DNA from: a virus
Taxonomy: Duplodnaviria; Heunggongvirae; Uroviricota; Caudoviricetes
Direction: 5' to 3' (one strand)
DNA: 64,000 nucleotides
Virus record (IMG/VR): IMGVR_UViG_3300045988_024527
Location: 29,796 to 93,795 of that record
Shown here: positions 1 through 64,000 of the stretch, piece after piece
Layout: each line of letters starts with the position of its first letter
Position numbering within the stretch: position 1 is the first letter of the stretch
Program-made: the position numbers and the translations under genes
The notes under the pieces: generated by a model
The model's input: only the letters and a program-made list of their open reading frames with translations
The model's database searches: none
Told to the model about the DNA's origin: nothing

Positions 1-122
1 GTACTTTCTTCAGCAATATGACCGTTGACTATTTCACTTACCTCACCTTGTAAGTCTGTACACCCACAATGTGGACAACGGATAGGTGTTCCATCAGACT
101 CATAGCAGTGTTCAATTTTCAT
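1..122 (-). CDS. hypothetical protein, partial (start codon at 122, continues past window start)
   Basis: ATG at 122-120 on minus strand immediately after stop of upstream ORF; open frame to window edge; Cys-rich N-terminus (CPHCGC). Confidence 0.4.
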   Translation of the reverse strand, partial: MKIEHCYESDGTPIRCPHCGCTDLQGEVSEIVNGHIAEES

Positions 123-638
123 CTATTTAACCTCAAAAACTGGCTCAAGAACCAATATAAAGTCTACACAGTCATCTTCTTCATCCAGAATACCATCAAA
201 GTTCTTAGGAACGAAGTCGAAGAGGCTCATAACAAAACAGTCAGAAGTGACCCTGATAGTTCCTCCCATATTCTCTACAGTCAACACTGTACGACTTTCT
301 TTCACCTCCCTCAGAAGATTACCCACAAAGTCATCTAAGAAGTACTTCATCAATGACTTAAAACCTTTAGGGTAATCTGTACCAGAGTATGTTTCAATCT
401 GAGGTACAAGCTTAACATTTATACTAGTCTTTGTTAAGAACGTTTTAGAGAACATACTATCAGGTAGCTTACAAACAGTCTTTCCAGTACCTTCATGTTC
501 AATCTCAACAAAACCAGCTTCGTCGCCACATGTAACTATTTTAAAAGATGCTTCATTCTCATACTGTGAAGTCATAAACTTTTTAAGCATCTCTTTAAGG
601 AAATCTGCATGAGCATCTTGTAAGTAGATATCAATCAT
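123..638 (-). CDS. hypothetical protein
   Basis: 171 aa ORF in tightly packed minus-strand operon. Confidence 0.55.
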   Translation of the reverse strand: MIDIYLQDAHADFLKEMLKKFMTSQYENEASFKIVTCGDEAGFVEIEHEGTGKTVCKLPDSMFSKTFLTKTSINVKLVPQIETYSGTDYPKGFKSLMKYFLDDFVGNLLREVKESRTVLTVENMGGTIRVTSDCFVMSLFDFVPKNFDGILDEEDDCVDFILVLEPVFEVK

Positions 639-651
639 AGTTAATCACCTA

Positions 652-1011
652 TTATGGGAACAAGCACTTAATGTCATCGTTTTTGAAAACAAAACTTGTG
701 TAGTTGTGACCATCAACATCCAACCAAACAGCCTGAACATCCACACCATCAAGATTCTGGTAAAGCTCTTTGATGAAGTGGTCTTTCACACTCTGACTAC
801 TGGTTGTTTCCAGTTTAATGTTCGAGATTGCTGAACCTACAGCCATGTAGCCCATGACACGTTTCTTCTCAGTATGCTTAATCTTACCATCTTTGTAAGC
901 CATAATGAGATTGGAAAGAATCTTTACACCATAATACTTTTCAAGGTGAGTAGGTACACCATAAAAACCTAATGCGAAGTTTTCAGAGTGGATAATGTTT
1001 TCACGTTTCAT
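652..1011 (-). CDS. hypothetical protein
   Basis: 119 aa ORF, same operon. Confidence 0.5.
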   Translation of the reverse strand: MKRENIIHSENFALGFYGVPTHLEKYYGVKILSNLIMAYKDGKIKHTEKKRVMGYMAVGSAISNIKLETTSSQSVKDHFIKELYQNLDGVDVQAVWLDVDGHNYTSFVFKNDDIKCLFP

Positions 1012-1012
1012 A

Positions 1013-1342
1013 TTAATCTGCCAACCTTAAATTAAAATTAACACCAAATTTTTCACATACTTCCAACATATACTCAAGGGAAACATTCCCAGTGAGGTGG
1101 ATTATGTTGGATACACGAGCCTGAGAGATACCACAAATTTTAGCAACTTGCTCTTGAGAAAGACCTCTGGATTTAATCTCTCTCTTAAAACGATGTGCAA
1201 CGAAGTCTCTCATTTCGTCTACATCCATTGGACAAATATAACTCTCCATTTCAGCCTCTCTGTCAGCCTCCCAATCATCTTGTGGGGCATAAGGGTCAAA
1301 AACCTCATTCATCTTTCTTCTTCCGTTTGCGTGAAGTGTCAA
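1013..1342 (-). CDS. putative HTH DNA-binding protein
   Basis: helix-turn-helix-like segment LSQEQVAKICGISQARVSNI. Confidence 0.45.
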   Translation of the reverse strand: MTLHANGRRKMNEVFDPYAPQDDWEADREAEMESYICPMDVDEMRDFVAHRFKREIKSRGLSQEQVAKICGISQARVSNIIHLTGNVSLEYMLEVCEKFGVNFNLRLAD

Positions 1343-1517
1343 TCAATGAATCTATGTTTGTAGCCCTAACCTTTTCACGTTCATCATTAAGATAATCATC
1401 AAGAGCCTTTTCAATCTGTGAATCATCTTGACAGATGACTGTAAAGACTGTAAAGCCGTCTGTATCATCAATTATCTTACCATAACCGCTTCTGGGATGT
1501 AACTTTTTAAGAGCCAT
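1305..1517 (-). CDS. hypothetical protein
   Basis: 70 aa ORF abutting next gene. Confidence 0.35.
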   Translation of the reverse strand: MALKKLHPRSGYGKIIDDTDGFTVFTVICQDDSQIEKALDDYLNDEREKVRATNIDSLIDTSRKRKKKDE

Positions 1518-1518
1518 A

Positions 1519-1902
1519 TCAAATACCTGTGCAGCTTCTGTTTTCTAAGAAATACTCAACACCATACATAGCTTTTTGCATCAAATCTTCTTTAAACTGG
1601 ATACGGTGGTTGAGCATCGCCTGTACATCAATATCGTCATGGTGTTTCTCTTTAATGTTTGCAGATTGCAGGAAATACTCTGCAAGAACACGATACTGAT
1701 AGTCAGTTACCTTATCAGTCATCTCTGTCAAAGATTCTTCAGAGATTGGTTTAAGTAACTCGCCTTTAGATAGCGCAACACCTTTTACAATCTGGCAAGT
1801 ATCTTCTGGAACACCTGATAAGTCCACATTTGGGAGTTCTGTTGCATTGACTGGTAAATTCATTGCCATAACCATTGCAGCAGCTAATAAAATCTTTTTC
1901 AT
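1519..1902 (-). CDS. secreted/periplasmic hypothetical protein
   Basis: N-terminal signal peptide MKKILLAAAMVMAMNLPVNA. Confidence 0.55.
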   Translation of the reverse strand: MKKILLAAAMVMAMNLPVNATELPNVDLSGVPEDTCQIVKGVALSKGELLKPISEESLTEMTDKVTDYQYRVLAEYFLQSANIKEKHHDDIDVQAMLNHRIQFKEDLMQKAMYGVEYFLENRSCTGI

Positions 1903-2289
1903 AATGACCTCAAAGTTATATTAAATCTTGTATTACGTTGAGTATAAAAATAAGCTATAACACCTGACTTGTCAACAGATTTTATAGCTTATTTGGCAGA
2001 TTTTTTATAAGGCTACTGCCATCCTTCCATACCAAGCCCTGCCGAACCGAACCATGCTTTGCCATACCGGACAATACCTGACTAGACATCACTTAAAAAT
2101 CCTCTTAGAAGACTCTTAAGTGATGTAATCGAATTTTTATGTAGTTTCGATTAACTACCCATACCAAGCCTAACCTGACCGCACCAAACTTTACAACACC
2201 ACACCATACCTGACCATAACAAACCTCATTAAAAGACCCTGTTTAAAGACCTTTTAAAAAGGAGCCTCCGAAGAGGCTACCTAGTCAAC
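1903..2289. repeat. repeat-rich intergenic region (copy 1) with hairpin and A/C-rich short repeats
   Basis: shares hairpin CATCACTTAA-N19-TTAAGTGATG, CTCATTAAAAGACCCT..TTTAAAGACCTTTTAAAAAGG and CCATACCAAGCC-type repeats with 3336-3730. Confidence 0.7.
2087..2125 (-). promoter_or_regulatory. conserved stem-loop (10 bp perfect inverted repeat)
   Basis: catcacttaa...ttaagtgatg; near-identical copy at 3627-3665. Confidence 0.6.
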
Positions 2290-2730
2290 TTAGAAAGGTT
2301 TTCTACGTTGCTTGTTAATGTTAGCTTTCATAGCAGCTAAATGGTTTTGCTGTTCAATCAGTCGTGAACGTTCTTGATGACTAAGTGCCATAGTGTTCAC
2401 ATTCTCAATTGCTTGAGTGGCTTGTTTTAAAGCACGACCAATCTTACCAGACATTTTACGTTTTGCAATAGTTGCTTGATGTTTAGGTTCAACCACACGA
2501 TAACCAACACCCATTGAAGCAACCAGATAAATCTTCTCTTCTTTAAGAAGTTTCTCAATAAACTTCTCAAGTCGGTTTAGACGTGTAAGTGCATAAGCCT
2601 TCATTTCATCTTCGTACTTAACAATGTCACCTTGATAAGTTGGCTTCACAATACCTAAGAAGGTGTCCATCTCAGAATGTGATACAGTGTCACCGTAACT
2701 AAACTTTGCTGCTAATGCTTTTGTATTCAT
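2290..2730 (-). CDS. hypothetical protein
   Basis: 146 aa ORF. Confidence 0.5.
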   Translation of the reverse strand: MNTKALAAKFSYGDTVSHSEMDTFLGIVKPTYQGDIVKYEDEMKAYALTRLNRLEKFIEKLLKEEKIYLVASMGVGYRVVEPKHQATIAKRKMSGKIGRALKQATQAIENVNTMALSHQERSRLIEQQNHLAAMKANINKQRRKPF

Positions 2731-2732
2731 AA

Positions 2733-3730
<998 letters not shown>

Positions 3731-4831
3731 TTATTCGTAATCCCTAATAACTAGTCCAACAGGAAACTGTAAAGAACCCTTACGAGTCATCTTCTGGAAC
3801 TGAACAGTTAGAGGTTTCCCGATAAACTCTTCAGGATGTTCAGCAAGATACTGTTTCTTCTCATGAGTGGTCTTCCATGAGACATCTACAAAGACGTTAG
3901 GAAGAGTCTCTACAACGAACTTGCCATGACCACGTTTATCGGTCTTTACACCAGTAACTTTAAACTCTTCAGTGTGCATCTTCTTATGCTTAATCAAGAA
4001 GTATGAACGGTGACCACACTCGTAGAAAGATTCTTCAGAGATTGAGCGGTACATTGCACCTTCAAACTTAGCTTCAACCCACTTATCATGGGCTTCATCA
4101 AATTCTTCCCAAGAATTTACACGGATAGTCTGTACAGGAACCACTCGACAGGTATCCCCAAGCTCAACAATAGGTGAACTATCAATAACTTCACGACGCT
4201 CAGGCCAAGATTTTGAATTGTCACAGATATCATACCAGTAGAATTTAAGAAGGTGACGGTCTGGATTGTCAGCATTCTTAATCATAGATACAATATCTTC
4301 TAAGTCCCAACCATGAGCATAAATCTCGCCATCAAAGTCTTCAACTTGCGGGTGTAATTTAAGCAACAAAAGCAAATCTGGGATTAGTTCTGCTGGAACG
4401 TTGTAAACAGTATTCTCACGAGAATAAGCCGTAAAACTAACTGAATCAACATCTCTTGAAATTCTACAACGTACACCATCCAGTTTTGGTTGAGCATCAG
4501 CAGGAAATATCAAATACTTTGCATGACTAACCTTTGCAGCATCATGAGCAAGCTGTACACCTACCTTCTCAGTATTCTGTGCAGACTCTTTTGTGTAAGC
4601 ATAACCTTTACGGTCAACTTGCTTTTTATACTTAGCAGCAACTTCAAAGAGAGCTTGCTGTTCAGCATTACGCTCATTCTTTTTACCGATGTTTTTAGGT
4701 TCTGCTGTATACTCTTCAAACATCATCTTGCCATTTTCTTTACCGTAGGTTGTAATAACTTTGTTACCTATAGCACCACATGACCAGATGTTGAAGGAAC
4801 CGTCTTTATTTTGTTTGTACAGTGTTGTCAT
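3731..4831 (-). CDS. ATP-dependent DNA ligase
   Basis: nucleotidyltransferase motif I KLDGVR (lysine adenylation site); size and layout like T7-type ligases; start probably at MTTLYKQ. Confidence 0.75.
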   Translation of the reverse strand: MTTLYKQNKDGSFNIWSCGAIGNKVITTYGKENGKMMFEEYTAEPKNIGKKNERNAEQQALFEVAAKYKKQVDRKGYAYTKESAQNTEKVGVQLAHDAAKVSHAKYLIFPADAQPKLDGVRCRISRDVDSVSFTAYSRENTVYNVPAELIPDLLLLLKLHPQVEDFDGEIYAHGWDLEDIVSMIKNADNPDRHLLKFYWYDICDNSKSWPERREVIDSSPIVELGDTCRVVPVQTIRVNSWEEFDEAHDKWVEAKFEGAMYRSISEESFYECGHRSYFLIKHKKMHTEEFKVTGVKTDKRGHGKFVVETLPNVFVDVSWKTTHEKKQYLAEHPEEFIGKPLTVQFQKMTRKGSLQFPVGLVIRDYE

Positions 4832-5024
4832 TTTTAACCTCTGAGTGATACCAAGTATTGCAAGCATTACATGCGTAAAGCTCTAAGTCATTTTTATCTG
4901 GTTTGTGGAAACAGTTTGACCCACAACGACACCGGAATAACTTACCATCAACACGAAGAATGAATGTTTCAAGCTCACCATCTTCTGTAAGAACTGCGTT
5001 CTTAAATTTATCTTCTACAGTCAT
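4806..5024 (-). CDS. small zinc-ribbon protein
   Basis: CRCGSNC...CNACN cysteine pairs. Confidence 0.4.
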   Translation of the reverse strand: MTVEDKFKNAVLTEDGELETFILRVDGKLFRCRCGSNCFHKPDKNDLELYACNACNTWYHSEVKNDNTVQTK

Positions 5025-5227
5025 TTTCTCTTACCACCAATCTCTACGTCAATAACTTGAACATCGCCAGCAACATCAAACTTATGAATGATGCTTTCAA
5101 CAGTGTAAGTCCAACCATCAATACGAACCAACTCACCTTCTCGTGGGACGATTGGGTTACGTTGGGCTACCGTTGTAGTGGAGTGAACAGTATCATAACA
5201 GTAGATGTAGTTTACTAGAACTTGCAT
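5021..5227 (-). CDS. hypothetical protein
   Basis: 68 aa ORF, overlapping stop/start. Confidence 0.4.
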   Translation of the reverse strand: MQVLVNYIYCYDTVHSTTTVAQRNPIVPREGELVRIDGWTYTVESIIHKFDVAGDVQVIDVEIGGKRK

Positions 5228-5236
5228 ATCTTCACC

Positions 5237-5491
5237 TTAAAAGAATAAGTCAGATGCTTTTGGGTTGGTTAAACTAATGCAGTTTTGAAGCATAGCTTCA
5301 TTGTATCCCTCTTGGCAAACTGCGTAGAGTTTATCGAAAGTTTCTTTTGATACTGGGGAGGCTGATAACTCTTGGCATACACTAAGATACCATTCGTAAT
5401 CTAAGCCTCTGCTCCAAGCGTCAGCGATTAGTACTGTAGCTTTGTCTTTGCTTCTGATAACTTCATCAGACTTTTCAATTTTACTGTTCAC
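5237..5491 (-). CDS. hypothetical protein
   Basis: 84 aa ORF. Confidence 0.4.
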   Translation of the reverse strand: MNSKIEKSDEVIRSKDKATVLIADAWSRGLDYEWYLSVCQELSASPVSKETFDKLYAVCQEGYNEAMLQNCISLTNPKASDLFF

Positions 5492-5653
5492 GATGCTCTA
5501 CCTCTCTGTACGTTCGTCGATAGTCTATAATAAGTTGTGCTAATTCGTTGCTTTTAACATTCGAACGTAGCAGTTGCCAATCAAAACCTTTACCGACTCT
5601 TCCATATAAACTAAATAATTTTACTTTGCGTTTCATTTTGGTATCCCCAATAC

Positions 5654-5881
5654 TCAGAGGTCAATGCTAATACGTTCACCCTTAAGGACTCCAGTACGGT
5701 CTCTTGCAATCTTACCGTCAACAATAAGGATGTGTGCAGACCTTAAAGAGTCACCATTAAAAGTTTTTACGAACTTACTAGGCATCACTACAATGGACAT
5801 CTCCTGAATCAACTCTGGAGTATAGCAATTGTCGTGAAGTTGCTGAATAACGTCTGCAAGTGTCATTTTTGATGTCTCCAA
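5654..5881 (-). CDS. hypothetical protein
   Basis: 75 aa ORF. Confidence 0.4.
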   Translation of the reverse strand: METSKMTLADVIQQLHDNCYTPELIQEMSIVVMPSKFVKTFNGDSLRSAHILIVDGKIARDRTGVLKGERISIDL

Positions 5882-6072
5882 TACTCAATGTCAATAAGTT
5901 CTTGTGCAATGCTTTTTAGATTACCTTTCAAGAAAACCTTCTCAGAACCTGAAAGAGATGAATTGTCAATTAACCTGCTCATCCTCTCAAACAACTTCTG
6001 TTTACGGTTCTTGATAGTTTCCTTTGAAGCACCTTTCATCATCGCTGCATGGGTTCTTCCACGGTGGCTCAT
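5863..6072 (-). CDS. hypothetical protein
   Basis: 69 aa basic ORF. Confidence 0.35.
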   Translation of the reverse strand: MSHRGRTHAAMMKGASKETIKNRKQKLFERMSRLIDNSSLSGSEKVFLKGNLKSIAQELIDIEYWRHQK

Positions 6073-6123
6073 AAGCCCTCCTATACAAGATATAGTATAA
6101 GGTACTCTTCCCTGAGCACCTTG

Positions 6124-6657
6124 TCAACTTAGTTTTGCAAACTCTCCGTGGAGTTTAATAGCAGCTTCACAGTAAGCTTTATAGGCTTCTTCAGGTGTGT
6201 CATGGTGACCTAAAAACATCTTCTTACCTTTATAACTTATCTGTGCGACCCACTTACCGGACTTCTTCTTAAGACTTACACCCTTGTACCCAGATTTATT
6301 GGTGACTGGTTTACCTTTATTCCAAGCACTTTGAAAATCATCTGCTTCCCTTAAGTTTACAATCCTGTTGTCAAGCGAGTCTCCGTTGATATGGTCAATG
6401 ATACCTTTTGGCATCTTGCCATACACGTAAAGCCATGCGAGTCTGTGTGCTTTATGTGCTTTCTTGTCAAAATAGATACTAATCTGTTTATGACCACTTG
6501 AATCAGTCTGGATATTACCTGCCACCTTTCCTGCATAATTACTGTTAAAAACACTAACAGCTCTTGATTTACCTTCTCTACGAAGCCAAGTAAAGACCCC
6601 TGTTTCGGGGTCATAGTGCAGCAGCTCCTTTAAACGTTTTTGTAAAATTAAATCCAT
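6124..6657 (-). CDS. HNH homing endonuclease with AP2 DNA-binding domain
   Basis: YDPETGVFTW N-terminus, HNH core AHRLAWLY..IDHINGDSLDNRIVNLRE, AP2-like GYKGVS..KWVAQI; paralogs at 16217 and 29784. Confidence 0.8.
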   Translation of the reverse strand: MDLILQKRLKELLHYDPETGVFTWLRREGKSRAVSVFNSNYAGKVAGNIQTDSSGHKQISIYFDKKAHKAHRLAWLYVYGKMPKGIIDHINGDSLDNRIVNLREADDFQSAWNKGKPVTNKSGYKGVSLKKKSGKWVAQISYKGKKMFLGHHDTPEEAYKAYCEAAIKLHGEFAKLS

Positions 6658-6660
6658 TAA

Positions 6661-9390
6661 TCAATGTACCTCATACCAGCTCTTACCAACCTTTGCTGTA
6701 CCAGTTACAAGTGTTTCTTTCCTCAAACCTAAGTTTTTTGAAGCTTGTCCATACATCCAGTCAGCAATTGCTTTCATATCCTGTGTCATACCCTCTGGAC
6801 ATTCCCAACTATTTTCATCGTGATATGCCAGAAGTAACCTTGCTCCGATAGCTGGTTTTCGAGCATTCAGTTTTGTCAGGCCATCTTCACAGGCTTTTCT
6901 TGCTGCTAGGTTGATGGCCTCATTCTGAATCTGTGCTTCCGAACTCATCAGGAGGTAGTTCAGTAGTTTATGTGGAGATTTGCACCATATCCATGCTCCA
7001 GCGACCCTGATATAACCACCTTTAGCAATTGAAGAATTCTTCCCAAAAACCTCTTCCAGAGCCTTTTTAGACGCCTTAAAATCGGCTTCTAAGCTATCAA
7101 GTAACTTCTTAATCTTTGGCAGACGCATATAGTAAGTTTGTTTAGTCAATGCACCTTCTTCCGTAGATGATGCCTTGATAGTTTTTGCAAACTTCTCGTC
7201 TCCGGCTCCAAATAACAGGGCGTAGATGCCATTTTTGCTCTTCTTACGGCCTTTTGTAATCTCGTGAAGAAGTTCCTCATCCTGTGTCTCCCTACAACGA
7301 ACAATATCTTCTTCCTTGTTCAGACCAAAGTAAATACTGTTCAGTGTATGCGCATCAGTCCCTGTGTAGACTTCATAGAGGTCGTTCTCAGCATCATAAC
7401 GAAGATACTTGTCAGTTTCTGGATTAAGATACTTATTGAGATGCTTGCAATAGTATCTGCCATCCTCTTGCTTAGTGAACTCTACCGACTCTTTACCCTC
7501 AGTTACTGCTTTAGTGAAGTCTTCATCACCCATAAAGTTACAAAGAAGAACTAGCTGTGCAGAGTTCTGGTCAACTGAAACAATGTTAGTCCCTTCCTCA
7601 CAAATCCAAACCTCCCTCATAGGTGCTCCATAGACAGCAGCACCAGACGGTACGTTTACAATACCATATTGTGTCATACGTCCAGTTGAAGTACCAAACA
7701 CCATTGCACCAGCACTAAGGCGACCATCTGGACGAATCTGGTTCAACCAACCTTTTTCATCATCCTTTGAGTTCTCAATAGTTCTGCGTCTGTGCATCAA
7801 AGTATAGTACTTAGCAATCTTCTGTCCAAGCTCACCTTCAATCGTATCATAAGATGATTCAGTAAGTTTTGGTGAAGTACGGATTAAGCAAGGTTCAAGC
7901 AAATCTGTGTACTTCTTCACAGACCAGTTATGCTCAATGTACTGTACACCTTCATGTTCAACATAACTCAAACCACACCGCTCGACCATTTCCTGCCACT
8001 TAGGATGCTTTGTAATCATCTTTTTATTGTCTTTGAAACGACAAACTTTGACAGGGCGACCATCTGAGTCTTTCTTGTAGTTCCAGTCATCTGGAATCCA
8101 ACCAACTGATTTCAAGTAGTCTTTAACAACTGCTACCTGAGTCATACGAGAAACTTCAAACTCAATTGGTGTATATGGTGCATCAATCAAACCTGTGTAG
8201 CGACTTGACTCAAGTTCAAAGTGGTTAACAACATGGCTGTTATAGTACTTCACAGTTTTGACTGTTTTTACTGGCTTCCAGTCTTTGCATTTCTTACCAA
8301 TCTTTGCATTCAACTCATTGCAAATTGCACGAGCATCCTTCATTGCTACAAAGCCTTCCTTGTACTCTTCACCAGTTACAGAGTTGGTTGGTGTATAGCA
8401 ATTTCTCTTTTCAATGTTAAAAATCTTTGTAGTTGGCTTACCAAATGGTTTGATTTCGTATGTCTGCATCTCGCCATTACGTACCTGCTGACGATACTTT
8501 GTCTTAGGGTACTTGGTAATTCTTTTCAGTCCATCTGCATGACCAAATGTTTCAACATACTCATTCCAAGCTTTTGCAAACTCTTCTCCAGTGACTTTAC
8601 CTTTGGTCTTAATAGTTGGAGGAAGATGTGGTTCAACCTCTGAAGCAAGCTCATTAGTCAATTTGTCAAGTTCCTTCACATGGAACTCCATAAGCTCTTT
8701 ATCAGCTTTCCAGCCATTGATAGCTTGTTGACTCATCCAGAAAGATGTTTCTTTAGCTCGCATATAGGTTTCATAAGTATCTATGCCACACTTCTTAAGC
8801 TTGAGATACTCATTATCAAGTGCCCGTTTAGCTTTGGCGTTAATACGGATGTCTTCTACAACACGAGTGAAGATTTCTGCATTCCATACACCCCAATGCT
8901 CAATCTCTGGTTTACGAACACCAACACGAGCACCCCATGCAGCCAAACCATGAGCACCTTTATAACCCTTCGGAGTTGGTCTATCCATCCACTGAACACG
9001 AGACTGGATAAGAGAATCCTGAAAGAAATTACTCCACGGTTTACACTTTGGATTATCAAAGTTCCATAAATCAGGTGCAATGTGATTGAAAACCCACCAG
9101 TCATAACCGAGGCCGTTATGGATACAAAGTCGTTTTGCCTTTAACGCAAACTCAACACCTTCACGTAAACTACCCTTAATGTACTTGGTATACTTGTGAC
9201 CGAGGATAGGCTCATCTGTAAAGACCCATACAGGTGGCTCTTCATCGTCAGATTTATAGTCTGCGAAAGCCATTACGTGCACTTTAGTGAACTCAAGGAG
9301 TAAACCATCAGTTTCTGTATCACCAACTAAATGTAAGTTTTTAAAATCTACGTTTTCCATTTTTACTCCCTCTAAAATCATTAACCTCAT
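6661..9390 (-). CDS. DNA polymerase, family A, with 3'-5' proofreading exonuclease
   Basis: Exo I motif VGDTETDGLL; Pol motif C YHDE; motif B-like KKSKNGIYALLFGAG; 909 aa. Confidence 0.9.
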   Translation of the reverse strand: MRLMILEGVKMENVDFKNLHLVGDTETDGLLLEFTKVHVMAFADYKSDDEEPPVWVFTDEPILGHKYTKYIKGSLREGVEFALKAKRLCIHNGLGYDWWVFNHIAPDLWNFDNPKCKPWSNFFQDSLIQSRVQWMDRPTPKGYKGAHGLAAWGARVGVRKPEIEHWGVWNAEIFTRVVEDIRINAKAKRALDNEYLKLKKCGIDTYETYMRAKETSFWMSQQAINGWKADKELMEFHVKELDKLTNELASEVEPHLPPTIKTKGKVTGEEFAKAWNEYVETFGHADGLKRITKYPKTKYRQQVRNGEMQTYEIKPFGKPTTKIFNIEKRNCYTPTNSVTGEEYKEGFVAMKDARAICNELNAKIGKKCKDWKPVKTVKTVKYYNSHVVNHFELESSRYTGLIDAPYTPIEFEVSRMTQVAVVKDYLKSVGWIPDDWNYKKDSDGRPVKVCRFKDNKKMITKHPKWQEMVERCGLSYVEHEGVQYIEHNWSVKKYTDLLEPCLIRTSPKLTESSYDTIEGELGQKIAKYYTLMHRRRTIENSKDDEKGWLNQIRPDGRLSAGAMVFGTSTGRMTQYGIVNVPSGAAVYGAPMREVWICEEGTNIVSVDQNSAQLVLLCNFMGDEDFTKAVTEGKESVEFTKQEDGRYYCKHLNKYLNPETDKYLRYDAENDLYEVYTGTDAHTLNSIYFGLNKEEDIVRCRETQDEELLHEITKGRKKSKNGIYALLFGAGDEKFAKTIKASSTEEGALTKQTYYMRLPKIKKLLDSLEADFKASKKALEEVFGKNSSIAKGGYIRVAGAWIWCKSPHKLLNYLLMSSEAQIQNEAINLAARKACEDGLTKLNARKPAIGARLLLAYHDENSWECPEGMTQDMKAIADWMYGQASKNLGLRKETLVTGTAKVGKSWYEVH

Positions 9391-9430
9391 ACATTACTGC
9401 AAAAAATTATAAAAAGCAAGTTGACAATGC

Positions 9431-9443
9431 ACTTGACAAGGTG
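9431..9443 (+). promoter_or_regulatory. conserved 13-mer ACTTGACAAGGTG (promoter-associated motif)
   Basis: same 12-13-mer at 25920-25931 and 55230-55242, each at the start of a plus-strand gene block; tandem TTGACA boxes. Confidence 0.45.
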
Positions 9444-9617
9444 TTAATCTTTGCGAAGTGGGTTTTTACTTAAAAGGTTACTTAACAGTTTAACTATACA
9501 GATACTTTAAAACTCTTAAAAGATTATTTAATAGCTTTTAAAAAGCTTTAAAGTATAACGTATAGAATACGTTAAGATAAAAGATTAAAACTTAATAGTT
9601 ACTTAAAAGAGGCTTAC

Positions 9618-10040
9618 ATGCAGAAAATGTTTGTTCACCCAGACATAGCTGACTTTGTTAGAGCTTTGCAGAAGTTGGAAGAACTTGACATTGCTGCTCA
9701 ACGGGAATATGCTCACCATCACAGGAGGATGGTTGATATACAACATGAAATAGAGTTGTCTGAAAACTATGAAGATGACTTAAAATGCTCTGTATTTGAG
9801 CATATGAAAGATGTTGCTACAGCGAGACGCAAAGCTAAAGACACAGTTGCTTTACTAGATTCTCTTAAAAAGAGGTTGCAAAGTGGTACAGACCTGTGTA
9901 ATCTAGCGTCACTGATTAACGATGTTGAAACTTCTTGGGATAGGCACTATTATCCACGTTCTGAAAAGACACTTGACTTTTCTTCATCCGAAAACTTAAA
10001 ATGTTCTAGAAAGAAACTTAACCAACTGAGAGAGAAATAA
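9618..10040 (+). CDS. hypothetical protein
   Basis: 140 aa ORF with RBS. Confidence 0.5.
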   Translation: MQKMFVHPDIADFVRALQKLEELDIAAQREYAHHHRRMVDIQHEIELSENYEDDLKCSVFEHMKDVATARRKAKDTVALLDSLKKRLQSGTDLCNLASLINDVETSWDRHYYPRSEKTLDFSSSENLKCSRKKLNQLREK

Positions 10041-10041
10041 T

Positions 10042-10842
10042 ATGAATATCGATGTAGAAAAGATGCTTGAAGAGAAAGGTGTTGATGAAGCATTCTTAAT
10101 CAATGCCGTAGAAAGCATGGCTATGATTCTTCGTGGGAACAACTACACAGAACAGTTTATGCCTGCAAGCTACAACTTGCCTGAAGACAAGTCTGATAAC
10201 GGTGCTTTTGCAGAACAGGTTAATATGATGTTGACAGACACTACACTTGCTCTGGCATCTATTGCGGTTGGTGTTGATGCACTTGCTGAGTTCATTTTTT
10301 ATGAAATGCAAAAGAATGACTATATCAGGATGTCAGACGAAGATAAGGAACTGTTGCTGACTAAGGACGCTGATTTCATTATTGATACGCTTATCTCATC
10401 AACGAGTGCTGTAATGGCTGCTCTTGAGAAGCGAATGGAAGAGAAGTTGTCACGATATGAAAAACTTGATTGGGGTGTAGAAGAACTAAGCCCACGAATC
10501 AAAGAGATTATACAGCAAACTAAAGATTCTTTGGAAGAAGCTGTTGAAAATGACTCTGTAGCTGATATAGAACCACTTCAGGTGAAAGTTGCACTGATGA
10601 TTCCAGCTATCTCTACGATGATGAATATCGTTGCACTAATCCAGCTTTCACAGATGATGGGTGTGAGTATGGAGTTCATTGAGGAAATGACTGGTGGTGT
10701 TAGTATGCAAGCAATCAATGATGTTTTGGTGAACATTGGTGCTTCAATCATTGAAGAGAAACTACGCATTAACTTCGGTGATGATTTTGTGAAGCAAATC
10801 TCAGCTATGGCTGAAAAAGAGTATGCTGACCAACTGCACTAA
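10042..10842 (+). CDS. hypothetical protein
   Basis: 266 aa ORF. Confidence 0.5.
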   Translation: MNIDVEKMLEEKGVDEAFLINAVESMAMILRGNNYTEQFMPASYNLPEDKSDNGAFAEQVNMMLTDTTLALASIAVGVDALAEFIFYEMQKNDYIRMSDEDKELLLTKDADFIIDTLISSTSAVMAALEKRMEEKLSRYEKLDWGVEELSPRIKEIIQQTKDSLEEAVENDSVADIEPLQVKVALMIPAISTMMNIVALIQLSQMMGVSMEFIEEMTGGVSMQAINDVLVNIGASIIEEKLRINFGDDFVKQISAMAEKEYADQLH

Positions 10843-10903
10843 GTCTTTATAAATCTTACAAGCCTCCTTAGTTGGGGGCTTTTTAGTAATTAATGGAGAT
10901 AAA

Positions 10904-11647
10904 ATGAGTAATATTATAGCATTTACTGGAAAGGCGCGTTCTGGAAAAGACACCTCATGTTCTATTGTGAAGAACATCTTAGAGGATGAGCACGGCTACA
11001 ATGTTGCAGTAATGGCCTTTGCAGACAACCTTAAACTATCTGCATCAAAGATATTTGACCTAACTTGGAATGACCTGTATGGTGAAACTAAAGAGACTCC
11101 GCAAGTATTTGACTTATCATATCATGAACTGATGTTTAAAGTTACGGAAGCTATGGAGTTCACCTTCAGGGATGAACGTTACCATATGGACTTCAAGCTT
11201 ATGTCAGAGTTAACCGGACGATTAATCATGGAGCTTAAGAAGGTTGCTAAACCGACTCTATTGACACGTCTGGGGTTTAGCAAGAAGTATAAATTCTCAT
11301 CAAGACAAATTCAACAGATTTGGGGTACTGAAGTTATCCGTAAAGTTATGGGTGACAAATTCTGGGCTAAAGACCTTGAAAAAAGAATGGTTAGATTCCA
11401 TGAAATGTGCTCACTTAGAAATCAATATGGTTTTGTCTTAATCAGTGATTTAAGATTTGACTCTGAAGCTGAATGGCTGAGTAGATTTGCACACCAAACT
11501 ATTGAAGTAAAAAGAGACAATGTGGACAAAGTTTCATCACATGTTTCAGAAAATGGGATTTCTACAAAATATGAGCGTGACATTATTCATAATAATGGTA
11601 CTCTTGCAGACCTTGAGAACAAGCTAAGAGCCATCATTAAAGTTTAA
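10904..11647 (+). CDS. deoxynucleoside monophosphate kinase
   Basis: P-loop GKARSGKDT near N-terminus, size about 250 aa as in T4 gp1-type dNMP kinases. Confidence 0.65.
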   Translation: MSNIIAFTGKARSGKDTSCSIVKNILEDEHGYNVAVMAFADNLKLSASKIFDLTWNDLYGETKETPQVFDLSYHELMFKVTEAMEFTFRDERYHMDFKLMSELTGRLIMELKKVAKPTLLTRLGFSKKYKFSSRQIQQIWGTEVIRKVMGDKFWAKDLEKRMVRFHEMCSLRNQYGFVLISDLRFDSEAEWLSRFAHQTIEVKRDNVDKVSSHVSENGISTKYERDIIHNNGTLADLENKLRAIIKV

Positions 11648-11655
11648 AAGAGAGA

Positions 11656-11856
11656 ATGAAGATGAGAGTAAAAGACAATTTTAAAGTTATTGACCACCGT
11701 TTAGTGGAACTCTCATCTCTTTCCAATGAGGTAATGATTGAACGTCTTAAGAGAGTTGAATCACGAAGGAAAGAGATTGCAGATGAAATTCATGAACTGG
11801 ACAAGATTGAAAATGGATTGAAGGCAGAACTACAACGAAGAGGTGCTAATGTCTAA
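11656..11856 (+). CDS. hypothetical protein
   Basis: 66 aa coiled-coil-like ORF. Confidence 0.4.
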   Translation: MKMRVKDNFKVIDHRLVELSSLSNEVMIERLKRVESRRKEIADEIHELDKIENGLKAELQRRGANV

Positions 11857-13834
11857 AGGTCGTAAATTGAAAGAGGCTGGTCAGTTTATTGGTCATTGTG
11901 CATGTCCACGTTGTGGTTCATCAGATGCTGGTTCAATCTATCATCATGACGATGATTCTTATTCGATGACTTGCTTTAGCTGTAACAAAGGTTTCCCAGA
12001 GTGGGATTTTGATAAAGGACAAATCGTGAGCACTTATTATACTGGTTCAGATAATAAAAACCGTACTTTCCGTGGAATGGATTTAGAAGATGTCAAAGAA
12101 AACCTTGAAGCAATGGACTTGAAAGACAGGAAAATTCCTGCAAAAGTCCTTGAACGTTTAGGTATCAAGGTTGACATTGACAGTGACGGTGAAATTGACG
12201 CACATTTCTACCCAACTTACAAACGCAATGAAGATGGCAAGCTAGAACATGTTGGCTACCGTGTTCGTCACCGTTACCCAGAAGACCATCCAAAAGAACA
12301 CCTACGAGGTAAGCTAAAAGACTTCTCAGGTGGTGTTGGAGACATTAAAGGTGAACTGGCAATGTTCGGTTCATGGATTGCTCCAGAAGGTGGTAACCGT
12401 CTATTCATCTGGGAAGGTGAGATGGAATGTGCGACAGCAATCTATATGACTTCTCTTGCGATTAAAGATAAGTCTCGTCGTAAGAATTACTGTCACGTAT
12501 CTGTTCCATCAGGTGCAAACATTAAGTCTATCAAAGACAACTATCAGTACATCACATCATTTGATGAGATTTACTTGTGCTTTGATAACGATGAAGCAGG
12601 TGCTAAAGCTACCAAAGAGGCTGCTGGTATCCTCCCTATTGAGAAGGTTCGTTTATTCCAGTATCCAGAAGGTGTAAAAGACCTTAACGAATGGTGGACA
12701 AAGTTCTATAAAGAGAAAGATACAGTTCTGGAAGGATTTAAGCAGCGTATCTACAATGCACCTCGTTACTGTCCTGCTGGTATCAAGAACTTCGCAGATG
12801 GTTTTGAGGCAATGAAGAATCGTGGTCAGATTCCATTGATACCTTTCCCAGAATCTTTCGGAGATTTGAACAGGCTGACTTATGGCGGTTACGGTTTAGG
12901 TGAGATTACAACTCTGGCAGCACCATCTTCAGTGGGTAAATCAGCATACACTCGTGAAATGATTTACACAGCTTGGAAAGATACCGATTACAATATTGGT
13001 GTAATTCCTGTAGAAGATACTTATGAAGAGTTGATGGAGATGCTCTGTGCAATCCACCTGAGCAAGCAGATTTCTGAGATTCCTTATGACGAACGTGATT
13101 GGGATGAATTGAAGGAAGCACACGCAGAACTGTCTAAAGGTCGTCGTATCCACATCGTAGACCATCAAGGGGCAATTGACCAAGATAACTTGCTGGAATT
13201 TGTTGACTATCTTGTTAACAGCTTGGACTGTAAGATTATTATTCTTGACCCTATTACGTTGGCTCTGTCACGTTCAGATACTGATGAAGAGGAAGTTTTA
13301 TCTGAGCTATTGCGTCGTTGTAAACGCTACCAGTATGCACAAGTGAACGTCTGTCACGTTCGTAAGAGTGCAGGTGGTCAGAAGGCTAACTCTGAAGGTG
13401 GGGATATCTCTGAAGAGGATATTAAAGGCTCTGGTGCGTATTTCCAGATTTCTATGAACAACATTCTGTTAATGCGTAACAAGGTTGACCCAGACCCTGT
13501 TAAGAAAAACTTGACAAAAATCAAGTTAACTAAATGTCGTCGTCACGGTAAGTCAACGGGTATTGCTGGTCATACTTGGTACAATCCAGATACAGGACGC
13601 CTCATCAAAGCATCTGGTTGTGGGGTAGACATTGATGGTGCAGCAGAAAATATTCGCCAACAGTTTGGTATTGGTGAAGCTGAAGACCATTACGATGACT
13701 CTTTGCCACATTATGAGGATGAAGTGTTTGACCGTGAGACTGGTGAAGTCTATACTGAAGAGCAGCGTCAAAGCTCAACGATTCCACCTGTATTAAGTGA
13801 GGATGCAGATGACTGCCCATTCGAAACTGAGTGA
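11843..13834 (+). CDS. bifunctional DNA primase/helicase
   Basis: N-terminal zinc ribbon CPRCGS..CFSC, TOPRIM-like EGEMECA/DNDEAG, Walker A APSSVGKS DnaB-like helicase domain. Confidence 0.85.
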   Translation: MLMSKGRKLKEAGQFIGHCACPRCGSSDAGSIYHHDDDSYSMTCFSCNKGFPEWDFDKGQIVSTYYTGSDNKNRTFRGMDLEDVKENLEAMDLKDRKIPAKVLERLGIKVDIDSDGEIDAHFYPTYKRNEDGKLEHVGYRVRHRYPEDHPKEHLRGKLKDFSGGVGDIKGELAMFGSWIAPEGGNRLFIWEGEMECATAIYMTSLAIKDKSRRKNYCHVSVPSGANIKSIKDNYQYITSFDEIYLCFDNDEAGAKATKEAAGILPIEKVRLFQYPEGVKDLNEWWTKFYKEKDTVLEGFKQRIYNAPRYCPAGIKNFADGFEAMKNRGQIPLIPFPESFGDLNRLTYGGYGLGEITTLAAPSSVGKSAYTREMIYTAWKDTDYNIGVIPVEDTYEELMEMLCAIHLSKQISEIPYDERDWDELKEAHAELSKGRRIHIVDHQGAIDQDNLLEFVDYLVNSLDCKIIILDPITLALSRSDTDEEEVLSELLRRCKRYQYAQVNVCHVRKSAGGQKANSEGGDISEEDIKGSGAYFQISMNNILLMRNKVDPDPVKKNLTKIKLTKCRRHGKSTGIAGHTWYNPDTGRLIKASGCGVDIDGAAENIRQQFGIGEAEDHYDDSLPHYEDEVFDRETGEVYTEEQRQSSTIPPVLSEDADDCPFETE

Positions 13835-14086
13835 TAGTTATAAAAGAGAGGGGTTCACACCCTTCTTTGAAGAAAAAAGTTTAAATAAATTTCAGGAAGA
13901 GTGTTTGACAAAGATTGATAGGTTCTATAGAATGCTCCTCATGAAATGCGATGGGGAAGTTGAGGTAAAAGAAGATTTCCACCAGAGTATGATTACAGTC
14001 ATCATTGCGCTGCCTCAGCATAATATTAGTTGGCTGTTTATAATTAAAGAAAATGTGTTTGAATATCAAGTATATCGGAGAATATC

Positions 14087-14236
14087 ATGAAACACTCTAA
14101 AGCATTTGAAAAAGTTTTTGGGGATTCCTTAAAAGCCACTGCTGGAAAACCAGCAAAATACTATGAAGAAAAACGTGTAAGAACTGGAAAAACTGCACGT
14201 AAAGCAGCTTCTAAAGATAAGCACAACTTCCAGTAA
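14087..14236 (+). CDS. small basic hypothetical protein
   Basis: 49 aa ORF below track cutoff, fills gap. Confidence 0.3.
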   Translation: MKHSKAFEKVFGDSLKATAGKPAKYYEEKRVRTGKTARKAASKDKHNFQ

Positions 14237-14308
14237 TTAGTATTTGACAATAGAGTATCAACAAACTAGAATTGGTACTCTTCATAAATTGAGATAGAGG
14301 TTTAAATA

Positions 14309-15166
14309 ATGTCTAAAGTTGTTAAAATGAAAGCTCCGGTAGAGAAGTACAATGGTACTGAACGTCAAACTCTGCGTTACCTTCTGAAAGATGTATGGTT
14401 TTATTACCTGAACACTTCACCACGTCCGGGGAAAGGTAAATCCATTGACAAGAAATTCCCAGGAAAAGACTGTAACTACAGCGTATCAATTCTGGCAGAA
14501 GACGGTAACAAACTGTTTAAAGAGTTTACTAAGTCTAAGAAAAATCCAGAAGGCTGGGATAAAGTCACTACTGAAGCAGTTGATGCAGACGACTTCGAAG
14601 AGAAGTTTGGTTGTAAACCACCTTTTGAAGCAGACACTTACTACATCTTGAAAGTAAGTCGTGCAGCAGCTTATAAAGATGGTGCTGTATGGACAGCTAA
14701 ACAGTCATTCCCTGTTATGCTTATTGAAGAAGTAAATGGTAAGCGTGTAGCTGTTAAGCAGCCGATGAAGAAAATCAAAGCTCAAGCATCTGATAAACAT
14801 GAAGATGATAAGAACTATGATGTAATTCATCCAGATATTGCAGTTGGCAACGGTTCTTTTGGTAGTGTGATTCTTTCTACTCACTTCTACACTTTTGAGA
14901 ACAATGTTCTGACAAAACCTATTCAGGAACAGTTTATCATTGATACTCTTGTACCTTACACTGGTGGTAACGGTGCTAACGGTGAACCTGAACTGGATGA
15001 AGATGAACTGGCTATGCTTGGTCTTGATGGTGTTGAAGATAACGGTGAAATCACTGAAGAAGACGCAACAGACCACAAACCTTCGAATAATTCTGATGAT
15101 GGTGACGATGAAGACTTGCCAGACCCAGATGACGAAGAAGATGAAGACTTCGATACAGAAGACTAA
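14309..15166 (+). CDS. putative single-stranded DNA-binding protein
   Basis: strongly acidic C-terminal tail DDEDLPDPDDEEDEDFDTED typical of phage SSBs; position within replication module. Confidence 0.5.
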   Translation: MSKVVKMKAPVEKYNGTERQTLRYLLKDVWFYYLNTSPRPGKGKSIDKKFPGKDCNYSVSILAEDGNKLFKEFTKSKKNPEGWDKVTTEAVDADDFEEKFGCKPPFEADTYYILKVSRAAAYKDGAVWTAKQSFPVMLIEEVNGKRVAVKQPMKKIKAQASDKHEDDKNYDVIHPDIAVGNGSFGSVILSTHFYTFENNVLTKPIQEQFIIDTLVPYTGGNGANGEPELDEDELAMLGLDGVEDNGEITEEDATDHKPSNNSDDGDDEDLPDPDDEEDEDFDTED

Positions 15167-15228
15167 TCTCTAAAAGTTACTTTAAAGCCCTGTACTTAGT
15201 ATGGGGCTTTTTCATATGGAGAGCCATA

Positions 15229-16275
15229 ATGGAGAAGTACACATTAACAAAACTTCCCGATTCAGTTACACATGTCTTTATTGACTCTGACAGTATTGCC
15301 TATAAAGGTGCTTGTGTAGTTGAGAAAGCAAAATATAAATACGTCAATAAACTCACAGCAGAAGAATCTGAGCCATTTGATAATGCGAAAGATGCTGCAA
15401 GATGGTTAGCAGACCAGAGAATCCTTGTGGAAGAGCTTGGCCTGACATTTGATGAAGATGAATGGGAAAGACAGACTTGGAAAGAAGCGAAGAGTGAAAA
15501 AGAAGCTATCATGGCTACTCAACAGGTGCTTCAGGAATGGCTTAAGGTTGTTGGTAAAGAGAGAACTTGGGTAGGTTACTTAACAGAGAAAGGTGTGCAT
15601 AAACACAAAGACATTAAAGGTCTTGAGCACCAATATCAAGGTAACCGCAAAGATGCTGTCACACCAACACACTTAGTTGCTTGTCGTGAGTATCTTCTGT
15701 CAAGACCAGAGTTCAAATTAATTCTTGATGGATTTGAAGCTGACTCTATCGTTATTGCTAAAGCTGAAAAGATGGGAAAAAAGGCTGCCTTAATGAGTAT
15801 TGATAAAGACCTTCGCCAAGCTGAAGGGACTTACTGTATTGATATGACCTATGAAAAGTCGCCTTTGATTTTCATTGCTGATAACAATGTTGGTGAAATT
15901 TGGGATTGTCCAATAAAATCGACACCAAAAGCTAAGAAGACAGTTGGGGTAGGTTTTAAATTTCTTTGTTACCAAGCTGTGGCTGGTGATAATGCGGATA
16001 ATTATTTTGGTTTAAAGGGTGTTGGTAAGGTTACTATAATGAAAGCCCTTGAAGGTAAAACCACCTACAAAGAGTGTCTTGATGCAATTTATGAACTTTA
16101 TGCTAAGAAAGAGTCATACACTTATGTCTCGTGGGATGGTCAAACAATTACCAGAACACCTTTAGAGTTAATGCAGCAACACTTTTTCTTAGCTTATCAG
16201 GAAAGAAACAAGAAAGATGATTTCACTTTTGATAAGTATGGATGGACACCAAATGTTAACCCAACAAACTCTTAA
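15229..16275 (+). CDS. 5'-3' exonuclease / flap endonuclease
   Basis: N-terminal VFIDSDSIAYKG nuclease motif and H3TH-like AGDNADNYFGLKGVGKVT. Confidence 0.7.
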   Translation: MEKYTLTKLPDSVTHVFIDSDSIAYKGACVVEKAKYKYVNKLTAEESEPFDNAKDAARWLADQRILVEELGLTFDEDEWERQTWKEAKSEKEAIMATQQVLQEWLKVVGKERTWVGYLTEKGVHKHKDIKGLEHQYQGNRKDAVTPTHLVACREYLLSRPEFKLILDGFEADSIVIAKAEKMGKKAALMSIDKDLRQAEGTYCIDMTYEKSPLIFIADNNVGEIWDCPIKSTPKAKKTVGVGFKFLCYQAVAGDNADNYFGLKGVGKVTIMKALEGKTTYKECLDAIYELYAKKESYTYVSWDGQTITRTPLELMQQHFFLAYQERNKKDDFTFDKYGWTPNVNPTNS

Positions 16276-16744
16276 AGAATACCTACACTATGACCCCGAA
16301 ACAGGGGTCTTTACTTGGATTAAGAAGTCTGCTAGACACACAAAAATTGGCTCTGTTGCAGGTACAAACTTAAGAGGGTACACCAGAATTTATTTGTTTG
16401 GTAAGGGTTATTATGCACATACTCTAGCTGTTCTGTATATGGATGGATACCTACCTGAGTGTGTTGACCATAAAAATCATGTAACACTAGACAATCGATG
16501 GGTAAACCTTAGGGCATGTACATTATCAGAGAACCAATGCAATAGGTTGCTCAATAAGAACAATAAATCAGGTGTTAAAGGTGTGTACTACAAAAAACAG
16601 TATGGTAAGTGGTCTACACAGATAACTTTTAAGAAGAAAGTTTACTTCTTCGGAAACTATGACACTATTGATGAAGCAGCAGAGGTTGTAAATAGGGAAC
16701 GCCAACGTTTACACAAAGAGTTTGCTAATAAAGGTGATGAATGA
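16217..16744 (+). CDS. HNH homing endonuclease with AP2 domain
   Basis: YDPETGVFTW, HNH YAHTLAVLY..VDHKNH..NRWVNLR, AP2-like GVKGVYY..KWSTQI. Confidence 0.8.
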   Translation: MISLLISMDGHQMLTQQTLKEYLHYDPETGVFTWIKKSARHTKIGSVAGTNLRGYTRIYLFGKGYYAHTLAVLYMDGYLPECVDHKNHVTLDNRWVNLRACTLSENQCNRLLNKNNKSGVKGVYYKKQYGKWSTQITFKKKVYFFGNYDTIDEAAEVVNRERQRLHKEFANKGDE

Positions 16745-17241
16745 GAAAAATAAAAGGTTTTGGCAATTGCCCTGAATATGGACATTGGGTTTCACTATGT
16801 GGTGAAGTTGACCCAGCAAAGCACTTTGGTTTTGTCTACCTAGTGTACTGCAAAAAGACTGGACAGTACTACTTGGGTAAAAAACAGCTTAATAGTGTGA
16901 CCAAAAGAAAAGTTGCTGGTAAGACTCGGAAGAAGGTAGTCACTAAGGAAAGTGATTGGATGACTTACGAGACTTCTTCTGAGTATATCAAAAAAGATAT
17001 TGAAAGCTTTGGAAAAGAATCTTTTGACTTTTATATTATTCAAACCTACTACACAAAAGGTGGCCTAGTTTATGGTGAAGCAAACCTTCAACATAAGTTC
17101 GATGTAATGACAAAAAGGATTGACTCGAAGCTCAGACTCTTCTACAATGCCAATATTGCAGCAATTAAGTTTATTACTAAAGAAACTTATGAAGATGCTG
17201 AAAAAAGAATCCATAAGGTAATGAAAGCAAATTGTGCTTGA
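16741..17241 (+). CDS. putative GIY-YIG homing endonuclease
   Basis: FGFVYLVYCKKTGQYYLGK resembles GIY-(x10)-YIG motif. Confidence 0.5.
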   Translation: MRKIKGFGNCPEYGHWVSLCGEVDPAKHFGFVYLVYCKKTGQYYLGKKQLNSVTKRKVAGKTRKKVVTKESDWMTYETSSEYIKKDIESFGKESFDFYIIQTYYTKGGLVYGEANLQHKFDVMTKRIDSKLRLFYNANIAAIKFITKETYEDAEKRIHKVMKANCA

Positions 17242-17247
17242 TAACTA

Positions 17248-17511
17248 TTGAGAGAGAATAAAATGTTTAACAAAAGTAAAGCTGTGAGCCATGTAGCAAA
17301 AGTTGACAGCAAGATTGAAGAACTTGAGCGCATTCTTGCAAATGCTAAAGAGTCAATAATTAAAGAAGTTGAAGCTGTTGAATCTCAAATGCAGCACCTA
17401 ATGCTTAAACGCCAAGAGCTACGTGAGCATCTAGAATATATTGAAACACGAGAGCTAAAAGTTAACAGATATTTTAAGGAGTCCGAATGTTTAACTCAAG
17501 AGAATCAGTAA
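17248..17511 (+). CDS. hypothetical protein
   Basis: 87 aa coiled-coil ORF. Confidence 0.4.
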   Translation: MRENKMFNKSKAVSHVAKVDSKIEELERILANAKESIIKEVEAVESQMQHLMLKRQELREHLEYIETRELKVNRYFKESECLTQENQ

Positions 17512-18242
17512 AAAACTGGAACCTTCGTTGTGGAAACACTCAAAAACAACCTTACAGTAATGAGTATTGGGAATCTTTAAAATCTCAATCTCTGTGTATG
17601 CTTGAAGAAGCAAAAGAGCTTGTAAAAGCAATTGAAGAGAAAGACCCCATTGAGACACTGGATGCTCAGGCAGATTTGCAATATGTTCTTGACGGTTTGA
17701 TTTACCTGTCACAGCATGACCATAACGGTGCTATGAAAGCTGTTTGCCATAATAATGACCTGAAGTACACAGATAACTATGAAGAAGCTTTAAAACGTCT
17801 TGCAGACATTGAAAAGCGTACTGGTCAAGAGTGTATTATCAGAATGTCAGTAGTTGATGGTAAAGAGTGGTATGCAATTGTTCGTGCAGCAGATGGGAAG
17901 ATTATGAAGCAATCGAATCTCCCTAAAGTACAGCTTGGTGAATACATTGTAGAACTTGAAAGCCAAGAACTTTTTGTGGTAGTATCTGAGACATGCGTTA
18001 TCTGCAAAGGTCTTGTAGGTAGCTTAAAGGATTTGGGTGTAGATGGTTTTGTAGAAGTTAATCCAATTACCTCTAAAGCAGATAAAGACTTCTGTAAAGA
18101 GAATGGACTATGGATTGCAGATATTGTCTACTATGATGGTGAGCAGTTCCATGTAACCTCATACCCGAAACTGAATTATGATGCTAATAACCTGAAGTGC
18201 TGGTTAAAAGGGGTTGGTTATAATGGATTCACAGAACATTAA
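17487..18242 (+). CDS. hypothetical protein
   Basis: 251 aa ORF. Confidence 0.5.
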   Translation: MFNSRESVKNWNLRCGNTQKQPYSNEYWESLKSQSLCMLEEAKELVKAIEEKDPIETLDAQADLQYVLDGLIYLSQHDHNGAMKAVCHNNDLKYTDNYEEALKRLADIEKRTGQECIIRMSVVDGKEWYAIVRAADGKIMKQSNLPKVQLGEYIVELESQELFVVVSETCVICKGLVGSLKDLGVDGFVEVNPITSKADKDFCKENGLWIADIVYYDGEQFHVTSYPKLNYDANNLKCWLKGVGYNGFTEH

Positions 18243-18546
18243 TAAAGAGGGTGTGGCTCAGAAGAGCCACTTCTCAAACTACAATATTTCTATGACGGTG
18301 TTTATGAATGACCCGTTACTTGAAAAGTATGGTGAGACTCCAGATACACTTCTGGACAATGAACAAGTTTTAAAAGCAGTCCTGTACAAATACGGGATTG
18401 ATATTGAGAAAGAATATTCTTTTGAAATCTGCCAACACAGAAATACTTTCGGTAAAGTCGTGATGGCTCCCCTCTTTATGGGTGTAGAAAGAACTGACGA
18501 TGGTTGGTGGTATCTAAAAAGAAACTTGGAGAAATACCGTGTCTAA
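18214..18546 (+). CDS. hypothetical protein
   Basis: 110 aa ORF. Confidence 0.4.
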   Translation: MVIMDSQNINKEGVAQKSHFSNYNISMTVFMNDPLLEKYGETPDTLLDNEQVLKAVLYKYGIDIEKEYSFEICQHRNTFGKVVMAPLFMGVERTDDGWWYLKRNLEKYRV

Positions 18547-18877
18547 AGCAAAAAAGCTATCTTATGATGACATTATCTCAGGTGCTAAATTAGGTGTTGA
18601 TAGTATCGGACAAGATGTTAAGCACGGAGACACAGTTATGTACTGTGATGACCAAAGAGGGAGAAGTGCAATCTTGTTTGGAAGAATTGTTTGCAAGATG
18701 CGAGGCAATTACGTTGTTGCAGACATGGATGTGAATGTTACACAAAAACTTGAAACACTTATGGATGATAATACATCATCATGGTTCTCCCTGAATTGTA
18801 TGCACACTTCTTCAGTCACAAAAGTAAGTGATAAGTTTTACGATATGTGGCAGAATGAGCAAATTTTCAAGATTTAA
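18539..18877 (+). CDS. hypothetical protein
   Basis: 112 aa ORF. Confidence 0.45.
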   Translation: MSKAKKLSYDDIISGAKLGVDSIGQDVKHGDTVMYCDDQRGRSAILFGRIVCKMRGNYVVADMDVNVTQKLETLMDDNTSSWFSLNCMHTSSVTKVSDKFYDMWQNEQIFKI

Positions 18878-18881
18878 ACTA

Positions 18882-18908
18882 GGGAGCCTCTTCGGAGGCT
18901 CTTTTCAT
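18882..18908 (+). terminator. intrinsic terminator
   Basis: GGAGCCTC-TTCG-GAGGCTC followed by TTTTC. Confidence 0.7.
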
Positions 18909-18923
18909 CTGTAGGATTCAAAA

Positions 18924-21158
18924 ATGATTAAGACAATTAAAAAATCAAATGGTACAGTAGTAAACTTTGACCCAGAAAGACTGAATAAGTGGGCATCATG
19001 GGCAGATAAGCGTGGAATTATCTGGTCAGAAGTCACTATGGAAGCTATGAAACGTGTCTATGAGGGTTGCACTACAAAAGAGATGCACCAAGCCATGATT
19101 GATGTTTGTGTTGATAAACAAACTCAAGAGTACTCAGATATGGCTGGGCGGCTACTTCTGGGGATTATCTACAAAGAAGCCTTTGGAGGCTTTACTAAGG
19201 TTCCTACGCTGGTTACCTTCGTTAAAAACATGGAGAGAGCAGGACTTTGGGAGAAGATGGATTATTCACAGGAAGAGCTTGAATACCTGCAAGGTTACAT
19301 CGTACACTCAAAAGATATCTCTTACGGTTATGCAGTCTTGAAACAGTTCAGAGACAAGTATGGTATCCGTGATATTAAAACGGGAAGACTGTTTGAGTCA
19401 CCACAATTTATGTTTATGGGTATGGCTATGAAAGCCTTTGAGAAGCAACCAAAGCACCGTAGACTGCAAGATGTTATCAAGCTGTACACTTACCTATCTG
19501 ACCTGAAGATTAACGCTCCTACACCTTATTTAAACGGTTTAAGAGCAACTAAATCAGGCTATGCGTCATGCTGTTTGATTAAGGCAAATGACACTGCCGA
19601 ATCTCTCGGTATTGCTGCAAAGGTTGCTTATGATATGACCACAAAGCAAGCTGGTATTGGTATGCTGATGGAGACACGTACTATTGGTGATGGTATCCGT
19701 CAAAATACGATTGAGCACATGGGTAAGCTACCTTATTACAAGCTTGTACGTTCATCTGTAGAGGCAAACAAACAGAAGAGTCGTGGTGGTTCAGCTAATA
19801 ACTTCTACACTGCTCTAGACCCGCAGATTGAAGATTTACTGCGTTTGAAGCACCCTACAACGGTTCCTTCTAAACGTATTAATGAGATGGACTACTCATT
19901 CGGCACAAACGATTATTTCTGGCAGTGTGTTCAGTATGATACAGATTGGTTGCTATTCTCTTACAAAGATGCACCAAAACTCTATGACATGTTCTACACA
20001 GCATCTGCTGATGAGTTTGCTATGGCAGTTGGTCACGCAGTACATTCAGGAGTTAAGCACAGACGAGTCAAGGCTCGTGAAATTGCTAAGCTGTTTATTC
20101 AACAGCGTTATGCTACAGGTCGTGTGTATCCATTCTTCACTAACAATGCAAACACACATACACCATTTAAAGAACCATTGAAGATGTCAAATCTTTGTAT
20201 GGAAATTGTGTTGCCAGTGTATGGTTTTGAGAAAGAGACAGACCTTTACAGAGATGATGCTGTGAAAGAGGATGGTGAGGTGGCTCTTTGCTTCCTAGCT
20301 AGTTTGGTTGCAGGGAGAATTTCAGAAGATGAATACGCTGACGTTGCTTATTATGCTCTTGCAATGGTTGACTCCGTTATTGACCTTATGGATTATCCGT
20401 ATCCGTCGATGCGTAACCATGTTCAGAAGCGTCGTTCTGTTGGGATTGGCCTTACAAATGTGGCTCATTACCTTGCGAAGAACTACGTGAACTACTCTTC
20501 ACGAGCAGGTAAAACGAAACTTCATGAACTTGCAGAGATGCACTCTTACTATCTGCATGAAGCCTCTCTGAGACTTGCTAAAGAGCGTGGCGTTCCAGAG
20601 TACATGAAGTTCACTAAGTATCCTGAAGGCTGGGTTCCTCCAAAGACAGCTAACAAGAAGATTGATGAAAAGCATGATGCAAAACTACGATATGATTGGG
20701 ATGACTTAGCACAACGTATCAAAGAAAATGGTGGAATCCGAAACTCTGTATTAGAAGCTTACATGCCTAATGAGAGTTCTTCACTAGCAACTAATACGAC
20801 AAATGGCTTGTACCCAATTCGTGACTTTATTTTAACTAAAAAATCTGCAACTGGTAACGTACTGTTTATTGTTCCAGATTATGAAGAGTTGAAGTATGTC
20901 TATGAGATTGCTTGGGATATTGACACCTTTGATATGATTGATTGTTATGCAATTGTTCAAAAGTTCACTGGTCAAGCTATCTCTTCAGACTTCTATGTTG
21001 ACTATGCAAAGTCTAAGAAGGTATCATTGGCTCAAGCTTTGAAGTACATGATTTATGCCAACTTGGTAGGTATGAAAACCATGTACTACCTTAACAGTCG
21101 CATTGGTGTAGGTAAATCTGCACTGCAAGATGCTTATTGCGAGGGTTGTGGTGTTTAG
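18924..21158 (+). CDS. nrdA: ribonucleoside-diphosphate reductase alpha subunit
   Basis: N-terminal ATP-cone, active-site NLCMEIVLP, C-terminal CEGCGV cysteine pair, 744 aa. Confidence 0.9.
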   Translation: MIKTIKKSNGTVVNFDPERLNKWASWADKRGIIWSEVTMEAMKRVYEGCTTKEMHQAMIDVCVDKQTQEYSDMAGRLLLGIIYKEAFGGFTKVPTLVTFVKNMERAGLWEKMDYSQEELEYLQGYIVHSKDISYGYAVLKQFRDKYGIRDIKTGRLFESPQFMFMGMAMKAFEKQPKHRRLQDVIKLYTYLSDLKINAPTPYLNGLRATKSGYASCCLIKANDTAESLGIAAKVAYDMTTKQAGIGMLMETRTIGDGIRQNTIEHMGKLPYYKLVRSSVEANKQKSRGGSANNFYTALDPQIEDLLRLKHPTTVPSKRINEMDYSFGTNDYFWQCVQYDTDWLLFSYKDAPKLYDMFYTASADEFAMAVGHAVHSGVKHRRVKAREIAKLFIQQRYATGRVYPFFTNNANTHTPFKEPLKMSNLCMEIVLPVYGFEKETDLYRDDAVKEDGEVALCFLASLVAGRISEDEYADVAYYALAMVDSVIDLMDYPYPSMRNHVQKRRSVGIGLTNVAHYLAKNYVNYSSRAGKTKLHELAEMHSYYLHEASLRLAKERGVPEYMKFTKYPEGWVPPKTANKKIDEKHDAKLRYDWDDLAQRIKENGGIRNSVLEAYMPNESSSLATNTTNGLYPIRDFILTKKSATGNVLFIVPDYEELKYVYEIAWDIDTFDMIDCYAIVQKFTGQAISSDFYVDYAKSKKVSLAQALKYMIYANLVGMKTMYYLNSRIGVGKSALQDAYCEGCGV

Positions 21159-21471
21159 TTTTAACAACTATGAGGGTCGTAAAAGACCCTCTAAAAATAA
21201 CTTTGGAGAGACCATGAAAGATTTAATAGAAAAACATGAGCGACCTATATACTTGCTCCACAAGCCTCGGAAAACGATGTACTATGTGAGTAGCACAGAC
21301 ATGATGATAAAACAAAATGATGACTCATGGGTTGCTGGTATCTCTTACATCTCTATAGCAGATGGTAAAATCTACGCAAGACCTTATGAGATGTTTAACA
21401 AAGAGAATTGGGAAGTTTTAGACAGAAAACAAGCCTTAGAAATGATAAAGAAAGGAGAAATCACGCTATGA
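21130..21471 (+). CDS. hypothetical protein (start probably internal at MKDLIEK)
   Basis: ORF between nrdA and nrdB. Confidence 0.35.
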   Translation: MLIARVVVFSFNNYEGRKRPSKNNFGETMKDLIEKHERPIYLLHKPRKTMYYVSSTDMMIKQNDDSWVAGISYISIADGKIYARPYEMFNKENWEVLDRKQALEMIKKGEITL

Positions 21472-22541
21472 TTAACCAGCACCCAATCTTTTTAGGTGGT
21501 GAGAGAAAAACTTTTGACTCACTTAATAAGCACTACCCAAAAATCTTCGAACTTTATAAACAACAAAAAGCACAAGACTGGTCAGAAGATGAGTTCCCTT
21601 TTGAACAATCACGTCTTGATTTTGAGAGTGTCCCAGCATCAATGTCAGGGGTAATGCTTGAGATTCTTAAGTGGCAGTGGGAAGCAGATACTCAAGTCGC
21701 TAAAAGTTTAGCGTTTGCCTTTGCACCATTCATCTCCGATGACATCTATGCGACTGCAATTATGAAGCAGTCTGAGATTGAAAACCTACATGCTCTTACT
21801 TACTCAGAGATTGTAAGGCAATGTATTAAAAACCCTGAAACAATCTTAGATGAGATTAACCAGAATGTTGCTGTACAAGACCGATTAAAAACTGTGAATC
21901 GTGTTCTTGAAGAATTACTGGATGAAGGTATAAACTATCGTCTGAGTTATGTGCGTGACTCACTTCTGGACAAAGACCCTTTACACTTCCATAAAGTGAT
22001 TCTAAAAGGTCTATTTGCAGTGACTGCACTTGAAGGTATTTCTTTTATGGCATCTTTTGCATGTACTTTTGCACTTGATGCTCAAGATAAATTTCAAGGT
22101 ATTGCTCAAGCTGTACAGAAAATTATGCTTGACGAAATCCTTCACACTAAAATTGATATTGAAGTTTTAAAAGAAACTTTAAGAGATGATGAGTGGCAAA
22201 AAGCTTTCCAACAAATTCTTCCAGAGATTAAAGTAATCTTAGATGAAGTAGTTGAAAGTGAAGAGAAATGGTCGTATTATATCTTCTCCGAAGGACGTGC
22301 TGTAGTTGGGTTAAATACAAAGCTTCTTCATGAGTGGGTTTACTATAATGCTGCCCCACTGTATGATATGTTTGGCATTCCCAGAGATTTTGTAGCTCCT
22401 AAAGAACCACCTTTGAAGTATATGATTAAGAAGATGGAAATTGATAAAGAGCAGAATGCTAATCAGGAGCAACAGAACGGTGCGTATTTATTGAATACTG
22501 TTGTAGATGATTTGAATAGTGGATTTTTAGAGGTTCCTTAA
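21468..22541 (+). CDS. nrdB: ribonucleoside-diphosphate reductase beta subunit
   Basis: di-iron/tyrosyl radical protein features; start chosen at MINQHPIF (track ORF extends upstream to 21408). Confidence 0.8.
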   Translation: MINQHPIFLGGERKTFDSLNKHYPKIFELYKQQKAQDWSEDEFPFEQSRLDFESVPASMSGVMLEILKWQWEADTQVAKSLAFAFAPFISDDIYATAIMKQSEIENLHALTYSEIVRQCIKNPETILDEINQNVAVQDRLKTVNRVLEELLDEGINYRLSYVRDSLLDKDPLHFHKVILKGLFAVTALEGISFMASFACTFALDAQDKFQGIAQAVQKIMLDEILHTKIDIEVLKETLRDDEWQKAFQQILPEIKVILDEVVESEEKWSYYIFSEGRAVVGLNTKLLHEWVYYNAAPLYDMFGIPRDFVAPKEPPLKYMIKKMEIDKEQNANQEQQNGAYLLNTVVDDLNSGFLEVP

Positions 22542-22783
22542 TGACTTATGTAATTTACTCCAAAACTGGATGCCCTCAGTGTGAGACTGCAAAGAATTTT
22601 GCGAAAGCTCGTGGTATTGACCATGTTGTGAGAATGTTAGGGCAGGATTATGAACTGCCAGACCTGATGGATATTGCACAGATGCCAGTTCGTCAGATGC
22701 CATTCATCATGAAAACTGACGGTCAAAACCTAAAACCTGTTGGAACGCTACAGAATTTTATGGCAGAGGTGAATAATGCTTAA
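22541..22783 (+). CDS. glutaredoxin/NrdH-like redoxin
   Basis: 80 aa, CPQC redox motif, adjacent to RNR genes. Confidence 0.7.
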   Translation: MTYVIYSKTGCPQCETAKNFAKARGIDHVVRMLGQDYELPDLMDIAQMPVRQMPFIMKTDGQNLKPVGTLQNFMAEVNNA

Positions 22784-22982
22784 ACGCATTTTGGAAGGTT
22801 TTGTTGTTGATGCACCAGTGATTGTGATTGGTATGTTGATTGTTAACCTATTTACTGACTTTGAACAAGGTTCATTGTTTGGAGCCATGTTACTATGGGT
22901 TATCTTCGAAATATTAGAGATACAGCTAGGCATCAATGAAAAACTAAGAAAACTCGTTTCAAAGTTTTCTAAAAAGATTTAA
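22776..22982 (+). CDS. small membrane protein
   Basis: hydrophobic segments. Confidence 0.35.
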   Translation: MLKRILEGFVVDAPVIVIGMLIVNLFTDFEQGSLFGAMLLWVIFEILEIQLGINEKLRKLVSKFSKKI

Positions 22983-22988
22983 AATGAA

Positions 22989-23011
22989 AGGGTCTCTTCG
23001 GAGACCTTTTT
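22989..23011 (+). terminator. intrinsic terminator
   Basis: GGGTCTC-TTCG-GAGACC + TTTTT. Confidence 0.7.
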
Positions 23012-23030
23012 AGCATGTAAAGGGGCAATA

Positions 23031-24227
23031 ATGAACAAAGTACAGATTATTAAAAAGAATGGCTCACTTGAAGAACCTGATATCAAAAAAGTTTTAGCAG
23101 CAGTAACTAAGTCAGCTAACAGAGTTGGATATAAAGAACTCCCACCAGATGTTACCCAAGCTCTTGAGTCAGCATTTATGAGGATTCTGGTAAAGTCCAC
23201 TAAGCAGAATAATTTACTCATCTCAGTCAATGATATCCACAGCATTGTTGAGGGTGCTTTGGCAGAAGTCAATCACGAGATTTATGAGTCTTACTCAACA
23301 TATAGAAATTACCGGAAAGAGGTTGCTCAAAATTGGGATGAGCTTTACCAAAAGACTAGAGACACGCTCTTCTTAGGTGACCGTGAAAACGCTAACTTTG
23401 ACAGCAGTTTAATTTCTACAAAAGGTTCAATTATTCGTGGTTATCTGACTAAAGAAATCTTTAAACAGTACCATTTAACACCAGAGGAACTTGAAGCCAT
23501 TGAAAAAGGGTTTATCTATATCCATGATTTAAGAGACCTAATTTTTGGTGGTATCAACTGTTGCCTGTTTGACATTGGTAAAGTACTGAAAGGTGGCTTT
23601 GAAATGTCTGGCATCGAATACTGTGAACCGAAGTCTGTGCTGTCAGCCTTACAGGTTATTGGTGATGTAGTTCTTTCAGCAACTGCACAGCAATTTGGTG
23701 GCTTTACTTTAGCAGAGATTGATAAGGTACTTGTACCGTATGCTAAGAAGTCTCTACGCTATCATGCTGAGAAAGCAGCATCTTACGGTATTCCTAAAGA
23801 ACATTACCACAATTATGTCATGGAGCAGCTACAGATTGAACTGACTCAAGGTTTCCAGTCACTTGAAATGAAACTAAACACTGTACCTTGTAGTCGTGGG
23901 GATTTTGCATTTACAACTTTGACATTTGGGTTACTTGACTCAGATATGTCTAATGAAGATAATCGACTGCAATACATGATTGCAAGTACTCTCCTAGATG
24001 TTCGTATGAATGGACAAGGTAAGAGCAAGAAGCCTGTTGTATTCCCTAAACTGGTTTATATTTATGACCAGAAGAGACACGATGAGAATATCTGTCAAGG
24101 ACACCTGTACAGTAAAGCCATTGAGTGTTGCTCTAAAGCGATGTATCCAGATTTCTTAAGTGTATCTGGTCATGGTGCTGTAGCAGAGGCTTTTGAGCGT
24201 TCTGGTAAGGTTATTTCACCGATGGGT
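23031..24227 (+). CDS. nrdD: anaerobic ribonucleoside-triphosphate reductase, exon 1
   Basis: ends ...SPMG then in-frame TAA; C-terminal half resumes in frame at 24970. Confidence 0.75.
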
Positions 24228-24969
24228 TAACAGGCTCTATAGCTCATCTAAAACGTGCCTAAACAGGGAAACTCTACAGATGTAGACAATCCTGTGCTAA
24301 ATGATGTACGATGTAAGAAACTATACAACATAGGAGTCTTACATGCCAAACTATCACGTCACTGAAGATGGAAAAGTCTTTAGGGAAAATGGTGTAGAAC
24401 TTACGCAGTGGAAATCCAACACTGGGTATATGAAAGTGAGGTTTTACGGTAAGAAGAATCGTGACATGTATGTCCACAGGTTAGTTGCTGAGAAATATGT
24501 ACCTAACCCGAATAATCTTCCAATTGTAAAACATAAGGACGATAACAAACTAAATAACCACGCATCTAACTTAGAATGGGGTACTCATTCTGAGAATGCT
24601 AAAGAGGGTTATGAGAACGGATGTTACAAGTTCCACAAGCGTTCATATGCCGTGAAAGCCACACACAAAGTGACAAAGGAAGTTATTGTTGCTAAGTCAA
24701 TACGAGAGTTATCCAATATACTTGGACACAATCGCAAGACCATCTCTTCAATATTGAAGGGTGTAAAAGAGCATAATAACTTCGAATATGAGTTTGAATA
24801 CATCTAAATGCCGAACGACTAACCGTGATGAATGTAGCGGTGTAGGGTCAAGCGACTCGAAATGGTACGCTACTTAGAAATAAGTAGAAGATATAGTCTG
24901 GACTTACTGGCGACAGTAAGCAGCTTGAATAAAGCGGGGTAAGCTTAGCGAACTTACCTGAACAACAAG
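24228..24969 (+). mobile_element. putative group I self-splicing intron in nrdD
   Basis: 742 bp insert splitting one conserved protein; stop codon at 5' junction after U; ends in G; contains HNH ORF; core-like segments GTAGGGTCAAGCGACTCGAAA and AGATATAGTC. Confidence 0.55.
24343..24807 (+). CDS. HNH homing endonuclease (intron-encoded)
   Basis: VHRLVAEKY..HKDDNKLNNHASNLEWGTHSEN HNH motif. Confidence 0.7.
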   Translation: MPNYHVTEDGKVFRENGVELTQWKSNTGYMKVRFYGKKNRDMYVHRLVAEKYVPNPNNLPIVKHKDDNKLNNHASNLEWGTHSENAKEGYENGCYKFHKRSYAVKATHKVTKEVIVAKSIRELSNILGHNRKTISSILKGVKEHNNFEYEFEYI

Positions 24970-25917
24970 TGTAGAGCGTTTTTATCACCATATCTTAACG
25001 ATAATGGGGAAGAGTTCTATGTAGGTCGTGCTAACATTGGTGCTGTGTCTTTGAACTTACCAATGATTTACCAGTATTCTAAAGAGAATGGTTTAGATTT
25101 CTGGAAAGAGCTTGATAAGTACCTAGAGATGATTCGTAGTTTCCACAAGAAACGCTATGAAATGATTGCCAATATGCCAGCAAGTTCTAACCCTCTTGCA
25201 TTTACACAAGGTGGTCTGTACAAAGGAACTAAGAAGCCTACTGACAAGGTTGGTTGGGATATTGTGAAGTCCTTCACAGCTTCTTTTGGGGTTACTGCGC
25301 TTGATGAGCTATCTGTTCTTGCTGAAGGTAAACGACTTCATGAAGTTGGAAGCTATAGTTTTGCATATGATGTTCTGGCATACATCAATATGAAAACTGA
25401 AGAGTTTAAGAACGAAGATGGCTTCTTGTATGCGGTATATGGCACTCCAGCAGAATCACTTTGTGGAACTCAGTTAAAACAGTTCAGAGATATGTTTGGC
25501 GTTATTAAAGGTGTCTCTGACAAGGAATACTTTACAAACAGTTTCCATATGAATGTTGCAGCAGACATCTCACCATTTGAGAAGCAGGACTTAGAAGAGC
25601 CATTCTTCCATATCTGTAGAGGTGGTAGAATCCAGTATGTAAGGGTAGCTAACCCAGAAAACTTACCAGCACTTAAAAGTTGTATTACAAGAGGGATGTT
25701 GAAGGGTTTTTATCAGGGACTTAACTTTGACTTAGCAATCTGTGAACATTGTGGTAACAGACCAAAAGCTGATGTTGAAGAATGTGAGGTTTGTCATTCA
25801 CATGATATCTCTGTGATTAACAGGGTGTGCGGATACTTATCATTCACAAAAATTAAAGGCCAGTCTCGAATGAATGACGCTAAGATGGCAGAAATTAAGG
25901 ATAGGATTTCTATGTAA
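24970..25917 (+). CDS. nrdD: anaerobic ribonucleoside-triphosphate reductase, exon 2
   Basis: open frame from 24949; GRANIGAVSLNLP matches conserved NrdD region; C-terminal CEHCG..CEVCHSHD cysteine cluster and glycyl-radical region. Confidence 0.7.
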   Translation, partial: CRAFLSPYLNDNGEEFYVGRANIGAVSLNLPMIYQYSKENGLDFWKELDKYLEMIRSFHKKRYEMIANMPASSNPLAFTQGGLYKGTKKPTDKVGWDIVKSFTASFGVTALDELSVLAEGKRLHEVGSYSFAYDVLAYINMKTEEFKNEDGFLYAVYGTPAESLCGTQLKQFRDMFGVIKGVSDKEYFTNSFHMNVAADISPFEKQDLEEPFFHICRGGRIQYVRVANPENLPALKSCITRGMLKGFYQGLNFDLAICEHCGNRPKADVEECEVCHSHDISVINRVCGYLSFTKIKGQSRMNDAKMAEIKDRISM

Positions 25918-26070
25918 AACTTGACAAGGTGATGTGGGTCTTGATAGGCTTACATCACCTTTTTATTGGATGTTATATATGGCAGAGAGTATTATTGGGT
26001 TGTTCATAGGTTCTGTCTTACTAGGGTTCTTTTTAGGACTCTCTTATTGTGAGTTGAGAGGCAAGTTAAA

Positions 26071-26271
26071 ATGTTTAAGATATCAAAAACGATGATATAC
26101 ATACTCCGCACTCTAACCTTCTTCTTTGGGGTTAGTGTTATGGTATGGGGTTTTTCAGACCCACAATGGAGTTTCTCATATCATGGTCAGATGGACTTAT
26201 GGTCATGCTTCAAACCATTTTTAGGGTTAGCTATAGCATTCAGTGCATTACCAACTAAGGTGAAATTATGA
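26071..26271 (+). CDS. small membrane protein
   Basis: 66 aa hydrophobic ORF. Confidence 0.35.
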   Translation: MFKISKTMIYILRTLTFFFGVSVMVWGFSDPQWSFSYHGQMDLWSCFKPFLGLAIAFSALPTKVKL

Positions 26272-26663
26272 TTAAGTTGAGCCAAAAACAGTTAGAGTGG
26301 ATTAAGGATTACACCTCAGAGTGTGGCTCTTGTGAAAAGAATCACGTAAGGTACTCAACATTCCACACGGTCTTCACATTGTACATCAGCGACAACGTTC
26401 TAAGTGATTCTGTAGAAGATGGTGTAACATTACCGAATGAGCTACTTGATAAATTAGCTGTAGTCACTGGAACTTGGTCTGAAGAAGACGGTCATGAACT
26501 ATCTAACGATGTTGTCTTCTACAGTCTTGAAAACATTATGAATCCAGAGTACATTATGCTAATGACTTGTGCACAAGACTGTGTGCCATTACAAAACTTC
26601 ATTAAAGAGCACTGTGAAGAGTTTATTACTAAACAGGTTCCCTGTCAGGTGGTGTTTGAATGA
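26268..26663 (+). CDS. hypothetical protein
   Basis: 131 aa ORF. Confidence 0.45.
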   Translation: MIKLSQKQLEWIKDYTSECGSCEKNHVRYSTFHTVFTLYISDNVLSDSVEDGVTLPNELLDKLAVVTGTWSEEDGHELSNDVVFYSLENIMNPEYIMLMTCAQDCVPLQNFIKEHCEEFITKQVPCQVVFE

Positions 26664-26722
26664 GTAAAACAATTCGAAGAAAAGGTTTAAAGAGCGTTTA
26701 TATGTATTGGTGAGGTAACTAG

Positions 26723-27208
26723 ATGAATTACATGGAGATTAGACCATTTGACACAGCTAATGGTGAAGGGGTTCGTGTAAGCCTCTTCGTAGCTGGCTGT
26801 AAACATCACTGTGAAGGCTGCTTTAACAGGGAGTCTTGGAAGTTTAATGCTGGTAAAGAGTTTACTTATGCAAACCTCTACGGCATCATTAAGTTAATGG
26901 ATGATAAGGCCATTAGTGGGTTGTCAATACTTGGTGGAGAGCCTCTGGATGACAGAAACATTCAAGAGGTCACCAACATATGCAAACGTATTAAAACTGT
27001 TTACCCAGAAAAATCTATATGGCTTTGGACAGGTTTTCAGTTACACGAAAAAATCCACCTAGATGTGATGAAATATGTTGACGTGGTGATTGATGGTAAG
27101 TATGATTCTTCTAAACCAACGAACAAACCATATCGTGGTTCAGACAACCAAAACTTGTGGAGAAAAGAATATGGGTGGCAAGGCGACTGTCAGTGGAGAG
27201 CAGAGTAG
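26723..27208 (+). CDS. nrdG: anaerobic RNR activating enzyme (radical SAM)
   Basis: CKHHCEGC radical-SAM cysteine motif, about 160 aa, downstream of nrdD. Confidence 0.85.
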   Translation: MNYMEIRPFDTANGEGVRVSLFVAGCKHHCEGCFNRESWKFNAGKEFTYANLYGIIKLMDDKAISGLSILGGEPLDDRNIQEVTNICKRIKTVYPEKSIWLWTGFQLHEKIHLDVMKYVDVVIDGKYDSSKPTNKPYRGSDNQNLWRKEYGWQGDCQWRAE

Positions 27209-27449
27209 CTACTCCGGTAAGTGGACTTATAATATTAACTCACTTGATGAGTGGATGGTAAAGACCCATGAGAAGTTTGGGAAAAGTGGGTTAGTAGCTC
27301 TAGCAGAGGTTGTTAAACGTGTTACTTTCCACGTTGATTCAGAAAGCGCATTTAATGATGGACAGACATTTTTCACTGACGTAGCATACGGAGATGTTCA
27401 AGTTGGTATTGAAAAAGAAGAACTAGACCAGTTCTGTATTAAACTTTAA
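27090..27449 (+). CDS. hypothetical protein (start probably internal)
   Basis: ORF overlapping nrdG 3' end. Confidence 0.35.
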   Translation: MMVSMILLNQRTNHIVVQTTKTCGEKNMGGKATVSGEQSSYSGKWTYNINSLDEWMVKTHEKFGKSGLVALAEVVKRVTFHVDSESAFNDGQTFFTDVAYGDVQVGIEKEELDQFCIKL

Positions 27450-27464
27450 TGAGAGAGACTAAAA

Positions 27465-27722
27465 ATGGGAATTTTAGGTAATATGAAAGCTGGCTTCTTG
27501 AAGCCACTGGCAAAAGCAGCAGCAATCATTGCTATGACTGGAAAGCAGGTTGGTGTCGATGCTTCAGCAGTTGCACAAGTTCTTGCAAGCCAAATTGAAC
27601 AGCAGCCTTACATCTACGTAGGACGTGGAAAAGGTGGTAAAAAACAAGCACATCGACCAACTGGTGCAGCAGCAATTAAACGTGCAGCTAAGAAAGCTCG
27701 TAACCGTAAACGCAACAAGTAA
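27465..27722 (+). CDS. hypothetical protein
   Basis: 85 aa, basic C-terminus. Confidence 0.4.
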   Translation: MGILGNMKAGFLKPLAKAAAIIAMTGKQVGVDASAVAQVLASQIEQQPYIYVGRGKGGKKQAHRPTGAAAIKRAAKKARNRKRNK

Positions 27723-27733
27723 GGATAACCAAA

Positions 27734-28045
27734 ATGGAAAAGATTTATAACACTCGTAAAATTCAGATTTCTATTCTGTGTCAGTTTATGGCTGATAAGC
27801 ACAATTCACATTATTGTGGCACAGGTTTCCTTACTCTTGGCGGCGGTTACATTAGCTTCAAAGAGGCTGTAAAGATGTACAATGAGCACCCTGAAGATGA
27901 TAAAGAGCTGAAGCAGCTTAAACTTTCTTATGATAAGAAACGTAAGAAAATAATCTGCTTGAACAACCTTATCAAGCCAACTGAAAAGGTCTATGATGCA
28001 ATTGGTGAAGAAGGTTTCTTCAAAGTATTGAAATTAGTTCAGTAA
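27734..28045 (+). CDS. hypothetical protein
   Basis: 103 aa ORF. Confidence 0.4.
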   Translation: MEKIYNTRKIQISILCQFMADKHNSHYCGTGFLTLGGGYISFKEAVKMYNEHPEDDKELKQLKLSYDKKRKKIICLNNLIKPTEKVYDAIGEEGFFKVLKLVQ

Positions 28046-28058
28046 GAGTCTATGATTA

Positions 28059-28084
28059 GGGAACTGTAAAGGTTCCCTTTTTAT
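28059..28084 (+). terminator. intrinsic terminator
   Basis: GGGAAC-TGTAAAG-GTTCCC + TTTTT. Confidence 0.65.
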
Positions 28085-28096
28085 TTTGGAGATAAT

Positions 28097-28612
28097 ATGT
28101 ACCTGTCAAACCTGAAACGTTCGGCTGCAATGTCAGTGTTAAGGCTCAGCTTTGAGGAACGTCAAGAGTTCATTGACTCCCACCAATATGACCCTTCCAA
28201 CTCCAATCACATGATTCTCTGGAATCGTGAGAGTACTCGTGAAAGAGCACTATTCCGCTATTACCCACATTACACCATAGATAACCTGTATGAATGTTTT
28301 GTTGTGAAGAACACCATTACAGTACTCAATAAGCTTTGCAGATACACAGGTAACCAGTCCTTCACATTAGGCCACCACAAGCCTGTTACAAAAGGTGGTG
28401 AACATCACTGTGCAAACTGGTTTATCCAGACTAAAGCTGATAATCAGAAGCAAGGAGATAGACTTTTAAGCACCTCTAAGATGACCTATGAAGAGCAAGA
28501 GAAATATATCAAAAACAATATGCCAGATGTGCTTGACAACAGCTATACAGATTTGGCAATATCTCTCCTGTTGAAGTTCGAGACAGTTTATAGGGCAACT
28601 TACAATGGCTAA
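28097..28612 (+). CDS. HNH endonuclease
   Basis: GHHKPVTKGGEHHCANWFIQTKADN HNH-like motif. Confidence 0.55.
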   Translation: MYLSNLKRSAAMSVLRLSFEERQEFIDSHQYDPSNSNHMILWNRESTRERALFRYYPHYTIDNLYECFVVKNTITVLNKLCRYTGNQSFTLGHHKPVTKGGEHHCANWFIQTKADNQKQGDRLLSTSKMTYEEQEKYIKNNMPDVLDNSYTDLAISLLLKFETVYRATYNG

Positions 28613-28883
28613 AGCAGATTGGGAAATAAAAGACCTAATAAGTGATGCTGGAAATGGTTGTGAGATGTATATGATTCGTGGCCATATACCAGACCCATTA
28701 GCTCTTGAGATGATTGACCGTCACACAAACGGATTCTACAAAGAACTAGGTGAACCAAATGTTGAACGCACTTGGACAAAACCAGTACCAGATAGCACAG
28801 GCAACTGTTCAGTAATCTATCACATTGTGAATCCACAAAAATGCAAAACAGCTATGGCTGTGACATTCGTAACTTTTGATTGA
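28605..28883 (+). CDS. hypothetical protein
   Basis: 92 aa ORF. Confidence 0.35.
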   Translation: MAKADWEIKDLISDAGNGCEMYMIRGHIPDPLALEMIDRHTNGFYKELGEPNVERTWTKPVPDSTGNCSVIYHIVNPQKCKTAMAVTFVTFD

Positions 28884-29775
28884 GAGTAAAACTATGAAAA
28901 CATCTATCCGTGTTATAATTCATTCACCGACAAAAGGGTCTCATGAAGAAGAGTTTAACCTCATCCAGTTCCCTTCTGGTGAGATTGGTGGACACTTTTC
29001 ACAAGAGCTTGTTGACTTTACTGCTCACGCAGCATCATCCATCAACAATGTGATTATGATTGTAAAAGGTTATGATAAAGACACATTGTTTGCTGTGGCA
29101 CTTGCTAAAGAAGCAATTGATGATTTAGTTCCTCATGAATATGCCTTAAAGACTGTCATTTTTTACTACTTACCAAATGCACGATATGACCGTCACATGT
29201 TTAAAGGTGATGCAGCAGCTTTGAAGGTTTTTGCTAAACAGGTTAATGCAATGGGGTTTGGTGCAGTCTGTGCAGTTGACCCTCACAGTTATGTACCAGA
29301 CAACCTATTTAACTGCTTCCAAAGCATTCCTCAAAAGGAAGTCGCAGTTCACTATGCGAATGACCCTCTGGTTGATTACTTAGTAGCCCCAGATGCAGGT
29401 GCTTCTAAGAAGATTGCAGAGACTGCTAAAGAGGTGGATAAACCATACATCACAATGTCTAAAGTACGTAACCTTAAGACTGGTGAAATTACTGGTATGC
29501 GAATCCTTGATGATGTTGATTTGACCGATAAAACTGTTATGATTCTCGACGATATCTGTGATGGTGGTCGAACATTCATAGAAGCAGCTAAACATCTTCG
29601 TGAAGCAGGTGCAAAACGTGTGGAACTCTATGTAACACATGGTATCTTCTCTAAAGGTGTTGAAAACCTTCTTGACAATGGTATTGACCACATTTACACT
29701 ACAAACTCTTTAGGGGAAGCTAAAGACCGTGGCTTAACACATTATGGTCAAGTTACTGTAGCAAACCTTGATTAG
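28876..29775 (+). CDS. ribose-phosphate pyrophosphokinase family protein (PRPP synthetase-like; possible ADPR-PP synthetase)
   Basis: PRPP-binding motif MILDDICDGGRT, VAPDAGASKK. Confidence 0.75.
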   Translation: MIESKTMKTSIRVIIHSPTKGSHEEEFNLIQFPSGEIGGHFSQELVDFTAHAASSINNVIMIVKGYDKDTLFAVALAKEAIDDLVPHEYALKTVIFYYLPNARYDRHMFKGDAAALKVFAKQVNAMGFGAVCAVDPHSYVPDNLFNCFQSIPQKEVAVHYANDPLVDYLVAPDAGASKKIAETAKEVDKPYITMSKVRNLKTGEITGMRILDDVDLTDKTVMILDDICDGGRTFIEAAKHLREAGAKRVELYVTHGIFSKGVENLLDNGIDHIYTTNSLGEAKDRGLTHYGQVTVANLD

Positions 29776-29783
29776 GTATTAAA

Positions 29784-30275
29784 ATGGATAAGGGTTACTT
29801 CGAAAAATACCTAATATACGAACCGGAGACAGGTTTACTAATTTGGAAAGTAACCCTTTGCAATACCGCTATTGCTGGTAATGTTGCTGGCACAAGGTCT
29901 AAGAAGGGTTATATCCAAGTCCAGATAAATAAGAAGAGGTACTATGCACATAATATTGCATGGATTATGTCTGGAGGTGAGATACCAAGTGGATATGAGA
30001 TAGACCACATAGACCTTGATAAATCTAATAATAAGTTGGAGAATTTAAGACTTAGCACAAAATCACAAAATCAGAGGAATAGGGGTATATACAAGAATAA
30101 TAAAACTGGTGTGAAGGGTGTAAGTTTTTGTAAACAAACAGGTCTTTACAAAGCAAGAGTCATGCTTTACCATAAAGAATACTTTTGTGGAAGATTTAAA
30201 ACGGTAGAAGAAGCAAAAGAAGCTGTAATTAAAAAGCGAATAGAACTTCATGGTGAGTTTGCAAGACATAACTAA
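29784..30275 (+). CDS. HNH homing endonuclease with AP2 domain
   Basis: YEPETGLLIW, YAHNIAWIM..IDHIDLDKSNNKLENLR, GVKGVSF AP2-like. Confidence 0.8.
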   Translation: MDKGYFEKYLIYEPETGLLIWKVTLCNTAIAGNVAGTRSKKGYIQVQINKKRYYAHNIAWIMSGGEIPSGYEIDHIDLDKSNNKLENLRLSTKSQNQRNRGIYKNNKTGVKGVSFCKQTGLYKARVMLYHKEYFCGRFKTVEEAKEAVIKKRIELHGEFARHN

Positions 30276-30293
30276 GAGAGAGAGAGATAAAAT

Positions 30294-32075
30294 ATGAGTA
30301 AGTCACTTTACGCAGTACCAGCAGGTCTTAATGCAGATGCTTACAAGGCATCACATATATATCAGTATCCAGATGCTACGCAATATCTTATGTTGAACCT
30401 GACACCACGTAGTGACAAATGGTTTAACAGCCCCTTAGCAATTGATGGTGTAGTTGCTTTTGGTATTCAACGTTTTGTTAAAGATTACTTGATAGACCAC
30501 TGGAACGCCACTTTCTTTGAACGTGACAAAAAAGAAGCCATTGACGAAATCTTAGAAGTCATGAATGGTGTTCTGGGTAAAGATGCTATCGGTCGAGAGC
30601 ATTGGGAAGCACTTCACGACTTAGGTTATCTACCAGTTGAAGTATACGCTGTAGAAGAAGGCACAGTCGTCCCTATGCGTGTCCCAATGATTGTCTTCCA
30701 GAACACTGTTTCAGGTTTCCATTGGGTAGCAGGTTATCTGGAAGATGCTTTCTCTGCTGAGATTTGGAAGGCTTGCACTATTGCAACTATTGCATTGCAT
30801 TACAAACGTATCTGTAAGAAGTGGGCTGACCTTACTTGTGACAACGACTTGCATTTACCTTATCAGTGCCATGACTTTGCTATGCGTGGTATGTCCGGCT
30901 TTACTGATGACGCATTTAACGCTGTAGGCCACTTAACCAGCTTTAAAGGGACTGATAGCTTCCCTGCTGTATATACAGCTAAACGAATCTATGGACAGTC
31001 CTACCCAATCTCTGATATTGGTAGCTCTGTACCAGCCACTGAGCACTCTGTAATGTGTGCAAACATTGCTTGGGAAGGTGGTAATGAGTTGATTGAAGAA
31101 GAAAGACGCTTTAAAGGTGAGTTACAAACCTTCCGTCGTTTCTTAACAGAAACTTATCCAACTGGTATTGCAAGTGTTGTTTCAGATACTTATAACTTCT
31201 GGAGAACTGTGTCAGAAATCTTACCAGCACTCCGTAAAGAAATTATGGAACGTGATGGCAAACTGGTAATTCGCCCTGACTCTGGAGACCCTGTACATAT
31301 TGTCACAGGTTATAAAGCAATCCACTTAGAGTGTGCTAAGAAGGCTTATTACGAGCACCTAAGCAAGCTAGAGGCAAGTGACACAATGTTGAATGCTATT
31401 CTGAACATGAAGCTTGAAAACATCAACTATGGTATTGCTGGATGGCTACTGTCAGAAGGCTACGAAATGGTTGTTGACAGAGAAGACTTTGAAGTTGCTG
31501 ATACAGTGCTGTTGAAAAATGCTTATATGGTTGGTTCTGCAAACGTTGTAACACGTCCTGTAGCGGAGATTGATGGAGCTATCAAGACACTGTATAACAT
31601 CTTTGGGGGAACTATTAACTCTAAAGGGTTTAAGGTACTGGATGAGCATATCGGCCTTATCTATGGTGACTCTATCACGCTGGAACGTGCAAACGAAATC
31701 CTGAAGCGTCTGTATGAAATGGGTTTTGCAAGCTCTAACGTAGTGTTTGGCGTAGGCTCTTACACTTACCAGTACATGACTCGTGACACCTTTGCATTTG
31801 CTGTCAAAGCAACTCTTGCAAGCATTGGTGGTAAAGAGATTATGCTTGCAAAAGACCCTAAAACAGATAGTGGTGTTAAGAAATCTGCCTTTGGTGGTGT
31901 AGCACCTATGTGGGATGGTGACAAGCTGAAAGCTATAGATGGCTATGGATTCCAGAGTTTTGCAGATGTACTTGACCACCCAGCTTGTGCCTTACGTTTA
32001 GTCTTTAGTGACTCTGAGCAGTTCGGTTACACAACTCTTGGGGATATTCGAAATAATATTGACAAGCAGCTTTAA
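30294..32075 (+). CDS. nicotinamide phosphoribosyltransferase family protein (NadV/Nampt-like; possible Namat)
   Basis: HDFAMRGMSG and GHLTSFKGTDS resemble Nampt active-site regions; 593 aa. Confidence 0.7.
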   Translation: MSKSLYAVPAGLNADAYKASHIYQYPDATQYLMLNLTPRSDKWFNSPLAIDGVVAFGIQRFVKDYLIDHWNATFFERDKKEAIDEILEVMNGVLGKDAIGREHWEALHDLGYLPVEVYAVEEGTVVPMRVPMIVFQNTVSGFHWVAGYLEDAFSAEIWKACTIATIALHYKRICKKWADLTCDNDLHLPYQCHDFAMRGMSGFTDDAFNAVGHLTSFKGTDSFPAVYTAKRIYGQSYPISDIGSSVPATEHSVMCANIAWEGGNELIEEERRFKGELQTFRRFLTETYPTGIASVVSDTYNFWRTVSEILPALRKEIMERDGKLVIRPDSGDPVHIVTGYKAIHLECAKKAYYEHLSKLEASDTMLNAILNMKLENINYGIAGWLLSEGYEMVVDREDFEVADTVLLKNAYMVGSANVVTRPVAEIDGAIKTLYNIFGGTINSKGFKVLDEHIGLIYGDSITLERANEILKRLYEMGFASSNVVFGVGSYTYQYMTRDTFAFAVKATLASIGGKEIMLAKDPKTDSGVKKSAFGGVAPMWDGDKLKAIDGYGFQSFADVLDHPACALRLVFSDSEQFGYTTLGDIRNNIDKQL

Positions 32076-32089
32076 AAGTATATGATAAG

Positions 32090-32111
32090 AGGCTCCTACA
32101 GGAGCCTTTTT
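32090..32111 (+). terminator. intrinsic terminator
   Basis: GAGGCTCC-TACA-GGAGCC + TTTTT. Confidence 0.7.
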
Positions 32112-32128
32112 AATTTCTGGAGAAAACT

Positions 32129-32464
32129 ATGAAAATCAAAGAGATGAACATCAACATTGTCTTAGAAGAACGTTGGGAGAACATCAAGAAGCCTGAAGAT
32201 GGTCATAAGTTCCTTAACAAAATCTTGGTAGCAGCTAAAGAAGAACTGACTGGCAAGGTCGCAGCAGCAATCACAATAAAGGTCTGTGTAAAAGGTCTTC
32301 CGCAACATCACCAATTTGCACTTGACGAGTTTAAAGAAAGCTTCTACAATCCAAACAAACAGATGCTTGAAAGTAACTTTGCAGTGTCTACAAGTATCGT
32401 CCATGACAGAAGCTTTATCCTTTACAAAAATATGAGAGGTGAGTCATGCAAGCATATTGGATAG
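32129..32464 (+). CDS. hypothetical protein
   Basis: 111 aa ORF. Confidence 0.45.
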   Translation: MKIKEMNINIVLEERWENIKKPEDGHKFLNKILVAAKEELTGKVAAAITIKVCVKGLPQHHQFALDEFKESFYNPNKQMLESNFAVSTSIVHDRSFILYKNMRGESCKHIG

Positions 32465-32622
32465 AAATTTTACTGTCACTTGGTAGTGTAGCAATACTTG
32501 TTTGCCTTCTTTGTAAGTACTATGCAGAGCACAAAAAATGTGACTTCTGTAATGGGGAAGGTTATACAAGAGCAGGTTGTTGCCCTATGTGTGGTGGTTC
32601 TGGTAAAATGTTTAATAAGTAA
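32446..32622 (+). CDS. small membrane protein with zinc-ribbon
   Basis: 58 aa, TM helix then CDFCNGEG..CCPMCGGSG. Confidence 0.35.
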   Translation: MQAYWIEILLSLGSVAILVCLLCKYYAEHKKCDFCNGEGYTRAGCCPMCGGSGKMFNK

Positions 32623-32650
32623 TTTAACAGTAAACTAAGAGGAAAGTATT

Positions 32651-35017
32651 ATGCGCATGGTAAATGACCACGCAGAAGTGATTAAGAGTTCAACTTCTTT
32701 GGAGACATCTCAAGCACAGATTACAATGACACCTGAAATGTTCAGCCTTTTGAGTTCTGGTGTATACACGTTTAAAGAAAGGGCAGTGATTCGTGAACTG
32801 TCATGTAATGCAGTAGATGCTCAGAAAGAAGCTGGAAAAGAGAACATCCCGTTCCATGTGCATTTACCTACTCGATTTGAGCCTTACTTTGAAGTCCGTG
32901 ACTTTGGAACTGGTTTAACCCACGACAAAGTAATGAGTTTGTATCTGAACTACGGGGCTTCTACGAAGAATGACTCTAATGATTACATTGGTGCAATGGG
33001 TATCGGCTCAAAATCCCCATTTGCAATTGCTCAGTCCTTCACAGTGTCTAGCTATGTTGATGGTGTTGTTAATAAGTACTCAGTTTACCTTGAGAATGGT
33101 ATCCCTCAAGTAACTAAGCTTACTACTAACCAAACAAATGAACCTAATGGTTTAGCGGTACGTGTGGCAGTTGCTGACCACCGTATTTCAAAGTTCTTTG
33201 AAGAGGCTGGTCACGTATACTCATACTTTGCTGTAAAACCAGAAAGTAATATTGTATATGATGACGTATTAGCAGACATGAATGTCATTGCTCGTGAAGA
33301 AGGTGTTTATGACGCTATGATTCATAAGCAAAGCTGGCGTTCTAGTGGTAACAGGACAGAGTTTAATGTGGTGATGGGTAATATTGCCTATCCAGTTAAT
33401 ATGGAAGCATTACTTGGTGATGATTTCTTCAAAGTCTTGCCAGAGTTTTTCCGTAGGAGCGTAGACCTTGTAAACATCTACATGCCTATTGGTTCAGTGG
33501 CTATTGCAGCTTCTCGTGAAGCATTGCAGATGAATGACACGACAAAAAATGTTATCATTGAGGCTACTAAAAAGATAACTGAAGCCATTACAAAGGATGT
33601 TATCAAGAAAGTTAACAGCCAACCTACACTCATGGATGCTGCACAGGCTTATGCTGAGTTACGTTTGAACTCACGAGAGATGTTTAATGTTGTGTGTCCA
33701 AAGCTAGAGTGGGGAGGCGTTAAGCTTGATTCTCTGGAAGAAGAATTGTTAAACATTCGTCGTGGAATTATCTACGCAGAAGACGGCTCAGTCATCTATG
33801 AACGTGACGGCAAAGGTAATATTAAGGTTGATAGGAACGGAAACAACATCCCTAAAGTAGATTATCTTTATAACCCAGTTGCTTATGTCAAGTTCAACTC
33901 TTTAGAGAGTAAGATTCGTGCAACAGCACTTTCCTACACTCAAGAGGCAAGTATGTTCAATATCTTTGGTGCAATGCGTAAAAGCCAAATTGAACAGTTT
34001 TTGTTCGTGATTAATGACCGTCGCAATAAAAACGGTACTGAGAAGACTGTAGGACGCAATCAAATCTTGCGTGGTGCATGTCGAGACTACGCTAACGAGT
34101 CAGGTCTGTTCCACAGATACAATGGTATTGTGTTTGTATTCTCGACTGAAAAAGAGTTAGATGATTTAATCAATCTACACAAACTTGATAAAAGCTTGTT
34201 AAAGATTGTGAAAATGTCTGATAAGGAACATCACTATCAGCGTAAAGAAGCTGTAAGAGGTGTTGTAAAACTCTGGAAAGCTGTTCCAGCAGAAGGTGTA
34301 GCTTCCTATAAAGAGGTTTCAGAGGACTTTGATACAATTGAAGAACCTCAGTTTTACATCAAGGCAGTTGGTGACACAGTTGATGGCGAATGTTTTTGCT
34401 CATCTCCAGAAGATGTAGCTAAGTCAGTTGCTAATGTTATAGGGAAGACAGTCTATGTTTTCCGAAAAGCAAATTGGAAAAAGATACCAGAAGACTGGAT
34501 TGAAGTAGATGAGAAGCTATTGAACGACAGCTTAACTGATGTTCATTGGATTAATCATAACAGGTATATGACACGCATCTGTATGCGTGGTGTCCTTAAC
34601 CTTACAAGCTGTTGGATTATTACCAGAAACTTTACGTTCAATAACAGGAAGATTTCTGATGGTTATTGCTATTCACGGGACACAAACAAAACTATCTTCC
34701 TAGAAGGTAATGAAGATGCTGTTGAGGCAATGTTCGGTAAAATCCAATACGTTGCTGCACAATTTGCATACACTTACACTATTAGTGTGTTGCAAGATTT
34801 GAAAAGGTGTCTTGATAATGATACAAAGCTTTACAAGAAAATTAAGAAAGCTGGTGACCGTATGTTTATTAAGGTGACAAACTACTTCTCAAAAAGAAAA
34901 CAAGAAAACTTCTTGCTTTCTCATTTAGATTGGAATAAAGTGTCACCCATCGAAGTGAGTAAGTTCTTGGGCTTTGATGTGAAGTGTGTTCCAGAAGGGA
35001 CTACAATTTACGATTAA
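32651..35017 (+). CDS. rIIA: rIIA-like protein (GHKL ATPase-fold N-terminus)
   Basis: Bergerat-fold N-box RELSCNAVDA and G-box DFGTGL; 788 aa; followed by candidate rIIB. Confidence 0.6.
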   Translation: MRMVNDHAEVIKSSTSLETSQAQITMTPEMFSLLSSGVYTFKERAVIRELSCNAVDAQKEAGKENIPFHVHLPTRFEPYFEVRDFGTGLTHDKVMSLYLNYGASTKNDSNDYIGAMGIGSKSPFAIAQSFTVSSYVDGVVNKYSVYLENGIPQVTKLTTNQTNEPNGLAVRVAVADHRISKFFEEAGHVYSYFAVKPESNIVYDDVLADMNVIAREEGVYDAMIHKQSWRSSGNRTEFNVVMGNIAYPVNMEALLGDDFFKVLPEFFRRSVDLVNIYMPIGSVAIAASREALQMNDTTKNVIIEATKKITEAITKDVIKKVNSQPTLMDAAQAYAELRLNSREMFNVVCPKLEWGGVKLDSLEEELLNIRRGIIYAEDGSVIYERDGKGNIKVDRNGNNIPKVDYLYNPVAYVKFNSLESKIRATALSYTQEASMFNIFGAMRKSQIEQFLFVINDRRNKNGTEKTVGRNQILRGACRDYANESGLFHRYNGIVFVFSTEKELDDLINLHKLDKSLLKIVKMSDKEHHYQRKEAVRGVVKLWKAVPAEGVASYKEVSEDFDTIEEPQFYIKAVGDTVDGECFCSSPEDVAKSVANVIGKTVYVFRKANWKKIPEDWIEVDEKLLNDSLTDVHWINHNRYMTRICMRGVLNLTSCWIITRNFTFNNRKISDGYCYSRDTNKTIFLEGNEDAVEAMFGKIQYVAAQFAYTYTISVLQDLKRCLDNDTKLYKKIKKAGDRMFIKVTNYFSKRKQENFLLSHLDWNKVSPIEVSKFLGFDVKCVPEGTTIYD

Positions 35018-35029
35018 AGTGTTTGACAA

Positions 35030-35046
35030 GGGGCTTCAAAGCCCCT
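35030..35046 (+). terminator. stem-loop, weak terminator
   Basis: GGGGCTT-CAA-AGCCCC without strong U tract. Confidence 0.3.
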
Positions 35047-35096
35047 TAGAATATCCTCACAAAATGATTTATTAACTAACAAGAGAGAGTAATAAG

Positions 35097-36206
35097 ATGA
35101 CTACTAAAACTAAATCACAGATTGACGCAGAAATTTACAAACTGGTTAAAGATGGCAAGCTGACTAAAACAGCTATTGCACAGAAATTTAATACTTCAAC
35201 CCGTTCAGTTGGTCGTGCTGTAGAGCGTCATGAAGCAACCTTAAAAGGAAATAAGAAGGTGACTTCTACACCAGCTACGAAGACTTTGAAGCAAGTTGCT
35301 AAGACCTTTAAAAAGAAAGCTGGCAAACCAGTTGAAAAGGTTGTTAAAGATGCTGTACAGAAAGCTCCAGTAAATAAACTGCATGAAGCTATGCAGAAAG
35401 ATGACAAGATTGAGTACATGATTACTGGTGACTCTGTAATTATGACTTACGGTTCAGAGTCTGAAATTGTTGAATCTACTCATCCGAACTATCAAGAGAT
35501 TGTAGTTCATGTTGTGAAAGGTGAGTTTAAGAAAGCCTTTGAACTGATGAACATTCGTAAGTCTATCGAAAACTTCACTCAGGGGGCTATCACAATCAAA
35601 GGTGACAAGCTATTCTACGGTGCTGTTGAGATGCGTTCTACTCTGGTTGACCGTATTCTTCACATGATGAAGACTGGTGATAAAGGTTTTGAACGACTTG
35701 TAATGTTCTTCGAAAAACTGATGGAAAACCCATCTAAAGATTCTGTAGAACAACTTTGGGGCTTCGTATCTCACCTTGATGTTGAAATTGATGAAGAAGG
35801 CTACATCATTGGTTGGAAGAAAGTCTCTACTCGTGAAGGCAAGCTGGTTGACTCCCACACCTACAGAGTACCTAATGATTTAGGTAATATTGTAGAAATG
35901 CCACGTTGGATGGTTGATAATAACCGTAACGTGACTTGCTCTCAGGGTCTTCATGTTGGTGCTTGGGATTATGTTCGTTGCTTCTCAGGTGATACAATTC
36001 TGAAGGTTCGTGTTCATCCACGAGATGTTGTATCTGTTCCAACTGATTACAACGATATGAAGATGCGCTCGTCTCGTTATGAAGTTGCAGCAATCGTTGA
36101 TAATCAACGTAAAGTACTGAAAGCATGGGATGGCAAGACTGAAGCTTTGCATGTCATCGTTGGTACTGCTGGAGAACTTATCTCTCAGCGTAAACGTGAA
36201 ATCTAA
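35097..36206 (+). CDS. rIIB: rIIB-like protein (tentative)
   Basis: 369 aa ORF directly downstream of rIIA-like gene; no motif seen by eye. Confidence 0.35.
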   Translation: MTTKTKSQIDAEIYKLVKDGKLTKTAIAQKFNTSTRSVGRAVERHEATLKGNKKVTSTPATKTLKQVAKTFKKKAGKPVEKVVKDAVQKAPVNKLHEAMQKDDKIEYMITGDSVIMTYGSESEIVESTHPNYQEIVVHVVKGEFKKAFELMNIRKSIENFTQGAITIKGDKLFYGAVEMRSTLVDRILHMMKTGDKGFERLVMFFEKLMENPSKDSVEQLWGFVSHLDVEIDEEGYIIGWKKVSTREGKLVDSHTYRVPNDLGNIVEMPRWMVDNNRNVTCSQGLHVGAWDYVRCFSGDTILKVRVHPRDVVSVPTDYNDMKMRSSRYEVAAIVDNQRKVLKAWDGKTEALHVIVGTAGELISQRKREI

Positions 36207-36221
36207 TAAGTAATTTCTTAA

Positions 36222-36247
36222 AAGGCTGCTTCGGCGGCCTTTTTTAT
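36222..36247 (+). terminator. intrinsic terminator
   Basis: AAGGCTGC-TTCG-GCGGCCT + TTTTTT. Confidence 0.7.
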
Positions 36248-36306
36248 TTGTATTTTGTGCAGAGTGCTGTATAATTGTTGTCACGATAAACTAAACAGGA
36301 GAACCA

Positions 36307-36855
36307 ATGAAGAAATTGATTCTAGGTTTGTGCTTAATGTTTACAGCACACTTATCTTATGCAGTTGACTGCCCAGAGCTATCAATTAGCCAAAGAGTAA
36401 ACATGTTAAAAGCTTACCAGTATGGTGAGAATAACATGGGTAAAGGTTGGGGTATCACTCTAGCTGCTATAGCCTTACAAGAGTCAGAGTTAGGTCTGAA
36501 GGTAGAGAATAAAAAGACACATGATTATGGTATTTTCCAGAATCACTTGAAGACTGTTGTAAAGCGTAACAAAATTAGCCCTAATGTGGCTAAAAAGAAA
36601 CTCTTAAAAGACTTTGACTATGCTGCGAAGGAAACCCACAAAGAGCTTGAGTTTTGGACAAAGGTACATGGTCATCCAAAGTCAAAGAAGACTTTACAAA
36701 AAGTTTTAGCATCTTATAATGCTGGGTATTCGTACAAAATCCCTAAAGCTAAGAAGTATTCTCAAGATGTCTATAACAACATGAAAGTTATTGCTCAATG
36801 TGAATTTGCAACAAACATTTCTAAGGTAAACCATGAAAAAATTAAGAAAGTTTGA
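36307..36855 (+). CDS. secreted lytic transglycosylase-like protein
   Basis: signal peptide MKKLILGLCLMFTAHLSYA; SLT-like ALQESELG, YGIFQ, YNAG. Confidence 0.55.
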   Translation: MKKLILGLCLMFTAHLSYAVDCPELSISQRVNMLKAYQYGENNMGKGWGITLAAIALQESELGLKVENKKTHDYGIFQNHLKTVVKRNKISPNVAKKKLLKDFDYAAKETHKELEFWTKVHGHPKSKKTLQKVLASYNAGYSYKIPKAKKYSQDVYNNMKVIAQCEFATNISKVNHEKIKKV

Positions 36856-37528
36856 TGAAGTACTGTGCCATGCTTATGACTTGCATCCCCATGACTTAGG
36901 TCTTGATTCTGGCATATGGACTCCAGAGCAGTGTAGAGACTTTGAAGATACTGCAAGGGAGGTTGTATGCTCACTTGAAGATTTCCACACACCGGAGCCA
37001 ATTGTGAATGTTGTCGATAAAGAGACTGGGAAAGCTATAGGTGTAAGACGTGATAGTCTAGTCATAGTCAATAAAGACCTTGTAGAGAAAGGAAATCTTA
37101 TCCTAGCAGATATTGGTGGTGTTCTAACATATTTTAATCACGAAGGTTACTCAGCAGAGTTGACTGATGGGTCATTTTCACAGTACACCAACTTACTTGA
37201 TGCTGTAAGAGCAAAACCAACATATGTTTTCCACATCATTGATGCAATTGCAAATCATGCAGCCGTTGGGTTCTTGACAGCAAGAGGTGAGACTCAGAGA
37301 ATACCTACTGAGATGTTTTTAAGACACAATATAGAACATGATTACTTGCTTTTTATGCGTGGCTTTGGAACAAATTCTCTAAGTGCAGAAAGTTTAAAGG
37401 TTAGGATGATTCAGTCTTGCATTCTTCCTTATTTTAATATAGTATGTTTTATAGAAGATACAGAGAAGAATGTGCAGAAGGTGAACAGAATCCTTCCACA
37501 CATCAAAACCATGTTAGTTAAACATTGA
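36833..37528 (+). CDS. hypothetical protein
   Basis: 231 aa ORF. Confidence 0.5.
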   Translation: MKKLRKFDEVLCHAYDLHPHDLGLDSGIWTPEQCRDFEDTAREVVCSLEDFHTPEPIVNVVDKETGKAIGVRRDSLVIVNKDLVEKGNLILADIGGVLTYFNHEGYSAELTDGSFSQYTNLLDAVRAKPTYVFHIIDAIANHAAVGFLTARGETQRIPTEMFLRHNIEHDYLLFMRGFGTNSLSAESLKVRMIQSCILPYFNIVCFIEDTEKNVQKVNRILPHIKTMLVKH

Positions 37529-37538
37529 GAGAAAACTT

Positions 37539-38003
37539 ATGAACAATATCATTACGGTAGCACTGGACGTTACGGCAAACAAATCTGAAGTAGTTCGTAA
37601 CATTATCAAGAGCAACTTTGAGGGTAAAATCTTCCGTGCTGTCAATGTAAAAGCAGACGGCAACATCCGAGAGTATCGTGCTCTTTTGAATGTTAAGAAA
37701 CACGTCAAAGGTTCTGGTTCAACGACTGCACACAAAGAAAACCTGATGACTATCTATGATATGGGGATGGCCTCAGAATTAGGTGCTGAAGGAATCGTTA
37801 AAGAAGGTGCTCCGTATCGCTCTTTCAATCTGGAAACTGCTCTCATGCTTTCCTTTACAAGTGGTTCTAAAACAACTACTTATCTCTTTACTGATGCTGC
37901 AACGGTATCTGCTATCAAGGATAGCACTGTCAAAGCTGGGGTAGCTGCTGCTGCAAAAGCTTCTTCGATGGCTGCAAATGTCCTTGCTAAAGTCCTCGGT
38001 TAA
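37539..38003 (+). CDS. hypothetical protein
   Basis: 154 aa ORF. Confidence 0.5.
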   Translation: MNNIITVALDVTANKSEVVRNIIKSNFEGKIFRAVNVKADGNIREYRALLNVKKHVKGSGSTTAHKENLMTIYDMGMASELGAEGIVKEGAPYRSFNLETALMLSFTSGSKTTTYLFTDAATVSAIKDSTVKAGVAAAAKASSMAANVLAKVLG

Positions 38004-38015
38004 GGTTAAGATACA

Positions 38016-38036
38016 GGCTCCTTCGGGAGCCTTTTT
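38016..38036 (+). terminator. intrinsic terminator
   Basis: GGCTCC-TTCG-GGAGCC + TTTTTC. Confidence 0.7.
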
Positions 38037-38055
38037 CATTTCAGGAGATTGTTAA

Positions 38056-38403
38056 ATGACATTTAAAGAGTTCTGTCAAGCTACTTTCATAATTGTTTTC
38101 TTAGTTGGGGCAGGTGTCTGGGGAGGATACTCTTACAGAGACTATCAAGTTGCTGAAACTGAGCTAAACAATCAAAAGCTCATAAGTGTTGCTAAAGATG
38201 CTTATCAGGAAGGTTTAGTCACACTGAGCACCAATTACAAAAATGATTTGAAAGATGTGCTTGCTAAGAATAAGCATACAAAAGAGGTACTAACATATGA
38301 AAAAACTAAGCCAGAGTTTTATAATGTTTGTGTTACTGATAACTATATCAGGGTGTTCAACGAACAAAGTGAACAGTACATTCAAAAACTCCCAAGTAAG
38401 TGA
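38056..38403 (+). CDS. putative i-spanin (Rz-like) membrane protein
   Basis: N-terminal TM helix FIIVFLVGAGVWGG then coiled-coil; overlapped by lipoprotein ORF in another frame. Confidence 0.4.
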   Translation: MTFKEFCQATFIIVFLVGAGVWGGYSYRDYQVAETELNNQKLISVAKDAYQEGLVTLSTNYKNDLKDVLAKNKHTKEVLTYEKTKPEFYNVCVTDNYIRVFNEQSEQYIQKLPSK

Positions 38404-38566
38404 GAGTGATAAGTACACTCAAGAAGAAACAAGGTATATTATTAAAGGTAACACTGGCAGTGACGTAGCGACAGCCCTTGAGTTCTATCGTGATGGCTTT
38501 TACCAGTGTACAATCAAAGCTAATAACCTTATTGATATGATTTTATTAGGGAATAAGCAGCAATGA
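38297..38566 (+). CDS. putative o-spanin (Rz1-like) lipoprotein
   Basis: lipobox-like LLITISGC signal; ORF embedded/overlapping in +1 frame of 38056-38403. Confidence 0.4.
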   Translation: MKKLSQSFIMFVLLITISGCSTNKVNSTFKNSQVSESDKYTQEETRYIIKGNTGSDVATALEFYRDGFYQCTIKANNLIDMILLGNKQQ

Positions 38567-38832
38567 CAGAGAATGAAGATACTTTTTACGTAGAAGGCTA
38601 CTTACTATTACCACGACCAAAAGAAACCTATATGCGAATTGATTTCTTACCAACCATTATGGATAATGTGATGTGCCATATCTTTATGCAAGGTGTCACA
38701 GCACAGCTTAAGCATGTTGGCAAAGAGTGCAAAATAAGGGTTGACACTCATCCAGAAATCAAAGAGAATCACTACACATGGTTCTTACCAGACTCTAAAG
38801 AAATCTTAGCAGTTCTTAAAACGAGGAAGTAA
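38563..38832 (+). CDS. hypothetical protein
   Basis: 89 aa ORF. Confidence 0.45.
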   Translation: MTENEDTFYVEGYLLLPRPKETYMRIDFLPTIMDNVMCHIFMQGVTAQLKHVGKECKIRVDTHPEIKENHYTWFLPDSKEILAVLKTRK

Positions 38833-38834
38833 CT

Positions 38835-39164
38835 ATGCAGATTAATGGAAGAGACTTTGTAGCCGTTTACTACGACGAGAAAGATAAAGAAGTTGGTGTA
38901 GCACAAGTAACCTATGGCAATGGTAAGTGGCTATATGGAACAATCGCAGTAGTAGGGACAAGAAGTGATACAAAAACTTTTAAAGATTGTGTTGACCTTC
39001 TTGAAGAATCCATCCACAATCATTGGTGTCTGATATGGATGACTGACAACGAAGTGATAGAACGTTTCAAAAAGATTGATATCAACATTGATAGCATTGA
39101 GCATGTTGACTTGTATGAGCTAACTGAGAAGGTAAACTATGAGAGTAATACTAGCCAGAGATAA
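38835..39164 (+). CDS. hypothetical protein
   Basis: 109 aa ORF. Confidence 0.45.
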   Translation: MQINGRDFVAVYYDEKDKEVGVAQVTYGNGKWLYGTIAVVGTRSDTKTFKDCVDLLEESIHNHWCLIWMTDNEVIERFKKIDINIDSIEHVDLYELTEKVNYESNTSQR

Positions 39165-39372
39165 AAAGACACGTAAGATTGTAAGGTCAGCAGTATTCAA
39201 AGGGAGGCATGAAGTCATCCCGTTTGCAGAAGAAGATGTGTTAACTTACAAGAAGGTGATAAAACGTGAGTGCAGTAACCATTTCCGTGACTTCTTCTCT
39301 GAACCATTAGAAGATTTTAAAAGCCGTTGTGGTAAAGGCATCATCATCCAAGAGGCAATTATTCATGGCTGA
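39139..39372 (+). CDS. hypothetical protein
   Basis: 77 aa ORF. Confidence 0.4.
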   Translation: MRVILARDKKTRKIVRSAVFKGRHEVIPFAEEDVLTYKKVIKRECSNHFRDFFSEPLEDFKSRCGKGIIIQEAIIHG

Positions 39373-39565
39373 CTTCTGCAAAGATTGTGCTATCGAAATG
39401 TTCGGACGTGATACAGGTGACTTAAAAGGTCTTATCACTGAAGATGACTTTAAAGCTGGTTATGCAATGCCAGTAATCTGTGAAGGTTGTGGATGTATCT
39501 GGGTAGACCACGAAGGGCAACGTGTAAAGCCTTCAGAAGATAAAGAATCTTGGGAGAGATGTTAA
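39329..39565 (+). CDS. small Cys-rich protein
   Basis: CKDC...CEGCGC. Confidence 0.4.
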   Translation: MVKASSSKRQLFMADFCKDCAIEMFGRDTGDLKGLITEDDFKAGYAMPVICEGCGCIWVDHEGQRVKPSEDKESWERC

Positions 39566-40345
39566 ATGGGTATTGTAAAAGTTGTAAAAGGTAACTTACT
39601 AGCTGCCTTCAAAAACACAGACATTGAATTAATTGCTCATGGTTGCAACTGTCGTAACCTCATGGGTGCTGGAATCGCTCAAAAAATTGCTAAGATTTTC
39701 CCAAAAGCTGAAGAAGCTGACCGGAAATTCCATAAGAAATTTGGCTATAGTGCTCATGATATCGGATACCAGATGATTGGTGAAGTGTCACATGCTCGAA
39801 CGGAGTACGGTTACATTTTTAATCTATACACACAGTTGGATGTTGGGAAGTGCGCATCATACCGATACTTAGTAGAGGCACTGGAAAAACTCCGCAAGTT
39901 TTGCTGGATGAACTCTATCCGTAAAATTGGATTACCTATGATTGGTGCAGGTATTGGGGGTTTAGATGCGGAGGCTGTAAAAAGCATCATTAATAGTGTC
40001 ATGCACAATGTTGATGTGTACCTTTACGTCTATGATAAAGAGATGGCAAGTGTAGTTACCCCTAAGTATGCTACCTCAGCACCACAATTCTATGATGGTG
40101 TCGTGCTAAGTGACGGGAAGACCAATCAAGTTACCCTCTATCAACTTGTTGAAGGTAAGGTCGAGGTTAGTTACCCTCTGGTTAGTGAGATGGGTATGTG
40201 CAACAGTGAAATGTTCCCAGTTGACCCGTTTGGAAGATATGAAGGTGTATTCTTTGATAACTACCCAGCAGCGTACATCTACACAACAAATCAGGATGAA
40301 GTTCACTACTTGCTGTATTCTAAAAAGTTCAAATTCATAAGCTGA
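39566..40345 (+). CDS. macro domain protein (ADP-ribose binding/hydrolase fold)
   Basis: macro signatures AHGCNCRNLMGAGIAQKIAKIFP and GLPMIGAGIGGLD; extra C-terminal domain. Confidence 0.7.
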   Translation: MGIVKVVKGNLLAAFKNTDIELIAHGCNCRNLMGAGIAQKIAKIFPKAEEADRKFHKKFGYSAHDIGYQMIGEVSHARTEYGYIFNLYTQLDVGKCASYRYLVEALEKLRKFCWMNSIRKIGLPMIGAGIGGLDAEAVKSIINSVMHNVDVYLYVYDKEMASVVTPKYATSAPQFYDGVVLSDGKTNQVTLYQLVEGKVEVSYPLVSEMGMCNSEMFPVDPFGRYEGVFFDNYPAAYIYTTNQDEVHYLLYSKKFKFIS

Positions 40346-40378
40346 TTAGTACTTCACAGTATCTACAAATCATCTAAG

Positions 40379-40426
40379 AAGGCTGCCTAACCCATTGAGA
40401 AATTTAAGGTAAGGCGGCCTTTTTCA
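40379..40426 (+). terminator. stem-loop with U-tract, probable terminator
   Basis: AGGCTGCC...GGCGGCCT + TTTTC. Confidence 0.4.
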
Positions 40427-40429
40427 TTT

Positions 40430-40675
40430 TCAATTTGTGCAGGTATCTGTAGGGGTCTGCACAGATATCCCAAAAAATCTCATCGCCGGATAGAAAAATC
40501 ATTTTCAAAACGTGCAGACCCCGCTCAGGTCGGGCAAGAAAAATCATTTTAGAATCGTGCAGGTAGGTTTTTATAGAGAGCCAGACCAGCCCCTCTCCCC
40601 CTCTTACTCCCCCTCTCCCCAAAAGTCAAGAGAAAAATTTGTAGCGGATTGAAAAATAATTCTTGATTTGTGTTC
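40430..40675 (+). promoter_or_regulatory. operator/iteron-like direct repeats (4 copies of TCATTTTNNAANNGTGCAG) with inverted repeat and C-rich tract
   Basis: copies near 40433, 40498, 40544, 40655; inverted TGTGCAG..CTGCACA at 40436-40463; CCCCTCTCCCCCTCTTACTCCCCCTCTCCCC at 40589-40620. Confidence 0.6.
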
Positions 40676-40741
40676 TGTTTTGTGGTAGTCGTGCGCGCCC
40701 GTTCCTCTCCCAACCTTACAAAAAATATTTAATAAAAACTG

Positions 40742-40770
40742 TTGACACACAAAACAGGTTTACGTAATAT
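40742..40770 (+). promoter_or_regulatory. consensus sigma70 promoter
   Basis: TTGACA-17 bp-TAATAT about 50 bp upstream of first cassette gene. Confidence 0.65.
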
Positions 40771-40819
40771 TTGCATCAGACGGGCAAGCAAGCCCACTTC
40801 CTAAACTGGAGATTCTAAA

Positions 40820-41026
40820 ATGTTATATCAACGCCAATTGATGATTGTAGACAATAACAAGACTAAAAAGCGCCGCTTCTTTATGCTTATTTGTGATGTA
40901 TGGCAACGTATCTCAGAAAAGGATTTTGATAAATATGTTGATACATCAATCAGGTCTGATTGTTACTTGACAAATCGCACAAGACAATTTACAAGACATA
41001 CGGCAATTTACTATTACGATAAATAA
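40820..41026 (+). CDS. small hypothetical protein (cassette array gene 1)
   Basis: preceded by CCTAAACTGGAGATTCTAAAATG leader. Confidence 0.5.
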   Translation: MLYQRQLMIVDNNKTKKRRFFMLICDVWQRISEKDFDKYVDTSIRSDCYLTNRTRQFTRHTAIYYYDK

Positions 41027-41037
41027 AAGTACTTTAC

Positions 41038-41112
41038 AAGGGGCTTAAAAGTTGATATCTTAAGCCCCAGATAAAGAGCTTTACTACTAAGTCCTAAACT
41101 GGAGATTCTAAA
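41038..41112 (+). repeat. cassette boundary type B (stem-loop + conserved RBS leader)
   Basis: GGGGCTTA..TAAGCCCC hairpin + AGATAAAGAGCTTTAC + CTAAACTGGAGATTCTAAAATG; copies at 42889 and 43681; variant at 41640. Confidence 0.75.
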
Positions 41113-41625
41113 ATGAAAACTGTAGACGCTACCTTTGAAGTTGTAAAAGAAAAATTCACTATTATTTATGAAGCTGTGAATTGCTTTGAAGCAAGCCATA
41201 ATCTTGATAATTGGGAGTTTACAGACACCCATCAGGGCGGCGTGACTATTAAAAACCCCAACTATCAGCGTAATGATTTTAAATATGCAATCCCTTTGCA
41301 TTACAGCCTTAAACAGCTTTCAAGTGACTATGCAAAACAGGGCCGGGAAAATCCATCAAAAGAGGCTTACATTAGCTTACAGAAAGAATTGGAAAGAGAT
41401 TTAGAGGCTTCAGAATACAACCTTGCCGCGAAAGTTGTCGATGCAAATGGTCAAACAATTTTAGACAGTTTTTATATTGGTTACGCTTTTGATTGGTGCT
41501 ATAGTGACGGCGATGATTTAGAGGATAGACTAAAAGAAGAGGTGAGCAATTCAGACGCAGAAACTGAAGTATTAGAACGTTTGGAATCATTAAAAGACTC
41601 AGTGATGAATATCTTTAAGAACTAA
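41113..41625 (+). CDS. acidic hypothetical protein (cassette array gene 2)
   Basis: 170 aa, Asp/Glu-rich C-terminal half. Confidence 0.55.
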   Translation: MKTVDATFEVVKEKFTIIYEAVNCFEASHNLDNWEFTDTHQGGVTIKNPNYQRNDFKYAIPLHYSLKQLSSDYAKQGRENPSKEAYISLQKELERDLEASEYNLAAKVVDANGQTILDSFYIGYAFDWCYSDGDDLEDRLKEEVSNSDAETEVLERLESLKDSVMNIFKN

Positions 41626-41639
41626 ATAGATTTCTTTAC

Positions 41640-41717
41640 ACGGGGTTATCAAGCTGATAAGATAGCCCCAGATAAAGAGCTTTATTCAAATCAACCCTTA
41701 AACTAGGAGACTCTAAA
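41640..41717 (+). repeat. cassette boundary type B variant
   Basis: GGGG..CCCC hairpin + AGATAAAGAGCTTTA + CCTTAAACTAGGAGACTCTAAAATG. Confidence 0.65.
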
Positions 41718-42014
41718 ATGAAATTATCAAATAAAGTCCGTGAAAATCTAAGCAAGTTACTCAATAAAATTGATTTCATTGAAACATCAAGGAATAGTCA
41801 TGATGTTATGGAATGGTTACACGGAAAAATCAAAGGCCGTCGTGTAGTGATTTGCTTATGGAATAGTTGTAGGGAATATAAAAAACCTGTATTGCAAGTC
41901 AATATCTACGATGATACTTTTAAAAGCCCTGTAAAGTCTAAAAGCGATTTATTAGAATCTTATGAGATAACTGTAAATGGCAAGGTATCACGTAAAGAGG
42001 AAACACCATGTTAA
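41718..42014 (+). CDS. small hypothetical protein (cassette array gene 3)
   Basis: 98 aa ORF. Confidence 0.5.
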   Translation: MKLSNKVRENLSKLLNKIDFIETSRNSHDVMEWLHGKIKGRRVVICLWNSCREYKKPVLQVNIYDDTFKSPVKSKSDLLESYEITVNGKVSRKEETPC

Positions 42015-42340
42015 TGACTGGTATCACTGCAATCATTGCCATTTTCGCGCTCTATAAGGCGTATAAGGCCTATAATCTAGCAAATAAGGCAATCACACAG
42101 CAGGTTAGCAATAACTTGGTAGAGAGCTTTCTAGGACGCCTCAGTGATGAGCAAATAAAGCGGCTAGATATGAGCTTCAGATATAAAGCGAAAACCTATC
42201 AGATAAGTGACATCTTCAAAGATGATTTTCAGTTAGTCGATGATTATAATTCACTGATAAATGCTTTGAATATCAGTGACTTAAAAGACTACTACGCTGT
42301 AATTGTTCAAGAGTTGAGCAAACGAAAACAAAATTCTTGA
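42008..42340 (+). CDS. small membrane-anchored hypothetical protein (cassette array gene 4)
   Basis: N-terminal hydrophobic helix GITAIIAIFALY; overlaps previous stop. Confidence 0.5.
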   Translation: MLMTGITAIIAIFALYKAYKAYNLANKAITQQVSNNLVESFLGRLSDEQIKRLDMSFRYKAKTYQISDIFKDDFQLVDDYNSLINALNISDLKDYYAVIVQELSKRKQNS

Positions 42341-42344
42341 CACT

Positions 42345-42430
42345 GATTTTTAGATAGGCTAAATTACACATCAACGGGGAGGGAATGACCTTCCCCACTA
42401 AATAAAGTCCTAAACTGGAGATTCAAAAAA
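42345..42430 (+). repeat. cassette boundary type A (promoter + stem-loop + conserved RBS leader)
   Basis: TTGACA-17-TAAATT then GGGGAGG-GAATGAC-CTTCCCC hairpin then ACTAAATAAAGTCCTAAACTGGAGATTC..ATG; copies at 43385, 44636, 45397, 45990. Confidence 0.75.
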
Positions 42431-42589
42431 ATGTTTTGTGCAGGTGATAAAGTTGTCTGGAATGATATAGATGACGGTTTATGTACGAAAGTTGTTGTTA
42501 TCTTAGAAATTGATTATATCACTGGTGTTGCAACTGTAGCAGATAATGATATAATCTTTGATGTCTTAATTAGTGAACTGTCAAAATAA
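42431..42589 (+). CDS. small hypothetical protein (cassette array gene 5)
   Basis: 52 aa ORF below track cutoff, directly after type A leader. Confidence 0.45.
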   Translation: MFCAGDKVVWNDIDDGLCTKVVVILEIDYITGVATVADNDIIFDVLISELSK

Positions 42590-42614
42590 AATCCTTAAAC
42601 TAGGAGCTTTTAAA

Positions 42615-42887
42615 ATGTATACTACCAACAACGGTCGCACCTTAAACGTAACCCTTCGTCACTATGTGAACGGTGTAATGCACTTCGAGGATTTACAAGC
42701 CGAACAACATATCTTAGATTGGCAACTTGCAGGACTACAAAAAACTGCTACAGGATACGGTAAAAAGATTCCAACCAGTTGGAAAGTACACTACGAAGGA
42801 CGTTTGCGCAGAATTTATCAGGATGTATGTAGCAATAGTGCATCGAGTTACATCATAGTAAAAGGTAAAAAACTGCATTTAGTGTAA
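42615..42887 (+). CDS. small hypothetical protein (cassette array gene 6)
   Basis: start placed at ATG after CCTTAAACTAGGAGCTTTTAAAATG leader (track ORF 42573 starts upstream). Confidence 0.5.
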   Translation: MYTTNNGRTLNVTLRHYVNGVMHFEDLQAEQHILDWQLAGLQKTATGYGKKIPTSWKVHYEGRLRRIYQDVCSNSASSYIIVKGKKLHLV

Positions 42888-42888
42888 A

Positions 42889-42972
42889 GTACTTTACAGG
42901 GGGCTTATAGTTCGATAAAGTAAGCCCCAGATAAAGAGCTTTACCACTAAGTCCTAAATTGGAGATTCTAAA
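42889..42972 (+). repeat. cassette boundary type B
   Basis: near-identical to 41038-41112. Confidence 0.75.
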
Positions 42973-43377
42973 ATGGCTATTAACAACCGTGAGTTATCAA
43001 TCTTAAAAGCGCGTTTGACCGTTAACCGGATTAATGTTATCACGTCATCAGCACCGGACGAAACATTACACAACATTATCGGGAAGATTCAAAGCGTTAT
43101 CTTAGACGTTGAAAATGTAAAAAGCTCATTGGCTGACGTTGCAGCAGGTATCACGCTAGACGGCGCACAATATGAAATGGCTGACATGTTAGGCAAATCA
43201 AAGATAATGAATAAAGAATTAGACTTGAAAATATTTCGATTTGCTGTCAAAGTGTGGCTATCTGTCGAGTATGACGCTAATTTTGCAATCGCTGATTTCT
43301 TTGCCACTTGGTTACAACGTAATTTGACAAATCACGATTTTCGTGATGTCTGTGATGTAATTTATGCAGAACTCTAA
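42973..43377 (+). CDS. hypothetical protein (cassette array gene 7)
   Basis: 134 aa ORF. Confidence 0.5.
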   Translation: MAINNRELSILKARLTVNRINVITSSAPDETLHNIIGKIQSVILDVENVKSSLADVAAGITLDGAQYEMADMLGKSKIMNKELDLKIFRFAVKVWLSVEYDANFAIADFFATWLQRNLTNHDFRDVCDVIYAEL

Positions 43378-43384
43378 AAATTTT

Positions 43385-43478
43385 GTTGACACTGGTTTTT
43401 AGATAGATTAAATTACACATCAACGGGGAGGGAATGACCTTCCCCACTAAATAAAGTCCTAAACTGGAGATTCTAAAA
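43385..43478 (+). repeat. cassette boundary type A (promoter + stem-loop + RBS)
   Basis: near-identical to 42345-42430. Confidence 0.75.
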
Positions 43479-43682
43479 ATGGCTATTATTAACGGCTTAA
43501 CCATTGAAACTACACACATCAAAGATATTAAAGTTGGTGATATAGTCCTTTCCCACGGCGTAGAAAAAACTGTCACTGCAAAGGATATCAAAGAGGATTC
43601 TTTCATGGGTAGGACTCTTTTCGGTGATTCTTATTGTTTAGGTTACCTTGCAGTTTTAAAAGTTGTCAAAAATAACAAATAA
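43479..43682 (+). CDS. small hypothetical protein (cassette array gene 8)
   Basis: 67 aa ORF. Confidence 0.5.
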   Translation: MAIINGLTIETTHIKDIKVGDIVLSHGVEKTVTAKDIKEDSFMGRTLFGDSYCLGYLAVLKVVKNNK

Positions 43683-43769
43683 AGTACTTTACAAGGGGCT
43701 TATAGTTCGATAAAGTAAGCCCCAGATAAAGAGCTTTACCACTAAATCCTTAAACTAGGAGATTCAAAA
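43681..43769 (+). repeat. cassette boundary type B
   Basis: near-identical to 42889-42972. Confidence 0.75.
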
Positions 43770-44336
43770 ATGAAATGCTATCACGGCACTACTCTGAAAA
43801 ACTTTGTAAACCTGCTTAAAGGTGGCGACAAGCCGGAAGGTATCTGGAACTGCTCTTACATGGATGATTGTTTTTACGTTTACCCGATGGATAAGATTAT
43901 CAAGACGGAATGCCTGGAAGATGAAGAAGCCTCTTACATCCGTGAACGCTGCATTCAAAACGCTTTAGAGTCGGGGCTTATTACGGCAGCTTTCCAAATG
44001 GAAACGCAGGAAGTGATTGTAATTGAGATGGATATCCCAGAGGAAGAACTTGAGGACGATTATTCTTGTGACAACATGAGCGAAATCGCCAGCTTTACCG
44101 GTTACTTTGATAAAGATTGGATTATCGGTATTCACTCGACGAAATTTAGTGCAATGTATGCGCCATTCTTTGTACCTGATACAACTAACCACAATTTGGG
44201 CTATATTGACGATGATTTGTTGAGTATTGCAAAAATTGTACAGAATAGCGGGGATACTTCTTCTGTGTTTTGTGACCTGTTGGATAAAATTACCGAGAAT
44301 CTCACAGAGCGCAATCTAAGCGACTTTTTAGTCTAA
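43770..44336 (+). CDS. acidic hypothetical protein (cassette array gene 9)
   Basis: 188 aa, strongly acidic (IPEEELEDDYSCDNMSE). Confidence 0.55.
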   Translation: MKCYHGTTLKNFVNLLKGGDKPEGIWNCSYMDDCFYVYPMDKIIKTECLEDEEASYIRERCIQNALESGLITAAFQMETQEVIVIEMDIPEEELEDDYSCDNMSEIASFTGYFDKDWIIGIHSTKFSAMYAPFFVPDTTNHNLGYIDDDLLSIAKIVQNSGDTSSVFCDLLDKITENLTERNLSDFLV

Positions 44337-44399
44337 GCAGTACAAAGACACTAATTTCCAACTTAAGGCCCATACAGGGCCATTTAGAGGGCCTAAATC

Positions 44400-44633
44400 A
44401 TGCTTACAACCGTTTATCTCATCCTTTCTATTTGTAATGGTCATTCATGTGATTTTAAAGGGCTTGAGGAGTTTACAGGAAGTAAAGAAAATGCTATTCA
44501 AGTTTGTCAGATAGCAAGACAAGACTATCCCGCAAGTGATGATATTCAGTGTTACTTTAAGACAGAAGATGGCGACGGAATCTATTTCGACAGTGTTGAT
44601 GGTCAATATGAAATTATCATTGAAAAAGACTAG
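44400..44633 (+). CDS. small Cys-containing hypothetical protein (cassette array gene 10)
   Basis: 77 aa; different upstream leader. Confidence 0.45.
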   Translation: MLTTVYLILSICNGHSCDFKGLEEFTGSKENAIQVCQIARQDYPASDDIQCYFKTEDGDGIYFDSVDGQYEIIIEKD

Positions 44634-44635
44634 AC

Positions 44636-44727
44636 AAGCCTGATAAAAACCTGTAAATTGTCAATCAACGGGGAGGCGATAACACCCCCCCCCACTAAAT
44701 AAATTCCTAAACTGGAGATTCAAAAAG
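44636..44727 (+). repeat. cassette boundary type A variant
   Basis: -10 TAAATT, hairpin GGGGAGGCGATAACACCCCCCCCC, leader ACTAAATAAATTCCTAAACTGGAGATTC. Confidence 0.65.
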
Positions 44728-44874
44728 ATGACGCATACTATTGAGACAGTTTTTAACAACCCTGTATTCTCAGAGATGATTTTCTCATTTGTCATAATGT
44801 TACTAGTAAAAACCATGAAAAAAGCAGAAAAACTTCATTTAAAGAAAAAATCTATTGTAAACCGTTTTAAGTAA
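44728..44874 (+). CDS. small hydrophobic protein (cassette array gene 11)
   Basis: 48 aa ORF below track cutoff with hydrophobic core. Confidence 0.4.
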   Translation: MTHTIETVFNNPVFSEMIFSFVIMLLVKTMKKAEKLHLKKKSIVNRFK

Positions 44875-44921
44875 AGATAAAGTATCTAGCAATCTCACTT
44901 CCTAAACTGGAGAATCTAAAA

Positions 44922-45263
44922 ATGGCTTATGTAACCGTAATTACCGATAAAGCTGGCTCATCTTGGTCAACTCAAGTAAGTGATAAGATGTCACCTATGC
45001 AGTGCCTAAAATACTTTGAGCAGTGGAATAAAGGCGAGGATGTAAACCCATTTCAAGTGATGCAGGTTATCCATGTAGATAACGAAGGGAATAAAACGAC
45101 TCTGAATAGTGAGTACTACGCAAGCCGTTTTGAAACGAGAAGTAAGACAATGAAGCTTTTACGTGAATCCGGTTATGCCCATATCGCCGCGTTAATCTGG
45201 GATGACCTTCTAAAAAGTCAGCGTATCAGCTATGTAAAACCTGAAAAAATATTCATCAGTTAA
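44922..45263 (+). CDS. hypothetical protein (cassette array gene 12)
   Basis: 113 aa; leader TTCCTAAACTGGAGAATCTAAAAATG. Confidence 0.5.
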   Translation: MAYVTVITDKAGSSWSTQVSDKMSPMQCLKYFEQWNKGEDVNPFQVMQVIHVDNEGNKTTLNSEYYASRFETRSKTMKLLRESGYAHIAALIWDDLLKSQRISYVKPEKIFIS

Positions 45264-45396
45264 TCAATAACTTACAAAAAACTTTTAAAAAAGTATTGAC
45301 AATACCCCTTGACATTGGTAACTTTGTTCGAGGGGGTTTATCTAAAAGGGATTCACTTAAAAGATTCTTTATAGATAAGCTTAAAAAATTGCTTGC

Positions 45397-45483
45397 AATC
45401 AGCTATCAAAACAAGTAAATTACTAATCAACGGGGAGGCAATAACATCCCCACTAAATAAATTCCTAAACTGGAGATTCTAAA
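45397..45483 (+). repeat. cassette boundary type A variant
   Basis: TTGCAA-17-TAAATT, hairpin GGGGAGGCAATAACATCCCC, conserved leader. Confidence 0.65.
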
Positions 45484-46014
45484 ATGAACAAATTTCAAGC
45501 TATCAACTTCATTCGTTCAAATGCTGTAATGTCTAAGCCTGTTAAAGATACCTATGAATTTCGCTGCAATGGGGTACACTTTGCAACCATCACTAAATCA
45601 GAAAACGGGGCTTATTACGTTCATCGTCGTAATGTTTATACCGTTGTAGTCTCTCACTTTATGCAAGCTGTAGCAGAGTTATTACCGTTATTCTTAGAGA
45701 TTTACTTAGATGAGTGTAAAAACGTTCACAACCACGTTAAAAACCTTTTAAACGGTTATAAAATGGCTTATGAGCGTTCTATCAAGTCCTTAAACAAGTT
45801 CTATAAAGCCCCTGCAAATACTGTATCAATAGCTTATGATGTAAGCGGTGAAATGGTCAACCTCTCCAATGTAGAACAAATTGGCCTTTATGACTTACGT
45901 CCTAGCGGTTACTCTAAGACACTGGGAGAGGGCTTATCTTTCAATATCAAGAACTTAGAGAAAACTTTAAAAGATATTGAAAAAGATATTGACGAGACAA
46001 TCAAAAATCTGTAA
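45484..46014 (+). CDS. hypothetical protein (cassette array gene 13)
   Basis: 176 aa ORF. Confidence 0.5.
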   Translation: MNKFQAINFIRSNAVMSKPVKDTYEFRCNGVHFATITKSENGAYYVHRRNVYTVVVSHFMQAVAELLPLFLEIYLDECKNVHNHVKNLLNGYKMAYERSIKSLNKFYKAPANTVSIAYDVSGEMVNLSNVEQIGLYDLRPSGYSKTLGEGLSFNIKNLEKTLKDIEKDIDETIKNL

Positions 46015-46081
46015 ATTGTCAATCAACGGGGAGGGAATGACCTTCCCCACTAAATAAAGCCCTAAACTGGAGAATCTAAAA
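45990..46081 (+). repeat. cassette boundary type A
   Basis: TTGACG-17-TAAATT overlapping stop of previous gene; GGGGAGGGAATGACCTTCCCC hairpin. Confidence 0.7.
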
Positions 46082-46330
46082 ATGGCAACTATCCGCGCTA
46101 CTGTTAACGAGTTCGGTTTTTCCTCTCTGGATGTTAAATTTGACATTGCAGGCACTGATAATGCCTTTGAAATGGTGAAAGGTCTTATCAGTCAGACCAT
46201 CAAAGATTATAATCCTTCGGATGAGTTCTGGGAGGAAACAAAACAAGAAGTTCTCAAGGATGGTTATACTTATCACTATTGGGGAGAAAAAATCGTCTCC
46301 CTGTACTACAACAAACAAGATTATAACTAA
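46082..46330 (+). CDS. small hypothetical protein (cassette array gene 14)
   Basis: 82 aa ORF. Confidence 0.5.
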   Translation: MATIRATVNEFGFSSLDVKFDIAGTDNAFEMVKGLISQTIKDYNPSDEFWEETKQEVLKDGYTYHYWGEKIVSLYYNKQDYN

Positions 46331-48115
46331 TCGACGCAGCGGGGCTAAATAGCCCCAGATACCTTTATACAGCCCCTCATAGGGGCTTTTTTACGTCTAT
46401 CGAATCCTTATACAATCTCTTTCCATCACCTTTCCAGAATCTTATCAGACCTTAAAAGCAATAACTCTATAGTCTACTCTATAACCTCTTATCAAATCAA
46501 CTTAAATAAAAGCCAATAACCCCAGAAAGGGGATGGCCCATTTAAACGCTCTATAACGCTCTATAACAGCCTTATTAACCTAACTTAAGGGATTGCATTA
46601 ACCTATCTTAAAAAGCTCTTTACAGGGCTTTATAGAGACTTAAAAGAATCTTATAAGGGTGTAAGCTTATAGGCTGGTTAGTATCTTGTGAATGGTTAAA
46701 CAACCCCCTTGCTAGTCACTAAAAAGCATGTTATAGGGGCTATAAAGTTACTTCAAAGTTACGTAAAAGTAGCTTAAAAGTTACGTAAATGCTAGCCCCC
46801 TTAACATTTTCTTAACATTTTCTTAACAAACCCTACACAGTTATACTTTTAAGACACTTGTTAGCAACTTGTTAGCCCCTTGTTAAATCTCTGTTAAGAC
46901 CACGTAAAAGCCTTGTAAGAGTCTTTGACATAGCCTTAAAAGCTTCTGTAAAGCCCTATAAAGAGGTGTCTGTACAGTTGGGGGGTAGATACTAGGAAGA
47001 GGCTTAAAAGAGCTTATAAAGAGCTATAGAGAGCTTTTAAGAGGGCTATTTAGAGAATCACTAAGAAGGGAAAGGGAACGATAAGAAAAAGAGAGTTATG
47101 TTTGTAAACAACCACTGTGACCATGTTAATAGCTTGTTAAAAAGATTAAACACTTGTTAGAAACTTGTTAATTATCTTAATTGGTATTGTTACCAATCCC
47201 TACAAAATAACTCTTAAAAATTAACTAATTAGTTCTTGTTAGTCATCTGTTAAGCCTCTGTAAAGCCTATTCAGCACTTGTTAATTGGTATTGTTACCAA
47301 TCCCTAGAAAACTGTTACATCCTTGTTAGTTCTGTTAAGAATCTGTTAAGACCTTTGAAGAGATGTTAAGAAGATGTGAGAACTGTTAAGAGATTGTTAA
47401 GGATATTTTAAAATTTTGCAAAGTACTTGTAAGGGAGCTGTTAAGGGCTACCAAGCAGATATACATCATGAGGTAGATTCTACCGAATCAACTAGACAGA
47501 TATTTTTCAGTTCCTTCAAAGACCCTAAAAAATGACTTGATAGTCCTATTTTATAAAAATTTTAAAATTCTGAATAATTACCTATACAGTCTTTTAAAAA
47601 TACAGGTAGAAACAGGCTTATAAGATACCTTGTTAGTACCGTGTTAGACCTTGTGAGATAAGGTCTGTAAAGATATTCCTGTTAAGTTTGTTAAAACAGT
47701 CTATATAGAGGCTTAGTAATACCTAGTGAACACCTATAGAGGGTATCATAGGTAACCTAGAGATTAAGAGATGTATAGGAGCTTCTAAGAGGGTGTAGAG
47801 GGATGGTTAAGGTGATTGTATAGGTTGTTAAGAAGGTTTGTTAGAAGAGTGTTTAGAAGGCTTGTTAGAGGGCTAGTTAGAAGGGTTATACAGAGGGGCT
47901 ATTAAGACCACTAGATAGTTACTAAGATACTATATAGTACTATATAACTATATATAGAGAGTAAGATTAAGAAGGTTGTTAAGAAGGATAGATATTTTGT
48001 TCACATATGATGGTGACCCAGAGGTTGGGACAACCGATAAAATTTTATAAAAAATATAAATTTCGTAAATTTTACTCAATAAAAAGCCCCCAATTAAGGA
48101 GGCTCTTAAGATATT
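46331..48115. repeat. 1.8 kb ORF-free region dense in short degenerate direct and inverted repeats
   Basis: no ORF of 60 aa or more; families CTTGTTAG/CTGTTAAG/GTTAGAAG, duplicated TTAATTGGTATTGTTACCAATCCCTA (47170, 47280), tandem CGCTCTATAA and CATTTTCTTAAC doublets; between convergent gene blocks. Confidence 0.7.
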
Positions 48116-48796
48116 TTAAATCAGGTTTTCTAAAACTGTTTTCAGTGATGACTTAGTTGTCTGATAAAAATGAGTGAATCCATTGTTGTTATCGAATACT
48201 TGCATCATGATGTCATCCCCCTTGATTGGGTACACTCGGATATCATAGTGAAACCCATTAAAGACACAAGAACCACTACAGAATGCTCTAAAGTCATCCA
48301 CTGAGATATACTCTTCATGACCTGTGATTTTTATACAAACGCCTTTACTCGGTCTCTTAGGGTTGATATCTTCCATCACAGACATACTCTGTCCACCAAG
48401 AGATACCATAGTGACCACTTTACGGTTCTGCTGTTTAACATACATTTCAAGTTTCTGCAAAGTATCTTTATAGAACGGATAAGACTCCTTAACAAAGATA
48501 CCTTTTAGTGGCTCTTTACCATTCTTAACTTCTCTGATATGCCGTACTGATAAGATAAGCTGCTCTAGTCTGTTAAGGCTTTCTTTGGATAATGCTTCTT
48601 GAACATCATTCCAGTCAAGTACCAAGTACTTTCTCTCTAATTCAAACTGTTTTTCCATATCTATCAAATCCTGAAAATACTTCTTAGTGATTTTTGACCA
48701 CTCAACAAAATGAATCTTTTTCTTCTTCCGAAGGAGAACCATATCTTTCAAGTTCATCCAATTCATCCTGCGAAGGTGTCCCGTAAGATTCTTCAT
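48116..48796 (-). CDS. hypothetical protein
   Basis: 226 aa ORF. Confidence 0.5.
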   Translation of the reverse strand: MKNLTGHLRRMNWMNLKDMVLLRKKKKIHFVEWSKITKKYFQDLIDMEKQFELERKYLVLDWNDVQEALSKESLNRLEQLILSVRHIREVKNGKEPLKGIFVKESYPFYKDTLQKLEMYVKQQNRKVVTMVSLGGQSMSVMEDINPKRPSKGVCIKITGHEEYISVDDFRAFCSGSCVFNGFHYDIRVYPIKGDDIMMQVFDNNNGFTHFYQTTKSSLKTVLENLI

Positions 48797-48961
48797 CGTA
48801 CAATTTCATAGTGTGGTATAGAGTAAGTTTTATTTCCAGATGACATAGCTAAATCTTCTTTAGTAGAGTTATCCAGTATTGCTTTACGAACAATTTCTTT
48901 AAGTTTCATTTTCACTACCTTGTTTGGTTAAAAGGGGCTATCAAGTAACCCCTTCAAGATT

Positions 48962-49189
48962 TTACTCAGAATCCTCAGATTTCTTTTCAGTCTTCTTCGT
49001 TTTCTTTTCAGCTTTCTTCTCAACTTCTGGTTTTGATTCTACAGTAGCTTCAATAGCAATGTCCAGAAGTTTTGAAAGGTCAGCTTTAAGAACCGTTACA
49101 GGTTGTTCATTGTAGTAGTTCTTGTCAAGGTGCTCTTTCAGTTCGTTCAGAGAGCTAAAGCCGAATGGCTGGATAGGTGTCTTAATCAT
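48962..49189 (-). CDS. hypothetical protein with Lys/Glu-rich tail
   Basis: 75 aa. Confidence 0.4.
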   Translation of the reverse strand: MIKTPIQPFGFSSLNELKEHLDKNYYNEQPVTVLKADLSKLLDIAIEATVESKPEVEKKAEKKTKKTEKKSEDSE

Positions 49190-49265
49190 TACTTAGTTTC
49201 TCCATAGGCATCTTTTAAGATTGCCTTATTAATCATTTCAGCGATTGCAAAACGAACACATACAG

Positions 49266-49799
49266 CTATAATTGTAGGTTGCATTCTTTACTTACCTCTT
49301 CAAGTTTAACCTCAGAGTCCTTAAGTCGTTTCTTATGAACTCTGAACCTCATTAGTGAGATGATGATACCAGCTAAAGGAACAGCATACAAGTACCAAAC
49401 ATCATGTACCTTTGCAGTAATCTGTGTAATGGTCAAGTCTTGAGCTATACAACTAATTGCTGATACTGCCAGTAACATTGCTAAGAAGAACGCCAGTACC
49501 ATAACAATACTTAGGCAGCCTCTGGCATGGTGTTCATGCTTAATACACTTATTCTTTTCATCAACAACCCTGTTGTAGTCGTTTGCAAAGTCTCTGTAGA
49601 AGGCTTTCAAGTATTCTTGATTGTAGCCTTCAAAGCAACCTGTACCGTACCAATAATCACCACCAAAATGTGCTATGATACCAGTCTCTCCATTTGGTTT
49701 GGTTACTCTTAAAGAAGTATGATGGCAAGTATCCTGAAAATCTATCTTATATCTTTCTTCGTAAATCATTTTCCAATCCCTCTCAATCGTTTGTTCCAC
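49266..49799 (-). CDS. membrane protein
   Basis: two hydrophobic helices (LSIVMVLAFFLAMLLAVSAI, YLYAVPLAGIIISLM). Confidence 0.5.
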   Translation of the reverse strand: MEQTIERDWKMIYEERYKIDFQDTCHHTSLRVTKPNGETGIIAHFGGDYWYGTGCFEGYNQEYLKAFYRDFANDYNRVVDEKNKCIKHEHHARGCLSIVMVLAFFLAMLLAVSAISCIAQDLTITQITAKVHDVWYLYAVPLAGIIISLMRFRVHKKRLKDSEVKLEEVSKECNLQL

Positions 49800-49984
49800 T
49801 CAAGGTCAACAAGTCTTTGCAGGACTTTCCCTCTAGGTGTTACACCCTTTAAATCTGCATCATAGCAACGGTAAAAGTCACCTTCAGCGTGTTTACCATA
49901 GCATTTTCTGATATTCTGGCTTCTACGATACTGTTCTAACAGGGACAGCTTGTAGTAGTCTTCAACTGTAGTTAACTTTTTCAT
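49766..49984 (-). CDS. hypothetical protein
   Basis: 72 aa. Confidence 0.35.
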   Translation of the reverse strand: MKKLTTVEDYYKLSLLEQYRRSQNIRKCYGKHAEGDFYRCYDADLKGVTPRGKVLQRLVDLEWNKRLRGIGK

Positions 49985-50526
49985 CCTTTCACCATAGCGT
50001 TTCTGAACTGGCGTTGTGTTTCTCTTGTAATTTCGTTTGGAGTAAACCCTGCTTTTAGCATATCTCTGAAAAGAACTTCTAAATGGTTCCTCTCAATGAT
50101 GTAAATGGCATTCTGAATAGCTGTTTTACGCTCCTTCAGGTCGCTGCTAATCTCTTCGCACTTGCTTGTAAGTTCTGTGTCAACTTTGTTATAGACTGGC
50201 ATAACATGTGCGTAGCAACCTTTATTAGTCTCCATGAAAAATTTAAAAGATTCTTCAGAGTCCTTTAGAGCAATCCCTATAAAGTTTTTGTAAGCACCTG
50301 TGAAAGATAAGGACTCAATCTCAGCAGTTGAGTATACAGTCCCTGCGCACAGTCTTGCAGAGGTACTAAATGTGTAGCTTTGTGTTATGTCAAAGTCTAA
50401 GTTCTTCAGTGGTCGGAAATAAACAGTACCATTGTGTGAGATGTGTGTTACAACAGCCTCAACACTCTTTGAAGGATTCTGTTTAACATACAAAATAATT
50501 TTATCGTGCTCTTTCACTTTAGTCAT
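49981..50526 (-). CDS. hypothetical protein
   Basis: 181 aa. Confidence 0.5.
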   Translation of the reverse strand: MTKVKEHDKIILYVKQNPSKSVEAVVTHISHNGTVYFRPLKNLDFDITQSYTFSTSARLCAGTVYSTAEIESLSFTGAYKNFIGIALKDSEESFKFFMETNKGCYAHVMPVYNKVDTELTSKCEEISSDLKERKTAIQNAIYIIERNHLEVLFRDMLKAGFTPNEITRETQRQFRNAMVKG

Positions 50527-50598
50527 ATCTACTCTCCAGAAACTAAAAAGGGAACTACCTCTCGATAGCTCCCATCATAATCAGTTTTGTATACTCGG

Positions 50599-51180
50599 TC
50601 AAGAGTATTTTTTAGGCAGCAATGCACTGCGCTTGTTACTCTCTTCACTCAATAGTGCGATAAAATCATCGCTTTTACCTTTCCACGGGCTGAATGAAGG
50701 GATATGCTCGCGGATAGCCTCAATCACTGTCTTAAGTGCTGTGTTCTTCATCCACCAATCAGAGTCTGCTGATGCTACCACGTAGTATCCACCGTCATCA
50801 GTTAAAATTGGCTCTGAAATACATGGTGAAATCAAAGTGGTGATGATTGACCCATTGTTCATGTAGTATGTGCGCTTCATAACCTTTTCAAGAAGCTTGT
50901 GAAGGTCACCAAACAATGTTACAAGTTCTTTGTGGTCAATATCTTTTTCTAGGTTTGCTCGATACTTCAATAGTGCGGCATCAACCTCTCTGTCATTGAA
51001 CTTGAAATATTGAACTTCTTCAATAAGGCAAACACTGATATTGTTGACATTCATAGTCAACTTGCAAACTTTTGCAGGAGAGTTGATACTTGGTTGAAAA
51101 AGTGCAATACACCCTTCAATATTTCCAAAGTGTTGTACTAGTGTCACTTGTGGAGTAATATTCTGTTGCTCTTCGGACAT
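50599..51180 (-). CDS. hypothetical protein
   Basis: 193 aa. Confidence 0.5.
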   Translation of the reverse strand: MSEEQQNITPQVTLVQHFGNIEGCIALFQPSINSPAKVCKLTMNVNNISVCLIEEVQYFKFNDREVDAALLKYRANLEKDIDHKELVTLFGDLHKLLEKVMKRTYYMNNGSIITTLISPCISEPILTDDGGYYVVASADSDWWMKNTALKTVIEAIREHIPSFSPWKGKSDDFIALLSEESNKRSALLPKKYS

Positions 51181-51524
51181 TACAGTTTCCTCATTAAATA
51201 CTTTTTAAGTTGTGTGTTAGGTTTCTCAAAAACTTCTATAGAAGATATCTTGACAGATTCACCACGCATACCAGTATGTTTGAATATGTAGTACTCTAAC
51301 ATCCCTATATACTTTGCTGGTAAGTCATGCTTGACATATACCGTCACAGAATCTTCAAACTCAACAACCTTTGTACCATCTTTGTAGTTAAACTCTTTAG
51401 GATGGTCGTAGTTGTCTATGTCGTACATTAAAAAGAGTCTTTTACGTTGTAAGTCAAGCTTATTTGTTAAAGACTCTTTGATATCTGAGAAGTTTTTGTA
51501 CACTGTGACATGGAGCTTACTCAT
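51180..51524 (-). CDS. hypothetical protein
   Basis: 114 aa. Confidence 0.45.
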   Translation of the reverse strand: MSKLHVTVYKNFSDIKESLTNKLDLQRKRLFLMYDIDNYDHPKEFNYKDGTKVVEFEDSVTVYVKHDLPAKYIGMLEYYIFKHTGMRGESVKISSIEVFEKPNTQLKKYLMRKL

Positions 51525-51810
51525 CGTTAAACTCTCTGACGAAGAAATAGTTGACTTTATTATTACCTACCATAAGGTCAAAGCAGGTATTCTCAAAAGG
51601 TTTGTTGTAGGCATCATATGAAACGTATGGGTCAGATACTTGCTTAGTACTTAACTTTTTACTTGATGGGTTTAAGAGGCCACCATATAGCTTCTTGATA
51701 GCCTCTTCTACAACAGACCAGATAATTTCGTCAGTAATTTCTTCGTACAGGTCAAGTTCACGCTCTAGTGAGAAGTCACAAATAGGGAAAACAACCTGTA
51801 CTTTACTCAT
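51517..51810 (-). CDS. hypothetical protein
   Basis: 97 aa. Confidence 0.45.
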   Translation of the reverse strand: MSKVQVVFPICDFSLERELDLYEEITDEIIWSVVEEAIKKLYGGLLNPSSKKLSTKQVSDPYVSYDAYNKPFENTCFDLMVGNNKVNYFFVREFNDE

Positions 51811-52205
51811 TAATGAATCACCTGTGAGACTTGAATTGCTTCAGTTACTGACAAGTCACCTACTTTCTCTTCTTTGATAAAAGTGAAGGTAAGTTCAACA
51901 GGCTCTTGCTCTTCTTGCTCAACTGGAATGCCATTAAGCTCATCAAAGATTGATTGAGTTGTCCAGTCTTCTCCACCATCTGGATAGTGGATTGCATAAA
52001 GAGGAAACTCTAAATTATACCAAGCAAAAACAGGACAACCATCGGCATCATCTCGGCATCTGTGGAGATATGTGTTTGTACCTTCAAAATGCAAATGAAG
52101 ATTACCATTCTTCTCAAAGAGAAGAGCATCTTTCAGGTCTAGTTCCTCATTTTCGCTGTAACGACTGACATCAACTTTAACGTGGATATGACTATTATTA
52201 TTCAT
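51810..52205 (-). CDS. hypothetical protein
   Basis: 131 aa. Confidence 0.45.
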   Translation of the reverse strand: MNNNSHIHVKVDVSRYSENEELDLKDALLFEKNGNLHLHFEGTNTYLHRCRDDADGCPVFAWYNLEFPLYAIHYPDGGEDWTTQSIFDELNGIPVEQEEQEPVELTFTFIKEEKVGDLSVTEAIQVSQVIH

Positions 52206-52596
52206 AAAAACCTCTCTCTGCTTGTTCGATTTTTGCTCTTAAAACTTCACAACGTTCTATGTGATATCTGGCCTCATTCTCATGTATTGCCAAAGTTCTT
52301 TCAAGAACTGTTTTATAGTAACTCGCAAGCTGCTCTCTTGTCAATGGGTGTTCTGAAATAATATCAAGGCCACTTTCACCTAAAGTGTTAAACTGCCCGT
52401 GTTCATTTACATGGTAAGTCTCAAACTTGAACAGGCCGTTGTTAGCAGATTCAATAGGTGAGAGTTTAACAAGTTCTACAGTAAACCGTGTATACACCTT
52501 GTCACCTCTTGAAACTACATTGCTTCCAACAATGCGTACAAGAGAACCATTACGAGTGTACTTAAAAGTTCCAAAGTCACTAGCCCAAAGTTTCAT
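52198..52596 (-). CDS. hypothetical protein
   Basis: 132 aa. Confidence 0.45.
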   Translation of the reverse strand: MKLWASDFGTFKYTRNGSLVRIVGSNVVSRGDKVYTRFTVELVKLSPIESANNGLFKFETYHVNEHGQFNTLGESGLDIISEHPLTREQLASYYKTVLERTLAIHENEARYHIERCEVLRAKIEQAERGFYE

Positions 52597-52606
52597 AGTT
52601 TTCTCC

Positions 52607-52636
52607 TTAGAAAATAAAAAGGCTCCCGAAGGAGCC
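52607..52636 (-). terminator. intrinsic terminator (minus strand)
   Basis: GGCTCC-TTCG-GGAGCC + TTTTTATTTT on minus strand. Confidence 0.65.
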
Positions 52637-52646
52637 TATGAAGATA

Positions 52647-53111
52647 TTACTTTGGATATACACTGTCAAGATAAATGTCAGCTTCCATTCTACGTCTGTT
52701 TTTCAGTCCGTTTGAAGTGACCTTCTGACCTTTAACTGTAACCTTGTTCCACCACTGCATAGCTTCTGCACAACCGACCTTATTACCATCGTTGTGGCGC
52801 TTGATAAATGTGGAGTCCTGCATAGCCGTGATACCAATGTTGTATGTTTCACTTACAAGTGCATCAAACTCATTCTGAGAAGTTGGAACCTTGATGGCTT
52901 TGTTAACTGCTGCAACGAACTTTTCAACATCTGCAAGAAGATACTGTTCAGCTTGTTCAGCAGTAATTTTCATACCCATCTTAACAGGTTTACCAGCAAT
53001 ACGGATAGTCCCATACCCAATTGTGGGGATTCCAGCAGAATCTTCGTAAGCCTCCAGCTTAAGACCTTCAAAGAACTTAATAGCTTCTAAACCTTTTCTT
53101 GAGAGTTGCAT
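52647..53111 (-). CDS. endolysin, T4-lysozyme-like muramidase (GH24)
   Basis: FEGLKLEAYEDSAGIPTIGYGT catalytic motif (Glu/Asp/Thr triad pattern). Confidence 0.8.
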   Translation of the reverse strand: MQLSRKGLEAIKFFEGLKLEAYEDSAGIPTIGYGTIRIAGKPVKMGMKITAEQAEQYLLADVEKFVAAVNKAIKVPTSQNEFDALVSETYNIGITAMQDSTFIKRHNDGNKVGCAEAMQWWNKVTVKGQKVTSNGLKNRRRMEADIYLDSVYPK

Positions 53112-53743
53112 TATACCCCTCCTACTGGGTTAACTGTAACTGTTGCTGCATTAGATGTTACAGAGCCACCTGCACCTGTTACAACACAAGTGTATGAACC
53201 AGCGTCAGAAGGTGCTACTGACTGTTTTGTGTAAGTTGCAGAATTGGCACTAGGGATGTCCTCACCATCCTTTTTCCACTGATATCCAGTGGCGTTAGTT
53301 GCTAGAATGCTTAGAGTAAGTGTGCCACCCTCATTGACTGTTTGATTGGTTGGTTGCTGAGTGATTGATGGTGGCTTGATAGCATCCTTCAGCTTAGCAT
53401 TCAGCATTGAGAAGGGCTTAACTCTTGCCAACCATTCACAATAAACTGTATCAACATCTTTACCATTGATAATTGCATATTGTAAGTCCATGAAGAAGTC
53501 AGAAGTTCTCATTTGAGCACCGATGCTGTAAAGCAACTCATCACTAAATGGGACTTTATAGTCTGGTTTGTAGTCAAACTTCTCAACTTCTGCAATATCA
53601 GCTTCAGGCCAATATGAACTATAGGTAAGTGGTAAAATAGCTTCTTGATATGTTCTAAAATCATATCTCTTACCAGCCTTTACATTTGCAATGAAGCCCT
53701 TCACAAACTCTTTGAAGTCTGGGTAAGTCCTTGCTTTAATCAT
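53111..53743 (-). CDS. hypothetical protein with C-terminal Ig-like domain
   Basis: Ig-like GSYTCVVTGAGGSVTSNAATVTVN; N-terminal half paralogous to 53740-54111. Confidence 0.5.
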   Translation of the reverse strand: MIKARTYPDFKEFVKGFIANVKAGKRYDFRTYQEAILPLTYSSYWPEADIAEVEKFDYKPDYKVPFSDELLYSIGAQMRTSDFFMDLQYAIINGKDVDTVYCEWLARVKPFSMLNAKLKDAIKPPSITQQPTNQTVNEGGTLTLSILATNATGYQWKKDGEDIPSANSATYTKQSVAPSDAGSYTCVVTGAGGSVTSNAATVTVNPVGGV

Positions 53744-54111
53744 TTCTTTTTAGCCTCTAAATGTGCGTTTAGTCTAAAATAACCTTTGTGATGTGGAGAT
53801 ACATCACCAACAACAATACCTTTAACCTTATAACCTTTACCAATTACATACTGGATATCCATAAGGAATCTTCCAAGACCAACAATATGGAACATTGGAT
53901 ATAATAGATTCTCAGAGTCTGGAATATTGATTTCAGGTTTGTAGGTGCGTTGTTCGCTTGTTGGTGTAATATCTTCTTCAGGCCATTTACTGAGTCTCCA
54001 TGTCAAAGGTGTTGGGATAACATCATTAAGGTTGTACCTTTCACCATTTTGCACGGAATTGATATAGGATTGTAGGAAGCAATAAAAGTCTTTTGCACTC
54101 TTAGCCTTCAT
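53740..54111 (-). CDS. hypothetical protein, paralog of N-terminal domain of 53111-53743
   Basis: shared FLMDIQYVI / FMDLQYAI and flanking similarity. Confidence 0.5.
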   Translation of the reverse strand: MKAKSAKDFYCFLQSYINSVQNGERYNLNDVIPTPLTWRLSKWPEEDITPTSEQRTYKPEINIPDSENLLYPMFHIVGLGRFLMDIQYVIGKGYKVKGIVVGDVSPHHKGYFRLNAHLEAKKK

Positions 54112-54159
54112 TAAATATCCTTATAAATAGTTAAAGGGGCATCAGCCCCATATTCACAC

Positions 54160-54750
54160 TTAAGCTTTGGTCTTAAGTAGGTTCTTAAGTTTTTTAAGAT
54201 TCATACTCTCATCAAACTTAAAACCAAATCCATTGACATAATCAATGAACTCGGATTTCTTACTGAGTGACAATGCGTAACTCATATCAAAGTTCTTACT
54301 TGTTTCTGCGTCTGGACTAGAGTTCACATCAAATGAAATTTCTGTAGGTTCTTGCTTACTTTTTCTCATATTATCAACCAACAAACATGTATAGTTTGCT
54401 GGATAGAAGTTTACACTACCATCAACGTAGCTGTACTTATTATTATGGGTAAGGTTGGAAAATACCTTAAGAAATGTTTCTGGGTCGTGGCAAACAAGTT
54501 TGAATTGGCTGCTCTCTCCAAGCGCAGCTAATGAGTACGGACTTTCACTATCAAAGTCATAATTTGGATTCGATGCCGTCACTGTTACACGCATCAAGTT
54601 ATTAGCAATAGTCTTCTGTTTAAAAGAATTTGGGACATAGTGAAGACCTCTATCACACTGATTAACTAATTCTTTCAATAGGTCATTTGCATATGGTGAG
54701 TTAATTGATACAGAGCCATCACTATTGTAATTAAAACTTACTGTTAACAT
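54160..54750 (-). CDS. hypothetical protein
   Basis: 196 aa. Confidence 0.5.
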   Translation of the reverse strand: MLTVSFNYNSDGSVSINSPYANDLLKELVNQCDRGLHYVPNSFKQKTIANNLMRVTVTASNPNYDFDSESPYSLAALGESSQFKLVCHDPETFLKVFSNLTHNNKYSYVDGSVNFYPANYTCLLVDNMRKSKQEPTEISFDVNSSPDAETSKNFDMSYALSLSKKSEFIDYVNGFGFKFDESMNLKKLKNLLKTKA

Positions 54751-54977
54751 TTTTCAGTTCTCCTGCGGTTTATAATTTTGCTGCAATAGAGAAACGAAGT
54801 AAACTCACTGGAAGAAACCATTAAGTGTTGTTCACTAGATTGAGCCATTGCCCTGAAATACATTCCAGTCAAAGCATCATAGTGACTATTCTTTCCAATT
54901 GAGGTTATATAGCCATGACTCTTTGCAGTTTGATATAAATCTATAATATCTGCGATTTCTAATTGGGAACTACACAT
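54744..54977 (-). CDS. hypothetical protein
   Basis: 77 aa. Confidence 0.35.
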   Translation of the reverse strand: MCSSQLEIADIIDLYQTAKSHGYITSIGKNSHYDALTGMYFRAMAQSSEQHLMVSSSEFTSFLYCSKIINRRRTEKC

Positions 54978-55369
54978 AGATAATCCTCTTGTCTTCTGTA
55001 ATTTTGAAAGAACAGGTACAGACCAATTTCAGAGGATGAATAGTAGATTAACTCTACCCTTTTTGATTCCTTACAGTGATTGGTATTCTTACCTTTCTTC
55101 GGTTTATTTGATTTTCTCATTAAGTCTCCTTTGTAGAACAAGGCAGACCTACAGCTTTAAGTAAGATGGTACAGTAATCCATACAACAAGTCAAGAACTA
55201 TTGCAAGTTAAAAAAGTTGTTGACAAAGTACTTGACAAGGTGTAGGCTTATAAATACTTAGAAGATAACTTAAAAGGTTCCTCTAAAAAGGCTATTTAAA
55301 CAGATATCTTTCTGGATATCTATCTTTTATCTTAAAAGCCTTTTAAGAGGTCTTATAAGAGGCATACCA

Positions 55370-55741
55370 ATGAAAAACAGAACAAACAAAGGCCAGTTTA
55401 AAAAAGGCCAGTCTGGAAACCCATCTGGAAGACCGAAAGGCTCACGTAACAAAAGCTCTCTCGTAAAAGCTCAACTGACCATTGATAATTCTGCTGAGTT
55501 TGCTGCAAAGTTGTTTGAGGCAATTGTTACAAGGGACGCTGCTAAGCTTGCAGAGTTCGGTTTGACGACTGACGATGTAAACCTGAAGTCGATGATGGAA
55601 GCTGGTAAAACTATCATGACTCACTCAGCAGGTGAGATGAAAGCGATTGCAGCAGACACTAAGAAGACCCCTGATAACGGCGGTCAGTCTCAGACAGATA
55701 ACAAACCAACGTTCTCTGCTGTTGCAACGCTTAAAAAATAA
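55370..55741 (+). CDS. hypothetical protein
   Basis: 123 aa; N-terminal GNPSGRPKGSRNK motif. Confidence 0.45.
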   Translation: MKNRTNKGQFKKGQSGNPSGRPKGSRNKSSLVKAQLTIDNSAEFAAKLFEAIVTRDAAKLAEFGLTTDDVNLKSMMEAGKTIMTHSAGEMKAIAADTKKTPDNGGQSQTDNKPTFSAVATLKK

Positions 55742-55822
55742 TTTTAAAAGGTGTTGACAGGCTCTACAAAGTTGCTCTAAAGTCTGTCACATCAAACAAC
55801 AAATGAGAGAAGAGAGTAAAAT

Positions 55823-57238
55823 ATGAGCGAATTATTTAAACATGCGCACCTTCATGCAGGTCGAACTGAAAATGGTGCTGTAAACCATACTTCATCAATG
55901 TCTGCTCTTGTAGACTTTTACAAAGCTGCTGGTTCAAGCCGTAGCAACGTAGAAATCTTACCAGACCTGTTCTACAAAGCTTTGCGTGAGGATGTTGATG
56001 TTGCAGTTCGTATTTTACTGCATATGCGAGATGTACGAGAAGGTATGGGTGAGCGTAAAGCCTTCAGAACTGTTTTGCTTCAAGCGATTGAAGACAAAGT
56101 TTTAGAGCCTGTACAGGTTCTTCGCATTATGGATAAGAATGCAGAACTTGGTCGTTTTGATGACTTCAAAATCTTCGTAGGTACTCGTTTCGAGACAGAT
56201 GCCTTCAAACATTTAGAAGCAGCATTACTAGACCCTGCAACAGCAGGTTTGGCGGCTAAGTGGTTACCACGAGTCAAACCACGTCATAAGCAGTTTGTAA
56301 AACGTTTCTGCAAGTTTGCCAACTTGAGTGAGAAAGAGTACCGCACACTGTTGTCTGCACTATCTGATACAGTTGAGCAAAAAATCTCTGCTAATGAGTT
56401 TGGTAAGATTGACTACAGTAAGATTCCTTCTCTTGCTGCTGCACGTTACCAAAAGCTGTTTAACCGTAAAGATGGAGAACGTTACAAAGCTTACATCGAG
56501 TCCTTATCAAAAGGTGAGACTAAGATTAACGCTGGTGCTGTTTACCCATACGATGTGATTAAATCTGTCAAGCATGGTAATGCAGATGTTGCTAATGAGC
56601 AGTGGAAAGCACTACCAAACTGGATGGCAGAAGGTGAAAACATCTTGTGTATGTCTGATGTGTCAAGTTCAATGTCTTGGGTGAATTTTGGCTCCATTAC
56701 TGCTCTGGATATTGGTGTATCACTTGCCTTGTATGTAGCAGAACGCAATACAGGTTGCTTTAAGAATGAGTTGATGGTTTATTCAACAAACCCTCACTTC
56801 ATCGAACTGAGTGGTGATTTACGAAACCGTCATCGTCAGGTGATGCAACACGTTGAATATGGCTCAACTAACTTACAAGCAGCTTTTGACCGCATTCTTG
56901 AGACAGGCAAAAGAAACAACTTGACTCAGAAAGATATGCCAAGTAAGCTTATCATCTTCTCCGATATGGAGTTCAATCATGTTGATGGGGCTGATGGTCG
57001 TACAAACTTTGAAGCAATTCAGAGTAAGTACAAAAAAGCTGGATATGAGATGCCACAACTGGTATTCTGGTACTTAGCAAACCGTAATGGTACTTGCGAA
57101 GTGTCTGTTAAGGATAACGGTGTAGCAATGGTATCTGGTTTCTCTCCAGCCACTTTAAAAGCTTTGCTTGGTGGTGAGAAGTTTGACCCAATCAGCGTAA
57201 TGCTCAAAGCAGTAATGATTGACCGTTATATCTGGTAA
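55823..57238 (+). CDS. vWA-like domain protein
   Basis: MIDAS-like CMSDVSSSMS; 471 aa. Confidence 0.5.
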   Translation: MSELFKHAHLHAGRTENGAVNHTSSMSALVDFYKAAGSSRSNVEILPDLFYKALREDVDVAVRILLHMRDVREGMGERKAFRTVLLQAIEDKVLEPVQVLRIMDKNAELGRFDDFKIFVGTRFETDAFKHLEAALLDPATAGLAAKWLPRVKPRHKQFVKRFCKFANLSEKEYRTLLSALSDTVEQKISANEFGKIDYSKIPSLAAARYQKLFNRKDGERYKAYIESLSKGETKINAGAVYPYDVIKSVKHGNADVANEQWKALPNWMAEGENILCMSDVSSSMSWVNFGSITALDIGVSLALYVAERNTGCFKNELMVYSTNPHFIELSGDLRNRHRQVMQHVEYGSTNLQAAFDRILETGKRNNLTQKDMPSKLIIFSDMEFNHVDGADGRTNFEAIQSKYKKAGYEMPQLVFWYLANRNGTCEVSVKDNGVAMVSGFSPATLKALLGGEKFDPISVMLKAVMIDRYIW

Positions 57239-57256
57239 AAAGTTTTAAAAAGGGTA

Positions 57257-57285
57257 TTGACAATGTGTTTAATACCCTTTAATAT
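57257..57285 (+). promoter_or_regulatory. consensus sigma70 promoter upstream of tRNA cluster
   Basis: TTGACA-17 bp-TAATAT. Confidence 0.6.
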
Positions 57286-57403
57286 GTTCTACATAGAAAC
57301 GAAATGAGAGCTTTTCTAAGATACTGAAAAATATTTTAAAAAAGTTCTTGACAATCACTAAAAAATAATGTTAAAGTGGTTACATAGAGTTTGAAAAGTT
57401 TAT

Positions 57404-57480
57404 CTCTGTTTAGCTCAGATTGGTAGAGCGTTCCGTTTGGGGCGGTAAGGCCGGAGGTTCAAGTCCTCCAACAGAGACCA
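57404..57480 (+). tRNA. tRNA-Pro (anticodon UGG), hand-folded
   Basis: acceptor CTCTGTT/AACAGAG, T-arm GGAGG-TTCAAGT-CCTCC, loop TTTGGGG, CCA encoded. Confidence 0.55.
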
Positions 57481-57487
57481 AATTAAT

Positions 57488-57565
57488 GTTCCAGTAGACA
57501 AAATGGTATAGTCACCACTCTTTCAAAGTGGATATCTGAGGGTTCAAATCCCTTCTGGAACGCCA
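57488..57565 (+). tRNA. tRNA-Glu (anticodon UUC), hand-folded
   Basis: acceptor GTTCCAG/CTGGAAC, anticodon stem CCACT/AGTGG loop CTTTCAA, CCA encoded. Confidence 0.55.
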
Positions 57566-57650
57566 GTTTTGACAGAAGACCGATTACAGCAAACAACTTT
57601 TACTTTTCGCGCATAGAAAACATAAAAAGCTTGGTCTGGTCATTAAGAAT

Positions 57651-57727
57651 CGCGGGTATAGAGAAAGGGCGTCTCACATGTCTCATTAGCATGGTAACGG
57701 TTGGTTCGACTCCAACACCCGCCTCCA
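57651..57727 (+). tRNA. tRNA-Met/Ile2 (anticodon CAU) with unpaired 1:72
   Basis: anticodon stem CATGT/GCATG loop CTCATTA, T-arm GTTGG-TTCGACT-CCAAC, C1-C72 mismatch. Confidence 0.45.
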
Positions 57728-57812
57728 AATTTACAGAAGACCGTTTACAGCAAAATTTAATGAAATTTTTAGCGGAAAAAATTGAAAGATACGGTCTGGT
57801 AATACTAAACAT

Positions 57813-57889
57813 GGTTAGGAAGCACATAAGGTATGTGCGGTCGCCTGTTAAGCGAATGGCACAGGGTTCGAGTCCCTGACTAACCGCCA
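57813..57889 (+). tRNA. tRNA-Asn (anticodon GUU)
   Basis: D-arm GCAC-ATAAGGTAT-GTGC, loop CTGTTAA, T-arm CAGGG-TTCGAGT-CCCTG, CCA. Confidence 0.6.
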
Positions 57890-57898
57890 AATTTAAAT

Positions 57899-57986
57899 GT
57901 GTCGTTATCCCGTAGATGGTAGCGGTGGGGACTGTAAATCCCTTGTCATTGAGACTCGGTAGGTTCGACTCCTACACGGCACACCA
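57899..57986 (+). tRNA. tRNA-Tyr (anticodon GUA), class II with long variable arm
   Basis: 88 nt; anticodon loop CTGTAAA; T-arm GTAGG-TTCGACT-CCTAC; CCA. Confidence 0.55.
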
Positions 57987-58008
57987 ATACTTAGCGAGAT
58001 ACTTAGTT

Positions 58009-58437
58009 ATGAGAGATGAAGTATACAAATCACAACTTGGTATGAGTTTAGGAACTGCACAAAACAGACTAGTAAAAGATTTGCTATTCGATTTGATATG
58101 TAAAACAAATCAAAATATATGTTTTCAGTGCGGAAAAGAAATGACTAGGGATGATTTCTCCATCGAGCATAAGATTCCGTGGAGACATAGTGAAAATGCA
58201 AAAGAGCTTTTCTTTTCATTAGATAATATTTCTTATAGTCATCTTAAATGTAATATGAAAGCAGCAAGACCAGCACAGGTATATGATAGGAAGCCTAAAC
58301 CAATTAAACACGGCACTGCACACAGCTACTCTAAAGGTTGTAGATGCGAGGAGTGTAGGCTGGCTAAGAATGCTGAGGGCAGGAAGCACTATAACCCAGA
58401 AAGGCGTAGGAAGAAGTATTTAAGAAATGGTACATAG
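58009..58437 (+). CDS. HNH endonuclease
   Basis: CFQCGKEM..FSIEHKIPW..HLKCN HNH motif; start set after tRNA-Tyr (track ORF 57916 overlaps tRNA). Confidence 0.6.
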   Translation: MRDEVYKSQLGMSLGTAQNRLVKDLLFDLICKTNQNICFQCGKEMTRDDFSIEHKIPWRHSENAKELFFSLDNISYSHLKCNMKAARPAQVYDRKPKPIKHGTAHSYSKGCRCEECRLAKNAEGRKHYNPERRRKKYLRNGT

Positions 58438-58443
58438 GGTTTT

Positions 58444-58519
58444 GGGGTGTTAGTTTAGACGGGTAAAATACTGGATTGTCTCTCCTGAGCCGCGAGTTCG
58501 ATTCTCGCACACCTCGCCA
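58444..58519 (+). tRNA. tRNA, anticodon unresolved (non-canonical anticodon arm; GUC/Asp possible)
   Basis: clear acceptor GGGGTGT/ACACCTC, T-arm GCGAG-TTCGATT-CTCGC and CCA; anticodon stem not clean. Confidence 0.4.
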
Positions 58520-58946
58520 ATTTTGAGAGGGCTATTTAGCCCCTCCCTTAAAGGGTTCTTACGAGTATCCTTTAAAGGAGCAGAAGACCAAATACAGCAA
58601 GTTACTTAAAATTTCAAGCCAATTCAATTTTGAAAAATTTAAAACTTGGTCTGGCTCAACAAATTTACAGAAGACCGTTTACAGCAAAACTTAAACAATC
58701 TATTTCTCCGGTAAAGAAAAGGCGAAGGTTCGATTCCTTCACTCGGCAGATGTCGAGTTGGTGTAATGGTAGCACTTAAGATGATAAACAACGGTCTGGT
58801 AATTATCTTTGTAGATAAGTTATTAAGCTTCCCTGTGAGTATGCGACCACAAAGGTGAAGGGTAAATTCTAGATTTAAACCCAAAAAGGCACATCGCTAC
58901 AGACCTTAAGCAAGTCTGGGTAGCTTATCTACAAAGATAATTTAAT

Positions 58947-59022
58947 GGAAGTGTAGCAGAATGGTGATGCGGCAGACTTTTAATCTGACAGGCGATGGGT
59001 TCGAATCCCTCCACTTCTACCA
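58947..59022 (+). tRNA. tRNA-Lys (anticodon UUU)
   Basis: acceptor GGAAGTG/CACTTCT, anticodon loop CTTTTAA, T-loop TTCGAAT, CCA. Confidence 0.5.
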
Positions 59023-59026
59023 ATAT

Positions 59027-59103
59027 GGTTCAGTCGCAGATAAGGTAATGCAAGGGTCTCATAAGCCCTATGAATGTGGGTTCGATTCCCATCTGAACCT
59101 CCA
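59027..59103 (+). tRNA. tRNA-Met (anticodon CAU)
   Basis: acceptor GGTTCAG/CTGAACC, anticodon stem AGGGT/GCCCT loop CTCATAA, T-arm GTGGG-TTCGATT-CCCAT, CCA. Confidence 0.55.
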
Positions 59104-59111
59104 ATTTATAG

Positions 59112-59606
59112 GTGATACTTATGATTTGTGCTAACAAAGATTGCGGAAATGAAGCCGTTAAAGGTGGAAAATTTTGCTCACGCTCTTGTTCTGCAAAAGT
59201 GAACAACAAGAAACACCCAAAGAGAAGTCAGGAAGGCTCTTGCCATTCATGCGGAAAGGTAACGCCAAAAGCGAGAAAATACTGTGACGAATGTATTGCA
59301 GGTGGAGTCATGAAAAAACATAAGACCCATCATGAAAAAAGCAAAGCCAAATCACTGCACGTTAAAAAGTCTCGTGACAGACTGAAGAAGGCTTTAGTTG
59401 ATTACAAGGGTGGTTGTTGTTCAATTTGTGGTTACAATAGGTGCATAAAGGCTCTAGAGTTTCACCACTTAGACCCTAAGACAAAAGACTTCACAGTAAG
59501 TAAAAAACACTACTCACTGGCTACAATGCAGTCTGAAGTTGATAAGTGTGTCTTGCTTTGTGCAAATTGTCACAGAGAAGTACACGAAGGGGTAACAATG
59601 CTGTGA
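59112..59606 (+). CDS. HNH endonuclease
   Basis: EFHHLDP..CVLLCANCHREVH HNH motif plus N-terminal Cys-rich region. Confidence 0.65.
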   Translation: MILMICANKDCGNEAVKGGKFCSRSCSAKVNNKKHPKRSQEGSCHSCGKVTPKARKYCDECIAGGVMKKHKTHHEKSKAKSLHVKKSRDRLKKALVDYKGGCCSICGYNRCIKALEFHHLDPKTKDFTVSKKHYSLATMQSEVDKCVLLCANCHREVHEGVTML

Positions 59607-59675
59607 AAGCACATATGGATGTGCGTTCGGCTGATAACCGAAAGGCAGAAGGTTCGAATCCTTCTCACAGTACCA
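59600..59675 (+). tRNA. tRNA-Ile (anticodon GAU)
   Basis: D-arm GCAC-ATATGGAT-GTGC, anticodon stem TTCGG/CCGAA loop CTGATAA, T-arm GAAGG-TTCGAAT-CCTTC, CCA; 5' end overlaps HNH stop. Confidence 0.6.
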
Positions 59676-59690
59676 ATTTCAAAAAAGTTG

Positions 59691-59719
59691 TTGACATTGA
59701 GATGTGACTACTTTATAGT
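59691..59719 (+). promoter_or_regulatory. consensus sigma70 promoter
   Basis: TTGACA-17 bp-TATAGT. Confidence 0.55.
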
Positions 59720-59923
59720 AACCTTAGTTTTCGTTGCGTAGCGTCTATTTTGCAAATTTAAAATAAATGCAAACGACAATGTTTTTCTGGCAGTAGCTTG
59801 ATAGGCTAAACACCAGTGAGGTCTTCCAATCCCTCATCAAAGAATTTGGCGTACTCGCCCACGGTATGATTAATAAGGTGGGCATCTTTAAGGGCTTTCT
59901 AAGAGAGTCTTTAAAGATAATTA

Positions 59924-60005
59924 CGGGGCGTATCTCAGCTGTCTTCTAAACAGCCGTTAACCGAGTAAGTGGAGTATGCGGGTTCGAGTCCTGCCGCCTC
60001 GACCA
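59924..60005 (+). tRNA. tRNA-like gene, non-canonical (possible anticodon UCU/Arg; no clear D-arm)
   Basis: acceptor CGGGGCG/CGCCTCG, T-arm GCGGG-TTCGAGT-CCTGC, CCA; stem-loop GCTGT-CTTCTAA-ACAGC. Confidence 0.4.
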
Positions 60006-60060
60006 ATTTTGGAGAAATCATGAAAACTTGTATTAGGTGCAAACTTAGCAAGGATGAATA

Positions 60061-60175
60061 GGTAAGGTGTTGAATGTTAAAAAAAAAAAATCCCATTATT
60101 TGACGAGATAGAAAACAACTCAGTAACAAATGGTGACTCTATCGAGCTAATAAAAAAAGTACAAACTCAATCCGC
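60061..60175 (+). repeat. direct repeat copy 1 (start of plasmid unit; repeated at 63889-64000)
   Basis: GGTAAGGTGTTGAATGTTAAAAA..CCCATTATTTGACGAGATAGAAAACAACTC..GCTC near-identical except poly-A length and one substitution. Confidence 0.85.
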
Positions 60176-60995
60176 TCACTTAATACTGAGTGATATTCCT
60201 TACGGAATAGGAGCTGATGATTGGGATGTACTTCATAAAAACTCGAACAATGCCTATCTAGGTTCAAGCCCCGCACAAAAATCAGCTGGTGCCATTTTCA
60301 AAAAAAGAGGAAAGCCTATAAATGGCTGGTCTGATGCAGATAGAAAAATACCTTTAGAGTATCAACAATGGTGTGAAGAGTGGGCGAGGGAATGGTATCG
60401 TGCCTTAAAACCAGGAGCTAGTGCAATCATTTTCGCTGGTAGGAGATTTTCACACAGATGTATTTGCGCAATGGAAAATGCTGGATTTAACCTCAGAGAT
60501 ATAATCGCATGGATGCGAACAAAAGCTCCTCATCGTGCACAAAGGCTAAGCTGCGTATATGAAAGGCGTGGGGACCAATATAACAAAGAAAAATGGGACG
60601 GCTGGAGGGTTGGAAACTTACAGCCAACATTTGAGCCAATACTATGGTTTTCAAAACCCTACAAAATAGGAGGGACTATTGCTGATAACGTTCTATTGCA
60701 TGGTGTTGGAGCATATAACCAAGATGCGTTCACAGCAAGAAATGGAAAACCTGAAAATGTAATACATGCTGGCTTTGAGAGAAATGAAGGTGGATTACAT
60801 CCAACGCAGAAGCCTGTTTCGCTGATGAAAGCGCTAATAGAACTAACTACTCAAGAAGGACAGCTAGTAATAGATCCATTTAGTGGTAGCGGTTCAACTC
60901 TTGTGGCAGCAAAAGAGCTGGGCAGAAACTATATAGGCTTCGAGTTTAACCCAGCATATGTAGAAATAAGCAAAAAAAGATTAGAAGATAAATAA
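60074..60995 (+). CDS. Type II DNA methyltransferase (amino-MTase, motif IV before motif I); frameshifted in A12 tract
   Basis: motif IV SDIPYG, motif I VIDPFSGSGST; ATG at 60074 is out of frame with the body (frame opens at 60081) because of 12-A run at 60079-60090; in-frame in second copy. Confidence 0.75.
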
Positions 60996-61922
60996 CTACT
61001 TAAGTGACAGTATATTATTATCTGTCACTTTATTTATTTGGTCTATCCTACTGTCTATTTTATGCATTTTTATCAACGCACTGACAGCCTCATCCTTGGT
61101 CATCATTAGCATCCTTGTACGTTCAGAAGATAGAAATTCTATAGCCATTTTTTTTGAAACGGCAATACCCTCAGTTGTGGCTGATTTTTCATCACTCCAA
61201 AGCTCAGCTATCCTACTATCATAGCTTAACATTGTTCTATTTATATTCACCCAATATTGCACACTATCTTTGCTAGGGTTGAGTAAAGATACAGATTTAA
61301 ATATTTCACCAAGAAGGTTTTTACTATCTTCAGTTGTTGCTATAGCTGAATATCTTATGAGAACGGCCAGGTGTGTATATGTAAAAACACAAACATTTCG
61401 CAATATAGCTTGCTGATATATTTGACTTGATTTTGTTGGCAACTGATATATTGGACATACAACCATTGCAAAGTCTTTGGTATTTCTCCAACCATCCATA
61501 GCCTGAACTTTAAAGTCTTTTTGATTTTTTGCAGTTCTACTCAAGCGAAATACTTTGGCATCTGCCACAAATGAATAGCTATCGCAAACAACCTCAACAT
61601 CAGCCGCATCTGCCCTTTCAGTCAAAACAATACTATTTAACCCTAAATATTTAAAACATTCTGATATCAGTGCATCTGTATACTTTGAGTACAGTTTTTC
61701 TTCACTTGAATCATGATCATATGACTCAGGTATTGCTGTGCATAACCTAAGGTGGTCTAGTAATGCTTGACTTCCAGATTTCTTAACCTCATCTATTATT
61801 TCATTTTCAACTCTGCTTGAGTCGTTAACAAAGTGACCACTTAGTTTTACTATTTCATCAATCCAGTAACGCCTTCTTATTATTGCATCTTCAGTAATGA
61901 ATTTAAAATTACATAAGTCCAT
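60996..61922 (-). CDS. putative Type II restriction endonuclease
   Basis: 308 aa ORF convergent and abutting the MTase; possible PD-(D/E)xK-like CD..VADAK; no direct motif proof. Confidence 0.45.
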   Translation of the reverse strand: MDLCNFKFITEDAIIRRRYWIDEIVKLSGHFVNDSSRVENEIIDEVKKSGSQALLDHLRLCTAIPESYDHDSSEEKLYSKYTDALISECFKYLGLNSIVLTERADAADVEVVCDSYSFVADAKVFRLSRTAKNQKDFKVQAMDGWRNTKDFAMVVCPIYQLPTKSSQIYQQAILRNVCVFTYTHLAVLIRYSAIATTEDSKNLLGEIFKSVSLLNPSKDSVQYWVNINRTMLSYDSRIAELWSDEKSATTEGIAVSKKMAIEFLSSERTRMLMMTKDEAVSALIKMHKIDSRIDQINKVTDNNILSLK

Positions 61923-62394
61923 TTTTAATACCCGATATAATTAATCAATAACTCAGTATAATCTCGCGATCATAACAGATTTTTTCATCTGCCGAATAAT
62001 AGAACTATCAGTTTATATGGCTAGAGATTCGCTTGTATTTACCATAACATCCGTTGCGTGCACCGCCTGAGAGGCTCTCAGGGCGTTTCTGACGGGAAAC
62101 CGGTAAAACAGGCAACAAACTACCCGAAAACCCGCCAGAAACGCGCAGGCTCTGTTTTTACGGCATGCATGAGTATGCGCGCAAGTGCATAGCGCGGAAA
62201 TTCACGCCATTCAGCCGGGGTAAGTCCTGTTTCCGTCGTTCTTCCCACCCGAAAACGGTGAACGGGGACGCAATTTATTGCGTGGCCGTGAGGCGTTGCC
62301 GGCACAGCCGGAAAACCCGTTTTCAGCACGTTCAGGAAGGGGGCCGATGTACGAATGGTTCAGGGAACGGATCTGAGGTAATCCGGTAGTTACT

Positions 62395-62525
62395 TTGTAG
62401 TTTATCTGTAGTTTTCTTGTAGTCTATTAGTAGTCCGCCACGGTTTTTGTAGTTTTTTTGTAGTCTGCCATCACTAATGCAAAACGTTTTTTGTAGTTTA
62501 TCTGTAGTTTTTGGTTGCTCAGATG
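62395..62525 (+). repeat. iteron-like direct repeats (TTGTAGTYT units)
   Basis: TTTGTAGTTTATCTGTAGTTTT twice plus degenerate TTGTAGTCT copies. Confidence 0.6.
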
Positions 62526-62808
62526 GTCATGCTTGCATGACCATCAAAGAATAGGACGCTTTTTAGCCAAATACCCCTTAACCTACGGAGAGCGCCCTAC
62601 CAAAAAAGATGATTTTTTATCCCTTAAATGGTCATACACCATACGCAACCGCGATTTTCATCGCAATTGCATGAATTAAAAGGTAAAAACTGAATTTCCC
62701 GTTTATTTATGTAATACGCAACGTATTACAACCACCTGTAATCACATGAAAATAAAGAAATAAGATGTAATACCGGCGTATTACACGTACGCTGACCAGC
62801 GAAAAAAG

Positions 62809-62958
62809 TTATAACGCTTCCCTGCCGACAGGCGGGCCAAAATCCACCGGGGCGTGCAGGTTCTCTTCAGTAACCTGCGCCATTAAATCAAAAAGGTCAT
62901 ATTCGCCGGGAAGCTGCGTATCAGTCGCATCCCGTTGTTCATCATATTCAGATGGCAT
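62809..62958 (-). CDS. small acidic hypothetical protein (plasmid)
   Basis: 49 aa ORF with ATG, just upstream of ori region; weak. Confidence 0.25.
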   Translation of the reverse strand: MPSEYDEQRDATDTQLPGEYDLFDLMAQVTEENLHAPVDFGPPVGREAL

Positions 62959-63029
62959 GGGGTGATATCCAGTAGCTGAAAGGTTGTTAGCGGGTTTCGG
63001 GGCGCAGCCCTGAACCAGTCACGTAGCGC

Positions 63030-63860
63030 TAGCGGAGTGTATCCGAGCTTATTATGTTGGCATGAGTGCGATGATCAGGAAAGTGCTTCATGTGGCAGGA
63101 GAAAAATGCAGCAGCGGAGCGTAAGCAGAATATGCGATACAGGAGATATTCCGCTTCCTCGCTCACTGACTCGCTGCGCTCGGTCGTTCGGCTGCGGCGA
63201 GCGGTACAGGCTTACGGGCGGGGCGGAAGTGTCCGGGAAGATGCCAGGGAGAGACGGAAAAGGGAAGCGAGAAGGTCGCGGCGAAGCCGTTTTTCCATAG
63301 GCTCCGCCCCCCTGACAAGCATCGCGAAATCTGACGCTCAAATCAGTGGTGGCGAAACCCGACAGGACTTAAAGATCCCAGGCGTTTCCCCCTGGTAGCT
63401 CCCTCGTGCGCTCTCCTGTTCCTGCCTTTCGGTTTACCGGTGTCATTCCGCTGTTATGGCCGCGTTTGTCTCATTCCACGCCTGACACTCAGTTCCGGGT
63501 AGGCAGTTCGCTCCAAGCTGGACTGTATGCACGAACCCCCCGTTCAGTCCGACTGCTGCGCCTTGTCCGGTAACTATCGTCTTGAGTCCAACCCGGAAAG
63601 ACACGATAAAACGCCACTGGCAGCAGCCATTGGTAACTGATTTACGGAGCGAAGCGTTAAGTGTAATAGAGTTCTTGAAGTGAGCGGCTTACTACAGCTA
63701 CACTGGAAGGACAAATTAGGTCACTGCGCTCCGTGAAAGCCAGTTACCACGGTTCAGAAGTTCCCCAACTAACTGAACCCTGAAAAAGCCGCCTCCCCAG
63801 GCGGTTTTTTCTTTTCAAAAGGCTACGACGAAAGGTTATCCTGCGTCAAGATAACTTTGG
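63030..63860. other. ColE1/p15A-family plasmid replication origin region
   Basis: long stretches match remembered p15A/pMB1 ori (TTTTCCATAGGCTCCGCCCCCCTGACAAGCATC..GCGTTTCCCCCTGG..GTTCGCTCCAAGCTGG..CACGAACCCCCCGTTCAG). Confidence 0.85.
63711..63808 (+). ncRNA. RNA I-like antisense replication control RNA
   Basis: position and similarity to ColE1/p15A RNA I; ends in terminator GCCGCCTCCCCAGGCGG + TTTTTTC. Confidence 0.6.
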
Positions 63861-63888
63861 TAGTTATAATGAAGTGAATAAACCATTG

Positions 63889-64000
63889 GTAAGGTGTTGA
63901 ATGTTAAAAAAAATCCCATTATTTGACGAGATAGAAAACAACTCCGTAACAAATGGTGACTCTATCGAGCTAATAAAAAAAGTACAAACTCAATCCGCTC
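63889..64000 (+). repeat. direct repeat copy 2 (restart of plasmid unit, MTase 5' end in frame with 8-A tract)
   Basis: matches 60061-60175; ATG at 63899 gives MLKKIPLFDEIENNSVTNGDSIELIKKVQTQSA. Confidence 0.85.

Follow-up and report, generated by a model that had tools for sequence, protein, structure and literature searches.

We consider it likely that two things meet in the 64,000-nt stretch of DNA analyzed here (the window): a methylase cassette captured by a Felixounavirus, and a plasmid loop added to it as an artefact of a k=55 assembly. The 1.05-kb plasmid-derived methylase cassette in the phage genome is real, while the remaining plasmid and its apparent restart are probably artefactual. 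Without the loop, the genome would measure about 90.6 kb instead of 94.4 kb.

Source Scaffold of the Window

The window corresponds to scaffold_225 (ENA ERZ28577067; 94,450 bp) after rotation and reverse complementation. This scaffold stems from a short-read metagenome assembly of the gut sample SAMEA4545312. Pieces of scaffold_225 matched window 31113–64000 with zero mismatches. Record positions 1–11302 correspond to window 31113–42414 and record positions 76284–94450 to window 42360–60526, also without mismatch. Positions above 64000, termed extended coordinates below, were obtained by reading scaffold_225 beyond the window end. The two ends of scaffold_225 overlap by exactly 55 bp, which closes it into a phage genome, and we infer the assembler type and k=55 from this overlap only. 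A second assembly of the same sample (MEGAHIT) contains contig k109_45447 (ERZ19692995), the 3' end of which lies near window position 60122 if the contig is collinear. The features discussed below are collected in Table 1.

Table 1. Features of the window around the inserted plasmid-derived DNA.
Feature	Position	Strand	Basis or remark
55-bp stretch at both scaffold_225 ends	42360..42414		marks circular path in k=55 de Bruijn graph
tRNA-Ile, last confident phage tRNA upstream of junction 1	59600..59675	+	tRNA calls
sigma-70-like promoter match, TTGACA/17-nt spacer/TATAGT, 11/12 positions	59691..59719	+	consensus match only
marginal tRNA-like element	59924..60002	+	Rfam 31.2 bits vs. gathering score 29; no ARAGORN call
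5' remnant of phage HNH homing-endonuclease gene	60020..60061	+	MKTCIRCKLSKDE, then junction-made TAG
cassette-homologous region, copy 1 (plasmid coordinates 334–1385)	60061..61116	+	alignment to plasmid
EcoVIII-like beta-class N6-adenine methylase gene, copy 1	60074..60995	+	start frameshifted by A12
poly-A run, 12 A	60079..60090	+	8 A in copy 2, in all plasmids and in 6/6 aligned phage contigs
710-bp block identical to extended 63946–64655	60123..60832	+	only shared 55-mers of the two copies, contiguous
HindIII-family type II restriction endonuclease gene, 308 aa	60996..61922	-	PF09518, E = 1.5e-105
plasmid-only loop part: most of restriction gene, repeat region, ColE1-type origin	61117..63888		almost no scaffold-private alleles
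"iteron-like" repeats, TTTGTAGTTTATCTGTAGTTTT and variants, in plasmid backbone	62394..62511	+	repeat family D2
RNAI, antisense regulator of ColE1-type replication	63712..63813	+	RF00106, 77.3 bits
cassette-homologous region, copy 2, start	63889..64000	+	continues to extended 64939

Junctions between Phage and Plasmid DNA

Window positions 1–60058 belong to a virulent myovirus of the Felix O1 type (Felixounavirus) and shared about 92–97% identity with many relatives. This homology ends at 60058 and the plasmid-matching unit begins at 60061, which confirmed the abrupt phage-to-plasmid junction described in an earlier note on this DNA. The switch had been placed at 60006 and was relocated to 60059–60061 (junction 1), since 60020–60061 still consists of phage DNA, i.e., the first codons of an HNH homing-endonuclease gene and a TAG. 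This gene is broken after 13 codons; phage vB_EcoM_CRP22 and Felix O1 (ORF45) have it intact, with 115 codons. The element regarded as the last tRNA before the junction has a marginal Rfam match in its favor, but is not called by ARAGORN. The best candidate for a phage promoter reading into the methylase cassette would be the consensus match at 59691–59719.

On the other side, the plasmid-derived DNA extends over 1.28 units, up to extended position 64939, and phage DNA resumes at 64940 collinearly and in the same HNH gene. About 170–185 bp of this gene were replaced across the insertion. Junction 2 lies in a 15/17 microhomology, CATCATTnGnATCCTT.

Plasmid Unit and its Restriction-Modification Genes

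The 3,828 bp at 60061–63888 matched the full length (100%) of the E. coli plasmid NZ_AP027826.1 (3,824 bp) at 99.5% identity. It was verified that the sequence of a circular replicon of about 3.8 kb is joined to phage DNA. In the E. coli complete genomes searched, only the plasmid part was present. The restriction-modification system noticed before was found to comprise a HindIII-family restriction gene and an N6-adenine methylase gene; the restriction enzyme matched HindIII structures (PDB chains) with E = 6e-37. The two genes are convergent, and their stop codons abut at 60995/60996. The origin had been described as p15A-like, and was corrected to ColE1-type by the RNAI match of 77.3 bits. 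A higher GC content of the plasmid, also proposed earlier, held for 62750–63750 only (53–58%), whereas the methylase and restriction genes at 60074–61922 were phage-like (34–42%) when GC was computed.

EcoVIII is encoded with two rare Arg codons followed by a frequent one from codon 16 (PMC6456624), and M.EcoVIII targets the first A of AAGCTT (PMC5974420). The corresponding codons 16–18 of the restriction gene in the window are AGA AGG CGT. This EcoVIII-like cluster and the family membership suggest AAGCTT specificity, and the pair is classified from its sequence as HindIII/EcoVIII-type, with a plasmid of the pEC156/EcoVIII family as the probable donor. The plasmid-derived 3.9 kb contains zero AAGCTT sites, which lends AAGCTT recognition weak, unspecific support.

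Like pEC156 (PMC4743918, PMC6456624, PMC5974420), the plasmid in the window is a small ColE1 replicon with RNAI, in which genes for a beta-class N6-adenine methylase and a HindIII-family restriction enzyme converge, the latter with the rare-Arg cluster from codon 16. The two differ in size (3.8 kb here, 4,312 bp for pEC156) and in codon landmarks: an AGG tandem is reported for methylase codons 167–168 of pEC156, compared with AGG-AGA at 122–123 here, and AUA was found at two of the three reported positions (11 and 25, not 22). Since size and landmarks differ, the plasmid, as far as published landmarks of pEC156 allow comparison, is taken as a relative of pEC156 and not as the same plasmid.

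Two Copies of the Methylase Cassette

The cassette covers 1,052 bp of the plasmid (1,056 bp in the source strain). Copy 1 contains the Shine–Dalgarno sequence AAGGTG and the methylase open reading frame (ORF), plus 121 nt from the 3' end of the restriction gene, which runs convergently. Because this piece of the adjacent restriction gene is included, the direction of transfer was read as plasmid to phage. Cassette and plasmid methylase genes share about 98.2–98.4% nucleotide identity. Compared with its plasmid counterpart, the methylase has 11 synonymous and 3 nonsynonymous codon changes and thus evolved under purifying selection.

A restart of the unit at 63889 had been noted, and it was reproduced: 60058–60086 recurs at 63885–63913 and 60083–60177 at 63906–64000, which is far beyond chance. 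Within the window, the copies differ in two places only, namely the poly-A run (12 in copy 1, 8 in copy 2) and A/C at 60122. The 12-A run (A12) and 60122A are the variants nearest to junction 1 and are unique to scaffold_225. With A12 the methylase frame is lost, while A11 or A8 would keep it; the longest ORF with a start codon in copy 1 is 60471–60995 (174 aa). Copy 2 holds an intact 305-aa methylase ORF at extended 63901–64818 (PF01555, E = 3.7e-49). The intact 305-aa methylase of copy 2 and of the relatives described below carries SDIPYG and DPFSGSGST as motifs of catalysis and AdoMet binding.

Since A12 breaks the frame of the methylase linked to junction 1, the phage's own copy may be inactive in the source strain. 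Alternatively, the run length may be mis-assembled, or transcriptional slippage may rescue the frame; an A8/A12 run acting as a slippage-prone switch of the phage methylase is unlikely. A long-read homopolymer error behind A12/A8 was dropped as a candidate, as the other differences to the plasmid are substitutions and the scaffold represents a path through a k=55 graph of short reads. In a look-up, the predicted single-cassette product (174 aa, with an F-to-S change) was on record nowhere; matches to the shortened 174-aa product were ordinary plasmid contigs with broken genes only.

The Same Junctions in Related Phage Contigs

Seven methylase-bearing relatives were found: SRR21920111, SRR21920112, SRR16308656, SRR16308649, ERR2843581 and ERR2843560 from Logan, and ERZ27240445 from ENA. 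They derive from independent samples of several other projects, and six of them were aligned across the junctions. All relatives combine Felixounavirus genes with one 305-aa methylase, flanked by genes of the tRNA cluster on one side and those for DUF7338, terminase and portal on the other, and carry neither the restriction gene nor the plasmid backbone. Base for base, junction 1 was the same in each of the six aligned contigs; five of these extend to junction 2, which was likewise identical. Since the junctions recur identically in independent contigs, the phage–plasmid junction was regarded as an established capture and not as a chimera. The methylase gene stands without a cognate restriction gene in the seven relatives, as it does in scaffold_225 once the loop is removed, and its plasmid origin is demonstrable. 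Among the deposited phage genomes of the collection searched, there was no close methylase homologue, the best having 41% amino-acid identity.

Allele Pattern and Probable Assembly Loop

Private alleles, i.e., those absent from 8 close plasmids, amounted to 19 substitutions and 1 indel in the 1,052 bp at plasmid coordinates 334–1385, and to a single one in the next 1,180 bp of the plasmid. Related phage cassettes share 12 of them. Variants specific to one copy are all linked to a junction in chains with gaps of less than 55 nt, while variants more than 55 nt away from these chains have the phage allele in both copies, as observed for the phage-lineage alleles at 60257, 60401, 60402 and 60509. 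Two other candidates were considered for this pattern. Mutagenic break repair as the source of the junction-near SNPs was dropped, because the same SNPs, mostly synonymous, occur in the related phages. For the "clean" middle, edge effects left by recurrent gene conversion with plasmids were no longer needed as an explanation, since it has phage-lineage alleles in both copies.

De Bruijn assemblers of the SPAdes type traverse simple loops and collapse the bubbles of isolated repeat SNPs to one allele. Most likely, a free plasmid was present in the same gut sample as the phage and shared identical 55-mers with the phage cassette; the plasmid would then form a simple loop on the phage path of a k=55 graph. 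The assembler would then put out phage, shared block, rest of the plasmid, shared block and phage, with the 710-bp block as the proposed repeat edge that was traversed twice. The 55-bp end overlap, the single block of shared 55-mers and the flanking variant gaps below 55 nt were all found. As in simple-loop traversal, a circular element that shares a repeat would be written once into a longer genome, flanked by the repeat, and the ends overlap by k. Unlike in a generic loop artefact, the repeat here would be a genuine ancient transfer between replicons and not a mobile-element repeat. "Spurious cycles" in metagenome graphs are among the topics discussed in PMC9104695. The single-cassette arrangement was directly visible in no assembly of SAMEA4545312.

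A tandem multimer, a cointegrate and a chimeric assembly had been offered as explanations in the earlier note. A replicon is indeed joined to phage DNA and an assembly problem was a fair candidate, but no single one of the three covers the whole situation. The most serious of them is a true Campbell-type cointegrate, formed when the phage infected a plasmid-bearing host: one crossover between the phage cassette and the plasmid methylase gene would insert the whole plasmid between direct repeats of the methylase, and the 94.4-kb molecule would be real in at least a subpopulation. The order of phage, left cassette, plasmid, right cassette and phage is that of a one-crossover product, copy 1 being phage-type on the left and plasmid-type on the right and copy 2 the reverse. 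About 1 kb of 98% homology would be ample for recombination, and 94.4 kb exceeds the reported genus range of 84–91 kb by only about 4%. However, the SNP pattern does not fit a straightforward cointegrate. With a crossover at 60638–60833, copy 2 should have plasmid alleles at the equivalents of 60257, 60401, 60402 and 60509; it has phage-lineage alleles, and the allele phases expected from the crossover are not found. A cointegrate would require gene conversion on top of the crossover, or a resident plasmid of an unusual kind. Moreover, the boundaries between copy-specific and shared variants match 55-nt k-mer logic, which biology has no reason to respect, and backbone DNA occurred in none of the seven related contigs. 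Thus, a cointegrate is unlikely. That Felixounavirus recombines with EcoVIII-type plasmids via the cassette and packages a whole ColE1 restriction-modification plasmid is quite unlikely as well.

A pure chimera, with phage and plasmid always separate in nature and 60059–60061 produced by a chimeric read or mis-join, might be suspected in a scaffold from a short-read metagenome assembly. An exact search with the junction 37-mer in three collections of viral, genome and metagenome contigs gave no match, and the two variants closest to junction 1 are unique to scaffold_225. Against this, both junctions are identical in independent assemblies of several other projects, phage DNA resumes in the same gene at a microhomology, and the cassette carries substitutions peculiar to its lineage, most of them synonymous; a random chimera is therefore practically refuted. 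A tandem multimer or rolling-circle concatemer of the plasmid on a phage genome end, such as a transducing particle or end-joined molecule would contain, is refuted by the DNA past the window. The unit does begin again within the 64-kb window, but copy 2 ends at plasmid coordinate 1385 and is followed by phage DNA, and the scaffold closes as a phage genome.

Comparison with Known Systems

Phage-plasmids and phage::plasmid cointegrates are known from P1/N15-type elements and from plasmid transduction through homology. As in P1/N15-type elements, phage genes and a plasmid replicon stand on one sequence here. Unlike those elements, the phage is a virulent Felixounavirus that has no genes for a plasmid lifestyle, the replicon is missing from its relatives, and the allele pattern speaks against physical linkage in scaffold_225.

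Orphan methylases are a classic anti-restriction strategy of phages. Phage orphan methylases in general were treated by Murphy et al. 2013, as cited in PMC10286901. From the account of Hill et al. 1991 in the same article, the virulent lactococcal phage phi50 took methylase sequence from pTR2030. To the extent of that account, the cases agree in that a virulent phage takes type II methylase sequence from a plasmid, not the restriction gene, and would thereby escape the host system. They differ in the host (Enterobacteriaceae here), the phage (Felixounavirus) and the donor (EcoVIII/HindIII-type on a ColE1 plasmid). Moreover, the capture here includes the entire ORF together with its ribosome-binding site, its activity being presumed, and both junctions and the destroyed HNH endonuclease gene can be read at base resolution.

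Proposed Capture Route and Implications

With capture and assembly loop as the preferred explanation, a 1,052-bp piece of a ColE1 plasmid of the pEC156/EcoVIII family became fixed in the phage genome, probably by illegitimate recombination, and interrupts an HNH homing-endonuclease gene of the phage tRNA cluster midway. The captured parts are the methylase ribosome-binding site, the complete 305-codon ORF and the 121-nt tail of the restriction gene. The methylase would be transcribed from phage promoters, and methylation of phage AAGCTT sites would let progeny escape cleavage in hosts with the plasmid enzyme. In 60 kb of phage DNA, 40 AAGCTT sites were observed as compared to 32.6 ± 5.4 expected. 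Thus, the site is not avoided, and the phage DNA would be exposed to an AAGCTT-cutting enzyme. Together with the predominance of synonymous codon changes (11 to 3), this supports protection by methylation indirectly.

For sequence catalogues, a "complete circular" 94.4-kb phage scaffold probably includes 3.8 kb of non-viral plasmid, and annotation pipelines would report a plasmid origin and a restriction gene as phage-encoded. If the molecule were real, the captured gene would double as a landing pad, and a lytic phage would become a vehicle spreading such plasmids.

The capture represents a clean natural case in which a virulent enterobacterial phage acquired the antidote component of a restriction system carried by a plasmid, with a donor identifiable at about 98% nucleotide identity, readable breakpoints and the same event in several unrelated samples. 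The Felixounavirus isolate JohannRWettstein was reported to be remarkably sensitive to restriction-modification systems (10.1101/2021.03.08.434280). Since a member of the genus is unusually restriction-sensitive, the cassette should allow such phages to infect a wider range of E. coli, Klebsiella and Salmonella hosts carrying the plasmid, a point of relevance to phage therapy and phage typing.

Structure of the phage–plasmid region

The first 60,058 nt of the window are Felixounavirus DNA (Felix O1 relatives), with about 92–97% identity to hundreds of phages by megablast, and every phage match ended between 60009 and 60059. The adjoining unit was 99.5% identical to an E. coli plasmid, NZ_AP027826.1, over its full 3,824 bp and began a second time at 63889. 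Thus, the earlier note was correct in describing a plasmid unit that is joined to phage DNA and then restarts. The switch itself was also recognized there, but was placed at 60006 instead of at its actual position (junction 1; Table). The description of the unit as a higher-GC plasmid did not hold, as the computed GC profile confined the GC-rich stretch to the origin region. Within the window, the second pass (copy 2) differed from the first (copy 1) only in a poly-A run (8 vs. 12) and at position 60122.

When the restriction enzyme was looked up as an exact protein, it led to the 94,450-bp ENA scaffold COST17-1_SAMEA4545312_METAG-scaffold_225 (ERZ28577067; scaffold_225). Three of its stretches corresponded to window 31113–64000 with zero mismatches, and one stretch reached 7.9 kb beyond the window end. 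The plasmid-derived DNA consisted of plasmid coordinates 334–3824 followed by 1–1385, i.e., 1.28 units, after which the sequence returned to phage DNA within the HNH gene of junction 1 and stayed collinear with Felix O1 and vB_EcoM_CRP22. The HNH gene lacked about 170–185 bp at the site of the cassette, i.e., the plasmid-derived methylase piece (plasmid coordinates 334–1385). The right junction (junction 2) lay inside a 15/17 microhomology (plasmid TCATCATTAGCATCCTT vs. phage CCATCATTTGAATCCTT). The return to the same HNH gene after 1.28 units excludes a plasmid multimer hanging off the phage end (a tandem multimer was one of three options in the earlier note), and a random chimera is very unlikely.

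Features of the phage–plasmid region (window numbering, carried on past 64000 along scaffold_225)
Feature	Position	Description
tRNA genes	57404–59675	nine called
Promoter-like site	59691–59719	strong, 5' of the cassette; consensus match only
tRNA-like element	59924–60002	Rfam tRNA, 31.2 bits, barely over threshold; no ARAGORN call
HNH endonuclease gene, 5' remnant	60020–60061	first 13 codons plus TAG made at the junction
Junction 1	60059–60061	left phage/plasmid switch
Plasmid unit	60061–63888	3,828 bp
Methylase gene		PF01555
Restriction gene		HindIII family, PF09518; convergent; HindIII crystal structures, E = 6e-37
Replicon		ColE1-type origin with RNAI
Poly-A run	60079–60090	12 A in copy 1, at the start of the methylase next to junction 1
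Inverted repeat	61003–61031	9 bp (AAGTGACAG ... CTGTCACTT), then T-rich tract
Backbone repeats	62394–62511	TTTGTAGTTTATCTGTAGTTTT repeats and shorter TGTAGTYT units, about 11-bp phase
Hairpin	about 62525–62542	perfect, GGTCATGCTTGCATGACC, after the backbone repeats
End of plasmid-derived DNA	64939	phage DNA again from 64940

The backbone repeats, termed iteron-like in the earlier note, and the hairpin form a region (62394–62542) common to many related small plasmids without restriction-modification genes. Two 13,956-bp ENA scaffolds from two samples (L004 and L005) carried the restriction-modification pair twice, with ISL3 transposase copies and msrA/msrB between, which may be a composite transposon on a plasmid or, again, the product of a wrap-around or loop in assembly. 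Among the small plasmid contigs L039–L048, many, often of low coverage, had a truncated methylase of 174 aa or a restriction gene that was split, either from frequent homopolymer assembly errors or from natural inactivation of the systems. On the phage side, a tRNA is annotated at the place of the tRNA-like element in at least one related phage record (LR597663.1).

The cassette in related phages

The exact copy 2 methylase was present on scaffold_225 only. A near-identical methylase, P0014, has two of the three unusual amino-acid changes of copy 2 and was present on eight contigs. Seven P0014 places were examined (Logan SRR21920111/2, SRR16308656/49 and ERR2843581/60; ENA ERZ27240445), from at least four other projects. 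Each carried one 305-aa methylase, and neither the restriction gene nor the plasmid backbone was found in any of the seven. Four longer contigs (11–41 kb) had flanking Felixounavirus genes; on one of them, L032, a DUF2828 gene with tRNAs and the methylase were followed by the DUF7338, DUF7217, terminase and portal genes. A single-cassette model joined from scaffold_225 (left junction, one cassette and right junction) aligned to the related contigs as one piece over both junctions. Junction 1 was base-for-base the same in all six aligned contigs; five of them extend to junction 2, where they also agree base for base. The identity of both junctions in independent contigs shows that the phage–plasmid junction is a fixed feature of a Felixounavirus sub-lineage. 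Megablast of this region gave no phage match, and the methylase gene was absent from the deposited phage genomes in the searched collection, with a best tblastn match of 41% identity in an Aeromonas phage.

At the poly-A run, the plasmids, copy 2 and the six aligned phage contigs had 8 A, and the methylase frame was intact in all of these contigs. The 12 A of copy 1 shift the methylase start out of frame by one base, while 11 or 8 A are in frame. The 12-A run may be genuine and prone to slippage, in which case the methylase may have been inactivated recently or may be rescued by slippage on the long A run, or it may come from mis-assembly.

Origin of the whole plasmid in the scaffold

The ends of scaffold_225 overlap by exactly 55 bp (window 42360–42414), which indicates a circular path in a k=55 de Bruijn graph; the window is the circularised, rotated and reverse-complemented form of this path. 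End overlaps of length k are typical of SPAdes-type assemblers. In a second assembly (ERZ19692995, MEGAHIT), the 19,516-bp contig k109_45447 begins at window 40607, agrees with the window at every base of its first 12,771 bp and passes unbroken over 42360–42414. If collinear, it stops about 62 nt inside the cassette (about 60122), at the A/C variant specific to this strain, a hint that the graph forks at this position.

The 55-mers shared by copies 1 and 2 formed a single contiguous block (60123–60832 and 63946–64655), and none occurred elsewhere. To its left, the copy 1-specific variants (the 12 A and 60122A) lie at most 62 nt from junction 1. To its right, ten copy 2-specific variants (64656–64917) are chained to junction 2 by gaps of 6–50 nt, all below 55 nt. 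Inside the block, phage-lineage alleles were the same in both copies, and their spacing makes each a closed bubble at k=55. At 60257, 60401, 60402 and 60509, the phage alleles are T, T, G and A, and the plasmid alleles C, G, A and C. With a single-cassette phage and free plasmid both in the sample, the junction-chained variants would hold four graph arms apart, the middle of the block would collapse to one edge with the majority (phage) alleles, and the plasmid backbone would form a simple loop, walked once by the assembler. The whole plasmid and its restart are quite probably such a de Bruijn loop artefact. A real single-crossover cointegrate, possibly in a subpopulation, would have the same gross architecture, but it predicts that the left part of copy 2 has plasmid alleles, where phage alleles were found, and it is considered improbable. 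Without the loop, the phage genome would comprise 90,572 bp, inside the reported Felixounavirus range of 84–91 kb. An assembly artefact on top of a genuine gene capture best explains why the plasmid unit begins a second time.

Direction, evolution and proposed function of the captured methylase

The cassette starts 14 nt 5' of the methylase ATG, so that the AAGGTG ribosome-binding site is kept and the plasmid promoter is not, and at its other end takes in the last 121 nt of the convergent restriction gene. These limits show that the transfer was from plasmid to phage. In comparison with eight close plasmid relatives, scaffold_225 carried 19 private substitutions and 1 private indel in plasmid coordinates 334–1385, and 1 private allele in the following 1,180 bp. 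Twelve private alleles were common to other phage-borne cassettes, and the changes in the ORF were 11 synonymous vs. 3 nonsynonymous (9 vs. 2 in L032). These shared alleles and mostly synonymous changes indicate that phages have carried the methylase gene for some time and that it has evolved there under purifying selection.

Just past the methylase stop, the 61003–61031 inverted repeat lies inside the restriction gene 3' end and is kept in the phage cassette. It could serve as the methylase terminator; the scan did not call it because of its 11-nt loop. The slot 3' of tRNA-Ile (within window 59112–60061) differs among Felixounaviruses: some hold a PDDEXK_5 nuclease gene, others an HNH gene, and this lineage the methylase cassette, as read in the window and in the retrieved loci L018 and L019 (near locus positions 11000–11600) and L030 (1327–1848). 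Homing endonucleases seem to turn over at this slot as at a hotspot, and this may have made the capture easier.

The donor agrees with what is published on EcoVIII of pEC156, namely a ColE1 replicon, a HindIII isoschizomer, a beta-class N6-adenine methylase acting on the first A of AAGCTT and a cluster of rare Arg codons from codon 16 of the restriction gene (PMC4743918, PMC6456624, PMC5974420). In the restriction gene here, R16-R17-R18 are encoded by AGA AGG CGT. Compared by published landmarks, the plasmid is a relative of pEC156 but a different plasmid, as some methylase codon landmarks differ.

The phage part of the window contained 40 AAGCTT sites vs. 32.6 ± 5.4 expected; the plasmid-derived 3.9 kb had none. 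About 33 sites were expected for the window. The characterised Felixounavirus isolate JohannRWettstein was reported to be remarkably sensitive to restriction-modification systems (10.1101/2021.03.08.434280). Together with the promoter-like site 5' of the cassette, the site count and this sensitivity suggest that the phage would benefit: the methylase would self-methylate phage DNA and likely protect it in plasmid-bearing hosts. Methylase capture by phages is already a well-known kind of event, and the proposed strategy would be the orphan-methylase strategy that a review describes for Bacillus phage SPR and lactococcal phage phi50 (PMC10286901).

What the first reader, a model, noticed from the sequence alone, without database searches (positions are those of the whole stretch)
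60079..60090. Homopolymeric A tract at the methyltransferase 5' end differs between repeat copies (12 A frameshift vs 8 A in frame)
In copy 1 the ATG at 60074 runs into a 12-A tract and hits a stop, and the first in-frame ATG (60471) lies after catalytic motif IV. In copy 2 (63899) an 8-A tract keeps ATG-to-motif in one frame. This is either a slipped-strand phase-variable switch of the methyltransferase or a homopolymer sequencing error.
Basis: seen in the sequence. Interest (0 to 1): 0.6.

Follow-up and report, generated by a model that had tools for sequence, protein, structure and literature searches.

The report
Frameshifted methylase gene captured by phage
The 12-A run is real and knocks the start codon of a DNA methylase gene out of frame, but the "two repeat copies" are two different alleles: one that a Felix O1-like phage stole from a small restriction-modification plasmid, and the plasmid's own. 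It looks like a one-off slippage mutation, not a proven on/off switch.

Summary
ATG 60074 runs into A12 (60079-60090) and stops at TGA 60101. The methylase frame stays open to 60995, with no ATG/GTG/TTG before 60471. Copy 2 (ATG 63901, A8) is in frame.

The window is a Felix O1-like phage (1-60058) joined abruptly to a 3.8-kb ColE1-type plasmid that carries a HindIII/EcoVIII-family R-M system. I found the source scaffold. Plasmid sequence runs for 4,882 bp (1.28 units), and then the phage resumes.

Five other metagenome contigs carry the same phage-methylase left junction, and the three that reach the far end show no endonuclease or origin there. So this phage lineage owns an orphan methylase cassette. 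A12 belongs to the phage allele and A8 to the plasmid allele. The tandem layout is most likely an assembly path through a 710-bp shared stretch, less likely a true cointegrate.

Phage-borne alleles show three tract states:
- A8
- A8GA5 (in frame, MLKKRK)
- A12, found only here

The intact plasmid protein is on at least 1000 contigs. The tract is interrupted in most relatives.

Verdict: a singleton slipped-strand frameshift in a mutation-prone tract, possibly leaky through transcriptional slippage. A selected phase switch is not shown. Sequencing error is unlikely but not excluded.

The parts
1..60058 (.). Felix O1-like (Felixounavirus) phage genome segment, including the tRNA cluster at 57404-59675
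   Evidence: 93-97% nucleotide identity to many Felixounavirus records. tRNAs. More than 70 proteins of phage bumzen align full length without frameshift.
59691..59719 (+). Promoter-like site (TTGACA-17-TATAGT, 11/12) upstream of the tRNA-like gene, the HNH remnant and the captured methyltransferase. It is a candidate driver of the phage-borne allele.
   Evidence: This is a consensus match only; function is inferred.
59924..60002 (+). Weak tRNA-like gene just upstream of the insertion site
   Evidence: Rfam RF00005, 31.2 bits against a gathering score of 29. Not called by ARAGORN.
60020..60061 (+). 5' remnant of a phage HNH/endonuclease VII-like gene (13 codons, MKTCIRCKLSKDE), ended by a TAG created at the junction
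   Evidence: Intact homologue in phage CRP22 (L002 1571-1918). Translation.
60059..60061 (.). Left phage/plasmid junction with no homology. The phage reference continues ...GATGAA|AATGATTTC, and the plasmid reads ...AACCATT|GGTAAGG.
   Evidence: The identical junction occurs in five other contigs from other sequencing runs.
60061..60069 (+). Shine-Dalgarno-like GGTAAGGTG retained from the plasmid. The plasmid's own upstream region is lost in copy 1.
   Evidence: Read from the sequence.
60074..60103 (+). Short ORF MLKKKNPII*, produced from the authentic start codon because of the +4 tract
60079..60090 (+). The A12 tract (the finding). It is A8 in the plasmid allele.
60081..60995 (+). Methyltransferase reading frame of copy 1, open throughout but without a start codon until 60471. 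Hybrid allele: phage-type variants at nt 180-561, plasmid-type from nt 756.
   Evidence: Pfam PF01555, E = 6.9e-49. Variable-site table. Substitution list.
60192..60203 (+). Catalytic motif IV (DIPY)
   Evidence: Read from the translation.
60471..60995 (+). 174-aa C-terminal ORF from the first in-frame ATG. It holds motif I (DPFSGSGST, 60873-60899) but lacks motif IV.
60996..61922 (-). HindIII-family restriction endonuclease gene, intact at 308 aa
   Evidence: Pfam PF09518, E = 1.5e-105. Annotated as such in NZ_AP027826.1.
61923..63888 (.). ColE1-type plasmid backbone with replication origin. RNAI lies at 63712-63813.
   Evidence: 99.5% identity to the 3,824-bp plasmid NZ_AP027826.1. Rfam RNAI, 77.3 bits.
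63889..64000 (+). Start of copy 2: plasmid upstream region, SD, ATG 63901 and A8 at 63906-63913, in frame. The window end cuts it. In the source scaffold it continues as a complete 305-aa gene whose body and 3' end are phage-type, followed by the right junction back into the phage HNH gene.

Best explanation
A Felix O1-like virulent phage lineage captured, by illegitimate recombination, a 1.05-kb cassette from a small ColE1-type plasmid that encodes a HindIII/EcoVIII-family (AAGCTT) R-M system. The cassette holds the ribosome-binding site, the beta-class N6-adenine methyltransferase gene and about 120 bp of 3' flank. It replaced 168 bp of a phage HNH endonuclease gene.

The A12 tract is the 5' end of this phage-borne orphan allele. 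The A8 tract is the 5' end of the plasmid allele present in the same sample. The scaffold runs phage -> M (A12) -> R -> ori -> M (A8) -> phage. The two alleles share a 710-bp identical stretch, so this layout is most likely a loop traversal or collapsed repeat in the assembly. A true cointegrate made by homologous recombination is less likely.

A12 is a +4 slipped-strand expansion of the ancestral A8. It puts the only usable start codon out of frame, so this allele is off. At best it is weakly expressed through RNA-polymerase slippage or ribosome sliding on the A run, which would give MLKKK- or MLKKKK- proteins.

The allele is probably tolerated because phage growing on a host that carries the plasmid is methylated in trans.

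Shown: the architecture, the junctions, the allele assignment, the frameshift and the tract polymorphism.
Inferred: AAGCTT specificity, the assembly loop, trans-complementation and leaky expression.
For: Source and architecture:
- The source scaffold was found and is identical to the window over 13,530 bp.
- Plasmid homology runs for 4,882 bp. The phage HNH gene then resumes inside an 11/13 microhomology.

The phage owns an orphan cassette:
- An independent 84.5-kb phage contig (L026) has one methyltransferase gene, no R and no ori, and identical left and right junctions.
- Four more contigs share the left junction.

Allele assignment:
- The scaffold-specific variants at nt 180-561 and nt 756-963 are phage-type. 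They are shared with L027 and L026 and absent from the plasmid sequences.
- Copy 1 changes from phage-type to plasmid-type between nt 561 and 756. Copy 2 changes from plasmid-type to phage-type between nt -14 and nt 180. One reciprocal crossover does not predict this; a collapsed 710-bp repeat does.

The tract:
- Tract states behind the phage junction are A8 (L027), A8GA5 (L026, L028/L029, L030) and A12 (here only).
- The N terminus tolerates extra residues, since the MLKKRK form recurs.
- The intact plasmid protein is on at least 1000 contigs.

Gene history and benefit:
- The phage allele diverged mostly by synonymous changes, 11 of 14. It therefore evolved as a working gene, which suggests the frameshift is recent.
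- 40 AAGCTT sites lie in 60 kb of phage, so protection would matter.

Sequence quality is high elsewhere.

Precedent: an A11 run in Citrobacter rodentium gives 20-25% transcriptional frameshifting (PMC4256274). Runs of 9 or more A/T are slippery in many bacteria (PMC1088944).
Against: - No reads were available. The true tract length, its heterogeneity, and the physical linkage of plasmid and phage in this sample are all untested.
- A +4 change in one step is unusual for slippage. No intermediate lengths (A9-A11) were found anywhere.
- My searches for other alleles were partly protein-based, so they favour in-frame forms.
- Trans-methylation by a plasmid-bearing host is inferred only from co-assembly.
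- Expression of the A12 allele was not measured.
- The synonymous-biased divergence could predate the capture.
Confidence: 0.55

Rival explanations
1. Selected phase-variable (contingency) switch. The A run at codons 3-6 is kept because replication slippage turns the phage's anti-restriction methyltransferase on and off at high frequency. A12 is an OFF state that readily reverts.
For: - The run sits in the ORF, and its length sets the frame.
- Three tract states exist behind one and the same phage junction. Plasmid-borne copies are almost always A8.
- A run of 12 is intrinsically hypermutable (established knowledge; discussed in PMC1088944).
Against: - Only one OFF allele was seen, against about 14 in-frame phage-borne occurrences.
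- No phage-type truncated product and no MLKKK/MLKKKK alleles are in a collection of 15 billion proteins.
- The commonest expanded allele is interrupted by G (A8GA5), which stabilises it.
- The run is interrupted in the 90%-identity plasmid clade (AAAAGAAA) and in pEC156-size plasmids (AACAAG).
- No benefit of the OFF state is evident.
Confidence: 0.1
2. Sequencing or assembly error. The true phage allele has an in-frame tract, and A12 is a miscount of a long homopolymer.
For: - The sequence is a metagenome scaffold with no reads to check.
- Long A runs stutter in library PCR (own knowledge).
- A12 is a singleton.
Against: - More than 70 phage proteins are intact in one frame over about 50 kb.
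- All other A7/T8 runs in the plasmid part match the relatives. The only other indel against the nearest plasmid is outside a homopolymer.
- The difference from A8 is 4 bases, not 1.
- Related phage contigs from other samples also carry an expanded tract, so expansion here is biologically real.
- A k-mer assembler cannot build A12 from reads that hold only A8 or A8GA5.
Confidence: 0.15
3. The A12 allele is functionally ON at a useful level through recoding. RNA polymerase slippage on the 12-A run (mRNAs with 11 or 14 A), or ribosome sliding on four consecutive AAA codons, restores the frame often enough to methylate phage DNA.
For: - The run exceeds the roughly 9-nt threshold (PMC1088944).
- An A11 run gives 20-25% frameshifting in an enterobacterium, with mRNAs carrying 10-15 A (PMC4256274).
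- The products MLKKK-/MLKKKK- resemble the natural 307-aa MLKKRK allele.
- The rest of the ORF is intact and shaped by purifying selection.
Against: - The out-of-frame arrangement is not conserved in any relative.
- No RNA or protein data.
- The frame needs -1 or +2 nt, whereas the best-documented slippage adds single bases.
- Methylating 40 or more sites on hundreds of genome copies probably needs more than trace enzyme (inference).
Confidence: 0.2
4. The tandem arrangement is a real phage-plasmid cointegrate. The whole plasmid entered the phage by homologous recombination between the phage-borne and plasmid-borne methyltransferase genes. The frameshifted copy 1 is then complemented in cis by the intact copy 2.
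For: - The scaffold is continuous with no N and returns to phage DNA after copy 2.
- 710 bp or more of near-identity between a phage gene and a high-copy plasmid would support Campbell-type integration (established for T4 insertion vectors; own knowledge).
- An intact R next to a broken M would need such complementation.
Against: - The phage-type/plasmid-type switch points differ in the two copies. One reciprocal crossover is therefore not enough.
- A free plasmid plus a phage with the cassette gives exactly the same assembly graph.
- The three related phage contigs that extend past the gene (L026, L027, L028) show no endonuclease gene or origin after it.
- At 94,450 bp the scaffold is larger than every Felixounavirus record listed (83-90 kb).
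Confidence: 0.25

Closest known systems
pEC156 / EcoVIII: a ColE1-type E. coli plasmid carrying a HindIII-isospecific (AAGCTT) type II R-M system (PMC4743918, PMC5974420)
   Same: - Small ColE1-type replicon (RNAI match).
- Beta-class N6-adenine methyltransferase (PF01555) next to a convergent HindIII-family endonuclease (PF09518).
- The methyltransferase is 87% identical over its first 193 aa to that of 4,315-bp plasmids, the pEC156 size class.
   Different: - The plasmid here is a 3.8-kb relative. It is 99.5% identical to NZ_AP027826.1 and only about 77% identical in nucleotides to the 4.3-kb class in the M 5' region.
- pEC156-type genes have AACAAG where this clade has A8.
- In this window the methyltransferase is also found inside a phage.
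Phage-encoded orphan DNA methyltransferases used against restriction (for example Dam-like enzymes of T-even phages and P1, and the multispecific methylases of Bacillus phages; own knowledge)
   Same: A methyltransferase gene without its endonuclease sits in a virulent phage genome (L026). The genome is rich in the presumed target site, with 40 AAGCTT in 60 kb.
   Different: - The donor is identifiable at 98% identity, and both capture junctions are preserved. The acquisition is therefore recent and traceable to a specific plasmid family.
- In this scaffold the allele is frameshifted.
Phase-variable methyltransferases (phasevarions; mod genes and type II/III methylases of Haemophilus, Neisseria, Helicobacter)
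   Same: A simple repeat inside the 5' part of a methyltransferase ORF, whose length sets the reading frame.
   Different: - The host range is enterobacterial and the carrier is a phage.
- The repeat is not conserved or uninterrupted among relatives.
- The OFF length was seen once.
- No reversible switching has been shown.
Transcriptional slippage rescue at poly-A runs (Citrobacter rodentium tssM1, A11; PMC4256274)
   Same: A long A run lies in an enterobacterial coding sequence just before a premature stop. The downstream frame is intact.
   Different: In tssM1 the out-of-frame arrangement is conserved and both products are needed. Here the arrangement is a singleton, nothing has been measured, and the run sits at codons 3-6.

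Membership tests
Beta-class N6-adenine DNA methyltransferase of the HindIII/EcoVIII group | N6_N4_Mtase domain (Pfam PF01555) | tested here: met
   E = 3.7e-49 for the complete copy and 6.9e-49 for the copy 1 frame.
Beta-class N6-adenine DNA methyltransferase of the HindIII/EcoVIII group | Motif IV (DPPY-like) lies N-terminal to motif I (FxGxG) | tested here: met
   DIPY at aa 39-42 and DPFSGSGST at aa 266-274, read from the translation.
Beta-class N6-adenine DNA methyltransferase of the HindIII/EcoVIII group | Paired with a HindIII-family endonuclease | tested here: met
   PF09518, E = 1.5e-105, for the convergent 308-aa ORF 60996-61922. This holds in the plasmid context only; the phage cassette lacks it.
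Beta-class N6-adenine DNA methyltransferase of the HindIII/EcoVIII group | Methylates AAGCTT | not testable with these tools
   Inferred from 87% identity to the methyltransferase of pEC156-size plasmids and from the endonuclease family. EcoVIII recognises AAGCTT (PMC4743918).
Phase-variable (contingency-locus) methyltransferase | A simple sequence repeat in the ORF or promoter whose length sets expression | tested here: met
   A12 against A8 at codons 3-6. A12 shifts the frame.
Phase-variable (contingency-locus) methyltransferase | ON and OFF repeat lengths both recur among close relatives or within a population | tested here: not met
   - OFF (A12) is seen only here.
- Phage-borne in-frame forms: A8 (L027, plus P0132 on 6 contigs) and A8GA5 (L026, L028/L029, L030, plus P0134 on 3 contigs).
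- No phage-type truncated product is in the collection.
- Within-population variation could not be tested.
Phase-variable (contingency-locus) methyltransferase | The uninterrupted repeat is maintained across the lineage | tested here: not met
   AAAAGAAA in the 90%-identity plasmid clade, AACAAG in pEC156-size plasmids, and A8GA5 in most expanded phage alleles.
Phase-variable (contingency-locus) methyltransferase | Reversible high-frequency switching | not testable with these tools
   Needs reads or experiments.
Programmed transcriptional slippage (recoding) site | A run of at least about 9 A or T in the coding strand, with an intact downstream frame | tested here: met
   A12. The frame 60081-60995 is open and matches PF01555.
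Programmed transcriptional slippage (recoding) site | The out-of-frame arrangement is conserved among orthologues | tested here: not met
   Singleton.
Programmed transcriptional slippage (recoding) site | A heterogeneous mRNA population and a frame-restored protein | not testable with these tools
   No RNA or protein data.
Phage-encoded orphan (anti-restriction) methyltransferase | The methyltransferase gene is fixed in a phage genome without its cognate endonuclease | tested here: met
   - L026 is an 84.5-kb Felix O1-like contig with a single 307-aa gene between the tRNA region and the terminase/portal genes, and no R or ori.
- The same junctions occur in contigs from other samples.
Phage-encoded orphan (anti-restriction) methyltransferase | Protects phage DNA from the cognate endonuclease | not testable with these tools
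   Only circumstantial: 40 AAGCTT sites in 60 kb of phage.
ColE1-type plasmid | RNAI/RNAII-type origin | tested here: met
   Rfam RNAI, 77.3 bits, at 63712-63813. 99.5% identity to the plasmid NZ_AP027826.1.

The most novel reading that the evidence does not exclude
The poly-A run at the start of a methyltransferase gene that a virulent Felix O1-like phage captured from a plasmid acts as a phage contingency locus. Phage-polymerase slippage generates length variants: A8, A12, and a 14-nt form later fixed as A8GA5. These variants tune or switch anti-restriction methylation. The out-of-frame A12 state is kept partly active by transcriptional slippage and reverts readily when the phage meets a HindIII/EcoVIII-type host.
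Probability: 0.1. Interest if true: 0.65.

Novelty: new member of a known kind. Interest (0 to 1): 0.35.

Why it matters
The frameshift itself is an ordinary slippage mutation. The context it exposed is more useful. It is a traceable, recent capture of a restriction-modification plasmid's methyltransferase by a virulent enterobacterial phage, with both recombination junctions preserved and seen in several metagenome samples.

- It is a natural example of how lytic phages acquire anti-restriction genes from the defence elements they meet.
- It offers a small test case for how a start-proximal homopolymer behaves once a gene moves from a plasmid to a phage replicon.
- It is a caution for genome scans. 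A gene shared between a phage and a co-resident plasmid can make an assembler thread a whole plasmid into a phage contig. That creates apparent tandem repeats whose differences are really differences between alleles.

Tried and rejected
- Alternative start codon downstream of the tract: none (ATG/GTG/TTG) in frame between 60081 and 60471. The GTG at 60067 is in frame only for an A7 tract (as in P0127), not for A12. Re-initiation after the 9-codon ORF has no start codon nearby.
- Generic homopolymer error: rejected as a general explanation by tblastn of 76 bumzen proteins against the window and by the base-by-base comparison with NZ_AP027826.1.
- Source or relatives in curated phage records: no phage record carries this M or R.
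- Junction and tract pattern scans of IMG/VR found nothing. The tract pattern scan of GTDB genomes found nothing.
- The metagenome tract scan found 5 contigs, all A8.
- Exact look-ups of hypothetical A11/A14 alleles (MLKKK-, MLKKKK-) on phage and plasmid backgrounds, and of phage-type 174-aa truncation products: none in the collection.
The contexts of P0132 (6 contigs) and P0134 (3 contigs, one of 211 kb) were therefore not inspected.
- A simple reciprocal Campbell integration as the origin of the tandem copies: rejected as sufficient, because the allele switch points differ between the copies.
- A sigma-70 consensus promoter upstream of copy 2: not found by the scan, although a perfect TATAAT is visible at 63865-63870.

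Full report
**1. Observation**

- ATG 60074 is followed by TTA and a run of 12 A (60079-60090). That frame reads MLKKKNPII and stops at TGA 60101-60103.
- The methyltransferase frame is closed upstream by TAA 60078-60080. It is open from 60081 to 60995 and has no ATG, GTG or TTG before ATG 60471.
- 60471 lies beyond motif IV (DIPY, 60192-60203).
- The second copy starts at ATG 63901 (not 63899) with 8 A (63906-63913), in frame.
- About 0.06 A/T runs of 12 or more are expected by composition. A12 is the longest homopolymer in the window.

**2. What the window is**

- Positions 1-60058 are a Felix O1-like phage. They are 93-97% identical to many Felixounavirus records and include the tRNA cluster.
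- Phage similarity stops at 60058, thirteen codons into an HNH/endonuclease VII-like gene.
- From 60061 the sequence is a ColE1-type plasmid, 99.5% identical to the 3,824-bp E. coli plasmid NZ_AP027826.1.
- The plasmid carries a methyltransferase (PF01555), a convergent HindIII-family endonuclease (PF09518, intact at 308 aa) and an RNAI origin.
- The methyltransferase is 87% identical over 193 aa to that of the 4,315-bp plasmids of the pEC156 size class. pEC156 encodes EcoVIII, which recognises AAGCTT (PMC4743918, PMC5974420).

**3. Sequence quality**

- More than 70 proteins of phage bumzen align to the window over their full length in a single frame. The only long gene split in two is nrdD, which is interrupted by about 730 bp of extra sequence.
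- Against NZ_AP027826.1 the plasmid part has 16 substitutions and two indels. One indel is the +4 A. The other is a 1-bp deletion outside any homopolymer.
- All other A7 and T8 runs agree with five further relatives.
- A systematic homopolymer error is therefore not the explanation.

**4. The source scaffold and what lies beyond the window**

- Looking up the exact 174-aa product of 60471-60995 returned a 94,450-bp metagenome scaffold (ENA ERZ28577067, COST17-1_SAMEA4545312_METAG-scaffold_225). It is identical to the window over 13,530 bp and extends 7 kb further.
- Copy 2 is a complete 305-aa gene.
- Plasmid homology ends 121 bp after its stop codon, after 4,882 bp in all (1.28 plasmid units).
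- The phage HNH gene resumes inside an 11/13 microhomology (CATTAGCATCCTT / CATTTGAATCCTT). DUF7338, DUF7217, terminase and portal genes follow.
- The insert replaces 168 bp of the HNH gene.

**5. The phage lineage owns an orphan methyltransferase**

- A protein search with copy 2 found 307-aa relatives.
- One lies on an independent 84.5-kb Felix O1-like contig (L026, run SRR22424580). That contig has a single methyltransferase gene, no endonuclease, no origin, and exactly the same left and right junctions as the scaffold.
- Four more contigs (L027-L030) share the left junction.
- The minimal cassette (ribosome-binding site, gene, about 120 bp of flank) was therefore captured once and inherited.

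**6. Which allele carries A12**

A table of variable sites gives the following.
- The scaffold-specific substitutions at nt 180-561 are phage-type. They are shared with L027 and absent from all plasmid sequences.
- So are those at nt 756-963, which are shared with L026 and L027.
- Copy 1 = phage junction + A12 + phage-type 5' half + plasmid-type 3' end.
- Copy 2 = plasmid upstream region + A8 + phage-type body and 3' end + phage junction.
- The copies are identical for 710 bp.
- The switch points differ between the copies: nt 561-756 in copy 1, and between nt -14 and nt 180 in copy 2. One reciprocal crossover does not produce this.
- A phage with the cassette plus a free plasmid gives the same assembly graph as a cointegrate. 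Popped bubbles in the shared stretch would then explain the pattern.
- I therefore favour an assembly loop (about 3:1) over a true cointegrate.
- Either way, A12 and the unique synonymous 60122 A sit within 65 nt of the phage junction and belong to the phage allele. A8 belongs to the plasmid allele.

**7. Is the tract a switch?**

- Behind the phage junction the tract is A8 in L027. It is A8GA5 (14 nt, in frame, MLKKRK) in L026, L028/L029 and L030. It is A12 only here.
- Cluster members add phage-type A8 on 6 contigs (P0132) and MLKKRK on 3 contigs (P0134).
- The intact plasmid protein is on at least 1000 contigs. No MLKKK or MLKKKK allele and no phage-type truncated product is in the collection.
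- The five metagenome contigs matched by the tract pattern all have A8.
- In the 90%-identity plasmid clade the run is AAAAGAAA. In pEC156-size plasmids it is AACAAG.
- The tract has therefore changed length at least twice in the phage lineage, so slippage is real there. But the out-of-frame state is a singleton, the commonest expanded form is stabilised by a G, and the uninterrupted run is not conserved.
- This is a mutation-prone tract, not a demonstrated contingency locus.

**8. Consequence of A12**

- With no in-frame start before 60471, the allele cannot make a protein containing motif IV by normal initiation.
- The rest of the gene is intact, and 11 of 14 phage-allele-specific substitutions are synonymous. 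The frameshift is therefore probably recent.
- Runs of 9 or more A are slippery for bacterial RNA polymerase (PMC1088944). An A11 run in Citrobacter rodentium tssM1 gives 20-25% frame restoration, with mRNAs carrying 10-15 A (PMC4256274).
- Transcripts with A11 or A14 would encode MLKKK- or MLKKKK- proteins. These are close to the natural MLKKRK form, so some leaky activity is plausible but unmeasured.
- The phage segment has 40 AAGCTT sites, about twice the expected number. A working methyltransferase would matter on hosts that carry this R-M plasmid.
- The plasmid's presence in the same sample suggests the phage could be methylated in trans, which would relax selection. This is inference.

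**9. Side observation on the plasmid family**

- The 174-aa truncated product is called on 17 other contigs.
- In the nine examined, eight carry the plasmid gene disrupted at several different places. The ninth (L022) starts after nt 231, and no lesion is visible in what it covers.
  - Tract A7 plus A6 in a second A7 run (L017).
  - A5 or A6 in that second run (L020, L021, L024).
  - +1 A in an A5 run (L023).
  - Nonsense codons E12* (L019, L025) and K76* (L018, L019).
- The endonuclease ORF is full length in five of the nine (L019, L020, L022, L023, L024) and broken in three (L017, L018, L021).
- These are rare relative to the at least 1000 contigs with the intact protein. They fit sporadic loss of function rather than one switch site.

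**10. Verdict**

It is wrong about the setting, because these are two alleles from two replicons and not a switching repeat.
- A selected switch remains unproven.
- The kind of feature is known. The capture event it revealed is a new and well-documented example.

Noticed in passing
window 60020-64000; source scaffold L016 9588-14469: A Felix O1-like virulent phage carries a methyltransferase cassette captured from a ColE1-type HindIII/EcoVIII-family R-M plasmid, inserted in an HNH endonuclease gene. The same two junctions occur in an independent 84.5-kb phage contig (L026), and the left junction occurs in four more contigs. In this scaffold a whole plasmid unit is threaded between two hybrid gene copies.
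   Followed up: yes
loci L017-L025 (contigs encoding the same 174-aa product as window 60471-60995): Eight of these nine plasmid-borne contigs carry the methyltransferase gene inactivated at several different sites: indels in three different A runs, and the nonsense codons E12* and K76*. The nonsense codons recur in different samples. The ninth contig (L022) lacks the 5' part. The endonuclease ORF is still full length in five of the nine, which is unexpected for a type II R-M system.
   Followed up: partly
window 23031-25914: The anaerobic ribonucleotide reductase gene (nrdD) is split into two in-frame-conserved halves (23031-24239 and 24970-25914) by about 730 bp that is absent from phage bumzen. 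This is probably an intron or a homing-endonuclease insertion.
   Followed up: no
window 44685-44693: A C9 run, the only other homopolymer of 9 or more in the window. It lies in an intergenic stretch about 200 bp longer than in phage bumzen.
   Followed up: no
window 1-60058: Strong avoidance of some 6-bp palindromes in the phage: AGATCT 0, ATGCAT 0, TGATCA 0, GAATTC 1, ATCGAT 2. AAGCTT occurs 40 times, about twice the expected number. The plasmid unit has no AAGCTT site.
   Followed up: partly
window 59924-60002: A weak tRNA-like gene (Rfam 31.2 bits, with a long variable region) that ARAGORN does not call. It lies immediately upstream of the insertion site.
   Followed up: no
window 63369-63397: A 1-bp deletion and two substitutions, relative to NZ_AP027826.1, inside the ColE1-type origin region.
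   Followed up: no
proteins P0127 and P0134 (cluster of the methyltransferase): P0127 is an A7-tract allele called from the GTG 7 nt upstream of the normal ATG (VLNVKK...), so a -1 tract change can be rescued by an alternative start. P0134 (phage-type, MLKKRK) is reported on a 211-kb contig whose context could not be inspected.
   Followed up: no

What the first reader, a model, noticed from the sequence alone, without database searches (positions are those of the whole stretch)
60074..61922. Convergent Type II restriction-modification pair on the small plasmid
The methyltransferase has motif IV (DIPYG) before motif I (DPFSGSGST). The abutting convergent 308 aa ORF has no clear family signature beyond a possible PD-(D/E)xK-like D..DAK. 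The specificity is unknown, and it neighbours a phage encoding many anti-defence candidates.
Basis: partly seen in the sequence, partly recalled or inferred. Interest (0 to 1): 0.45.

Follow-up and report, generated by a model that had tools for sequence, protein, structure and literature searches.

The report
Known HindIII-type RM; phage stole methylase
The two genes are an already catalogued HindIII/EcoVIII-type restriction-modification pair from a common small E. coli plasmid, and they sit beside phage DNA because this Felix O1-like phage lineage has captured a copy of the methylase gene, through which the plasmid was probably threaded during assembly.

Summary
The 308-aa ORF (60996-61922, minus strand) is a HindIII-family Type II endonuclease: Pfam RE_HindIII E=1.5e-105, the catalytic D...D-A-K is conserved, and it is 100% identical to RefSeq WP_000362418.1. 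It is 82% identical to the EcoVIII-type enzyme. The partner is a beta-class N6-adenine methyltransferase, 85% identical to the EcoVIII-type one. The predicted target is AAGCTT. The backbone is ColE1-type.

At the stated coordinates the methyltransferase is not an intact ORF. A run of 12 A (60079-60090) shifts the frame. The plasmid norm is 8 A.

The plasmid is not merely next to the phage. In the source scaffold, 1 unit plus 1,055 bp of plasmid lies inside a phage HNH/endonuclease VII gene, with phage DNA on both sides. Ten contigs from other assemblies carry the same two junctions with the methyltransferase alone. The phage lineage therefore captured an orphan methyltransferase, whose substitutions are mostly synonymous. 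The restriction gene and origin in this window are most likely a co-resident plasmid looped in by a k=55 assembler, less likely a real cointegrate.

The RM pair is already known. The phage capture is a new example of a known anti-restriction strategy.

The parts
60020..60061 (+). Truncated 5' end of the phage HNH/endonuclease VII gene: 13 codons, then a TAG made by the A at 60060.
   Evidence: 100% match to phage vB_EcoM_CRP22 gp_21 up to 60058.
60058..60059 (.). Left junction between phage and plasmid-derived DNA (plasmid coordinate about 331-333 of NZ_AP027826.1), with little or no microhomology.
   Evidence: The identical junction occurs in 10 contigs from other assemblies.
60064..60069 (+). 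Shine-Dalgarno-like AAGGTG, 4 nt upstream of the M start. It is the only upstream plasmid sequence kept in the phage-borne copy.
   Evidence: Read directly from the sequence. Function is inferred.
60074..60995 (+). Methyltransferase copy 1, a beta-class N6-adenine MTase of the M.EcoVIII/M.HindIII type. It is a hybrid: the phage-lineage head (60059-60122) joined to a plasmid-type tail. As written it is frameshifted.
   Evidence: Pfam N6_N4_Mtase E=6.9e-49; 85% identical to the EcoVIII-type MTase; frames; comparison of the alleles.
60079..60090 (+). A12 tract that shifts the frame. Plasmid-context copies have A8. Phage-context copies elsewhere have A8 or AAAAAAAAGAAAAA, both in frame.
60192..60206 (+). 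Motif IV, DIPYG (catalytic DPPY-type).
60873..60899 (+). Motif I, DPFSGSGST (AdoMet binding).
   Evidence: aligned to the DpnA, CcrM and RsrI structures.
60996..61922 (-). HindIII-family Type IIP restriction endonuclease, 308 aa, intact.
   Evidence: Pfam RE_HindIII E=1.5e-105 over 282 of 285 profile positions; PDB HindIII E=6e-37; 100% identical to WP_000362418.1 and 82% to the EcoVIII-type REase.
61554..61601 (-). Catalytic codons D108 ... D121-A-K123 of the endonuclease.
   Evidence: They align with HindIII D93, D108 and K110 (residues named in PMC3479186; positions).
61869..61877 (-). Arg codon cluster AGA-AGG-CGT at R codons 16-18. It is at the same position as the rare-Arg cluster shown to throttle EcoVIII REase translation.
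   Evidence: PMC6456624.
61923..63884 (.). Remainder of the ColE1-type plasmid unit: the upstream region of R, a 49-aa hypothetical ORF at 62809-62958, and the replication origin region with RNAI at 63712-63813 (+). GC is 0.49, against 0.37 for the RM cassette.
63885..64000 (+). Start of methyltransferase copy 2: plasmid-type upstream region with TATAAT at 63865-63870, ATG at 63901, and A8 at 63906-63913. It is in frame and runs off the window end. In the source scaffold it is a 305-aa ORF with the phage-lineage tail, followed by the right junction.

Best explanation
There are two layers.

(1) The gene pair is an EcoVIII/HindIII-family Type IIP restriction-modification cassette carried by a very common small ColE1-type enterobacterial plasmid. 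By homology, the endonuclease is a homodimeric PD-(D/E)xK enzyme that cuts A^AGCTT. The monomeric beta-class methyltransferase makes N6-methyladenine at the first A of AAGCTT and so protects the host. The genes converge and abut, and no C-protein gene is present. As shown for EcoVIII, a cluster of rare AGA/AGG codons at R codons 16-17 probably slows endonuclease synthesis so that methylation stays ahead.

(2) The cassette touches phage DNA because a Felix O1-like (Felixounavirus) lineage once captured a 1,055-bp plasmid segment. That segment holds only the methyltransferase gene, from 15 nt upstream of its ATG to 121 nt past its stop. The capture was by illegitimate recombination into the phage HNH/endonuclease VII gene and replaced 168 bp. 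The phage keeps it as an orphan methyltransferase, presumably to self-methylate its roughly 40+ AAGCTT sites and escape this widespread plasmid RM system.

In the sample behind this window the phage and the plasmid co-occur. The shared gene acts as a repeat in the assembly graph. The k=55 assembler most likely walked from phage, through the phage-type head of M, round the whole plasmid, and out through the phage-type tail of M back into phage. The copy in the finding is therefore a chimera of the phage head and the plasmid tail.

Shown: family membership, both junctions, methyltransferase-only relatives, and the substitution pattern. Inferred: AAGCTT specificity, the anti-restriction role, and the assembly-loop origin of the R and origin segment.
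For: RM identity:
- Pfam RE_HindIII E=1.5e-105 and N6_N4_Mtase E=6.9e-49.
- HindIII crystal-structure sequence E=6e-37, with D93/D108/K110 matched by D108/D121/K123.
- R is 100% and M 99.3% identical to the annotated pair on NZ_AP027826.1.
- R is 82% and M 85% identical to the pair on a 4,315-bp pEC156-like plasmid. That plasmid's Arg-codon counts (20 with 18 rare; 15 with 13 rare) match those published for EcoVIII (PMC6456624).
- The characterised isospecific MTases EcoVIII, HindIII and LlaCI share only 50-62% identity yet all target AAGCTT (PMC5974420).
- RNAI is found by Rfam.
- The identical REase is indexed in about 2,600 blocks of the public assembly collection, mostly on 2-5 kb contigs.

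Phage capture:
- The source-like scaffold (ENA ERZ28577067 scaffold_225) is 100% identical to window 50996-64000. It shows plasmid coordinates 331 -> 3824 -> 1 -> 1385, then phage DNA resuming 168 nt downstream in the same gene.
- The right junction lies in an imperfect 16-nt microhomology, CATCATT.G.ATCCTT.
- The two M copies differ only at their outer ends: 3 differences in the first 64 nt of copy 1 and 10 SNPs in the last 285 nt of copy 2. The middle 710 nt are identical.
- The tail SNPs are absent from about 30 plasmid contigs, but 8 of 10 are shared with a phage contig from another sample.
- Within M, 6 of 7 substitutions are synonymous. In the useless 40-codon R remnant, 3 of 3 are non-synonymous, one of them a stop.
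- Ten contigs from other assemblies, including an 89,366-bp phage-size contig, have the same two junctions with M only and no R or origin.
- The phage part of the window has 40 AAGCTT sites and shows no avoidance. A tested Felixounavirus is 'remarkably sensitive' to RM systems (PMC8594841).

Assembly loop:
- The scaffold ends overlap by exactly 55 nt.
- Every junction-side SNP lies 50 nt or less from the next, i.e. under k=55.
- 94,395 bp exceeds the 84-91 kb range of the genus, while 94,395 - 3,823 = 90,572 bp fits it.
- This is the only one of 11 phage contigs that contains the loop.
Against: - No reads or coverage data were available, so a genuine phage::plasmid cointegrate cannot be excluded. 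A single homologous crossover within M would give exactly this sequence.
- The phage-type head in this window has A12, which is out of frame. If real, this particular phage's methyltransferase is broken or depends on slippage, which sits awkwardly with purifying selection.
- AAGCTT specificity, methylation of phage DNA and the anti-restriction benefit are all inferred from homology and context, not measured.
- That SPAdes-type assemblers traverse simple loops once is my own knowledge, not a tool result.
- The middle of M is identical in both copies. Five of the eight positions there that differ from NZ_AP027826.1 carry the allele of the phage contig from another sample. The true sequence of the co-resident plasmid's M gene is therefore uncertain.
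Confidence: 0.75

Rival explanations
1. A real phage::plasmid cointegrate. The resident RM plasmid integrated into the phage-borne methyltransferase gene by a single (Campbell-type) homologous crossover. A virulent Felix O1-like genome would then physically carry a complete R-M system and a ColE1 origin, flanked by two reciprocal hybrid M copies.
For: The sequence is exactly the expected product: copy 1 is phage head plus plasmid tail, and copy 2 is plasmid head plus phage tail. The shared 1 kb at about 98.5% identity and a high-copy plasmid make such recombination plausible. The scaffold has no Ns and closes on itself.
Against: An assembler walking a repeat graph gives the identical path. At 94,395 bp the genome would exceed the 84-91 kb range of the genus. 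None of 10 related contigs with the same insertion carries the loop. The SNP spacing fits graph branches at k=55.
Confidence: 0.15
2. A pure artefact. Phage and plasmid are unrelated sequences joined by concatenation or chimeric misassembly, and the differences near 60059-60122 (A12 and the SNPs) are low-quality contig-end errors.
For: The switch at 60058/60059 is abrupt and falls inside a phage gene. Three discrepancies lie within 64 nt of the junction. The junction is absent from IMG/VR, GTDB genomes and JGI metagenomes.
Against: Phage DNA resumes 168 nt further along the same gene. The same two junctions occur in 10 contigs from other assemblies and assemblers. The junction-side SNPs are shared across samples and are mostly synonymous in M.
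Confidence: 0.02
3. The A12 tract is real and functional. It would be a slippery homopolymer that makes methyltransferase output depend on transcriptional slippage or ribosome sliding, or a phase-variable on/off switch for the phage-borne methyltransferase.
For: In phage context the tract is polymorphic: A8, AAAAAAAAGAAAAA and A12. In about 22 plasmid-context contigs it is fixed at A8, with a single A7. From my own knowledge, not tested here, runs of 9 or more A are known sites of RNA polymerase slippage in E. coli.
Against: Only this one scaffold has an out-of-frame length, and all 10 other phage copies are in frame. Long homopolymers are prone to PCR and sequencing stutter. No read data are available.
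Confidence: 0.1

Closest known systems
EcoVIII R-M system of plasmid pEC156 (E. coli E1585-68; Mruk, Kaczorowski and co-workers)
   Same: It sits on a small ColE1-type plasmid. The R and M genes converge and abut with no spacer. No C-protein gene is present. The cassette is low in GC (0.37) against a backbone of 0.49. It is rich in AGA/AGG Arg codons, with a cluster at R codons 16-18. Protein identity to the pair on the pEC156-like plasmid is 82% for R and 85% for M (PMC6456624, PMC4743918).
   Different: It is a distinct allele group on a different and smaller backbone (about 3.8 kb against 4.3 kb). The nucleotide identity of M is only about 76.5%. The cluster codons are AGA-AGG rather than a tandem of one rare codon. 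Activity and specificity have not been tested for this allele.
HindIII R-M system of Haemophilus influenzae Rd (structures 2E52, 3A4K)
   Same: The endonuclease belongs to the same Pfam family, matched over its full length. The catalytic Asp/Asp/Lys are conserved, and so is the block A(D)AK.FRLSRTAKNQKDFKV around them. The methyltransferase is of the same beta class.
   Different: The relationship is distant (E=6e-37). The M.EcoVIII-M.HindIII pair shares only about 50% identity (PMC5974420). From my own knowledge, not tested here, the HindIII genes are arranged in tandem on the chromosome rather than convergently on a plasmid.
LlaCI R-M system of Lactococcus lactis plasmid pAW153
   Same: It is plasmid-borne, convergent and specific for AAGCTT. 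Its M is 62% identical to the window's M.
   Different: Its R is only 28% identical. A 94-nt spacer separates the genes. The host is Gram-positive.
Phage-encoded orphan DNA methyltransferases used for anti-restriction by self-methylation (reviewed e.g. in PMC10286901 and PMC12707154, papers listed that I did not open)
   Same: A methyltransferase gene without its endonuclease sits inside a virulent phage genome, in the same orientation as its neighbours. It appears to be under purifying selection, in a phage with many target sites.
   Different: Here the donor can be named: a specific plasmid R-M cassette at about 98.5% nucleotide identity. Both recombination junctions and a decaying remnant of the endonuclease gene are still visible. 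No phage record in INPHARED carries it; the best tblastn hit is 41% identical.

Membership tests
HindIII-family Type IIP restriction endonuclease (Pfam PF09518) | Significant full-length match to the family profile. | tested here: met
   E=1.5e-105, 353 bits against a cut-off of 25.3; residues 20-299 cover profile positions 3-284 of 285. NCBIfam has no model that matches.
HindIII-family Type IIP restriction endonuclease (Pfam PF09518) | Catalytic PD-(D/E)xK residues equivalent to HindIII Asp93, Asp108 and Lys110. | tested here: met
   D108, D121 and K123 align with them in the phmmer alignment to 3A4K. The residues are named in PMC3479186.
HindIII-family Type IIP restriction endonuclease (Pfam PF09518) | Cleaves A^AGCTT. 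| not testable with these tools
   Inferred from 82% identity to the EcoVIII-type enzyme. No AAGCTT occurs in the 3.9 kb of plasmid, but only about one is expected by chance.
Beta-class N6-adenine DNA methyltransferase (Pfam PF01555; M.EcoVIII/M.HindIII/M.LlaCI group) | Profile match, with motif IV (DPPY-type) N-terminal to motif I (FxGxG). | tested here: met
   E=6.9e-49 over profile positions 2-221 of 221. DIPYG is at 60192-60206 and DPFSGSGST at 60873-60899.
Beta-class N6-adenine DNA methyltransferase (Pfam PF01555; M.EcoVIII/M.HindIII/M.LlaCI group) | Intact open reading frame at the reported coordinates. | tested here: not met
   The A12 tract puts the ATG at 60074 out of frame, so the longest ORF is 174 aa and lacks motif IV. 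The second copy, starting at 63901, is intact at 305 aa in the source scaffold.
EcoVIII-type plasmid R-M module | ColE1-type replicon carrying convergent, abutting R and M genes, with no C-protein gene. | tested here: met
   RNAI found by Rfam. Stop codons lie at 60993-60995 and 60996-60998. The closest plasmid record annotates only M, R and a 49-aa ORF.
EcoVIII-type plasmid R-M module | Cluster of rare Arg codons at R codons 16-17. | tested here: met
   AGA-AGG-CGT at codons 16-18. In R, 12 of 16 Arg codons are AGA or AGG; in M, 14 of 18 (PMC6456624). Its effect on translation was not tested for this allele.
Phage orphan methyltransferase (anti-restriction by self-methylation) | Methyltransferase gene inside a phage genome, with phage DNA on both sides and no linked endonuclease. 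| tested here: met
   Ten contigs from other assemblies have identical junctions and carry M only. In the window's own scaffold an R gene lies between the two M copies, which is ambiguous.
Phage orphan methyltransferase (anti-restriction by self-methylation) | The gene is maintained by selection and the phage genome carries target sites. | tested here: met
   Substitutions in M are 6 synonymous to 1 non-synonymous, against 0 to 3 (one a stop) in the R remnant. There are 40 AAGCTT sites in the 60-kb phage part.
Phage orphan methyltransferase (anti-restriction by self-methylation) | Phage DNA is methylated at AAGCTT and resists the cognate endonuclease. | not testable with these tools
   This needs methylation-sensitive sequencing, or HindIII digestion of virion DNA.
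Phase-variable or slippage-controlled gene with a homopolymer tract | Tract length varies between on and off frames among close relatives. | tested here: inconclusive
   In phage context: A8 in 7 contigs, an in-frame 14-nt tract in 3, and A12 in 1, the only out-of-frame case. In plasmid context: A8 in about 22 contigs and A7 once. No read-level data are available.

The most novel reading that the evidence does not exclude
The scaffold is literally true. A virulent Felix O1-like phage exists as a cointegrate with a whole ColE1 R-M plasmid, formed by recombination through its previously captured methyltransferase gene. A lytic phage would then carry and could deliver a complete restriction-modification system plus a plasmid origin. 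This would be a route for plasmid hitch-hiking or transduction, and for phage-borne restriction of competitors. The A12 tract would act as a slippage-dependent throttle on the phage-side methyltransferase copy.
Probability: 0.12. Interest if true: 0.6.

Novelty: new member of a known kind. Interest (0 to 1): 0.33.

Why it matters
The R-M pair itself adds nothing new. The identical endonuclease is already in RefSeq and appears in thousands of public assemblies, and its closest characterised relative, EcoVIII, is well studied.

The value lies in the context. The window preserves a recent, traceable transfer of a defence-system methyltransferase from a named plasmid cassette into a virulent phage lineage. 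Both illegitimate-recombination junctions are visible. A remnant of the endonuclease gene is decaying while the methyltransferase stays under purifying selection. The lineage recurs in many samples. This is a clean natural example of how phages acquire anti-restriction methyltransferases.

It is also a practical warning. Genes shared between a phage and a plasmid can make metagenome assemblers stitch a whole plasmid into a 'complete circular' phage genome, which creates false phage-encoded R-M systems.

Tried and rejected
1. I first treated the window as two unrelated records placed end to end, with a poor-quality contig start. I rejected this once the source-like scaffold showed phage DNA on both sides and other samples showed the same junctions.

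2. I searched for the 33-nt left junction in IMG/VR viral contigs, GTDB genomes and JGI metagenomes. There were no hits, so those collections say nothing either way.

3. Megablast and tblastn against deposited phage genomes found no phage record with this M or R. The best M hit is 41% identical, in an Aeromonas phage.

4. I asked whether the poly-A tract is a phase-variation site of the plasmid system. I rejected this because about 22 plasmid-context copies have A8 and one has A7.

5. I asked whether other contigs that yield the same 174-aa truncated M product share the A12 lesion. They do not. They carry other lesions, such as A7 or a GAA-to-TAA nonsense codon at codon 12.

6. NCBIfam has no family for the endonuclease, so only Pfam and PDB identify it.

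7. The original EcoVIII paper (PMC154532) is not held. The EcoVIII identity of the 4,315-bp comparison plasmid therefore rests on matching the published Arg-codon counts and the 62% identity to M.LlaCI.

8. The promoter and terminator scan gave counts no higher than shuffled sequence, so I make no claim about promoters beyond noting a TATAAT upstream of M copy 2.

9. I did not run structure prediction because the sequence evidence was already decisive.
Full report
**What is at the coordinates.** The minus-strand ORF at 60996-61922 (308 aa) is present and intact. That frame is not open from the ATG at 60074, however. The ATG is followed by TT and twelve A (60079-60090) and reads MLKKKNPII-stop. 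The motif-bearing frame has a TAA at 60078-60080 and no start codon until 60471, leaving a 174-aa ORF without motif IV. The two genes converge and abut exactly: TAA at 60993-60995, and CTA (TAG on the other strand) at 60996-60998.

**Family and closest relatives.**
- The 308-aa protein matches Pfam RE_HindIII at E=1.5e-105 over essentially the whole profile.
- It matches the HindIII crystal-structure sequences at E=6e-37.
- Its D108, D121 and K123 align with HindIII's catalytic Asp93, Asp108 and Lys110 (residues named in PMC3479186; positions).
- It is 100% identical to WP_000362418.1, annotated 'HindIII family type II restriction endonuclease' on the 3,824-bp E. coli plasmid NZ_AP027826.1. 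The adjacent methyltransferase there is 99.3% identical once the A tract is set to 8.
- The methyltransferase matches N6_N4_Mtase at E=6.9e-49.
- Against a 4,315-bp pEC156-like plasmid the proteins are 82% (R) and 85% (M) identical. I take that plasmid's pair to be EcoVIII for two reasons. Its Arg-codon counts (R: 20, of which 18 rare; M: 15, of which 13 rare) equal those published for EcoVIII. Its M is 62.9% identical to M.LlaCI, against 62% published.
[quoted passage not shown] AAGCTT is therefore the strong prediction for this pair, though it is an inference.
- The window's R gene has AGA-AGG-CGT at codons 16-18. This is the position where a rare-Arg cluster was shown to limit EcoVIII endonuclease synthesis and autorestriction (PMC6456624).
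- The cassette has GC 0.37 and the rest of the plasmid 0.49, as reported for pEC156.
- The backbone is ColE1-type, with RNAI at 63712-63813.
- The identical endonuclease is indexed in about 2,600 blocks of the public assembly collection, mostly on 2-5 kb contigs. The R-M pair is therefore already known and common.

**The junction with the phage.**
- Window 1-60058 is Felixounavirus DNA. It ends 39 nt into an HNH/endonuclease VII gene.
- The plasmid sequence is read for more than one unit: 63885-64000 repeats 60058-60177, with A8 instead of A12.
- A look-up of the endonuclease found ENA ERZ28577067 scaffold_225 (94,450 bp), which is 100% identical to window 50996-64000 and extends beyond it.
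- In that scaffold the plasmid segment runs NZ_AP027826.1 coordinates 331 -> 3824 -> 1 -> 1385, that is one unit plus a 1,055-bp duplication containing M. Phage DNA then resumes 168 nt further along the same endonuclease VII gene, followed by DUF7217, terminase and portal genes.
- The right junction lies in an imperfect 16-nt microhomology.
- The scaffold's ends overlap by exactly 55 nt, and the window crosses that joint at 42,360-42,414. The window was therefore taken from the circularised assembly.

**Two alleles of M.**
- The two M copies differ only near their outer ends. Copy 1 differs at 60060, at the A tract (A12 against A8) and at 60122. Copy 2 has ten SNPs in its last 285 nt. The middle 710 nt are identical.
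- The tail SNPs are absent from about 30 plasmid contigs.
- Inside M, six of the seven substitutions are synonymous; F290S is the exception. In the 40-codon remnant of R next to the right junction, all three are non-synonymous and one is a stop.
- These are therefore real substitutions in a lineage where M is under selection and the R fragment is not.

**Independent confirmation.**
- A Logan contig from SRR31513941 is a related phage with the same left and right junctions. It carries M as an intact 307-aa ORF and has no R or origin. It shares 8 of the 10 tail SNPs.
- Look-ups of two cluster members that carry the S290 marker found nine more contigs from other assemblies, including an 89,366-bp phage-size contig. 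All have identical junctions and M only.
- Other relatives of the phage lack any insert at this locus, and no deposited phage genome carries the gene.
- The phage lineage therefore made a single capture of a methyltransferase-only segment from this plasmid family.
- The phage part of the window has 40 AAGCTT sites and shows no avoidance. A tested Felixounavirus is reported as remarkably sensitive to RM systems (PMC8594841). Together these give a plausible selective reason, which is an inference.

**Why R and the origin appear inside the phage here.** There are two possibilities: an assembler path through the shared M repeat, or a true Campbell-type cointegrate. Both predict exactly the observed hybrid copies. 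I favour the assembly path for four reasons.
- All junction-side SNPs are spaced 50 nt or less apart, under the k=55 implied by the terminal overlap.
- The 94,395-bp circle exceeds the 84-91 kb range of the genus, whereas removing one 3,823-bp loop gives 90,572 bp.
- This is the only one of eleven phage contigs that has the loop.
- From my own knowledge, SPAdes-type assemblers traverse simple loops once by default.

Without reads this remains an inference.

**The A12 tract.**
- In plasmid context the tract is A8 in about 22 contigs and A7 once.
- In phage context it is A8 (7 contigs), AAAAAAAAGAAAAA (3 contigs, in frame) or A12 (this scaffold only, out of frame).
- It is either a miscalled homopolymer, a recent inactivating slip, or a slippage-dependent site. 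I cannot tell which.

**Verdict.**
- The family and likely specificity are clear: HindIII/EcoVIII type, AAGCTT.
- The methyltransferase copy at the given coordinates is frameshifted.
- The adjacency to the phage reflects the phage's own captured orphan methyltransferase rather than two replicons lying side by side.

Noticed in passing
window 42360-42414: The window crosses the joint of a circularised scaffold. The two ends of ENA ERZ28577067 scaffold_225 overlap by exactly 55 nt here, so the window comes from a 'complete circular' phage assembly of 94,395 bp.
   Followed up: yes
L031, L032, L034-L037 (plasmid contigs from other samples): Several small plasmid contigs have a truncated methyltransferase, for example a GAA-to-TAA nonsense codon at codon 12 or an A7 tract, next to an apparently intact 308-aa endonuclease gene. 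If both were real and expressed this should be lethal. Others (L029, L030, L033) have R broken as well. These could be low-coverage errors or natural decay of the system.
   Followed up: partly
L006 (NZ_CP064016.1, 10049-11893 of the record): The same R-M cassette, with its ColE1 remnants, lies between IS26 copies beside mcr-3.5 on an 87.7-kb IncF plasmid. Its methyltransferase is a mosaic, EcoVIII-like at the N-terminus and window-like at the C-terminus, so alleles of this family recombine.
   Followed up: partly
L018, L019 (13,956-bp metagenome scaffolds): Two copies of the R-M plasmid unit alternate with an ISL3-family transposase and msrA/msrB genes. This is either a plasmid multimer or cointegrate, or another repeat-driven assembly path.
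   Followed up: no
window 62394-62511: Four copies of a 22-nt direct repeat (TTTGTAGTTTATCTGTAGTTTT and variants) lie in the plasmid backbone between the R gene and the origin region. Their function is unknown.
   Followed up: no
window 57404-60002: The phage has a tRNA cluster (9 tRNAs by ARAGORN, plus a tRNA-like hit at 59924-60002 found only by Rfam) interleaved with HNH homing-endonuclease genes (57916-58437, 59112-59606). The locus just downstream varies among related phages, some of which carry PDDEXK_5 genes. It looks like a hotspot for gene insertion, and the methyltransferase landed there.
   Followed up: partly
window 62809-62958 (minus strand): A conserved 49-aa acidic ORF (WP_003978816.1, 'hypothetical protein') is the only other annotated gene on the closest plasmid. 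Its function is unknown.
   Followed up: no
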